A stretch of DNA of 64,000 bases from Centroscyllium fabricii (taxonomy: Eukaryota), in NCBI GenBank assembly GCA_051313645.2, contig JBNRSN020000014.1, positions 63,798,001 through 63,862,000 of the forward strand, read 5' to 3'. Made by a program: the position numbers and the translations under genes. The stretch's first letter is position 1. Each line of letters opens with the position of its first letter. Below, in pieces: positions 1-64,000 of the stretch. The notes beneath the pieces were generated by a model that saw only the letters and a program-made list of their open reading frames with translations, was not told the DNA's origin and did no database searches.

Positions 1-12134: not shown

Positions 12135-12856
12135 CAGGTCCGACACCGTTAATCCGTGAAAAATCCCAATGACTGAAGCTTCGGCGAGCGCATGTGCAGA
12201 CCATTGAAAATGGCCACCGCGCACACCGGGTAATTCAATGCAAGTTATTATAGCTTCATTTTAGAGACCTTAAGATAGCAAATTCTTTTGATGGGCATCC
12301 ATATAGTCTCACTGGAGGCATGTAAATGTCTGAATTTAATTAAAAATTATTCATTTACATCAAAATTCTCCATACCTATTGTGAAATATTTGGAGCAGAA
12401 CTTTATTTCAATTTAATGCAGTCAAATGCTGTGAACCTGCCTAGATTTTTTTTTTTTTATTTCAAAATAATTCTTTTGACCTTTCTCAATATACAAAGCA
12501 CTTTGAAGATTGAGTTAGTTTTAAACTCGGAGCAAAATATAACGTTGGTGCTCATGCCCCAGACTGTACATATTTGAAATGTCATCGCACCAATGAACTA
12601 TACAGATTGTAAATAACTAACCTGGATTGCTGGGGGAAGAGAGGAGAGTGCGGGTATTACTTCCATTTATAGATCATTCTTGGATGTCGGGGTGAGGCCC
12701 GGGCATGCGCAGCCAATCAAAATGGCCGCTGCGCATGCGCGATGGCCATTTTGAATGGTCTGCGCATGTGCAAACCAGTCGGGGAGAGGCCCGGATTCGT
12801 GCCGGACGACTGAAGCTTCCGGATTAATGGTGTCCGGATTAATGGTGCCGGACCTG
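12135..12856. mobile_element. Tigger/pogo-like MITE ends enclosing about 450 bp of unrelated AT-rich DNA
   Basis: TA|CAGGTCCGACACCGTTAATCCG...CGGATTAATGGTGCCGGACCTG|TA; same family as 7400-7969. Confidence 0.75.
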
Positions 12857-13169
12857 TAGTAAATAATTCCTGTGCTGCTGGAATCGTGGACAAGTTGCAA
12901 CGAAGTGAGGATAGAAATTCCTTTTGGGGGTATGCAGAGGAGTGTGAGGGACTAACAAATGCAGTCACCACAATGCCTGATGTATTGTTGACCACATCTG
13001 TTACTCATGTGTTTATCTGCTTTCCCCACACGTACCTGGGCATGTCGGGAGACGTGTCTTCGCTACCTCCACTTCAGAAGCTAGACTGCTGCAGAGTTGT
13101 GCCAATGCAGCGTGGCGTCCAAGAAATTAGAGGGAACATTGGCCATAACCTGCAGAGAGAGCACCTAGA

Positions 13170-16100
13170 TCGGGGATGGTTCATCGAATCTTGAAGCACA
13201 GAAGGGGCCATTTGACCCATCGTGCCTGTGCTGGCTCTTGAAAAGATCTATCCAAATAGTCCCAGACCCCTGCCCTTTGCCCATAGCCCTGCAAATTTTT
13301 CCCCTTCAAATATTTATCCTATTCCCCTTTGAAAAATAATTGAATCATGCTTCTACTACCCTTTCAGGCAGTGCATTCAAGATAATATAACTGCGTTTAT
13401 AAGAAATTCTGTTCGTCTTACCTTCGCTTCTTTTGCCAATGACCTTCAATCTGTGTCCTATGGTTACTGATCCTTCTGCTAGTGGTGACAGTTTCTATCA
13501 AAACCCTTCATGATCTTGAGCACCTCTAGTAAATCTTCCCTTAACCTTCTCTGTTCTAAGGAGAACATCCCCAGCTTCTTCAGATAACTGAAGTCTTTCA
13601 TTACTGGTACCATTCTAGTAAATCTCCTCTGCACCCTTTCTCTAAGGGTAGTGTCCACAATTAGACACAATCTGGGCCCTAACCAGTGATTGGAAAACGA
13701 TCTAGAGGGGAGATGAGACATTTTGAGTTGGGATCTGGAACTGTCTACCTGAAGGTGGTGGAAGCTGATTCCATAAATAATTAAGTGTTAGACAGGTTCT
13801 TGAGGATGAGGAACTGACCGGGTTAGGGGCAATAAGCAGGGATGTGGGACTGAGCACAACTGAGAGCCAGCACCAGCATGACTGGCTAAATGGCCTCCTG
13901 TGCTGTAGGGTTCTCTGATTCTGTTTATAAAAGTTTTGCATAATTGCCTTGCCATTGTACTATATGCCTCTGTTTATAAAAAATAAAAAAAAATAAAAAA
14001 AGTGAGCTCTTAACAGCCATCTCAACTTGGCCAGCCACCTTCAAGGATTTGTGTACATGCACCCCCAGGTCTCTGTTCTTGCACCCCTTTTTAAAATTAC
14101 ACACCATTTAGTTTATATTGCCTTTCTTCATTCGTCCTACCAAAATGCATCACTTCACACTTCTCTGCATTAAATTGTCTCTGCCCAGTTCACCAGTCCG
14201 TCTATGTTCTCCTGAAGTCTGTTGCATTTTAGTTTCATGTCATCTGCAAACTTTGAAATTGTGCCTTATATACCCAAGTCCATGTCATTAATAGATATCA
14301 AAAAGCAGTGGTTCGAATACTGGCCCTTGGGGGACACCACTGTGTAACTCCCTCCAATCTGAAAACAACCGTTCACCACTACTCTCTCTGCTTTGTGTCT
14401 CTTAACCAATGTCTAATCCACGCTGCCACTGCCCCTTTAATTCAGTGGGATTCTGTTTTGCTAACGTGTCTATTATGTGGTACTTTATCAGACGACTGTC
14501 AAACGTACAACCTTCTTTAACCCTCTCTGTTACTTCCGATGTTCCCTAAACTGCGCATCTGCGGTATTTTGAGTGGCCTGTGCCGTCCCTTAAAGGTTGC
14601 TTCATCAAATAAGTCAAAAAAGATTTGCCATAAACAAATCTCTGCTGGCTGCCATTTATTAACACACATCTTTCCAAGTGACAATTCATTTTGATTGATT
14701 TAGTGTCTCCAGTTTCCCCATTGGCCTGTAGTTGCCGGGTGTATCACTCTTCACAATCCTCTAGTCCTCTGGCACCACACCCATAACTAAGGAGGATTGG
14801 AAGATTGTGGCCCAAGCCTCTGCTATCTCCACCCTTGCTTCCCTCTGCAACCTAGGATGCATCCCATCCAAACTGGCTGACCTTTTTCTACTTTGAGCGC
14901 TGACAACCGAGTACCCCGTTTATCTATTTTTATCCTATCCAATTTATCTACTACCTCCTCCTTTACTGTGACATTGGCCGCATCCTCCTCTTTAGTGAAG
15001 CAGATCCAAAGTACTCATTTAGTACCTCAGCCGTTCCCTCTGCCTCCAAGAAGACCTCCTTTTTGGTCCCTAATCTGCCCCACCCTTCCTTTGACTACCC
15101 ACTTACTATTTATGTTTCTGAAAAAAACCTTTTGGGTTTCCTTTTCATGTTGCCCGCTAATCTATTCTCGTAGAAAGAGTCGGTCTGTACCTGAATGATC
15201 TTTCAGATTCCCCTTCAATTCACTGAAATTGGCCCTCTTCCAGTTGAATCGTTTCACGTTTGATTGTTCCTCCTACTTTTCCATAACTACTCTAAACCTA
15301 ATACTGTGATTACTTTCCTAAATATACCCCCACTGAAACATGCACCATTGCCCTATTTTAATTGCCCAGAGCTAAATCAGCATTGCTTCCTTCTTTGTTG
15401 GGCTGGAAATATACTGATCAAGGTATTCCTCCCCCTCTTTACCCACCACACTTGTTTCCCAGTCTAAATTAGGATAATTGAAGTCCCTAATTATCACTGC
15501 TCTATAGTTATTGCATCTTTTGCAAATTTTCTGGCAGATTTGTTCCTCCATCTCCTTGCCTCTATTTGGCGGCCTCTAGTATACATACAACCGTGTAATA
15601 GCTCCTCTATTCCTTAATTCTGACCCAATTAGATTCTGTCTTTGAATCCTCGTGTACATCACTTTTCAGTGCTGTAACACTATCTTTGATCAATACTGCC
15701 CCCCCTCTCTTTCCTGAATACCTTGTAGCCTGGAATTTAAAATTCCTAATCATCCCCTTGTTTGAGCCAGGTCTCGGTTATTGCCACTATATCATAATCC
15801 CATGTGGTAATTTTATGCCTACAGATCACCAACCTGACGAACCACGCTCCATGCATTCCAAACCCATCCTAGCCTCCATTGCATAACACCCCCACCCTGG
15901 TCTGAACCCTCCTATTTCTGAACTATTCTTTAGTGTGTTTTGCCTCTCCCAGTCTTCTGTGCACCTTCTATCTCCTCTCTCTTATGCTTCATCCTGGTGC
16001 CCCTCCCGCTGCCAATTTAATTTAAACTCTCTTCTCTTTCTCTCTCCTCCCCCCCTCACTGGCAACAGCAACCTCCCCTCAAGGACAACAGCAACCTCCC

Positions 16101-16560
16101 CTCAAGGACGTTGGTCCCATCCCTGTTTGAGGTACAATCCGTCCATCTTGTCCAGGGCCCTCCTATCCCTGAACTGGTCCCAATGCCCCAGAAATCTGAA
16201 GTCTGCCCCACTGCACCATTTCTTCAGCCACACATTAACCTGCCTTATGGTCCTGCTCCTGTACACACTAGCATGTGGCACTGAGTAATCTGGAGATTAC
16301 CATCACTTGAGGTCCTGCTCTTTAGCTTCCTCCCTAGCTCCTGAAACTTTGACTGCAGGACCTCAACCCTTTTCTTCCTTATGTCATTTGTTCCAACATC
16401 GACCATGACTTCTGACTGTTCCCACCCCCAAGCAGCATGTTCTACACTCATTCCGTGATCTCCTTTACCCTGACGCCTGGGAGGCAACATACCGTGCTCC
16501 TAAGGAGTTTCTCTAATCTCTCCAGGTTAGCACAACATGATTCTTCTGGCTATTCCAGGG
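13170..16560 (-). mobile_element. Long decayed CR1 LINE (ORF1 esterase remnant plus ORF2 remnants)
   Basis: ORF1-like VDVGTNDIRKKRVEVLQSKFQELGRKLKSRT (SGNH/GTND motif); ORF2 C-terminal ERVQRRFTRMVP...FSLEQRRLREDLLEVLKIMKGFDR. Confidence 0.85.
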
Positions 16561-16819
16561 GGCACCTGCCCCATCAAGCCTTATGTATCAAACAAAGGAC
16601 ACCTGCTCTGTTAGCAAGTTTGACGCATTTTCCTGTGGAAAGAAGGCATCAGGTTGTTTAACAGGTTGGTCATAATGCTCAGATTTCACTGGATGACCAG
16701 GTTCCTTCAGTGCAGAGTTGCATATAGTAACTGTGGCAACTCGAGCAGCCCGATGGCCTCTTAGAACAGACGATTGCATTCAATTATTGTTGGTGTCTAC
16801 TGCAAACATTTATCTAGGA

Positions 16820-16906
16820 CTTCACCTGAGGAAGGAGCAGCGCTCTGAAAGCTTATGATTTCAAATAAAACTGTTGGACTATAACCTGGTGTTGTGACTT
16901 CTTACA
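16820..16906 (+). mobile_element. Penelope 3'-end fragment (family B) with a hammerhead-like core
   Basis: TTCAC-CTGAGGA-AGGAGCAGCGCTCT-GAAA-GCTT-ATGA followed by AATAAAACTGTTGGACTATAACCTGGTG. Confidence 0.7.
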
Positions 16907-17504
16907 TTTATCTAGGAAGTAGCTGTAGCACCTTCATTGTGTGGAGGCGAGCAAACCTTGGAGCATGGCTCTTAGTAGGGTTAACAGCCCTGGATGCAGA
17001 GGATAGTCTCACTCTGAGAAACTCTAACACCAGAGTAGCAATTTGGCCTGGACATTTGGCATCTCTTCTGTTTCTGGCTGCCACAACCTCTTTCAAAGAA
17101 AAGTGTGCTGTGTAATTTTGGCACAGTAAGTGTATGCATCAACGGCGGCAGCTGTGTACAGTCCATGAAATTGTACCTCCCTGAAGGTTGAGAGTTTCCA
17201 ACTTGTGTTTGTGCCAGGCTTTAGGCGATCCCAAAAGAAAAGAGCAAAATTGAGCAATTAACTTTGCCTTTCTCTTGACGCCATCAAACTTCTTTGCATT
17301 GAGTTATACACACTCTCAAACGAGGGAGATGCTGAAGGGTGGGGGCGGGGGTGGCGCAAGACCAAGTTGGGCAAATACATAATTCCTTGCAAGTGCAGGT
17401 AGAGCCATAAAACCCAATAACATTTTGGGGTTTCATGAATGGATGCATAGAGTACAAGAGTAAAGAGGAATGTACAAGACACTGGTTAGGCTATAATTTA
17501 CAGT

Positions 17505-17953
17505 TTTTTAATTCGTTGATGGGATGTGGGCGTCGCTGGCTGGCTAGGCCTGCATTTAGTGCCCATCCCTAATTGCCCTTGAGAAGATGGTGGTGAGCCG
17601 CCTTCTTGAACCGCTGCAGTGGTTGCAACTGAGTGGCTTGCTAGGCCATTTCAGAGGGCATTAAGAGTCAATCACATTGCTGTGGGTCTGGAGTCACATG
17701 TAGGCCAGACCAGGTAAGGACGGCAGATTTCCTTCCCTAAAGGACATTAGTGCACCAGATGGGTTTTTGCAACAATCGACAATGGTATCATGGTCACCAT
17801 TACTAAGACTAACATTTAATTCCAGAAATAAATTGAATTGAATATAAATTCCACCAGCTGCCGTGGTGGGATTTGAACCCATATCCTCAGAGCATTTGAC
17901 TGAGCCTCTGGCTTACTAGTCTAGTGACATAACCACTACGCCACCGCCTCCCC
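17505..17953 (-). mobile_element. tRNA-derived SINE
   Basis: A box TGGCGTAGTGG and B box GGTTCAAATCC on -; body shared with 49312-49700; A-rich end. Confidence 0.8.
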
Positions 17954-18934
17954 TTGTGTTCAGTTCTGTTTTGGAAAGGCCTTTGAGGTCATAGAAATCA
18001 TATCGTAGTCATGATGATTCTAGGGTTGCAAAACTATAATTGCGAGGAATCCCAAAATACTGACTCCTTTACACTGGAGTAAAGAAAGCTCGGGGGGCCG
18101 GGCCGGGTGGGGGAGGGGGGCTGGGCCCCGGGGGGGGGGGGGGGGCGTGGGCCGGGGGGGGGCGTGGGGCGGGCGGGGGCAATGTTCTGCATGTGAAGAG
18201 GGGGTGGTGAATACAATCCTAATCTGAAATTATATTAAGTATAATTTCAAAGTGAAGAACTCTTTATTTGTGTAGTATATATGCTTCATATTTTGACAGT
18301 CCTCCATTACATTGGCACTTGGATAGGGTAGTTTAAAAAAAAAAATCTTGACATGCTGGAAAGTCTGAATTTATTTTATTGCACATCTCCAGTTGCTTTG
18401 CTTTGAAGGTGCTGGTGGGCCACATCTGTGGCTTTTGGCTCAAATTGAATCTCTACCAAATAATTTTGCTCCTGTTTCCCATCCCTTCATTTAGAGAGGA
18501 AATACAATTTTGTTTTTCACATCATTCTACCTAAACACACGTTTACTAGTTTAGACATTTTTTCCTAATTTGCTTACAAATGGTTAGTGATGATGTCCTT
18601 TTGTGTTGAGCCTTATCTGGGTGTAACCCATTAGGCAGGATGCCTTCTCTCCTGCTGTTACCACTCAGGCTAATACACAAAGGATCTCCCTGATCTCTCT
18701 CTGCAAGGAAGCTGATTGTGTAGAAGAAGCTAGATTTTGAGGAAGACTACAAAAGCAAGATAAAGCAACAGTTTAAAATGCTGGTGTAGTACATCGATTA
18801 AACAAATCATTAGATAATTTTAAACTTGGGTAATCCATTTCCTATCCATATTGAAGGTTATCTAATTTATTTTACAAGATAATTGGTCAGAAACTACCAC
18901 GTAAATTTAGGATTAACAGCAAAATACATTCTAT

Positions 18935-19567
18935 GGCCTGGATTATGCTGTCGGCAGCGAAGGAACGGTGCTTGCTGTTCACTATGCTGGCAACCATCCA
19001 CAGACTTTTTACAGGCTTTTGAGTGGCAACTCGCTGGCATCAGGTCTCTGATCCAGTGCAGTGCCGTCTACATGGAATTTGTGGCATGTTTGAGCAGGCA
19101 AGCAACAGTGTGGCTCTTCAACCAATCTGATTTGAATCGTCTAAACCAGGAAGTATAAATTAGATTTAAATCCTGTACAGTGAGGAAAAGAAAGATGGGA
19201 TTGAGATGAGAAAAATAACAATTTTTAACAAATTTCTTAACACCAATTACATTCTGAAGGAATTGGACGCCATGCTTGTAAAATTAAATCTTCAGTGCCA
19301 TTGTTTGACAGTAATTATGACTTATCATGCTGTTAATAATTCACTTACCTCAATGCACCAGCCCTAACTTTTTCCTGCCGTGTTTAGTGGGTAAGTACAG
19401 CAACTTCATGCTGTTGCGTAGATTTCAATGTCGAGTCTATCGGCGAAGTACCGTTGTAGTGAAGCTCGGTGTAGGGTAGCTCGGACCACAACTTCTGGAT
19501 TTCAGCATTTAATAGCGTATGTGCTCACTGTTGGCCTCGCTGTTATTCTCAATGCAAATTCCGAGCC
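18935..19567. mobile_element. PIF/Harbinger-ISL2EU-like MITE (same family as 52708-53463)
   Basis: Ends GGCCTGGATTATGC...GCAAATTCCGAGCC; internal blocks shared with the second copy. Confidence 0.65.
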
Positions 19568-19828
19568 AATATTAAATTTGTAAGCTTCTTCTTCTTGTCG
19601 TGTCTTCTTTCGAAGTGGTGGATGGAGTTTTTAACAGACCGGTTAACGGTCTGCTTTTTGACCGCGCGTTAGCGCCTCCTCCGTGGTCACAGTTTGTAAG
19701 CTATGTACATGGAACAACTATGTTGTAAAGATAGTACTTCACTAGAGGTTGTTGTTTAAATGATTTTGATGTGCTGAAACATTAAGGGATAGATGTGTAA
19801 ATACATTTTGCATTTTATATTTTTACAG

Positions 19829-19983
19829 GCTCTGGAGTCCAAGCTTGCATCCTGTAGGAATTTTGTCTGGGATCAATCTCCAAACCGTGCAAATCTGCCA
19901 TCTGCTCACAATGGAAACCACACAATAAAAGACAGCAATGATAACAGAGTGCCCAATGCCAATCTACCCCAATATGACAAAGG
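19829..19983 (+). CDS. NDE1: NDE1 penultimate coding exon, 155 nt
   Basis: ttacag|GCT CTG GAG...AAA GG|gttggt; ALESKLASCRNFVWDQSPNRANLPSAHNGNHTIKDSNDNRVPNANLPQYDK(G). Confidence 0.93.
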
Positions 19984-20179
19984 GTTGGTAAAACCATGTT
20001 TTGACAGACTTGCAGTTTTTTGAGATGCAGTCACCATAAGTGGACAGCACTTGTGTGCAGCTTAAGTGACTGACGAAATTGTTGAATATACAGTATTTTG
20101 GAATTTGGTCAGATCAGCTATATAAAAAAAAAACTCTTTCTAAGTACTCAAATGTGCCCAATCAATCTTTAGGAAAAAA

Positions 20180-21340
20180 AACCAACTTGCATTTATATAG
20201 TATCTTGAGTGCAGAAAAAGTCTCTGGTGCTTCAGAGGCATAAATGAATGCCAAAGGAGGACCTATTAGGTGGAGTAAAAGCGCAATCAGAAGTTGGTTT
20301 TAAGCAGTGTTTTGAGGGAAATCCAGAGCTTGGGGTCTGGGCACCTTCAGGGAGGGGGATGCCCAAGATACTGGAAGTCGGAGGAGTGAAGAGTATAGGA
20401 GAGGCTGCTGTAGCACTGGAGGTTAGTGATGGAGAGTAGCTAATCCATGGAGGGACAAGGATGGATACATTTAAATTTGAGGACTTGGAGCCGATGCAAG
20501 TGAGTGAGGACACGGGTGATGGGTGAGTGGGACTTGGTGCAGGATAGGGTATGGGCAAAGTTGTGACTGAGCTGAAGTTTGAGGAGCACGGGAGGCTGAG
20601 CAGCAGAGCATTGGTAACTGAGGCACAGGTGAGTTTTGATGGCAGATTAATTGAAAGTCTGCCTCTGCCCCTACATGTTATGGAGGTGGAGTTAGGCGAT
20701 CTTTGTGATGGCGAGAATATGGTTATGGAAGCTTAACGTTGAATAGGACAATTGGTTTGAGAACAGTTTGGTTGAGAATGAAGAGGTGGCTACAGGTGGG
20801 ATGGTGACGGTGGATAGGGTATGGGGTTTTTGGCAGAGCCTGAAGGTGGCATGGACATTCTTGTAGTTTAACTGGAGAAATTGCAGTTCACCCAAGACCG
20901 GATGTCTTGACAGCACTGAGGCAATGGAGGGGTCGATGGGGTTAGTGGAGAGGTAGACCTGTGTGTAATCAGCATATATGTGGAAACTGGCTTCATGACT
21001 TTGGATAGTGTTTCCAACATGGATCCTTGCGGCACTTGTGCTGTGGGGTGGGAAGAGAAGTTATTGCTGGAGATGTTTTGGCCATGATTAGTTTAGTAAG
21101 AATGGAACCAAGCAAAGACAGTTCCAAGAAAAATGCGAGACACACATTGGTGGAGGAGGATGGTTATAGTTGACCACTTTAAAGGATAGAGAGAATGGGG
21201 AGGGATAATACACCAGTCACAATCGGAGAATGCCATTTGTGACTGGATTAAGGCCATTTCAGTCAAAGTCGAGGAATCCTGATTGGAGAGAGTGGCACAG
21301 ATCTGGGAGGCAGCAACATGTTGCAAGAATTTGGAGAACC
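20180..21340 (-). mobile_element. Old L2 LINE fragment
   Basis: AACTTGCATTTATATAG L2-type tail on +; degenerate ORF2 3' region. Confidence 0.65.
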
Positions 21341-21451
21341 ACTGAAACTTTGCTTTTTGATTATGTTCAATGCTTTTTGATTATGTTCAATGCTATATTA
21401 TCATATGTTAAATGTAGCTAGTTATGTTGCATCAAATACTTGGATCCTGAG

Positions 21452-21803
21452 CAATGTTCCCTCCTAAGCTGCGATTTGTGTGGTGCTTGTTCATTTCAAT
21501 GCACGGTCCCTTTACATTTCTGCACATGCACAGTATTTCCAGTGGAAAAGCCTGCAGCGGACCCTGCAGATTACTGCGCAGCCGGTCCCGCGCGCAGGAC
21601 CCTGCGAATTACTACGCAGCCGGTCCTGCACGTGGGACCCTGCGGGTTACTATGCAGCCGAGCCCGCGCGTGGGACACTGGGGGTTACTGCGCCGCCGAG
21701 CCCGCACGCGGGACCCTGGGGGTTACTGCGCCGCCGAGCCCGCGCGCGGGTCCCTGCGGGTTACTGCGCCGCCGAGCCCGCGCGCGGCTTAGAGGGAACA
21801 TTG
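21452..21803. mobile_element. hAT-like MITE with an internal ~36-bp GC-rich minisatellite
   Basis: TIR CAATGTTCCCTC...GAGGGAACATTG; about 6 units of GGGACCCTGCGGGTTACTGCGCCGCCGAGCCCGCGC; decayed 8-bp flanks ATCCTGAG/GTCTTGAT. Confidence 0.8.
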
Positions 21804-22292
21804 GTCTTGATCCTGGGGAAGTTCACCACAACTGGCGAATATCTACTGTGCTCGAGCAATCTGTTTTACAAACCTGCTGTCACTGGGCAGTCTGACTGTA
21901 CATGGTATCAAATTGTTGGAAATAAACTGCTAATAGTGAAAACCGGCTTTAAATCCTGAATGTTAAAGACAGGACATTTATATAAAAAAACAAGTATTCA
22001 AGGCACCAATAGAACAAGTTCTAAACAAAAAAAGACCACGGTCCCCACCTAATTTGCCTTCTACCACCCTGGTAGTCACATGATGCAATGATAATGGAGT
22101 TGTTGATTAATTATGGCTATCAATTAGTCTGCAACAAACCCAAACGTAAGGCGAGATAATCTCCTATGGTCTAAAACTTTGGGAACTGTAGGTCCAAAGT
22201 AGTCTGTTCCCCTCGAGCATAATGCACTTGCCATACGTCCCGTCTCGTATGCTGTATCCCAAATTATTTTTTGATTTTTGTTGTTTTTCCAG

Positions 22293-22386
22293 GTTAGCCA
22301 AAAGGCTGGAGTTTGGAGCACTTGCCTCGAAAGTCTGCGCACAAGCAACTGTGTCACCACAGGGTGTAGTCAAAATCCTGCTCTGA
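22293..22386 (+). CDS. NDE1: NDE1 terminal coding exon (KMLL-type C-terminus)
   Basis: Long polypyrimidine tract, then ttccag|G TTA GCC...CTG CTC TGA; (G)LAKRLEFGALASKVCAQATVSPQGVVKILL*, comparable to human GLGKRLEFG...QGVVKMLL. Confidence 0.93.
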
Positions 22387-25300
22387 GCATGGTAATTTTT
22401 CTTAATTCTTATTTGTAAATGGATATTTTTATAACCAAGTTCAATAGCTTTCAATGGGGAAGTTAGTAAAAGAAAAATAAATTTTTTTTGCTGGTGCAAA
22501 TTGAAGTTTTTTTTTGATGAAAGCGAAAAGTAGGTTTTTCTTTCATATTGAAGGTGTTTGGCCCATATTTTATGACTATTTCGAAGCCCTGTTCCACTTG
22601 AGATGTGGGATGGAGAGCTTATTAAAGAAGGGGAAACATAATCAGATAATTGTAAAATGCCAGTTAACAACGGAGTTTCTCTGCCTCAGTTTTGCACATT
22701 TATGGGTTTGAGCTGCATTACAGTAATTGTGTTTCCGCAGAGTCACCGGGAAACTGGCTCATTGGGGGAAAATAACAATTCTAAGGAATCAATCTTTACA
22801 AATTGACCTTAAAGCGATTCTAGCTCACTCATTTGGCTTCTTGGTAACTGGTAGCTTGAACCGTGGCAACTTGGGTATTTAAAAAAATAAATAATTAAGT
22901 TATTAGATCTAAATTATTGAGTCCATTGATTCATATTTAATCCAACATCATAACCACTGGCACATTTAAAATATGGTGGGTCAAGATGTAGGTAGTTCCA
23001 CATAAACTTGTGGCTACTGCAGGGTCTGTTACATTTGTTATTTGATCTCCCTAAGCCATGCAGTGGTGACCTCAATGGTGTGTAAGATTTGACCAGTTTA
23101 TATTTCCTAAATATCATAAGACTGGAATTGTGTATCAAGAAAATTGTATACAATGATAATGCACCAGTGTACAATCATCCCATTCTGTATATTCTCTGGG
23201 CCCTTTTTGGCTGAGAGTTAAAACTAATATCTGTTTATAATTTGTAAGATGCATATTTCACAAATATGTAACTTTTACTTGTGTACCAATTTATGTATAG
23301 TCAAGAACGTCTTTCCATATCATTTTAAGGATTGCTTTATGCATGCTTGTGTTAGCATAGCAGTCAACACTTCGATTCTCGCCTTTGTAAATATTTAATC
23401 TGTTACCTGTTCATCTATCAACTACCGACCCATTGTCAATATCTCAAGTTCACTGAAGTCCAAATTTGTTCTATTGCTTTAAATGCAAGCCTGTTTCCAA
23501 AATTATTTCTGTGCTAAATGCTGCCTTATGCAGAAACTACTCCAAAATGTGCACTCTGTGTAGAAATTTAAAAAAAACACATTGTGAAATCCATTTACTA
23601 TATATACCGACCAAGAGTACTTTTTTGTTTCACTGAAAGGACTTTGAACAAGACCCTTGGAATAGAAAGGTTATTGAACTGGTAACTGCATTACTAGGTT
23701 TAGTTCACAAGTGAATACTCATGATTAATGAGAATTACAAGGACTTTGTCATGAGTGAAATAAACTGGTGCGATGCTACTGGTGCAGTGTTCTGTTACTA
23801 TACATCTGTTGCTGCTTATAACTGGCAATTAGTTCAAAAATTGACGTGAGGAAACCTGAATTGACCTGAATTTCATGTGGTTCAAAGGAATCTCATTTTG
23901 TGTTCCTTTTTTAAATTGACTGCACAGGAACATGTACCAGGTCAATTGGCTGCTGTCAATTGGCATGGGTCAGGAGAGGGTTAGAGCTTGAGCAGTTTGA
24001 ATATCAATTTAACCTATCAAACAGGCTAGTTATAAAGTTCTTGGTATTGTCTTGTTTGAGCTGAGAATGATGCAAAAGTATTAAGTAGATGTAAAAAAAA
24101 TGTAGACTGGATAGTGCCTTGATGATCATAGTGCCTTTGATTATGGAAGAGTAGGTTGAGATCCTGTGTTGGTACTAGGTTTGGTTGGTGAGTTAATCAG
24201 TCGGTAAATGTAAAGATTTAATCCTGGTGAATAATAATCTGACTAGCTGCTGATGGACATGAATTAATTTCTGATTTATCCTACTGGTAGGGAAAGACCC
24301 ACATCACACAGTATTGATCCTGGCACAAGTAAGCAAATGGCTTGAGCTTTGAGACAATGTGCATCGGCTAAGGGTTTGACCCTTAGGAGGCCTGTCTGGA
24401 TCCATTGTTAGGATAAAGCCACTACCTAGCAGAAAGAGGAGTTTTCTGGTCAGAAAAGTTGATTGATCAAAGCTAGTAGGTACATTTAGGATCACCATAA
24501 CCTTTGCTAAAACTCTGAAGTTGGAGGAATTCTATCCAGGACCTTCTCTTCCCAAGAGAGGAAAATGCTGTTGAGGGGTAAATCATTGTGTCCTGAACCA
24601 AAGCTGTGATATTTGTATTTTTGCCCAACGCAAACTGGTTTGCATAGGGCCACCCAGTCTTTGGAAGGCAACAGATGCTGTCTCTTGTAGGGACTATTGA
24701 GGTAGGATGGTGGTTCTGCTGAACAAATAACGAGATTGATGGTACCTCTGATGTGAATTTTGTTTGACTGTATGCAAAATGCACTAATGTCTCGTCTCCG
24801 TGTACTTGCATTGAGTTTTGGGTCCTATAATGGTTTATTCTTGTGCTCATTAATAGATGTTCATATTGGAGAAAGGAACATTTTCCTGATTTTTGCCCCT
24901 TGTGCCTGTATTTGGTTCCCTCAGCACTGCTAATTGGTGCCTTAATTCAAACCCCCAGCATCCTTCACTGCTGTGATGTTTTGATTTGCTATGCCAGGTC
25001 TCTCCGAGCAAATTTAATGCTAAGTTAGGGTGATTGGTGCTGCTTCTATATTTGACCCATAAGTTCAATAACTTCATAAGGTGACATCCTGCAGAGTAGA
25101 TGATGTGAATAGTTGTTAGTGGCAGCGAAAATATTCCTGCAATAAAATGAGCGGTACACATGATGGGAGTATACTATTTGACTTGTCAACAGCAGGAGGA
25201 AAGTGAGATGGTTGCTGGGGGATACTGTTGTACTACTGCATTACAAGGGAAATATCAATGTTTTCATGCCTGAAATATCAAAGTCCGTGATTTACCTATC

Positions 25301-25520
25301 TTCACCCCCCCCCCTTTATTTTAGAGTACAATATTTCATAAATTGTGAAATCACTGGCAGGAACTATGAAAGTAACTAATGGATGTATACTGTTGAAGAT
25401 TTGGGCCACCATGTCTGTTTTTACAAAACTTTGCCATATCCAGGTTTGGAATCCTGCTATGTCTGTAATGTAATTGCACTTCTTAATCTAATCAACTGAA
25501 ATAAAGTTGATGGCGTTCAC
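22387..25520 (+). other. NDE1: Probable NDE1 3' UTR with candidate AATAAA signals (about 22475, 23759, 25141, 25500)
   Basis: AT-rich, largely repeat-free stretch after the stop codon; the true 3' end cannot be fixed from sequence alone. Confidence 0.5.
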
Positions 25521-26539
25521 ATTTGTTTGAATTTTTGCATTATTCCAATTTTTTTTATGTGTTTGGGTTTTTCTGTTGCAACAATTTACAACTCCAATCT
25601 AATGTCCCTATCTCAACACAATTTGGATGTTTTATTTGTGCCTTTGTGGATAAAGGCACAAAGCCTAAAAGATTAGAAGGTGCCAGGTTCAATTTCTGGT
25701 CCCAACCTTTGACTTACTGGCTTTGGGCTGGAGTGTGGTAGGAGTTAGGTTTCCAGCTCCTGATCTGTACAGTGACTTTTTGTTGGAAATATGTGGATGT
25801 TGGACAGGATCAGGCTCCACTGTAATTCTTCTCGCTCATATAATCTGGCGACTCTCGTTCGGACCCCAACCTAAACAATGGCCATGGATCCATACCCAAC
25901 AAGAATCAATGTCTTCAGGAAAGCAGGAAGGAGAAAATTGGCAAGAATGCATATCCATCCAGATGGACTCTACCACCTTACAAAATGCAAATGAAAATCT
26001 TTTTCTCTGTAGATCTCCTGTAATAGAGCTCCCAATTGCAATTGTATCTTGCCAAGATTTTCTGTACTTTAAATTTAAACCTGGCATTGTGCTTTGAGTT
26101 GGTGTTCTCTGGTTTTATAATAAGCTGTACCATTTAATGTAATTAAATATTCTAACATTCTCCATTTGAACACTGAATTTATACTGCAGTCTAAGGACCA
26201 ACAGAGTTGAAGCAATATAAATGTGAGCTAAGAGGTTTTTTTCAGTCTCTGGTTTTTGCATCTTGGAATAGGACTTGTCTTGCTCGGGATGGTGGCTTAA
26301 TTCCTCGTGCAGGTGGCCACAATTCACGAGAGCCTGTTGTCTGAGCTCAGTCCGGTTATCAGCCAGTGCGAGCAGCATGCACTTCCAGCAGGAGTTACTG
26401 GATAATCTTTTCTTCATCCTTTCCCACCACGGCAAGAATGCTGAGGCCAATTACAGTATTCCTGTAATTGCCGTGGCTGATTGATTCCCATAACAGACCA
26501 CTGATTGTCTTTAGGCTCTACAAGGTTTGTATGGCTTAC

Positions 26540-27182
26540 TACGTGTAGAAGTTACAACATGGACACGGGTCATTTGACACAACCACTACATGTCAGCATT
26601 TACCCTCCACGAGCAAATAGTTCTAATCACATTTAACCCACACTGTTCCCATATTCTTCTTGATTCCTTTTCTATCATCTACCTATTCAAACTAATCTTA
26701 AACGTTGATGCAGTTTCTACCTCTACCACTTACCCTGGAAGTGAATTCCAAAGCTTCACAACTTTTTTCCCTGCCCACTTCTAAATCTCCTACATTTAAT
26801 CTTCTATCTATGGTCCCTTGTTCTTGACCCCTCAACTACTGGAAACAGTGTGCTGGTATCAACCCTGCCCAGCCTTTCAGAATTCTCTTTCCTATCGCAC
26901 CGTAATCTGTGTTTACCATCGTTCGTACCTGTATTTGTATTTCCTCATACCAGGCAGCACGCTAGTTAATCTGCGTTTAACCCTCATCAAAGCCTCACAT
27001 CCTTCTTGTTGTGTGGAGCCCCATGCTGCATACAGTACTCCAACTGAGGTCTTAAGGTTTTATTTAAGTTCAGTATTAGCTTTCAGATTCTATACCTTGA
27101 GAGAAAACTCTAAATTCTATTAGATTATTTACAGCCATACCAATGTGAGGGGATGCTGTACATGTTTTGTGAACCTCTTATC

Positions 27183-27215
<33 letters not shown>

Positions 27216-27700
27216 AAAGTCTCTTCCGCAACAGCGACTACTTGTATTCAGGGTATAATTACTCCTGCATTTTTTTTAACCAAATTCAATTACCCCACAC
27301 TTAGACATTGAATTCCATCTACCACTTTTTGGTCTATTCTCCCTGTCTTGGAAAAATAGCTTTGCACTCTCCTCTGGTCTTCTTAAATAATTAGCTATTT
27401 TGGTATTTGCAAATTTCAGCACCATTCCTAGACCTATATTAAAATCATTAAAGAACATTGATTTGAGGTGACCTTAGAACTGAACCCTGGGGAACACTTA
27501 CAATTCACTTCAACCATTCTGTAAAACTGCCCAGAACATATATTTTCTTCTTCCTAACCTCAGTTTGCTACTCCTTTTAATCTTCTCTTGTGGTACTTTA
27601 TGAAAAACTTTCCTAAAGTCCATGGATGCTAACTCCATTGCATTTTCCCATTTACCATGTCTGTTACTACCCCAAAGAATTGAGGTTTGACAAACATAAC
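26540..27700 (-). mobile_element. Very old CR1-type LINE fragment
   Basis: Residual MDFRKVFHKVP and LKFANTK motifs on -. Confidence 0.55.
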
Positions 27701-27721
27701 CCTCCCTTTTCAAACATTAAT

Positions 27722-27920
27722 ACAATAGCAAAATACTGCAGATGCTGGCAATCTGAAATAACAAAACTTGGGGCAAACTCAGCAGGCCAGGCACCATCCG
27801 TGGAGAGAGAAACTATTAACGTTTCAGGTCAAAGACCTTTCGTCAGAACTGGAAACGAGCAGGAAAAGGAACAGATTTTTTAAGCAAGTTTAGGGGCTGG
27901 CAAATGGGGGAGGGGATAAA
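27722..27920 (-). mobile_element. Penelope pLTR (family A) fragment; continues at about 30625-30788 beyond the Rex1 insertion
   Basis: Both parts match, in reverse, the 3' region of the Penelope element at 38130-38380. Confidence 0.7.
27813..27852 (-). ncRNA. Minimal type I hammerhead ribozyme motif (intact core)
   Basis: CAGTT-CTGACGA-A-AGGTC TTT GACCT-GAAA-CG-TT-AAT; palindromic AACGTT in the helix III position. Confidence 0.65.
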
Positions 27921-27924
27921 ATGC

Positions 27925-30622
27925 AATTCAAGTTTTATTGTCATTGCAGAGTACTAGTACAATGCAACGAGACGAAGACTCGCCGCTCCCGAGAGTAGTG
28001 CAAATAATTAACACACAATTGCATACAGTAAGGTACATTTCAGGTGTGCAGATACTGGAGTTTATTTTTAGAGTTCAGGAGGCTGACAGCCCTGGGGAAG
28101 AAGCTGTTCTTAAATCTAGTCGTGCGGGTGCAAATTGATCTGTAGCGGCTCCCGGAGGGCAGAGGGGCGAACAGACTGTGGCTGGGGTCTGTGGGGTCTT
28201 TAATAATGTTCAGAGACCTCCGTAGGCAGCGTTTGAGGTAGATACATTCAATTGATGGTAGCTGGGTGCCGGTAATTCGTTGGGTAGTTTTGACTACCCG
28301 CTGCAGGGCCTTCCGGTCTGAGATGGTGCAGTTTCCATACCAGACTGATGCAGCTTGTCAGTATGCTTTCGATTGTGCAGCGGTAGAAGTTGGCGAGGAT
28401 GCCGGATGACAGCTTGGCTTTTTTCAGCTTCCTTAGGAAGTACAGGCGCTGTTGGGCCACCTTAATCAGGGAGGATGTGTTTAGTGACCAGGAGAGGTCT
28501 TCCGAGATGTGGACCCCGAGGAACTTGAAGCTGGACACCCTTTCCACCTCAGCCCCTTGGATGAAGATGGGGGTGTGTCTTCTGCTTTCAGTACTCCGGA
28601 AGTCCACTATGATCGCCTTAGCTTTCTTGGTGTTCAGTGCCAGGTTGTTGTCGGCACATCATCCCACAAGGCGCTGGATCTCATCCCTGTTGGCTGACTC
28701 ATCGTTGTTGGTGATCTGACCAACCACCGTGGTGTCACCCGCAAACTTGATCGTGTTGGAGCCATGGACAGCCGCACCGTCGTGGGTGAAGAGGGAGTAG
28801 AGGAGGGGGCTCAGCACACAGCCTTGTGGGCCCCCCGTGTTCAGGGTAAGCGGGGGGGAGGTGAGGTTGCCTAACTTCACAGACTGTGGTCTGTTGGTTA
28901 GGAAGTCCAGGGTCCAGTTGCAGAGGGAGGTGTTCAGGCCAAGGGTGAGGAGTTTGGTAGACAACTTGCTGGGGACGATGGTGTTGAATGCTGAGCTGCA
29001 GTTAATAAACAGCATTCTGATATATGTATCTTTTCTATCCAGGTGGTTTAGTGCAGAGGGAAGAGCTGTAGTGATAGCATCTTCCGTTGATCTGTTTCCT
29101 CGATAGGCAAACTGGTATTGGTCCAGGGCGGCGGGGACCAGCCGCTCGAAACACTTCATGATTATGGGTGTGAGTGCGACAGGGCGGTAGTCGCTCAGGC
29201 AAGTCACGGCCGTTTTCTTGGGCACAGGGATGATGGTGGCGGTCTTGAAGCAGGTAGGAACAGCTGCCTTCGCCAGTGACAGGTTGAAGATGTCGGTGAA
29301 GACCTCAGCCAGTTGGTCAGCACAGTCTTTGAGTGCCCGGCCGGGGATGCCGTTGGGACCCGCAGCCTTCCGTGCGTTCACTCCACGTAGAGCACCTCTT
29401 ACGTCGGAGGAGGACAGTATTAGTGGCTGATCTTCCGGAGATTGCAAGACTTTGGTGGCTGGCCCCCTGTTGTCCCTGTCGAAGCGAGCATAGAAGTTGT
29501 TGAGCTCCTCCGGTAGGGACGCATCGCTGGTCGGGGGGCTGGTGTTTTTGCACTTGTAGTCCGTGATGGACGTATGCCTTGCCACATACGCCGAGGGTCC
29601 GAGTTGTTGTGGAAGTGTTCCTCTATCTTCAGTGTCTGGTTTCGTTTGGCAGACCTGATACCCCTCTTTAAGTTTGCCCTGGCTGTGCTGTAAGCTGCCA
29701 CCTCCCAGATTTGAAAGCTACGTCACGTGCCTTCAGCAGCGAGCGGACCTCCCCCGTTCATCCAGGGTTTCTGGTTGGGGAATGTCTTGATGGTTTTTTG
29801 GGTAGTGGCCACCTCGACACAGCTGTTGATGTAAAATAGCACTGTGGATGCGTATTCCTCGATGTCCGTGTGAGCGAACATGCTCCATTCAGTGCGTTCG
29901 AAGCAGTCTTGTAGCTCTGAGACTGCCCCTTCTGGCCATACCCTGACTCTTTTGGCTGGAGCTTTCACCCTTTTGATGAGTGGTTTGTATGCTGGGGTAA
30001 GGAACAGTGAAAGGTGGTCGGACTTCCCGAGGTGGGGGCACGGGATGGCTTTGTAAGCCTCTGCGATGTTGGTGTAGACCTGGTCCAGCGTGTTCTCACC
30101 CCTCGTGGGGCAGGAGACATTCTGGTGAAATTTCGGTAGTACGGATTTGAGGTTAGCGTGGTTGAAGACCCCCGCCACGATAAAGGCTCCCTCCGGATGC
30201 GCGGTCTGCTGCTCGCTGATGGCCCTGTGGAGATCCTTTAGTGCCAGTTTGGCATTGGCATGTGGAGGGATGTAGACCACAGTGAAGATGACTGCCATGA
30301 ATTCCCGAGGCAGGTAAAAGGGTCTGCACTTTACAGTGAGGAATTCCAGATCGGCGGAGCAGGAACGTTCGATCAGTTCCGCGTTTGTGCCCCAGGCGTT
30401 GTTCGTGTAGATGCACAGGCCGCCTCCCTTGCTCTTACCGGAGTCGGCTGTTCTGTCGCGCGGAAGACAGTGTGACCCGCTAGCTGGATGGCGGAGTCAA
30501 GAATGCCGTCGTTCAGCCAGGTCTCCGTGAAGATCATGGCGCAGCATTCCTTGATCCTGGTCTGTGGAGAGGCCAAGCTTGATTTAATCAATTTTACTCC
30601 CTAGGGACCTGACGTTGGCCAG
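27925..30622 (-). mobile_element. Rex1/Babar-clade LINE, near-complete EN+RT, frameshifted
   Basis: EN: IFTETWL, GVFNHANL, LGKSDH; RT: [57 protein letters not shown] (catalytic FADD mutated); tail AATGACAATAAAACTTGAATTG. Confidence 0.92.
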
Positions 30623-30788
30623 AGAGGCAAGAACAAAAGGCAAGGTCTGTGACTGGATGGAAGGCAGGAGAAGAAAGGGGGCATTAAGAGATAGTCAAGG
30701 CAAGAGGAGATGGTAATGGACAGGTTAAGGAATAAAGGATGGCTCTAGATGGAGTGTGAATTGCGCTGGCAGAATGGAAGACAAATGC

Positions 30789-31372
30789 AAGAAGTCACAC
30801 AACACCAGATTATAGTCCAACAGTTTTATTTTAAATCACAAGCTTTCGGAGCGCTGCTCCTTCGTCAAGGTGAAAAAGAGAGACTGACTTAAAGAATGCA
30901 CATATGTGATAAAGGAAGAAATCCGATATCTCCCACATCTCACCTCAGTAGAGATAGACACACAAAGGCTTATTCACATATTTTAAGTGTTTCATTTAAA
31001 CATAGCATATATAGAGAGAGATAACAATGTGGTCTGTCCAGTTGTTTCACATCACACCTCAGCTGAGGGACATCAAAGCAATCAAAGGTGTTCCAACATA
31101 TCAGCTAGCCTGAGATCAAAGGGTGCAGTCACAAAGGGTCAAGCGCTACAGTCTGCTTTAAATCCCACATAATGATTTTTTTTAAACAAGGATTTTTCTT
31201 ACTTAAAATCGCAGAACAAGCCAAAGATGGTTCGAGTGTGGATGACTACGTCAGGCGATTTCACATGTAGCGCGACATAAACCCAATATCACGGTTGAGG
31301 CCATGCTCATGGGTGCGGAACTTGGCTATCAGCCTCTGCTCGACGATTTTGCGTTGTGGGTCTGGAAGGCCA
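30789..31372 (-). mobile_element. Penelope-like 3' fragment (family B): ORF C-terminus plus pLTR with hammerhead-like core
   Basis: QRKIVEQRLIAKFRTHEHGLNRDIGFMSRYM* followed by TTGACGA-AGGAGCAGCGCTCC-GAAA-GCTT-GTGA. Confidence 0.75.
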
Positions 31373-31929
31373 CCGAGACTGGGCCACAGTAACTCACTTG
31401 AAATTGTGTTGATAACTAATAGTAATACTGATAACCATGCAGATTCCCCATCTAACCAATAGTAATTCACTGATAGTCTATATGTAGCTGGTAGTAATGG
31501 GTATGATGCCCCCGATATCCCACCTCTATTGCACAAGGTTCCCCAGTCAATGCCACTTTTAACATGCCCGATCTCTCTCCATGTCTCCTTGGACTCTGGT
31601 TCTGTGTGAAGGTGAAAACTCTAAAGTGGGAGCCTCAGTCAAAGCCAAACTGTACTTAGATTTCACATGTCAAAACTGGCCATCACAGACTGACATGAAC
31701 CAAACCAAGAGATTGCACAAAGGGCAGCGGGCTTGGTGTTTGGGGCACTTTTCACAGGGCACATCATCCTAAACACAGCCCCAATAGTACTAAACCACTC
31801 CCTCGGTTTGGCCTCAATAAAGGAGAATTTTCATGGAATGATGAATAGCACAGCACAGGAGAAGGCCATCCACCACCCCCCGCCCCCCCCAAAGTGCTAG
31901 TGCTTTCTGCTGGTGTCCTTTCCACCTGG

Positions 31930-32140
31930 ATTCTTTCCCCAAATATTCCTGGCTGATATTTAGCTGTCAGCCAACATCACTTAAAAGAAAAACATTATCT
32001 GGTCATTATCTGTTTGTGGGACTTTGCTGTGTGCAAATTGGCGCTGTAGCATTTCCTACATTACAACAATGACTACACTTCAAAAGTACGTCATTGGCTG
32101 TAACGCACTTAGGGGCGTCCTGAAGTCTTGAAAGACATGT
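31930..32140 (+). mobile_element. Deu-domain SINE (SacSINE1/AmnSINE1-type) 3' part
   Basis: ATTATCTGGTCATTATC...TTTGTGGGACTTTGCTGTGTGCAAATTGG...TTTCCTACATTACAACAATGACTACACTTCAAAAGTAC. Confidence 0.75.
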
Positions 32141-33009
32141 TATTTTTCTTTTAAAAAACAAAGTTATTTTTCTTTTAAAATGGAATGGGATAAATATTTT
32201 AAATGATAATGTCGTCTCAACCTCAATAACCACTTTTGGTGAAGCATCCCATGATCTAATAGTCTCAATTCAAGCACCTCCCTTCTCCTCTGACTTCATC
32301 CCCTTGTTCCACATTCGTCCACCAGTGGAAATCATCTTTATTTACCCGCAGTAAAGTCCCCAGGTTTCACTCAGTGCTTTACTGGCTGCTCCTCCCGCTC
32401 AACATTCTGCTGCTACCAACTGTAGAAAATACTGGGCCCCACCCTCAACCCAGTCCCACTCTCCTCATGCTGGTTAAGCCTCAGTTATCTATCTTTCTCC
32501 CCCACCCAGACTCCCACTCTCTCCCTGAACCCCCATTCTCCCTCCTCTCCACACACCCCCCCACCAACCCTCCGGGACTTGAGTTTTCATCTTCACATAC
32601 AACCAGAGTCCAAAGAGTCATGGAGAGAGATCAGGCCTGCTAAAAGTGGCATCGACTGGGGAGCCTTACTGCACCTTATGCGATACAGATGGGATATTGG
32701 GGCATCAGACCCATTACTACCAGTTGACTATTAGTGAATTGGTATATTACTGTTGGTTAGGAGTGAAATATGACTTTTACCAGTATTACCAGATTAGTTA
32801 TCAGTGCAATTTCAGTGAGTTACTATTGTTTACTGGTGGGACTGCCCTCATTTAGTTCCATCCACCGCTATCAGTTTTTGCCAGAGCACTTCTACCAATG
32901 GTTTGTCTTTCCACCTACACCCCCACCACTCCTGACTATCCCCAACGTAGCAGCCGGTCCCGGCTCTCTCTGGCAGCGGGAGGTTTAAAGAGCAAAGATC
33001 TCGACTACA

Positions 33010-33500
33010 GTAACAACTTACATTTATGTAGCGCCTTTAATGCAGTAAAACGCCTTTCACAGGAGCGTTATCAAACAAAATTTGACACCGTGACACGCAA
33101 GGAGATATTAGGGCAGATGACCAAAACCTTTATCAAAGAGGTAGGTTTTAAGGAGCGTCTTAAAGGAAGAGAGATTTAGGGAAGGAATTCCAGAGTTTAG
33201 GGCCTTGGCAGCTGAAGGCACGGCCGCCAATGGTGGAAGGATTAAAATCGGGGATGCTCGAGGCCAGAATGGGAGGAGCATGGATATTCTGGAGAGTTGT
33301 GGGGCTGGAGGTGATTACAGAGATAGGGAGGGGCGACGCCATGGAGGGATTTGAAAACAAGGTTGAGAATTTTTAAATCGAGGCATTGCCGAACCAGGAG
33401 CCAATATAGTTCCGTGAGCACAGGGGTGATGGGTGCACGGGACTGGGTGAGTTAGGAGATCGGCAGCAGAGATTTGGATGAGCTCAAGTTGATAGATGGT
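33010..33500 (-). mobile_element. L2 LINE 3' fragment
   Basis: GGRAFSCQGPKLWNSFP motif and L2-type tail; reverse match to 54330-54740. Confidence 0.8.
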
Positions 33501-33639
33501 GGAAAATGGGAGGCTGATGAGATGCAACAATAGAGTGTGGGAGATCCATGTCCTTTTCAAGGAGAGTCCCGGGCAATCCAGGAGGGTTGGCAACCCTGTA
33601 TGCTGCTCAAGGCCCGGAAACGCCAGTCGCAGCTTGACT

Positions 33640-34755
33640 CTTAGAGCAAACTTAGGAGTTTGGGTTTGAAGTGACTTGGATAGAGAACTGGTTGGCAGAA
33701 AGAAAGCAAAGAGTTGGAATAAACGACTCTTTCTGAGTGGCAGGCAGTGACTAGTGGGGTACCGCAGGGATAGGTCCTTGGACCCCAGCTATTCACAATA
33801 TATATTAATGATCTGGACGAGGGGACTAGATGTAATATCTCCAATTTGGCAGACGACACAAAGCTGGGGGGCGTGTGTGCTGTGAGGAGGATGCCGAGAA
33901 ACACCAGTATGATTTGGACAGGTTGGGTGATTGGGCAGAAGCATGGCAGATGCAATATAATGTGGATAAATGCGAGGTTATCCACTTTGGTGTCAAAAAC
34001 AAGGCAGATTATTATCTGAATGGCAATAGATTGGGAGAAGGGGAAGTGCAATGAGACCTGGGTGTCCTTGTGCACCAATCGCTGAAGGTAAGCATGCAGG
34101 TGCAGCAGGCGGTTTAGAAGGCAAATGGTATGTTGGCCTTCTTAGCGAGAGGGTTTGAGTGCAGGAACAAGGATGTCTTTCTGCAGTTGTACAGGGCTTT
34201 GGTGAGACCACATCTGAGTATTGCTTACAGTTTTGGTCGCCTTATCTAAGGAAGATGTTCTTGCCATAGAAGGAATGCAGCGAAGATTCACCAGGCTGAT
34301 ACCTGGGATGGCAGGAATGACGTATGAGGAGAGATTGGGTCGATTGGGCTTGTACTCGCTGGAGTTTAGAAGAATGAGGGGATCTCATTGAAACTTATAA
34401 AAATTCTAACAGGACTGGACAGACTAGATGCAGGAAGGATGTTCCCGATGGTGGGGGAGTCCAGAACCAGCGGCCGCAGTCTAAGGATAAGGGGTAAGCC
34501 ATTTAGGACAGAGATGAGGAGGAATTTCTTCACCCAGAGAGTGGTGAACCTGTGGAATTCTCTGCCACAGAAGGCAGTAGAGGCCAATTCATTAAATATA
34601 TTCAAGAAAGAGTTGGATATATTCCTTGGGGCTAAAGGGATATGGGGAGAAAGCAGGGACAGGGTACTGAAATTGAATGATGAGCCATGATCTCATTGAA
34701 TGCCGGAGCAGGCTTGAGGGGCCGAATGGCCTACTCCTATCTTCTATGTTTCTAA
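33640..34755 (+). mobile_element. CR1 LINE 3' fragment
   Basis: RT 3' half, ESRTSGRSLRIRGKPFRTEMRRNFFTQRVVNLWNSLPQ, tail GGCCTACTCCTATCTTCTATGTTTCT. Confidence 0.9.
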
Positions 34756-35159
34756 GTGAGTACAGGAGTCTCATTTCAATATTGAAATGAAGCTTGCGTT
34801 CGGTTCAGGCAGTCACCACGGCCACCTCAAAAGGGCCCCAACCAATTTAGCATTGGCCCAAATTCCCGCACGGCCCTCTGCACTGCCTGTTGTAGACCAT
34901 AAAACGGCCGCAACAATCTTAAATTTAGACAGCCATATGTCTTCAAGGCAACAGCTTATGCCTTTTTAAACCTATGCGAATTCACTTTGTGTTGAAAGGC
35001 AACACTTAAACTCATTTCCTCCCCCCCCCCGCCCCATCCTTTTCCAAGGATGATCAGAAATCTGTAATGTGACACAAGGGAACAGACCCAAATTGGAGGA
35101 GCACGAAGCCCTTGATCACCATGGAGGAGTTCACTCTGGACATCCTTACTTATAAGAGC

Positions 35160-35446
35160 CTTGATGTGGAGGGGCCGGTGTTGGACTGGGGTGGACAATT
35201 GTAAGAAGTCACACAACACCAGGTTATAGTCCAACAGTTTTCTTTGAAATCACAAGCTTTCAGAGCGCTGCTCCTTAGGTGTAAGTAAAAGAGATTCATT
35301 TAAACACAGCATATCTCTCCCTCTATATATGCTGTGTTTAAATGAATCTCTTTTACTTACACCTGATGAAGGAGCTGTGCTCCGAAAGCTTGTGATTTCA
35401 AATAAAACTGTTGGACTACAACCTGGTGCTGTGTGACTTCTTACAG
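35160..35446. mobile_element. Palindromic Penelope-derived mini-element with 14-bp TSD
   Basis: TTACTTATAAGAGC at 35146-35159 and 35447-35460; 35200-35445 is a near-perfect inverted repeat. Confidence 0.88.
35359..35395 (+). ncRNA. Minimal type I hammerhead ribozyme motif
   Basis: CAC-CTGATGA-A-GGAGC TGT GCTCC-GAAA-GC-TT-GTG; palindromic AAGCTT in the helix III position. Confidence 0.65.
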
Positions 35447-36214
35447 TTACTTATAAGAGCAGTGAGTGAACAGGGGAAGGTGAAGTCACAGATGACCCCC
35501 TTCCGTGCTGGCCAAGCCCCTGTTCTTGCTGTATCTTATCCATTCTCTCTTGTACATATCACACAGGCTATCTTGAAATTCACACCCTGAATGTGTCTAG
35601 TGGAGGCCACATTCCAACATTTGGTCCTTTTTATTTGCCATTGTGGGCCTGGATGAGTAGTCTGCAGGCACTGACGCTAGCTCACCATAAGATGGCACCT
35701 CTTACTACCCTGTCGTACTCTTACCATAGATCCTAAGCAGAGGATGTCGTGGGTGAGGGTCGGAAGGACAAAACGGTGGTGGAGTAGGAGCTTGCTGCCT
35801 GGATGTATACATGGCAAATGTCAGTAGACTCCTAAACTTTGGGCGATGCGAAAGGGCAGTAAAATTTGGCAGCTGTTGCTATTTGTTGGAAAATGAGATG
35901 AACCTACATGTGACTGATGCATCGGTTATTACCAGTTTCATACTTGTCTGGACAATGCATTGGCTAATACAGCAGTGCTGGTCTGGAAGATGCCAGAGGC
36001 AGAAAGGTTGAGGGCAGTGGTGATCTTAGCTACCACTGTCAGTGATGTCCCTATACTGCAGCAGCCCTTGCAGCAGATGGCATAGCTCTGTAATTGGCTT
36101 TCTTCTAACCTGAAGCTTGCAGATAAGTTGTTCCTGACCATAGACCTGACTATAATTAATGGCAATATAAGGGGCACAGACAGTCTGGTTATGGTGCATG
36201 CTGATCTTCCCTGC

Positions 36215-38380
36215 ATGTCTTTCAACTTACCTCCCTCTACTAACCTATCTCCCTCTGAACTTGCAGCACTCCACTCTCTCAAATCCAACCCTGACATTGT
36301 CATTAAACCTGCTGACAAGGGTGGTGCTGTTGCTGTTTGGTGAACTGACCTCTACCTAGCGGAAGCTGCACGCCAATTCTCCAACACCTCCTCCTACCTC
36401 CACCTGGACCATGACCCCACTACCGAACATCAAGCCACCGTTTCCAAGAATGTCACTGACCTCATCTCCTGGAGAGCATCCCCCCCACGGCTGCCAACCT
36501 CATAGTTCCCCAACCCCACACAGCCCACTTCTACCTCCTTCCCAAGATTCACAAACAGGACTGCCCTGGTAGACCCATCGTTTCAGCCTGTTCTTGCCCC
36601 ACGGAACTTATCTCTTCCTATCTCGACTTTTTTTCTCCGCTTGTCCAATCTCTTCCCACCTACATCTGCGACTCTTCCGACGCCCTCCGCCACTTTAACA
36701 GTTTCCAGTTTCCCAGCCCCAACCGCCTCCTTTTCACTATGGACGTACAATCCCTCTACATCTCCATCCCCCACCAGGATGGCCTGAGGGCGCTCCGCTT
36801 CTTCCTTGAACGGAGTCCTAACCAGTCCCCATCCACCACCACCCTCCTCTGCCTGGCTGAACTTGTTCTCACATTGAACAACTTCTCCTTTGACTCCACT
36901 TATTTCCTCCAAATCAAAGGTGTTGCTATGGGTACACGCATGGATCCTAGCTATGCCTGCCTTTTCGAGGGCTATGTGGAACACGCTTTGTTCCAGTCCT
37001 ACTCTGGTCCCCTCCCTCACCTCTTTTTCCAGTACATTGATGACTGTATCGGTGCCGTCTCCTGCTCTTGCCCTGAACTAGAAAATTTCATTCACTTTCC
37101 TTCCCTCAGCATCACATGGTCTATCTCCGACTCTTCCCTTCCTTGACTTCTACATTTCCATTTCTGGGGTTAGGTTATTGACAAACATTTACTACAAGCC
37201 CACTGACTCCCACAGCTACCTGGACTACACTTCCACCCCGCCTCCTGTAAGGACCCTCTCTTCCTTTCTCCGTCTCCGCCGCATCTGCTCTGATGATGCC
37301 ACCTTCCATACCAGTGCTTCCGACATGTCTTCCTTTTTCCTCAACCGAGGATTCCCTTCTACTGTGGTTGAAACAGTCCTCACACGTGTCCATTCTATCA
37401 CCTGCACCTCTGCCCTCACCCCTGCCCCTCCCTCCCGGAACCACGCTAGGGTTCCCCTTGTCCTCATCTTTCACCCCACCGGCCTCCACATTCAACGGAT
37501 CATCCTCCGCCACCTCCAACGTGATCCCACCACCAAACGCATCTTCCCCTCACCTCCCCTTTCAGCATTCCGTAGGGACCACTCCCTCAGTGACCCCCCT
37601 AGTCCACTCCTCTACCACACCCAGCACCCCTTTCCCTTTGCCCGGCACCTTCCTGTGCAAGCGCAGGAGATACAACACATGCCTTTATACCTCCCTGCTT
37701 CCCACTGTCCAGGGCCCCAAACACCCCTTCCAGGTGAAACAGCGATTTACTTGTACTTCTTGCAATCTAATATACTGTATTCGCTGCTCGATATGGTCTC
37801 CTCTACATTGGGGAGACCAAATGCAGATTGGATGACCGCTTTGTGGAACGCCTCCGTTCAGTCCGTAAGGGGGACCCCGAGCTCCCGGTGGCCTCTCACT
37901 TTAATTCTCCACTCCACTCCCACTCAGACCTCACCATCTGCAGCCTCTTGCATTGTTCCACAGAAGCTCAGCATAAACTCGAGGAACAGCACCTCATCTT
38001 TCGATTTAGGCACTCAACAGCCCTCTGGACTCAACATAGAGTTTAACAATTGTCGATCATAACCTCGGCCCCTATCACATATATATTTTCTCTTTTTTAA
38101 TCCACACTTTCGTCTGGGCTTTTTTCTTCCCTCCCATATGGCAGCTGTCCTTCATTCTGCCAGGGCCATTCACACTTCATCTAGAGCCATCCTTTGTTCC
38201 TTGAATATCTCTTAATATCTCTCAATGTCTCTTAATCTCTCTTGCTTTCTATCCTATCACTGATCTTCCCGGGTGTTCTTTCATCCCCTCCCCCTTTTCC
38301 CAGCCCCCACTTGCTTTAGCATCTATCCCTTTTTCCTGCTTTTTTCCAGTTCTGACGAAGGATCTTCGACCTGAAACATT
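36215..38380 (+). mobile_element. Decayed Penelope-like retroelement (RT plus GIY-YIG endonuclease); pLTR resumes at 39441-39510
   Basis: IVIKPADKGGAV, LPKIHK..PGRPIVS, MDVQSLYISIP, GVAMGTRM, QYIDD, YYKPTDSHSYLDYTS, FTCTSCNLIYCIRC, PVASHFN, GLNIEF; several frameshifts. Confidence 0.92.
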
Positions 38381-39440
38381 TGCCCAGAAATTGCAGTGGA
38401 GCCTTCGTGCGGGTGCAGTACCTGCTTAACGCACTTGAACTGCCCATATTCAGTTTTGCTTTTTTGCACTCAGAAATTGCAGTTAGCCCAGCTTGTCAGA
38501 GCTCCGTGCGAGCTTCATGGGCATCTGAAGGGCATAATTAGTGCGAGATGGCTTTTGAGACCACCTGATTGGCAGGGAGCCAATCAGTGGAACCAATTCT
38601 CCGTTCAAAACTTCCACTGAGAAATCTGTGCAAGTTCTGAAAGGAGAGATTGCCCAAAAGACACCTAAACACAAAAATAAAATTTTACAAACACCACATT
38701 TTTTTAACATTACCCCAACTAACACAAATAACCTATTTTAAGGAAAAAATTAAAATTTACAGAAAAAATTTTCAACTTCCAACAGGTCTAAAAAAATACT
38801 TACCTGTCTTTAAAGTTATCAACAATTAAAAACCTGAAAAAACAACAATTAAAATCAATAAAATACACACTTACCAGATAAAAACGGTTACTTACGACTG
38901 CTTTTTCTCAGCGTAGAAAATCCTGGTCTTGGTCCATAGAAAAACTTTTTAAAAATATCGGAATGTCTGGACGCACCCGTAGTTCGATGCTTCCTGCGCT
39001 GGACCTTGCAGGAACTCCAACCCCCCCGCTGGCCGGCATAGGAAAACCCGAAGCAGTGCTACCGGCTGCTTCCTGCGGGTTTAAGCTCTGGTGCACTCGC
39101 AGCAGAGCTTAAACCCGATATGCGCAGACTGCAATTACTGGCCCAATATCTATTAGCCAAGATCTTCCACACGACCAGAACACCAGCAGTAAGGCTACTT
39201 ACAACTGCATAGAAAATCCTGGTCTTGGTCCGTAGAAAAACTTTTTTTTTAAATCAGAATGTCTGGGCGCACCCGTAGTTCGCTGCTTCCTGCGCTGGCC
39301 CTCGCAGGAACTCCAACCCCCCGGCTGGCCGGCATAGGAAAACCCGAAGCTGCGCTACCGGCTGCTTCCTGCGGGTTTAAGTTCTGGTGCGCTCGCACCA
39401 GAGCTTAAACCCGATATGGGCAGACTGGAATTTCTGGCCC
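38381..39440. mobile_element. PIF/Harbinger-ISL2EU-like MITE inserted in the Penelope pLTR, with a duplicated right end
   Basis: TIR TGCCCAGAAATTGCAGT...ACTGGAATTTCTGGCCC; flanks ATT/AAT; about 235 bp repeated at 38910-39143 and 39207-39440. Confidence 0.8.
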
Positions 39441-39915
39441 AATAACTCTGTTTCTCTCTCCACTGATGCTGCTCTGGCCTGCTGAGTTTCCCAGCGTTTT
39501 CTGTTATTTTGTCTTTCAACTTGTATCACTTCAACCATTAAATCCTTCATTTGAGTGAGGAGCGTGTGTGGTGTTATCACCATCTTAAATGGATGGGAAC
39601 ACACACTCGACTTTATTTACATTAAAAAATATATATTTAAATGAATACATTTTTCTGCAGAAGCACTTGAGGCTGTCTTAATTGTAAGATCGCTCACTGC
39701 ATCAATGGAGCAAGGATCCAACAAAAGAGATTTTGCCTGATGTCCCTAAAATTAGTTTGGATGTTCCGTGATTCTTCTTTTCCGAGAATAGTCGACCTAT
39801 GAAACACGTTGCCAACTCGTATGGTGGATGCTGATTTGCTGTACACCATCAAAAGCGAGCTGGACCTGTTACTGACTGGGGCAGAGATCACATTGGCTCA
39901 GAGGTAGTTACCCTG

Positions 39916-41409
39916 TGTAGGATTCTCAAAATGCCCATGCCCCTCGCAGTTATTAAATGATAAAAACAGCAAACAGGCCAATGGCCAAGGTCAAAGGGCA
40001 TCGAATGACTTACCTGAAAGCCAAGAAGTTGGTCTTGGATACCAGACAGACAGCAGGGAGCTGAAACACATTTCCAAGCAGACAGGAGCCAGAGAGGAGT
40101 CGAGCTTGTTAACTTGATAATGATTAAAGGTGGTGCATACATAAACACCCCTCATTAACTTGGCCATTAAGGCAGAAACCAGTAACAAACCTTTTGCATA
40201 ACTGAAACTTACAAACTTCAGAACAATTAAACGTCGATACTGGACAGTTGACACCTCCTAGCACAGGGCCATTAAGGGAGGGGACCCCCATCCCGAAACT
40301 CATTAAAATTAATGGCTATAATAGCCCTGGCAAGCCTGCCAAAATTGGGACAATATTTTGCATTTGATTTGGCAGGTAGATAACGAATGCAGAATTGGTA
40401 TAATTGTCCATGCCAAATGAAGGCACAGACAGGAGATTTGGAACACAAGAAGGCAGAATGCAACGAGAAGTCGGTGAAGCATCGGGGCAGGAGGTTGAGC
40501 AACACCAGCAGTCAAGAAGACCAGAAAATGAAAGCCGAAGTCCCTGTATGAAGTAAGTTTAAAAGGGCTGGGTGAAAGACAGTACTTTCTCTGAGCAGCG
40601 CAGCAAAGAGAAATCGATCAGGCACAGGTATTGCGCAGTTCCTGAGAAACAGCGACCACGTGACAGCGGCAGACCCCTACGGACAAGAAAAAGCAAACTC
40701 TTGAGTTTTGGCTTGGTGAGCATAGATCCCTCAGTTCACATTGTAAAATCTAGTTAGGTAATAGGGGTGGGACCAGGTCCAGGTACACAATCCTTCATCC
40801 GAAAACCTCGGGACCGGACGGTTCTCGGATAATTTCGGTTTTTGGAATGGTCGCATTAACATACGTGTTTCTGCAGCGAATCTTGTAAATATTCACCTGC
40901 GTGGGTCAATCTGCTGCTCTTTTAGGCATTTTTCCAAAAAATAACAGTGCAAATTTGCAAAAATATCAGATCAGCGGTCAGATACTGACGCCTCTGACCT
41001 GCGTGGGTCACGTCGGTCGTGTCAGGTCATTTTTCGCGCGCAACTTGGGTCATTTGAAATTTTGGTTTTTGGAGTCGCAGATAAAGGATTGTGTACCTGT
41101 ATAAGGGGAGTAAAATTAATTGTGATTTTTCCCTTGATGTGCTGTATGTTTCCCACTCCCAGTTATTGTATTTTGTTTCATAAGCTTAGTCCTGTATGTT
41201 AACTTGTCATGATTTTCTCTGTTATAAAGTTTGATGGTGGTAATTTGTAATAAAAGCAGTTTTCTTGCACCAAACCTGTTGTCCATCCTATTTGTGTATC
41301 GCAAACCTGCACCTTAGTCCAGTGTCTAGAACCTCAAGGGCATGGGAGCGTTTCGAACCGCTCAAGGAAGTCAGAGGCAAAGCTGAGCCCCACAAGACCA
41401 CCCCCTACA
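39916..41409 (+). mobile_element. Solo LTR (Gypsy or ERV type) with 4-bp TSD
   Basis: CCTG|TGTAGG...CCTACA|CCTG; AATAAA at 41249-41254; it interrupts an old LINE-tail sequence. Confidence 0.8.
40780..41099. mobile_element. Tigger/pogo-like MITE nested in the solo LTR
   Basis: CAGGTACACAATCCTT...AAGGATTGTGTACCTG|TA. Confidence 0.85.
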
Positions 41410-43344
41410 CCTGTAACAAATCAGGGTCAATGTGGTCTCCAGGACATATTTTGATTGTCTAACGGGGTCAGAGAGGAATTTTCCTAATTTTTACCCCCCT
41501 CATTGGCCTGGGTTTTCAATCTGTCTTTCACATCTCCCAGGAGATTACATGGCTCTGGGTGGGTTGGGAGCGTCTGGATCACACCACACAAGGCCTCATG
41601 ACTATATGGGATAGTCTTTTTCTGTCCATCTGACAATTTATTCTGTTCATATTTTCACGGAGTTGGTTGCAGGGCTGAGCCGGCTTCTGCAGGGATGCCT
41701 GCATTCAGCCTACATACTAGGAAGGGCACTGCCAGTCCCAGTAAAGTCCACCCACCATCCTCAATTCTTCTGCCTTCAGCACCTTCCAAACTAACATTAC
41801 ACTTATTGGCCAGTTTAGTATTTCTGAAGCAACTGGGCATACATGCATTAAAAGTGATGAATGTTGGTGCTTACATAGTGGGGAGGAAGGTGTAATATGT
41901 TTTGCTTTTAGGTCAGTAAAGATGAAAAGGAAAAGTCCCTCTGCACTAATATGCAATTCCTAGGATTTGCAGTGGAAAGTTTTTGAGAAGTGACCACGTC
42001 TATAAAGGTACCAGATGTTTTGTGGAGGACATCTTTGTATATTTGGTTTGTTTAGTGCTAGGTTTGGTAGACTGCCATTTCATTTTCCCTTCTTGCCCTT
42101 GTTCCTGATGAGTGTGAGGACACACCACTTCTTTCAGACATGTTACATATGTAATACCCACTGGAAATGTTGTTAAATATATTTATAACATAACAAATAT
42201 ATTTATATGTTATGTTATAAATCTTTAACTTAGACACTGTATTATCATTGTTATAAATCCCTGGGTTTAAGTTGCCAATGTGAAGGTACAGCAAGAACTT
42301 TTAAGAACACAATGTGAGTAAGAGCATACTTTCCATAATTCTGCACCAGTATCAACTGTTGCAGTCTCCAGCAGAAACCCTAGGACAGCTGACCTGTTTC
42401 GGTGGGAAAAACAGGCCCCATGTGACCCTCGGGGTTACATTTTGGGGGCAGAGAGACAACGACCAGTGCTGGAGACACAGACAGAGAGAAGGCAGGAGCT
42501 CTGAAAAGAGGGCTCAGGAGGCAAATGGCTGCCGCATCCTGTCCCGGGCTTCCAAACTCGGCCGCCGCCCTTGTTATTAGCACTGCATCCTGAACCGGCC
42601 GGCTGCAAGTCACCAGTACCGGGGAATCGTCGTCTGAACCCAGATCTGCAAGGCAGAGGTCTGGGGAGAGCTGCTTGCATCGTGCTGATGGGGATCTACT
42701 TGGAAAAGCTGCAGAGAGAGAGAGAGAATCACCAACTCCAGCTGCTGCTGTGTGCTTTGCATCCAGAACTCAAAGTGGGATCCAGTGATCGTGAAGAGAA
42801 TTCAACGAAGGGGTTCGGAGTCGTAAGTCTTGCAGACATTATACATACCATGAGCTCCAACATAAACGCGCCAATGAAAGAGGCCTGATACAGGTTGTGT
42901 TAATTGAACAAATTCTAGAGTGCACTCAAATTTGGACACAGGGACAGATTCTCCTTTGAATCCATGTAAATGGGGAATGTATGTTTATGTCTAGATTCAT
43001 TCCAATGTATACAAATGTCTAATTCAGTTCATTGACCTGTAATCTTCTTATACTATTTGATGTTAAAACTATAAAGTAAGATCATTAGAATTAAGCCATT
43101 GTAGTAGTGACCTCCTTACTGGACTATAGATATATGTGAGATGTGGTCTCTGTTATATGCAGTATTCTAAAGAACCATGAAGGGGTCACACATAGAAAAA
43201 TAGGTGTAGGCCATGCGGCCCTTCTAGCCTGCTCCACCATTCAATATGATCATGGCTGTTCCTCTATCTCAATACCATATTCCCGCTCTCTCCCCATACC
43301 CCTTGATGCCTTTTGTGTCTAGAAATCCATCTATCTCCTCCTTG

Positions 43345-44038
43345 TCCACTGCATGACAAGATGGCGGCGCGCATAGACGCAGCGGCTTTGCGTCTCCCAA
43401 GGAAATGATGTCCGCTGGTCCCCGTACTGGTTCGGAGCGTGGCCAGGCGGCGGTAACATCGAGGCCGTCGTGGCTGGAGCCTGCGTGGCCCGAACATCGG
43501 GGCTGGAGCGTCGGGGCCGTGCGCTAGGAGCTTCGGGGCCCGCATGGCCTGAGCATCGGGTCTGTCGTGGCCGGAGCATCAGGGCCAGGAGCATCGGAGC
43601 CTGTGCATCGGGGCTGGAGCGTCGGGGCCGTCATGGTCGGGCGCTAGGAGCTTCGGGGCCTGCGTGGCCTGAGCGTCGGGTCCGTCGTGGCCGGAGCATC
43701 AGGGCCAGGAGCATCGGAGCCTGCGTGGCCTGTGCATCGGGGCTGGAGCGTCGGGGCCGTCGTGGCCGGGCGCTAGGAGCTTCGGGGCCTGCCTGGCCTG
43801 AGCGTCGTGGCCGGAGCATCAGGGCCAGGAGCATCGAAGCCTGCGTGGCCTGGGCATCGAGGCTGGAGCGTCGGGGCCTGAGCATCGGGACCGTCAGGTG
43901 GGCATTATGGACCAGACTGGGACTTACAGGAGAGGACATTTTAATATCTATTGTTTCTTTGGGAGATTGCATGTTTGCATTTCATTGTATTGTGTTCACT
44001 TTACAATGACAATAAATTGAATTGTATTGTATTGTATT
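43345..44038 (+). mobile_element. Non-autonomous retroelement: AAGATGGCG head, GC minisatellite, Rex1-like tail
   Basis: CAAGATGGCGGCGCGCATAGACGCAGCGG..., (GGAGCATCGGGGCC)-like array, ...CAATGACAATAAATTGAATTGTATTGTATT. Confidence 0.8.
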
Positions 44039-44502
44039 AACTATATTCAGTGACTTGGCCTCCACAGCCTTCTGTGGTAGAGGATTCCACAGGTTCACCA
44101 CCCTCTCTGACTGAAGAAATTTCTCCATCTTAGTCCTAAATGTCCTACCTTGTCTCCGGAGACTGTGACCCCTCGTTCTAGATACCCCAAGCCTGGGGAA
44201 ACATCCTCCCTGCATCCAGTCTGTCTAGCCCTGTCAGAATTTTATATGTTTCAATGAGATCCCCTCTCATTCTTCTAAACTCGTGAATACAGGCCTAGTC
44301 AACCCAATCTCTCCTTAAACGACAGTCCTGCCATCCCAGGAATCAGCCTGGTGAACCTTTGTTGCACTCCCTCTATGGCAAGTATATCTTTTAAGTAAGG
44401 AGACCTAAACTGCACAGAGTACTCCAGGTGTGGCCTCACCAAGGCCCTGTATAACTGTAGTAAGACATCCCTGCTCCTGTACTCAAATCCTCTTGCAATG
44501 AA

Positions 44503-45131
44503 TTCAATTCAATTCAATTTATTGTCATTGTAAAGTGAACATACACAATACAACGAAATGCAAACATGCAATCTCCCAAGAAACAATACAGATATTAAAA
44601 TGTCCTCTTCTGTAAGTCCCAGTCTGGTCCATAACGGCCCCCGCGCTCCGGCCAGGCCCCGATGCTCCCGGCCCCGAAGCTCCCGGCCCCGAAGCTCCCG
44701 GCCCCAAAGCTCCCAGCCCCGACCACGCAGACCCCGATGCTCCTGGCCCCAATGCTCCAGCCACGATGGTCCCGACGCTCAGGCCACGCAGGCCCCGATG
44801 CTCCCGGCCCCGAAGCTTCAGCCATGACAGCCCAAATGCTCCCGGCCCCGAGGCTCCGGCCACGACGGTCCCGACGCTCAGGTCACGCAGGCCCCGATGC
44901 TCAGGCCACGCGGCCTCGATGTTACTGGCGCCCGGCCACGCTCAGGCACCAATGCTTTGTACACAACGTCTTTGGTGCGTCAACCCCGGTGCTCCGATCG
45001 CAAAGATCACCAAGATCCCGGGGCTCTACCACGCCGACCCCGACGTCCACTTCAGAACCAGTACAGGAACCAGCGGCCATCATCTTGGGAGACGCAAAGC
45101 CGCTGCGTCTATGCGCGCCGCCATCTTATCT
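44503..45131 (-). mobile_element. Second copy of the same element, inverted
   Basis: Same head, same GGACCAGACTGGGACTTACAG 3' block and CAATGACAATAAA(TTGAA)n tail on -. Confidence 0.8.
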
Positions 45132-45944
45132 GGCCAACATACCATTTGCCTTCCTAACTGCTTGCTGCACCTGAATGTTTGCTTTTAGTGACTGGTGTAC
45201 AAGGACACCCAGGTCCCTCTGTACATCAGCATTTCCCAATCTATCACCATTTAAATAATACTGTTACAAAATAACTAGGCAAGGTGATTAAACACATACA
45301 ATTTCAATAGTGGAAGCAATTTCCTCTGTCGTTTCATCAATAGTCCTAGCAACCGTTCTTAAGGTGACAGCAGAAACTTAACATTACAAATGTAACTATA
45401 TGCATGCTTCAAAGTACATGCACTAGCCATTTTATTAGTCCCATGCATCGTTCTGCTCAATTCTGTGCCTGTGAATAGCTGGCCCAATCCTTATTCTGTA
45501 ATATGCGAGGTTGAATCTCAGAAAATACTTCTTGGCACACCACTGTGACGTTTCTATTCACTACATCACTTGTTTTATGACCTGTGCGATTACTAAAGTA
45601 CCAGTTTAGTAGCAAATTTCTGGACAGCTTTGTGCTCTCTGTCCTGAATGAGATTGACTGGATTGTATTAACGTATGACTGATAATTGGCAGATAGGACA
45701 AACACTTTGATTAGGTTGGACTGGATTGAAGGCCAGGCGGTCAGGAAGGAAGTGCATTCTCTCTTCTGTTGAAAGAACTGTTTGAGTTGAGATACCAAGT
45801 TCCCTTAAACTTCCACTTTGAGTGTCAGGTTTGTAATTTGTATTATATTGTGCTGGTGGTAGCTACCTCGAGCAAACCTGCAGAAACAAATGTACATTTA
45901 AGAAAGAAAAAGTGACAAAAGCTTGACATTGTGATACAAAGTCC

Positions 45945-45950
45945 TTTATT
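45945..45950 (-). terminator. MYH11: MYH11 polyadenylation signal AATAAA (second candidate at 46034-46039)
   Basis: TTTATT on +, about 640 nt past the stop, followed on - by a U/GU-rich tract (cttttgtcactttttctttct). Confidence 0.7.
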
Positions 45951-46588
45951 TGTGATAGTGGGTCATAAACTGCTTCAGAAATACTTTGCGGACAAAGTTT
46001 AGCATGTTACAAATATATTACTGCAAACAATAGTTTATTTTTAAATCCAGTAGTTCAAGCGGCTAAACAAAGCACTTCTATAGAATTCTGTGACCAGTAT
46101 TACTATGGTCTGGTAGGCATGTATTGTAAATAGTGCAGTAATGTGCTTGGCTCTTCCCATAAAGACACAAAGGGTGCCACCCATCTCTGATAAAATGGGG
46201 CTAATGAATAAGACCAAATAATTTCAGTAAGGGAAGTGTGCATTTTTATATTTTTGATGCTATTGCATTTATGGTTTAGCAACAAAATATCAACGGTTTT
46301 AAAATCCTAACCCATCAGGGTACATATTTTAACTTTGCAGTTTTTACAATGTACTTTATGCTAGAATATTATTTGAAATTTTGATACATGTAAAATGTTC
46401 AGCAAAATAGTAGTTTTGGCTACATGCATGTGAAAGTATTTTTTTATATTGTGATGGGGTAGTTTTATAAATGGAAAAACTGTGCCCTGTTAATACAATG
46501 TGTGTGACCCTTCAAAAGCTTTTCTAACCATTTGTGTATATTTCCCCCTGCCCCCTTCTATACCATAGTGCTGTACGCTACACTGTCA

Positions 46589-46730
46589 TTATTCATTAGA
46601 TTTTGTGCCATTGAAGTCCGCATCTCGCCCGCCAGCATCTTCATCAGAGTTTTCTAGTGAAGCATTATCGATTACTGCACGTCTGCCACCAGATCTCCGT
46701 GTGCCACTTAGCATTGGCTCATTTCCACGC
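46589..46730 (-). CDS. MYH11: MYH11 terminal exon (SM1 non-helical tailpiece)
   Basis: ctgtag|G CGT GGA AAT...AAT GAA TAA; (R)[46 protein letters not shown], resembling the human SM1 tail (...RRSGGRR...[12 protein letters not shown]). Confidence 0.95.
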
Positions 46731-48947
46731 CTACAGCAGGAAATACAACATGTTAGCAAATAGCAAAATCAAACCCAACAAGCAGTAATCCAATATTTAC
46801 ATGACTCCTCCAAACAACTCTCTAGCAACATTTAGATAAAGAAATGGCAAATATTTATTTACCCAGAACTGGTCTAGATAGATGCAAGCCTCCAACCGTT
46901 TGAGACCATCAACCACCCAAAAAAAGATGTCTGCTGTTCGATGCATTCAAATTCTATCAACAATGAGTGACTTTAGCGCAGCTACTCTTTACCCTTCAAC
47001 AACTGAAAGGCGATTGTGGACATATTTAAAACTTAGGTATGGATAGGTGATTGTGTCTGTATCTGAACTCTTTTTAAATGATGCAGCATTTTATTTAACT
47101 CGTAAAATTGAAGAATTGTAGTTCTAAAAGTGAGGCCTTGACAGATTTGTGAATCCTAGTGTTCTCTTGATGAAACTTGCTGATGCATGTCGAACTTGGA
47201 GTCTCGGGGTGAGAGGGAGGTTTGTTTTTATTTTCAAATCTCTAGCCTTTGTCGTCATTGAGGTTGAATCATGACCATTCCTACCGTCAGCCAAACAAGA
47301 TTACAGTGGTTACTTTACACCTGCTTTGTGGCAAACTACCATAGTAGCTTTGTAACATGCAAATTGATGTGCTTTGAGACCACACATGCAAAGGGGACCA
47401 AGGGCTAGCTGGGGCTTATATATATTTTAAATCCAATCAATGCATCATCTATAGTTACGTTCAAGCAATTTATTCTTCATATAGGTGCAGTTAGACAAAC
47501 AGCATCAGTGAGTCTGCCTAGTTTGTTGTTTTTTGTGCGAGGATAAACTGGGCAATAATTGCTTGTGTATTAACTTTCTGGCTCCAATGTTGTGAAGTGA
47601 ACCGTAAAAAGCTTAAAATGGGCATAAAATATAAACTCAATTCTGTATTTCGATTTAAGCAAACTTCATAATTTTGTTTTTTTTCTACTGTTTACCTTTA
47701 AATAACAATATATTTCAGGGAATAAGCTTTAGCCATGCTTCCTAATCGGCATATCTGTTTATTTAACCCTTTGAGGACTAAGTGTTTACAGCAATTTGTA
47801 AAGATATCCATCGACATTAAATTTTCAGGCAAGGCCTCATTTATTATTAAAAAATCTAGAATGAAAAAAAAAATTTTTTAAATGGTTTGATGGAAATCTG
47901 CTACACAGTGTTTATATAATCCTCAAAGGGCTTGGGAAAATAAAACAGCTATAGAACATGGAATTAATAAAGCAAACAGGGTCAAACCCTTAACTGCCGC
48001 AAGTTATGCTTTAAAAAATGCCCGCGTGAATGTTTGCTGAGGTAGAAAATACCAAACATTATAAATGAATGGATTATATTTCCAACAATCATTTGTGGCT
48101 TGGTGTGCTATAGGGTGGTGGGAGCTGGTTCAACTTGTGGCCACCCACAAGGCCAGTTTTCTATATCCTACGTTGCAAGGAGTTAAAATATAGTTTGGGG
48201 CGGGGGGGGGGGGGGGGGGGGGGGGGGGGAGAACGGACAGCAATCACCACAGCCTGCAATCTGTACGGCTCAATAATCTCACCCCCGAGAGTGACTTCAT
48301 TTGTGGCTCTGCTCCCAGGCAACAAACAAAATGTAGTGAGATCTGAACTGGATGGGAGAAAATAAAATAAAAATCAAGGCTAAAATAAGTTAGACAAATC
48401 TCTTGGAGGATTCGGCAGTGTAAGGGTTGGCAGTCTTTTCAAATGAAGCACAAATAGTTAGTGACAGCCTTGATATGTATGGAGATTGCACATTCCGCTG
48501 CATGTCCATAGCAACATTTAAAGTGTTAAGCTCTTTTCTATAACAATCTATCAGAACCTTTATTCTGTTTACTTATACCACATGTAATGTCATTTCCATG
48601 AAATATATTTCATGGAGGTCATAATTGAGAAAATATAGTTAAGAGTGAACATCACCAGGAACAATTTGCAATTCAACACAGTGTGTACATGAAGTATTAC
48701 AATCGGACTCCTATTTTATCTAACATGTGGTATAATGAAGAGCCATGGGATAAGATTTATATTTTGCTAGGAGTGCTCACTATAATAAGTCACATATAAA
48801 TCACATCCAGCAGCTCTTCTTTCTTTAGGTCACTTTTTTTACTGATATCTATCTTCAGCTTTCAGAAACGTTGTCAGTACTTAAGGAGAAAAAGAGATGA
48901 AAATTTGAGCGTTATGAAAAGTTGCATAGCTGAGGTTTGGGAGGTAC

Positions 48948-48980
48948 CTGGACGTTCACTGAGCAGGTTCATGTGCACCT
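48948..48980 (-). CDS. MYH11: MYH11 SM2-type alternative micro-exon (33 nt, in-frame stop at 48956-48958)
   Basis: tttattacag|A GGT GCA CAT GAA CCT GCT CAG TGA ACG TCC AG|gtacct gives (R)GAHEPAQ*; position, phase and CAG-TGA...CCAG end match the mammalian SM2 exon (RGPPPQETSQ*). Confidence 0.85.
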
Positions 48981-49311
48981 CTGTAATAAAGACAAGATTT
49001 CCCTCACGGTTACATATCATTCCTATTATAAATGATTCTTAAAACAAATAATAATCAGGTCCAGTATACATTGTGCAGAAGCCTACAGACAGAATACGAT
49101 CTGAATTTTACAAAATGGAATCTTGCAGATGCCAATTAATCTAAAAACATTGAAAAATCCACTATGTTAGAGATGAGTTATTTTGCTATGGTTATTCTAC
49201 AATGAATGATAGTTAATGATCTGTTGCTCTCAAAAGTGTTAATACAGATCATTTAGAGTAAATGCGTGTGCCTGCCGTACTCTGGCTTTTAAGGTTTTTT
49301 ATCGGCCAATG

Positions 49312-49700
49312 ACGTTTAGTGTAGTGGTTATGGTACTGGACTAGTAACCCAAAGATTGAGTTCAAATCGCCAATGGCAAGTTGTGAAATTCAATTCAATA
49401 AATCCGTTAAATTTTGGGATAGCACCAAAGAAATTGACCATAAAAGCCATCGAGTTGTCCTAAAACCCCAACTGGATCACTAATGTCCTCGGGAATGGGA
49501 ACCTGCCACCTAACCCGGACTGGCCTGCATGTGACTCCAGTCCACACTATGTGGTTGACTCTTAATATCCCCTGAAGTGGCCTAGCAAGCCACTCATTTG
49601 TGTAAATGGCAAGGCCCACCATCGCCTGCTCAGGGCATCTAGGAATGGGCAATTAATCAGGCTTTGCCAGCATCACCCACATCCCCAAGAACAATTTTTT
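49312..49700 (+). mobile_element. tRNA-derived SINE (same family as 17505-17953)
   Basis: GTGTAGTGGTTATGGTACTGGACTAGTAA...GAGTTCAAATC; shared CATGTGACTCCAG...TGGCCTAGCAAGCCACTCA body. Confidence 0.75.
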
Positions 49701-50639
49701 TGTGTCGAACTGTCTAGCCTAATCCTGGCATTCACACATACGCTTTCCAGCAGAGTCCAAGGGAATGATAATAAGGACTGGGACACCTGGTTAATTTGCT
49801 TCTCTTTTCCACACCCAATACCACCTATGGAGAGACTATCAGGTATTTTCTCCCATTTCTCCTTGCTTGAATCTCTATTGTTCATCCCATCAGGTCCTAA
49901 AAACAGGCAGTTACCTCCAGGCATCCACACATGGTTCTCTGAAGTAGGCTGATCAGAGGTTCACAACAGTGGGCTGGATGAGACTCTCTCTATCCCTCTT
50001 GGGTAACGATTTACAGTAACTATTTAAAGCGGCACTTTACATTACTTTGTCAAAACATTCTTGAATTGCTCCTGTTTAAAATTATTCCAGTATTCCTTAT
50101 TTACCTGCAAATAAAGTACCTCTAAAAAATCTACTCTGGCTGCAGGTATTCCTGGAGGTTTGATCACATGACCACCGGGTCTCTGATAGTTCGGCAGGGC
50201 CACGTGCAAAGGTCATGGGTTCCTACTCCGCTTCGTTTATGGCGGTGGCGCGGTCTAAGGAATTTCGATCATAATTCTTAACATAATTTTTACTGGTCGT
50301 GGATACCCAAGACTTCTGGGCAGAATTCCTCTGAATGCTTGTTTTGAGCCCAGGTGACCCTCGAGTGTCAACATGCTGTATTTACTTACTGACTGGATTT
50401 CTTCTGTGACAGGTGAGCAGCACATGGAATATGTTAATGTTCGCTGATTTCCCCATTTGGATTTGATCTGGTTATTCACTATTCGTTTGTTTTGTTTAAA
50501 TATCTCTTGGGGTGGGCCAGCCCTTCCTGAAATTCTCATGATGTCTCCCCTGTGTTGCGGCCAGTGGCTCCTCCTCGAACCACCCCGCCCCTGCCCCCGC
50601 CCCATTCCCACCTTCAACCACTGGAGACCAGGGTCACAT

Positions 50640-50812
50640 ATATGAAGGAGTTGGATATATTTCTTAAGGCTAAAGGGATCAAGGGATATGGGGAGAAGGC
50701 AGGTACGGGGTACTGAATTTGGATGATCAGCCACGATCTCATCGAATGGCAGAGCAGGCTCGAGGGGCCGAATGGCCGACTCCTGATCCTATCTTTTATG
50801 TTTCTATGTTTC
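50640..50812 (+). mobile_element. Short CR1 3'-end insertion
   Basis: Matches 34605-34755; TATGTTTCTATGTTTC tail. Confidence 0.8.
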
Positions 50813-51686
50813 ACATATAAAAGACACATCGTGCCGCTTCCCCTCACCCCGCTTTCACCGATTCAAATCTCAATCTCAATCCTGATCACGAATCTCGCAG
50901 GCTATTTAGTTAGGGAACAGTGTTGAAATTCTCAGAGTTGAAAGCTTCTTTCCACTCCACACTAACTTCGCCGCAACTAGGACGAGGCGGGCAGAGGCGG
51001 CAGAGTTCCCTGAATGCGGAGCTCTTTTTCTCCCGGGTTGCCAGCAGCAGTGCCAGAGAGAGCAAACCTCAATTCTGGGAGACTCCCTGGACAAAGTGGG
51101 AAGGTTGGCAACCCTTGGCAGACAGGCTACAAAGTAAAATCCAAAATGTTTTGGATAAAGCAAATCCACAATGGAGGACAATGACTAATCCTATTAGGGA
51201 AATTAATCAGGTCTTATCTGTGGGAACATTTGGAATTTTACTGTCCTTCATTGTATCGCTCTCAATGGCAAGGCACGTTATCATTTTGAGTGGTTTAATT
51301 TATATTGGTCAAATATGTCTTACCTTCCTTGTCCAAAATGCGGTTTCTTGTGACTCATTCTACAGGCATCAACATTTTTAACTTGCTACCTTAACAGAGG
51401 AGAAGTAAATCCTACCAGAGGCCGAGAATTTCCTCGGAGCTACTCTCACTCCCGCTACCTTAACTTCACCGGAAGTACGGCAGGAACCCAGTTTGTGTGC
51501 GTAAAACAGTGCATCTCCTGCCCTCGCAGCGAAGTTACGGCGATGAAGCAGGAAGATCGGCTCCGAGGAAATTCCCAGCAAATTCTCAGTCCTGCAAAGA
51601 TGTCGGTAAGCTGAGATTCTAACAGCCTGATTCCACCTGTTTGAGGAATTCCTACTCCAGGAGATGGGCGGGACTGTTGAAGTTAC

Positions 51687-51859
51687 CTTAGTTTGTTCTT
51701 CAGCGTGTTGCATTCACGGGTCAGGGTTTCATTCAGCTCGGTGGCTTCCTCCAGCTCTCTCTGAAGCTTGCGCCGGGACGCGTTGATCCGCTGAGATTCC
51801 TCCTCGGTCTCTTCCAGCTGCCGCTTGAGCTGTTTCACGCGGGAATTGCCTTTCTCTGC
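51687..51859 (-). CDS. MYH11: MYH11 last common rod exon, 173 nt
   Basis: [57 protein letters not shown](R), donor AG|GTAACT. Confidence 0.95.
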
Positions 51860-52004
51860 CTGCAACGTCAAAAACATTTTGAGGAGATATTTTAAATGTG
51901 TGCCATGGTAACATTGTAAAAGCAGGTCTTTCTCAAACTGCGACACCAGTATTCTTGGGAAATTTGAAAATGGGCAATGTAATATGGAAAAATACACAAG
52001 TTAC

Positions 52005-52668
52005 AAGAACATAAGAAGTAGGAGCAGGAGTAGGACATACGGCCCCTCGGCCCTGCTCCGCCATTCAATAGGATCATGGCTGATCCGAACTTAGACTCAC
52101 GTCCACTTCCCTGCCCGCTCCCTGTAACCCCTTATTCCCTTATCAGCTAGGAAACTGTCCATCTCCATTTTAAATTTATTTAATGTCGCTGCTTCCACAG
52201 CTCTCTGGGGCAGCAAATTCCGCAGATTTACTACCCTCTGAGTGAAGAAGTTTCTCCTCATCTCAGTTTTGAAAGGGCAGCCCCTTATTCTCAGATTATG
52301 CCCCCTAGTTCTAGTCTCACCCATCAGTGGAAACATCCTCACTGCACCCACCCAATCAAGCCCCCTCACAATCTCATATGTTTCAATAAGATCGTCCTTG
52401 AGTAGAGGTCCAATCTACCCAACCTTTCCTCATAAGTCAACCCCCTTATCTCCGGAATCAACCGAGTGAACCTTCTCTGAACTGCCTCAAGAGCAAGTAT
52501 ATCTTTTCTTAAATATGGAAACCAAAACTGCACGCAGTATTCCAGGTGTGGCCTCACCAGTACCAGTACCCTGTATAAATGTAGCAAGACTTCCCTGCTT
52601 TTATACTCCATCCCCCTTGCAATAAAAGCCAAGATTCCATTGGCCTTCCTGATCACCTGCTGTACCTG
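52005..52668 (-). mobile_element. CR1 LINE 3' fragment
   Basis: LVRPHLEYCVQFW, LEAVQRRFTRLIP, RNFFTQRVVNL; ACATAAGAA tail. Confidence 0.9.
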
Positions 52669-52707
52669 AGATAAGGGTCTCTCCCTTGTAGGGGTACCCA
52701 AGGCTAT

Positions 52708-53463
52708 GGACCAGATTTTGCTCTCACTGGTGAACGAATGGCACCCACAGACTTTCTATAAGAGTTTGGCACTGGAACTTGCGGTAAATTAGAGAGCCAA
52801 AACGACGCAGCGCCCTCTATGGGGATCTGGCACCAGTGAACGGTAAGCAACTGTGTATCTCCTTAACCAATCAGATTGAAGAATCGTTACTGAGCAGCGA
52901 AGTCTGCATCAGGAAGTGTCAGTTAGAATATTGAATTCAATGTCAAATCAGGTACAGAAAGAAAAGTAGAGGGGGGGGGGGGAAGAAAGATTGGATTGAG
53001 AGAGAGAGAGAGATAAAAAGTACAGAAAGAATAAGTTAAAAAAAGTTTTATTTAAATGTTTGCATTTAAAAAAAAATTCCAACAATAATTAAAATCTGAA
53101 GGAATGAGACCCCACATTTGTAAAAGTTAATTTTCAGTGCCAGAGAGGTTGTTTGGCAGTAAAGAAGATATCACTCCATTAAAAATTTACTTAAACTGGA
53201 ATGGACAAGTCCTAACATTTTCTGGTGAGTTTAGTGTGCATCGATCACACAAGTACAGCAAATTCACGCTATTCCATGTATTTCAATGCCGAGTCTCTCA
53301 GCGAGATACTGTTATAGCGGAGCTTCTGGAGGAGCAGGGCAACGTGAACAGCAACTTCACGATTTCCATGGTTAATTGCGCAAGTGCGGACGCCGGATGT
53401 TTACACTTTAATAACAGTGAGCACGGATAGCCTCACCGTTATTTCTACAGCAAAATTCGGCCC
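52708..53463. mobile_element. PIF/Harbinger-ISL2EU-like MITE
   Basis: AT|GGACCAGATTTTGC...GCAAAATTCGGCCC|AT; homologous to 18935-19567. Confidence 0.7.
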
Positions 53464-53699
53464 ATGTCGACATCTGCTTAAGATGCTTACAACATAGGCT
53501 AAACTTTGTGACAAGCTCCTTAACTGAAGAGAATCAAGGTGATCCTGGAATGCAGAGCAGCACTTCAGATTGATTTTTTTTAAATGGTTGCGGACAGAAC
53601 AATGTGCTGGAGATCCGGCTGCATGAGGTCTTTGAAAGAGACAGCCATTCAGCAATTAAGGGTGCCATCAGAGCAGTATGAGTGGAGGCGACAGTTAAG

Positions 53700-54755
53700 T
53701 ACCTAACTTGCACGAAATTCCATTCACCCGTCACCCCGGTGCTCGCTGACCTCATTTCACTCCTGGTCCAGCAACGCCTCTATTTTAAAATTCATATGCT
53801 TGTTTTCAAGTCCCTCCATGGTCTCGCCCCTCCCTATCTCTGTAACCTCCTCCAGCCCCACAAGCCTCGGAGATCTCCTGTGCTCCTCCAATTCAGCCCT
53901 CTTGTCCACTGCACCCCCTCCCCGCCCCCCCCCCCCCCCCCCCCGATTTTCATCACTCCAGCATTGGTGGCCGTGCCTTCAGCTGCCTAGACATTGCTTT
54001 TGGTCCCTGCCAGAAACTCTGTCCCCTAGCCATTGACTCCATCCCTCTCCCTGGCAACTGTCTGAGGTTGAACCAGACAGCTCACAACCTTGGTGTCATA
54101 GTTGATCCGGAGATGAGCTTCCGACCACATATCCGCGCCATCACAAAGACCACCTTTTCCATCTCTGGACCATCACTCAACTCCGCCCCTGCCTCAGCTC
54201 ATCTGCTACTGAAACTCTCATCCATGCCTTTGTTACCTCTAGACTTGACTATTCCAATGCACTCCTTGCTGGCCTCCCACATTCTATCCTCTGTAAACTT
54301 AAACTCTGCTGCCCCTGTCCTAAATCGCACCAAGTCCCGTTCACCCATCACCCCTGTGCTCGCTGACCGACATTGGCTCCCAGTTAAGTAAAAGCCTCGA
54401 TTTTAAAATTCTCATTCTTGTTTTCAAATCCCTCCATGGACTCGCCCCTCCCTATCTCTAACCTCCTATCTGCACTCCTCCAATTCTGGCCTCGAGCATT
54501 CCCGATTTTAATCGCTCCACCATGGTAGCCGTGTCAAGGCCCTAAGCTCTAGAATTCCCTCCCTAAACCTCATTGCCTCTCTTTCCTCCTTTAAGGTGTT
54601 TCTTAAAGCCTACCTCTTTGACCAAACATTTGGTCATTTGCCCCAATATCTCATGTGACTTGGTGTCAAACTTTGTTTGATAACGTTCCTGTGAAGCGAC
54701 TTGGGGCATTTTACTATGTTAAAGGTGCTATATAAATACAAATTGGTTGTTGTTG
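53700..54755 (+). mobile_element. Two tandem L2 3' fragments
   Basis: HSPVTPVLADL..L..FKSLHGLAPPYL occurs twice; tail GGTGCTATATAAATACAAATTGGTTGTTGTTG. Confidence 0.8.
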
Positions 54756-55744
54756 TTGACAGAACTTATCAATGGAGTCTTAACTGTGGCCTGAACCGGA
54801 GAACAGTTGAGGAAGACATTGAATTAGGCTGCACGAAGTTGCCAAACTAAGGCCTTGATTTCGGCAGCTGTGGAGAGTCCGGTCTCAAACCGCACTCCCA
54901 TCTTCATCCCGCCTCATCCAAGTGATTCTGCCCTGATTGGGCTAGTGAAGCCCACCGTACGAGGTTCCCAGCCAATTAAAAGGAAGCGGGTCTGATGTTA
55001 ACTGATGACACGTCATCAGCCGGTTTCCTTAAAGGGACCTTGTCCACATTCATTTTGACAGTTGTGCTGTCAAATGTTGTAAAGCACTGAGGTGCTGCAA
55101 ACACTGACAAGCACTGCACAAAGGTGCACGGTTGCACCCAGGCTCTTCCATTACTCTCCACAGGAGGGCACAAGTAGGGATGTCATCAGGAGGACCAGGC
55201 TGCAGTGGCGCCAACCTTTCAATGATCACAGTAGATCATGAAACGTTACTGCAAAGCCACACTCAACCTCATCCTGCTGTGCCACTCATCACATCCCCAT
55301 CACTCTGCCTTCCCTACCCTACTCCTGCACATCCTTACTCACACCAACTTACCTTGCATCTCCACCCATCCCTCTCTATCTATATTATCACTTACCCACC
55401 TCACTAGATACCCCTCCCTCCCGGCATTGCGGATGGCGGCCGATTGAATACTTAACCTTGCGTCGAGGTGCGGCCGCTATGGCCGCTCCAGCCGGAACCG
55501 GAAATCAGTCCAGTGATTAACTGAACAAGCAGGATCAATACCAGCCCCTGCTGTCTGACAAATGGGAGCAGTGGTTATGATCTGAAATTTCTGAATTCGA
55601 TGTCGAGTCCGGAAGGCTGTAAAGGGTCTAATTGAAAGTGACTACACTTTGTTGTCTGTGAAGCACTTTGGGGCATCTTAAGATAATGAGAGGCGAGGTA
55701 TAAGTGCAAGGTTGCTCGTTTTTCTGGAGAGGTCAACACTGTAC

Positions 55745-55853
55745 CTGTTCTTTATACTGCTCCCCATGTCTTCGCTCATCCTCCACCTGCATCATGATCT
55801 CTTTCAGTTTCTTCTCTGTACGACGAGCTACCTTGGTGGTTGCTTGTTTTTCC
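55745..55853 (-). CDS. MYH11: MYH11 rod-domain exon, 109 nt
   Basis: (K)[36 protein letters not shown]; AG/GT borders. Confidence 0.95.
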
Positions 55854-56723
55854 CTGAAGAGTAAGATGTTGCATGTGAAACAGACCAAGAAACATTATCG
55901 TAGTAACAGGCTTTAGTAGTTGCAGTAGAACAATTTGTCTGGCTTGTGACAGACTTTATCTAAGTTAATTACATCAAGATTTCCTAACATAACAAACAGC
56001 AATTTGCTATTTAGCTTTTAATACCAACTTGATTTTAAAAAACTAACCAGTCTATTCATGTGTACAGTCTGTAGAAATGTGCAGTCTGTAGAAAACTAAT
56101 CCAGTGCACACGCAGAGAGTCACGAGGCTTAATCCCATAATGGTTCTAATGCACAAACCACAAGAGTGAAGCTTAAACGGTTTATGGGCACCCGTGCAAT
56201 TGCCAAAATTGAACTATTCCCTGAAGCAACCTGCCAGCTATTACTTATTCTTATTTATAGTGTACTCATCTGGAATATAATGTTCAATTTGTAACCTTTT
56301 TTTTTTTGAAGGTGGTGGGTGAATTGTCAATATTTTGCAGATAAGAGGAATATAACAGGTACAGTAACACATGCCTGAATGTGTACATCCTGTGACAACT
56401 ATTATGTTTTTTTTAAAGCTGGGAATATCAGGGAAAAATTATACCCTGTATATTATGGAGATCTGATCCACAACTGTATTGCACTTGATTATAACGATGA
56501 TCCCTCACCATGAAAACGTTAATGCTTTTCTTACCAATTGAAGGGAAATCAGGAGTATCTTAACGCTGCAGCATCAATATATTGGAAGGCCATTCAGTTT
56601 GTGTTTTGGATTTATCATTTCTTAGGCATTGTGCTACAGAAGAAAACTATATAACAGTATAACACCTGCAAATAAAGGCCAGTGAAGAAGACAAAGAAAG
56701 ACAGTCTTGCCGGGTGCTCTTAC

Positions 56724-56932
56724 TTTGCTTCGGTCTCCAGTTGCTCTTCTAACTGGACGATCTTAGTCTCCAGAGAGGTTATTGTCGCTTTGAACTTGGA
56801 CTTGACTGTCCCTTCCATTTCCTGCAGCTTGGCCTTCAGCTCTTTGTTCTGCCTCTCGAGCTGCTGGCGAGCACTATCATTCTTCTGATTTGCACTGCGC
56901 TCAGCAGCCAGTTCATTAGACAGCTGTTCCGA
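56724..56932 (-). CDS. MYH11: MYH11 rod-domain exon, 209 nt
   Basis: [69 protein letters not shown](K), donor GTAAGA. Confidence 0.95.
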
Positions 56933-57049
56933 CTGACAATTAAAAAGAAATGTGATCCGATTGAAAAAGGATTAACTCATCTGGGTGACCTATCAAATTC
57001 AAAATGCTGGGGGGGAAAAGCATTTTTAAGTGGCTGTAAACAAGCCACG

Positions 57050-57995
57050 AATGGTTTGAATTGGGTCCCGAGCCGCTGCCTGTCGGGTCTGCTCAGCGCT
57101 GGCAGACCCAACATCAGGAAATGCAGGTGTGTGCGTTTTGACAGCGGGTTCCCGACCCAGTGTCAATCATTTAAAATTTTACAGCTGACCCGCCACCCAT
57201 CCTGTCCGCTGAGCGTCGGCAAAAATCACAGCCTATGGGGGGGATTTTGCCGGAAGTGCAGAAACCTGGCGGGGATTGGTCGGGGCGGGTTCCTGTCCCG
57301 CCTAGCCAAAGACCTGGGAACCCCATGCAATTTTCATTTAATTGAGTTCTTAAATCCCCGCCTGTGGCTGCCGGTGGTAATTGAATCAATCGAGTTGGGG
57401 CTCCAGCAGTTTGATTGACAGTTCCAGCACTGGTTGTTGACAGTTCCCATGGAAACACTCCACTGAGACACCACAGTCGAATGGAACCAATGGGAAAGGT
57501 CAAGTGCTGGTGACTGACAGGTGGGCGGGTGGGCTCCGAATCCTTGACAGCTCGGTACCGGCTGTGAGGAAATGTGCAAAGCTGAGATTTCTCAGTTTTT
57601 GCCCACAGCTGGTGCACCCACCACGGAGTCACTTACTCCTCTAAGGTGCTGGAGGCATGCTAAGCATTTTGCAGCATGTCCTTCCCCACCTTGAAGGAGA
57701 AAGTAATGACCAGCGCTGTGCTCCTGCTGGGTTTCACCCAGCGGGGTTTAAGGTGATGGAGAATGGGTGGGAAATGGCTATGGGCCCTTAAAATGGCATT
57801 AAACATGCCAATTAAGGGCCCTTAATGATGTGACAACCCATCCTTGCCGGCCGCCGGCGGGAAGGTTTCGGGGCGGGGAATCAGGGCGGGGAAAATGTTA
57901 AAGCGGCGGGGATCACGACCCACTGGATGCGCCATTTTGCCGGCCGACCCGCCGAAAACCCTGCCTTACGGGGACATAAAAATCCCGCCCCCCCC
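57050..57995. mobile_element. Harbinger-like non-autonomous element, copy 1
   Basis: Long homology with 58599-59425 (GTTGACAGTTCCCATGGAAACACTCC; CCTTGAAGGAGAAAGT; GGCCCTTAAAATGGCATT). Confidence 0.6.
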
Positions 57996-58221
57996 CTTAG
58001 TGTGGGATATTCACAACATTTTGTTTGTGAGTACTGAGTTACAATGTGCATATGCTTTCCCATATTGAATTTAGATACAGATTTTAAAAAATTCAATACT
58101 GATTTTGAAAACTTTCTAATCATCTGGATAATCAACAGTCCAATGATCTGGTTTATGGGATCACAGCTAGCAGATGTTAGATTCAATGAGGTGATGTGAT
58201 TGAGTTTCTCCACTATTTTAC

Positions 58222-58345
58222 CTGCTGTATAACTTTCCTGAGACGGTCATTCAGTGTTTCCATGTTGCCCTGTTCCTCTTCCAGCTCTTCCTCCATTTGC
58301 GATATTCTAGTCTCCAGACGCCGCTTCTCATCCAAAAGTGCAGAC
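58222..58345 (-). CDS. MYH11: MYH11 rod-domain exon, 124 nt
   Basis: (K)[41 protein letters not shown]; phase 2/0. Confidence 0.95.
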
Positions 58346-58598
58346 CTGTAAAAAAAATTAAAAGCAGCTGGATCTTTTCCCTAATCACATTGAACCACAA
58401 ACTGTGCTTTAGAGGTTTCAGAAAGCATTATTCATGCTCTACAGCCATTTTATTACATCTAACCATTATATTTCATGGAGCTATTTTCTTTACATTTACA
58501 CGATAGTTAAAGATACATTGAATTCCAAAAAATTGACATTATTTACACCCAAATCTATTGATACTAAAATTGCATTCCAGAAACGATTTAGAATCGAT

Positions 58599-59425
58599 GG
58601 GAGGGATTTCCCCGAAGGTGCGGGAACCTGGTGGGGATTGGTCGAGTCGGGTTTCTATCCCACCTGCAGGCCTGGAAACCTGATGAAATTTTCATGAAAT
58701 TGATCAATTAAATCCCTGCGTGCGGGGAGCCCCTTGTAATTGCCTGAGTCGAGTCGGCAATCAAGGTGCTGGAGCGGGGTGCGAGGAGCTTGACAGACAG
58801 TTCCAGGGACTGTCTGTTGACAGTTCCCATGGAAACACTCCATTGTGACATCACAATGGAGTGCAACCAATCAGAAAGGCCAAGTGCTTTGACTGACAGG
58901 TGGACGGGCGGGCTGCAAATCTTTGACAGCTAGGGAGCGTCTCTGAATGGTTCTGTCAAGGTAAGGTTTTTAAGTGTTTTCTCCACAGCTGGTCTTCATC
59001 CAAGGGAGTCACTTACACCTCCAGGGTTATTGAAGGCCTGGAAAGCATTCTGCTGTAGGTGCTTCAATACCTTGAAGGAGAAAGTGACCAAGGCCACTGT
59101 GCTCCTGCTGGGTTTCACCAGTGGGGTTTCAGGAGGGCGGGGTTTGGGTGGGAAGGGCTGGAAAATAGGTGAGGGCCCTTAAAATGGCATTGTGCCGATC
59201 AATTAAGGGCCCTCAATTACTTTAGCAAGCATCTCCCCGGTGAGAAAGTTTCGGGACGGTGGGACATGCCGCCTGAAACTTACAAGCCGGCAGCGATCCA
59301 GTGGGGGAAGGGTCGCGACCCCCCCCCTAACCCTAACCCTAACCCCCCCCCCCGGTTCCGCGATTTTAGGCCCCGCCCCGCCAGATCGTCGCCCTCACGG
59401 GCCGAGGAAATTCCCCCCCCCCCCC
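58599..59425. mobile_element. Harbinger-like non-autonomous element, copy 2
   Basis: TIR-like GGGAGGGATTTCC...GGAAATTCCCCCC; homologous to copy 1. Confidence 0.6.
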
Positions 59426-60292
59426 AGGTCTACATCGTCCCTCTCTTTCGTGAAGACAGACGCAAAGCATTCATTAAGAACCATACCCACATCTTCCGCC
59501 TTCAAACACAGGTTACCTTATTGATCTTTACTAGGCCCTAATCTTTTAGTTATCCCTTTGCTCTTTATGTATTTATAAAGCATCTTTGGGTTTTTCTTGA
59601 TTTTACTTGCCAATATTTTTTCATGCCCTCTCTTTGCTTTCCTAATTTCCTTTTTAATTTCACCCCTGCACTTTCGATACTCTGCTGGGCTTTTTGCAGG
59701 ATTGAGCACTTGGTATCGGACATAAGCTTCCCTTTTTTGCCTTGTATGCTTCTTGACATCCAGGGAGCTTTAGATTGGTTAGTCGCACCCTTTTTCTTTG
59801 AGAGAACATATTTGCTCTGAACCCTCAATATCTCCTCCTTGAATGCCTCACTGCTTGGACACCGATTTCCCTTCAAGTCGCTGTTTCCAGCCAACCTTTG
59901 CTAAATCACATCTCAGCTTAGTAAAATTGGCCTTTCCCCAATTGAGAACTTTTACTCCTGTCTATCTTTGTCCTTTTCTACAACTACACAAAATCTAACT
60001 GAATTATGATCACTACCACCAAAATACTCTCCCCTTTCACCTGCCCAGCTTCATTCCCTAAAACTAAGTCCAGAACCACACCCTCTTTTGTTGGGCTTGC
60101 CACATACTGGCTAAAAAAGTTCTCCTGAATGCATTTTAAGAATTCTGCACCCTCTATACCTTTTACACTGATTTTATCTCAGTTACTATTAGGGTAGTTG
60201 AAATCCCCTACTATTACTGCCCTATTGTTTTTGCACTTCAGAAATGTGCTTACATATATGCTCTTCCAACTCCCTCTGACTGTTTGGGGGTC
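59426..60292 (-). mobile_element. CR1 LINE internal ORF2 fragment
   Basis: EIRKAKRGHEKILASKIKKNPKMLYKYIKSK; endonuclease-to-RT linker. Confidence 0.8.
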
Positions 60293-60539
60293 TGTGATGT
60301 GATGTAATGGAACAATGTTTGGATCCTGTTTGAAGTGTTGTCATCTGGTTTATTCAATATAATTTAATGTTTCCAGATGGGATTGAAAAGAAATCTACAA
60401 CATGACTTTTCACTTTATGGATATGGTGATCAAGTCGTCAAAGTGAATCAGTCATTTTAATGTGGTGTAAAGATTCACAGATTTGCAAGCCTTCATTTTA
60501 GTAAGAATACAAAAAAGTAAAGATCTTTCTGTTACATAC

Positions 60540-60628
60540 TTTCCAGATATGTTGCCTGCTAACTCCTCTGCTAGTTCTTCCTTCTCCTGTTCAGCGTGAC
60601 GGCGAGTGCGTTCTGCAGCTGCCAAATC
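60540..60628 (-). CDS. MYH11: MYH11 rod-domain exon, 89 nt
   Basis: DLAAAERTRRHAEQEKEELAEELAGNISG(K), donor AA|GTATGT. Confidence 0.95.
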
Positions 60629-60659
60629 CTTTGAAGAAGGAGGAAAAAACTCATTTAAA

Positions 60660-61080
60660 TAGAAACATAGAAGATAGGAGCAGGAGTCGGCCATTCGGCC
60701 CCTCGAGCCTGCTCCGCCATTCAATGAGATCATGGCTGATCATCCAAACTCAGTACCCTGTCCCTGCCTTCTCCCCATATCCCTTGATCCCTTTAGCCTT
60801 AAGGAATATATCCAACTCCTTCTTGAATATATTTAATGAATTGGCCTCTACTGCCTTCTGTGGTAGAGAATTCCACAGGTTCTCCACTCTCGGTGAAGAA
60901 ATTCCTCCTCATCTCAGTCCTAAATGGCTTACCCCTTATCGTTAGACTATGACCCCTGGTTCTGGACTCCCGCACCATCGGGAACATCCTTCCTGCATCT
61001 AGTTTGTCCAGGCCTGACAGAATTTTATAGGTTTCGATGAGATCCCCTCTCAATCTTCTAAACTCCAGAGTATAAGCCCA
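60660..61080 (-). mobile_element. CR1 3' fragment ending about 30 nt from an MYH11 acceptor
   Basis: LEFRRLRGDLIETYKILSGLDKLDAGRMFP; same subfamily as 33640-34755. Confidence 0.88.
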
Positions 61081-61722
61081 AATAAAGGGAATATTACACA
61101 TTGGAGATGTTACTGTGGTAATCATGTTTCACTAGAATCCAAATGCTGCTGCTCTGATGAAGGCACCTCCTACCGAACATTCAGGCATTAACCACATTTT
61201 AGGCTTTGAATGTTTCCTTTGTTGGTTTAGGAATACACTGGAGTGCCTCTTTAACAAAAATAAAGGTGCCACGCATGGCTATAAGATACTCTGAAATTTG
61301 TTTAAATACTTGCTATATATTGAATAAATATTTGAAGGAGAAAAATTGTAGGGCTGTGGGAAAGGAGCAGGGGAGTGGGGCTGATTGGATGGCTCTTTCA
61401 AAGAGCCGGCACAGGCACGATGGGCCAAATGGCCTCCTTCTGTGCCGTAAGATTCTATATCTTGACGATTTGGACTTGTACCTTCTTTAGGTAAAGTAAG
61501 TGAACTTTCTGAATATTTGTTATCGCTGTATTGCTTATCATCTCGATTCTACACCACCAAATAATTAAATGCCTGCTCCTTCCTTCCAATAAACATTCCG
61601 GTGGTGTTAATAGCTTGTCCTTATTTCAGGGTCATACCTTGCTCATCAAAGAAAATGCCTTTCAAACGCGAGCTTGACGAGGGCAAATCCCTGTGTGACC
61701 TCATTTATTTCCTTATGTTTAC

Positions 61723-61851
61723 CTCCTGGAGTTGGAGAAGATCTGCCTCCAGACTCTTGGCTTTTTTCTCATTGTCTTTAGCCTGAGCCAAGACTTCTTC
61801 CCTGGAGTTCCGGGCGTCCTCGAGTTCACGTTGGTAATCCTTCATCTGAGC
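61723..61851 (-). CDS. MYH11: MYH11 rod-domain exon, 129 nt
   Basis: AG/GT borders; [43 protein letters not shown]. Confidence 0.95.
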
Positions 61852-62100
61852 CTGTTGTTGAGCAAAGCAGAAACTTTATTTGCTGAGATTTGAATCCCAC
61901 CGATTTTATTTTATGCTCCATCTTCATAAAAAAAACTGTTCACCTGTTTACACAAACCAATGCACGATCTTAAAATAGATGAACACAGGACTTTTGTTCA
62001 AGAATCTAGATAATATATCACAATCCTCTTTCAGCATTTAATGGTGGGGCTTCTGAACTATGATTTTTTTTACATAAATGAAACCACGCTATTACTAATA

Positions 62101-62760
62101 CAGGTTGAGCACCGGTAATCCGGCACCCTCGGGACCAGGCCGGTGCCGAACCACTGAAGGTTCGGGTAGAACGTGCATATAGAATACTCCCCGGAGCCCG
62201 GAGCATGCGGGTAGAACACTCCCCGGGGCCCGGAGCGCGCGGGTAGAACACTCCCCGGGGCCCGGAGCGCGCGGGCAGAACACTCCCCGGGGCCCGGAGC
62301 GCGCGGGTAGAACACTCCCCGGGGCCCGGAGCGCGCGGGTAGAACACTCCCCGGGGCCCGGAGCGCGCGGGTAGAACACTCCCCGGGGCCCGGAGCGCGC
62401 GGGTAGAACACTCCCCGGGGCCCGGAGCGCGCGGGTAGAACACTCCCCGGGGCCCGGAGCGCGCGGGCAGAACACTCCCCGAGGCCCGGAGCGCTCGGGC
62501 AGAACACTCCCCGAGGCCCGGAGCGCTCGGGCAGAACACTCCCCGGGGCCCGCGGTAGAACACTCCCCGGGAGGGATCCCGGGGATAGAACACTTAGAAG
62601 ACCTAAAATATCAGCAACCCAAATGCCAGACACCTTCAGCACTCGCCCACCCTTCGCGGGAAACGGTGGCGCCGCCGAGCGACTGCTCCGCAAACCGAAG
62701 ACCGCCGGTTTCGATTCGTGCCGGACCACTGAAGGTGCCGGACCATCGGGTGGTTTCACA
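62101..62760. mobile_element. Tigger/pogo-like MITE with an expanded internal minisatellite
   Basis: TA|CAGGTTGAGCACCGGTAATCCGGCACC left TIR; right end degenerate. Confidence 0.7.
62180..62570. repeat. 32-bp GC-rich minisatellite, about 12 copies
   Basis: Unit GGGTAGAACACTCCCCGGGGCCCGGAGCGCGC; starts at 62241 and 62273 give the period. Confidence 0.95.
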
Positions 62761-62856
62761 TATACAAAGCTATAAATGAAAACAGTTTATGCCTTGGTGT
62801 AGTTAAAACCAAGAAGTTTGGAAACAATTCTGGTTGATCATACTTCAGTCACCCAC

Positions 62857-63018
62857 CTGAAGTTTTTTTAGTTGCTTTATGGCCTCTTCACGGCCCTTGA
62901 TGGCAACTTCAACCTGGCCTTCAAGGTCACTTAAATCAATTTCCAACTTCTTCTTGGCTGCAGCTGCCACTGTGCGCTGTTTACGCTCATCTTCCAGTTC
63001 AGTTTCAAGCTCGTGGAC
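62857..63018 (-). CDS. MYH11: MYH11 rod-domain exon, 162 nt
   Basis: AG/GT borders on -; [54 protein letters not shown]. Confidence 0.95.
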
Positions 63019-64000
63019 CTAAGTGTAAACAAAGTTTGATGCAGTGACTTTAATATTATCTCCTGTTACTACCTTCAGAAATTTGTTATGCTAACCCTAC
63101 ACTCTTAGTCATCTTATTAGTCACCTGCATTTAGAATTGCCCTGAAAGCATGTCCTTAGTAAAGCTACTTTTCTAACTATGATATAAGTGGTATAATATC
63201 ACTGATCTGAAGTGGAAGGGATAACAGTTGGTCTGTTTATTTAATGTCATTTTATTATATCTAAATTCCATCAGACCATTTTCTTTCCATCATTCTGAAC
63301 AATACTGCCTTTGGTTTTATTATAGTATTTCACTTAGTTACATGCAGAACAATTGATGTAAGTTATAAATATTATTTTCCCCGTAAATATAGGAAAAAAA
63401 TCATGAAGTATGCAGATAGATTTTTGAATAAAATTACTAATAACCACAGTTTATTCATGCTGTGCTGCAATCTATGTAGCTATCTTAAGTTGTAAGTATA
63501 TCTGTTCCTAGCTGTGATGTTAATTGACAACCATGGTTAATACTGTGCACACATTCACGTAGGAGACAACTTATGTCCACGAGTTCCAATCTCAGGTATG
63601 TCATCAGTGGAACCTGGAGTCCAGTGAAGACTGGTGCATGGATACATGCACTGAATTTACAGGGAAGAGGATGAGTCACCCCAGATGCACTCATCCATGT
63701 CCTAGAAACTGATTTAAGTTCAGCATGGGCAGAAACCTTAGACTGGGTCACCTGCCTGCTTTCTCTGCCAGTGAATGGTACATGGCACAGCAAGGTGGAA
63801 GGAGGGGAGAAAAATCAATTGAAATGGGGCAAACAGATTGGAAATCTGATTATTAATAAGTAGAGTTATGTTTTGATCGCATTCTATCTGTCACAAAGAA
63901 GAAATTGTGAAAGTGCTTGCAAAGTGTCAAATAAATAATACTTATTCTTTTCTTATGCAACTTATTCACTAACTCAGGAGTCAATACACCATTTTGTAAA

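What the first reader, a model, noticed from the sequence alone, without database searches (positions are those of the whole stretch)
35146..35460. A ~245-bp near-perfect palindrome with a 14-bp TSD and one intact hammerhead core
Seen: insert 35160-35446 lies between perfect TTACTTATAAGAGC repeats, and 35200-35445 folds back around a loop of about 10 nt. The right arm has CTGATGA...GAAA intact, while the left arm has lost 4 nt of that core (it reads CACCTAAGGAGC on -). Known: inverted pLTR ends are a Penelope hallmark. Inference: a minimal ORF-less PLE insertion that would transcribe as a long dsRNA hairpin sequestering its own ribozyme, and so a possible small-RNA source or self-propagating mini-family.
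Basis: partly seen in the sequence, partly recalled or inferred. Interest (0 to 1): 0.7.

Follow-up and report, generated by a model that had tools for sequence, protein, structure and literature searches.

The report
Dead mirror-image Penelope retroelement stub
This 287-base hairpin is a real but ordinary leftover of a Penelope-type jumping gene, one of more than 5,000 similar back-to-back stubs in this genome; it has left no copies of itself, and it was likely built once, from two separate RNA copies of the element's end.

Summary
The sequence is as described: a 14-bp TSD, a 246-bp fold-back with a 12-nt centre, one intact minimal hammerhead core and one with a 4-nt deletion. Both arms are ends (pLTRs) of a Penelope-like family with full RT + GIY-YIG ORFs in this 7.2-Gb genome, in the published inverted-pLTR + tail + TSD layout. 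It is not a mini-family: its hinge and its deletion each occur once genome-wide. 5,273 other short head-to-head pairs exist, and 50 of 50 sampled have distinct tail-oriented hinges. Each arm holds sequence the other lacks, and arms differ at family-polymorphic sites (1,041 of 5,273 at one position), which favours priming from both ends of the cut on two templates; correlated hinge positions and signs of conversion weaken this. The insert lies between the NDE1 and MYH11-like 3' ends; transcription is untested. The scan noted this before on other DNA (37 findings, at least 8 genomes).

The parts
35146..35159 (+). Left target-site duplication (14 bp)
   Evidence: 28 of 50 sibling palindromes have 12-14-bp TSDs
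35160..35199 (-). 40-nt 'tail': 3' extension of the left arm, ending at the position of the family's ORF start codon
   Evidence: In full-length copies L059-L062 the ORF's ATG follows directly; 41 of 50 siblings have one tailed and one short arm
35200..35314 (-). Left pLTR arm (element sense on the - strand), 5'-truncated 35 nt upstream of the CACC that opens the hammerhead
35250..35281 (-). Broken hammerhead: 4 core nucleotides deleted between 35276 and 35277; G10.1-C11.1 changed to G-U
   Evidence: deletion unique in the genome
35315..35326 (+). 12-nt hairpin centre: extra 5' family sequence of the right arm; head-to-head joint near 35314/35315 with about 1-3 nt overlap
   Evidence: arm extents 35 and 46 nt in a 78-nt gap; hinge unique
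35315..35446 (+). Right pLTR arm (element sense on the + strand), no tail, ending about 37-40 nt before the tailed end
35360..35394 (+). Intact minimal type-I hammerhead motif: stem I CAC/GUG, CUGAUGA, bulged A, 5-bp stem II, GAAA, palindromic AGCU, predicted cut 35391/35392
   Evidence: The MFE fold of 35352-35402 reproduces this layout, z = -1.3 on its own; features as in PMC4209133
35447..35460 (+). Right target-site duplication (14 bp)

Best explanation
This is a single, non-propagating insertion of two 5'-truncated ends (pLTRs) of a Penelope-like retroelement, joined head to head between a 14-bp target duplication, likely made when the element's protein primed reverse transcription from both 3' ends of a staggered cut on two pLTR templates. 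Shown: identity of the arms, the layout, the uniqueness of the hinge, the thousands of siblings with different hinges, and that neither arm is a full copy of the other. Inferred: one cDNA began at the distal start site (tailed arm, at the ORF's ATG) and the other about 37 nt upstream (short arm); both stopped near the TATA-like tract and were joined through a 1-3-nt overlap; the left hammerhead lost 4 nt later. Any read-through RNA would fold into a hairpin that pairs up the remaining hammerhead, which is a minimal type reported to cut poorly or not at all as a monomer.
For: Family: 93,765 exact hammerhead 16-mers against 5 controls; copies with ~890-aa ORFs, RT domain E = 6e-10 in 1 of 2 tested. 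Not a mini-family: hinge 1 hit, deletion 1 hit. 5,273 short head-to-head pairs (1,019 + 4,254); hinge lengths 11-120 nt and 50 of 50 distinct when oriented by the tail. The same ends and TSDs frame 11 longer inverted insertions with gaps of 161-4,791 nt, so the stub is the short end of a continuum. Two start sites: tail ends cluster at the ATG and short ends at -30 to -45; a solo short-ended copy with its own 14-nt TSD lies at window 16819-16906. PMC11167929 shows in vitro that an anole PLE cuts and extends both strands from two internal sites that bound the tail. Two templates: here the tailed arm has 40 nt the short arm lacks, and the short arm has 11-12 nt the tailed arm lacks. The short arm reaches further 5' by more than 5 nt in 10 of 29 clean siblings. 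The arms of this copy differ at 2 common family polymorphisms. In clean siblings, 8 of 36 non-CpG arm differences fall on common alleles against 5.4% expected (p = 5e-4). Genome-wide, 1,041 of 5,273 pairs differ G versus non-G at hammerhead position 7, against about 1.2% per-site private differences.
Against: The two arms' 5' ends are correlated: within 5 nt in 16 of 29 clean siblings against 5.9 expected, 0 of 5,000 permutations. Independent truncation does not predict that; a shared RNA 5' end or fold-back does. 23 of 30 clean siblings have no common-allele difference between arms. Discordance falls with distance from the hinge: 8/50 at position 7, 6/49 at 16, 2/49 at 39, 1/45 at 62, and pairs discordant at position 7 mostly agree at position 39 (28 of 30). 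The templates therefore come from within one subfamily, or the centre was altered later. L170/L171 share an identical central tract but differ distally, which looks like conversion. Only 12 of the 30 discordant loci passed my automatic clean-TSD filter. The in vitro work is on a Poseidon-clade element; this family has the Neptune/Nematis-type linker. No empty site was seen.
Confidence: 0.8

Rival explanations
1. Same dead insertion, but the mirror arm was made by fold-back or self-priming: one cDNA turns and copies itself (or self-primes on an antisense template, as proposed in PMC3846280), the endonuclease or a fixed stop sets the short end, and later deletion or gene conversion at the hairpin centre makes the arms unequal.
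For: Near-symmetric hinges in 16 of 29. Arms concordant at common sites in 23 of 30. Discordance is highest next to the hinge. Three hinge-sharing pairs on contig C1 (0.34, 3.2 and 12 Mb apart) suggest that hairpin centres can be overwritten. PMC3846280 Discussion argues for self-priming, and PMC8557442 ascribes the tail to endonuclease-mediated resolution.
Against: The short arm carries up to 55 nt that the tailed arm lacks. Many hinges have 0-1-nt loops. Short-ended arms also occur alone with a TSD. Arms also differ in TSD-framed long elements with 340-4,000-nt spacers that cannot form tight cruciforms (L032, L035, L036, L038, L043).
Confidence: 0.2
2. One reading: the palindrome is a non-autonomous element that is itself transcribed and re-inserted as a unit (a mini-family).
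For: Some other palindromes share a hinge at unrelated sites with their own TSDs: L081/L165/L166 (29 nt), L086/L167 (27 nt), L168/L169, L170/L171, L182/L183.
Against: For this copy the hinge and the deletion are unique. The two complex shared hinges tested occur only twice each genome-wide; in two of the pairs the tail is on opposite sides, and in one the distal arms differ on both sides, which whole-unit copying does not give. The stub ends at the start site and so lacks the downstream ORF sequence that the anole PLE needed in its template (PMC11167929; transfer to this family is an inference).
Confidence: 0.03
3. The hairpin is a functional dsRNA or small-RNA source, fed by read-through from NDE1 (+) or the MYH11-like gene (-), that helps silence the family.
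For: Predicted stem of about 120 bp, z = -25.7. It lies between two convergent 3' ends, about 13 kb past the NDE1 stop and 11 kb past the myosin stop. PMC3846280 reports small RNAs from rotifer Penelope copies.
Against: It lies outside the coding exons found, and candidate poly(A) signals of the myosin gene lie about 10 kb before it. Three such palindromes occur in the surrounding 204 kb, so nothing singles this one out. The arms have gathered mismatches and a bulge without compensation.
Confidence: 0.07

Closest known systems
EN+ Penelope-like insertions with inverted pLTR, tail and TSD (Pen2a_Av of Adineta vaga, PMC3846280; general scheme in PMC8557442)
   Same: Head-to-head inverted 5'-truncated pLTR, a 30-40-nt tail on one arm only, a TSD around the whole unit, a palindrome at the junction, a TATA-like tract near the hinge.
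   Different: No ORF and no direct pLTR tandem: both arms are truncated inside the pLTR. TSD is 12-14 bp here against 8-10 bp there. Thousands of copies.
PAc/Poseidon of Anolis carolinensis (PMC11167929)
   Same: Two fixed 3' ends bounding a tail; AT-rich targets (69% AT in 30 TSDs); arms run through the hammerhead cut site, which fits uncleaved RNA as template.
   Different: This family has a CX4CxxC linker before the endonuclease (Neptune/Nematis type) and its ORF starts at the end of the tail, not at stem II. The paper's main text, as read, does not explain the inverted arm.
Minimal hammerheads of metazoan PLEs (PMC4209133)
   Same: CUGANGA and GAAA boxes, bulged nucleotide between 9 and 10.1, G10.1-C11.1, palindromic 15.2-16.2, no helix III. 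That paper already notes dual motifs 100-700 bp apart on opposite strands.
   Different: Stem II is 5 bp and stem I 3 bp here; activity not tested.
Non-LTR retrozymes (bioRxiv 10.64898/2026.07.22.740005)
   Same: ORF-less, hammerhead-bearing, pLTR-derived.
   Different: Retrozymes are head-to-tail tandems with at least two same-strand hammerheads; this is head-to-head with one intact motif and no daughters.
L1 twin priming (recalled; seen here only as search listings, e.g. PMC2837659)
   Same: Inverted piece flanked by one TSD, explained by priming from both target strands.
   Different: In L1 the two pieces come from different parts of one RNA (recalled); here both arms cover the same pLTR sequence, so two pLTR copies are needed.

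Membership tests
EN+ Penelope-like element (family of origin) | Single ORF with RT and C-terminal GIY-YIG endonuclease next to the same pLTR | tested here: met
   L059, L060, L061, L062 carry open frames of 916-920 codons directly after the tail. Pfam RVT_1 E = 6e-10 in 1 of 2 tested. The endonuclease motif (VYLI..C..GC..WYIGET..R.NGH..EH) was read by eye; Pfam gave no GIY-YIG hit in 2 of 2 C-termini.
EN+ Penelope-like element (family of origin) | pLTRs in direct and inverted arrangement | tested here: met
   Direct pLTRs around the ORF in L059, L061, L062; inverted ones in L061, L063, L032
EN+ Penelope-like element (family of origin) | 30-40-nt tail on one end | tested here: met
   40 nt here; 41 of 50 siblings have one tailed and one short arm
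EN+ Penelope-like element (family of origin) | Hammerhead motif in the pLTR | tested here: met
   no Rfam hit
Neptune/Nematis clades | CX2-5CxxC linker between RT and endonuclease (absent in Penelope/Poseidon, PMC8557442) | tested here: met
   CX4CxxC in L059-L064
Neptune clade specifically | RT phylogeny | not tested
   No tree was built; Neptune rather than Nematis is an inference from the vertebrate host
Minimal PLE hammerhead | Self-cleavage (as dimer or protein-assisted) | not testable with these tools
   Monomers were inactive in PMC4209133; protein-assisted in PMC11167929
Non-LTR retrozyme | Head-to-tail tandem with at least two consecutive intact hammerheads | tested here: not met
   Head-to-head, one intact core
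Non-autonomous mini-element family (MITE-like) | Many copies of the same unit with the same internal junction | tested here: not met
Hairpin-RNA / endo-siRNA locus | Transcription and small RNAs from the stem | not testable with these tools
   Only the fold was computed

The most novel reading that the evidence does not exclude
Penelope-like elements build their puzzling head-to-head ends by loading two RNA templates on one dimeric protein and priming both strands of the cut, one from each start site. The thousands of stubs in this genome record it: about 20% carry different family alleles on their two arms at a single position. Some hairpin centres are later overwritten by conversion from another palindrome on the same chromosome.
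Probability: 0.5. Interest if true: 0.5.

Novelty: new member of a known kind. Interest (0 to 1): 0.17.

Why it matters
The copy itself matters little: it is one dead stub among thousands, in a layout described in PMC3846280 and PMC8557442. The class is useful. How PLEs make inverted ends is called undefined in PMC8557442, and the arm-by-arm comparison gives a genomic handle on it and a simple bench test (two barcoded templates in the existing in vitro system). If thousands of ~100-bp hairpins are transcribed, they could also feed silencing of the family; this is untested.

Tried and rejected
Rfam at gathering thresholds: 0 hits in the window. Expression: no RNA holder listed among 21 runs, which is no evidence either way; run X6 (RNA only guessed, another organism) covered only repeat sequence. 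Presence/absence: contigs of X1 and X3 cross both junctions and one of X4 crosses the right junction, with no empty-site joint among the rows shown. These are two samples of one study, one may be the assembly's source, and contigs drop variants, so fixation is not shown. X10, X11 and X17 did not cover the insertion site. Pfam found nothing relevant in the L032 ORF piece and no GIY-YIG hit on two C-termini. The idea that the insert lies in an intron: I scanned 109 of 201 window ORFs of 75 aa or more and mapped NDE1 by tblastn; the last coding exons end at 22,383 (+) and about 46,590 (-), so it is outside them, though UTRs are not mapped. A figure of about 40% for pairs with independent templates assumes random pairing across the whole family; I do not rely on it, because position 39 contradicts that assumption. 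Five literature searches showed no paper testing a two-template origin of PLE inverted ends; the library lacks most subscription journals, and I saw no supplements (Fig. S2 of PMC11167929 may bear on this). A sequence look-up in the scan's notes returned nothing.

Full report
1. Observation. The window reads TTACTTATAAGAGC at 35146-35159 and 35447-35460 around a 287-bp insert. Positions 35200-35445 fold back with a 12-nt centre; the RNA fold is -195.7 kcal/mol, z = -25.7, with 0 of 100 shuffles as good. The right arm has a complete minimal hammerhead at 35360-35394; the left arm lacks 4 core nucleotides. The arms differ by 6 substitutions and that deletion. All of this is confirmed. Two things were missed: the left arm runs 40 nt further at its outer end (35160-35199), and the 'loop' is family sequence in the sense of the right arm.

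2. What the arms are. A DNA search of the window's 7.2-Gb genome returned many copies with the same two outer ends. Longer loci show the arm as the pLTR of an element with an open frame of 916-920 codons, whose ATG follows the tail directly. One of two ORFs tested hit Pfam RVT_1 (E = 6e-10). The C-terminus has a CX4CxxC linker and GIY-YIG-like motifs read by eye; Pfam gave no hit on two C-termini. By PMC8557442 (passages) that linker marks Neptune and Nematis, not Penelope/Poseidon; I built no tree. The host is likely a cartilaginous fish, inferred from the best full-length NDE1 matches.

3. Family or one-off? The exact 38-nt hinge has 1 match genome-wide. With 2 mismatches there are 4, and the other 3 have other upstream variants, two with the hinge reversed relative to the tail. 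The deletion allele has 1 match. The hammerhead 16-mer occurs 93,765 times. Head-to-head pairs with gaps of 0-9, 10-24 and 10-120 nt number 1,019, 1,557 and 4,254, with 0 controls. These exact-match counts are lower bounds, and this copy is not among them because of its deletion. I fetched the first 50 listed pairs with gaps of 10-120 nt (all on contig C1). Hinge lengths run from 11 to 120 nt; 49 of 50 hinge strings are distinct, and 50 of 50 when oriented by the tail; 41 of 50 have one tailed and one short arm; 33 of 50 have a TSD of 10 nt or more, 28 of them 12-14 nt. Eleven longer TSD-framed inverted insertions have gaps of 161-4,791 nt. Three short palindromes lie in the 204 kb around and including the window. 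The stub is the short end of a continuum of independent insertions.

4. Mechanism. PMC11167929 (abstract, main text and part of the methods read) shows that an anole PLE protein cuts and extends both strands, starts at two internal sites that bound the tail, uses uncleaved RNA, needs ORF sequence beyond the start site, and is predicted to be a dimer. The simplest reading here is one cDNA from each 3' end of a cut staggered by 14 nt, one per start site, joined head to head. For it: each arm of this copy holds sequence the other lacks. The short arm reaches more than 5 nt further 5' in 10 of 29 clean siblings, the tailed arm in 3 (30 of 50 passed the clean filter and 1 more was dropped for foreign fill). 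A short-ended arm occurs alone with its own TSD at 16819-16906. This copy's arms differ at two common family polymorphisms. In the clean siblings 8 of 36 non-CpG differences fall on common alleles against 5.4% expected (p = 5e-4; allele frequencies came from 199 copies that include these arms). Genome-wide, 1,041 of 5,273 pairs differ G versus non-G at hammerhead position 7, against about 1.2% private differences per site. Against it: the arms' 5' ends lie within 5 nt in 16 of 29 (5.9 expected); 23 of 30 have no common-allele difference; discordance drops from 8/50 at position 7 to 2/49 at position 39 and 1/45 at position 62; and only 12 of 30 discordant loci passed the clean filter. So templates come from within a subfamily, or centres were altered later. 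I cannot tell two RNAs from two pLTRs on one RNA. My odds: dead one-off insertion about 95%; twin priming rather than fold-back about 4 to 1; two separate RNAs about 50%. The fold-back rival follows PMC3846280 (passages and Discussion read) and PMC8557442 (passages).

5. Shared hinges elsewhere. Listings showed a few repeated hinges, so I fetched 20 places. One pair, L173/L174, shares flanks and is a duplication. Others have unrelated flanks and their own TSDs. The two complex hinges tested occur exactly twice each, 0.34 and 3.2 Mb apart on one contig. L168/L169 carry the tail on opposite sides; L170/L171 are identical across the centre but differ distally on both arms. This fits conversion of hairpin centres better than re-mobilisation (inference; the pairs were picked from C1 listings, and assembly error is not excluded). 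It does not involve the window's copy.

6. Ribozyme and RNA. The right-arm motif has the features listed in PMC4209133 (results and discussion read) and folds that way in isolation, though not better than shuffles (z = -1.3). That paper found a monomer inactive. In a + strand transcript the motif is predicted to be paired with the left arm; on the - strand the sense motif is the broken one. The insert lies about 13 kb beyond the last NDE1 coding exon (+, ends 22,383) and about 11 kb beyond the likely last coding exon of a MYH11-like gene (-, about 46,590). Transcription was not tested.

7. Comparison and verdict. The layout is the published inverted pLTR + tail + TSD of EN+ PLEs. It fails the tandem criterion for non-LTR retrozymes (bioRxiv 10.64898/2026.07.22.740005; first part and passages read) and the multi-copy criterion for a mini-element family. 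The scan's notes hold 37 similar findings in at least 8 genomes; I consulted them after forming my reading, and they are not counted as evidence. Verdict: real, ordinary, a new member of a known kind; interest 0.17. The value lies in the class as a record of how PLEs build inverted ends.

Noticed in passing
L168/L169 (G000:C1:140.15 and 140.48 Mb), L170/L171 (C1:353.15 and 356.39 Mb), L182/L183 (C1:213.75 and 225.83 Mb): Pairs of palindromes at unrelated sites, each with its own TSD, share one hinge. The two hinges searched occur only twice in the genome; two pairs have the tail on opposite sides, and L170/L171 are identical only across the centre. Possibly conversion between hairpins on one chromosome.
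   Followed up: partly
window 16819-16906 (+): Solo ~85-nt pLTR copy with an intact core, starting 3 nt before the hammerhead's stem I, short-ended, with a 14-nt TSD, inside an NDE1 intron in sense orientation; it may mark the RNA's 5' end.
   Followed up: partly
genome-wide: Head-to-head joints are about four times denser per base at gaps under 25 nt (2,576 of 5,273) than at 25-120 nt, i.e. just upstream of the hammerhead and downstream of the TATA-like tract.
   Followed up: partly
window 6506-22383 (+) and about 46590-61840 (-): 3' exons of NDE1 and of a MYH11-like myosin converge, with about 24 kb between their stops; an alternative NDE1 last exon at 22142-22219 that matches proteins of other sharks has an in-frame stop here.
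   Followed up: no
window 35729-35912: 184 nt about 92% alike in a run of another organism (X11); no obvious reading frame; could be a conserved non-coding piece 270 nt from the insert.
   Followed up: no
window 30780-31021 (-): Degraded, nested pLTR fragments of two subfamilies of the same element.
   Followed up: no
window 28251-30496 (-): Non-LTR retroelement remnant with an RT domain (Pfam RVT_1, E = 7e-17) and a downstream ALKBH8_N-like match.
   Followed up: no
199 pLTR copies in fetched loci: Hammerhead position 7 and loop II vary freely on different subfamily backgrounds, while the core is nearly invariant.
   Followed up: partly
L081, L089, L090, L098: Several palindromes sit inside other repeats: the 3' end of a LINE-like repeat, or the upstream part of another copy of the same PLE family.
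   Followed up: no
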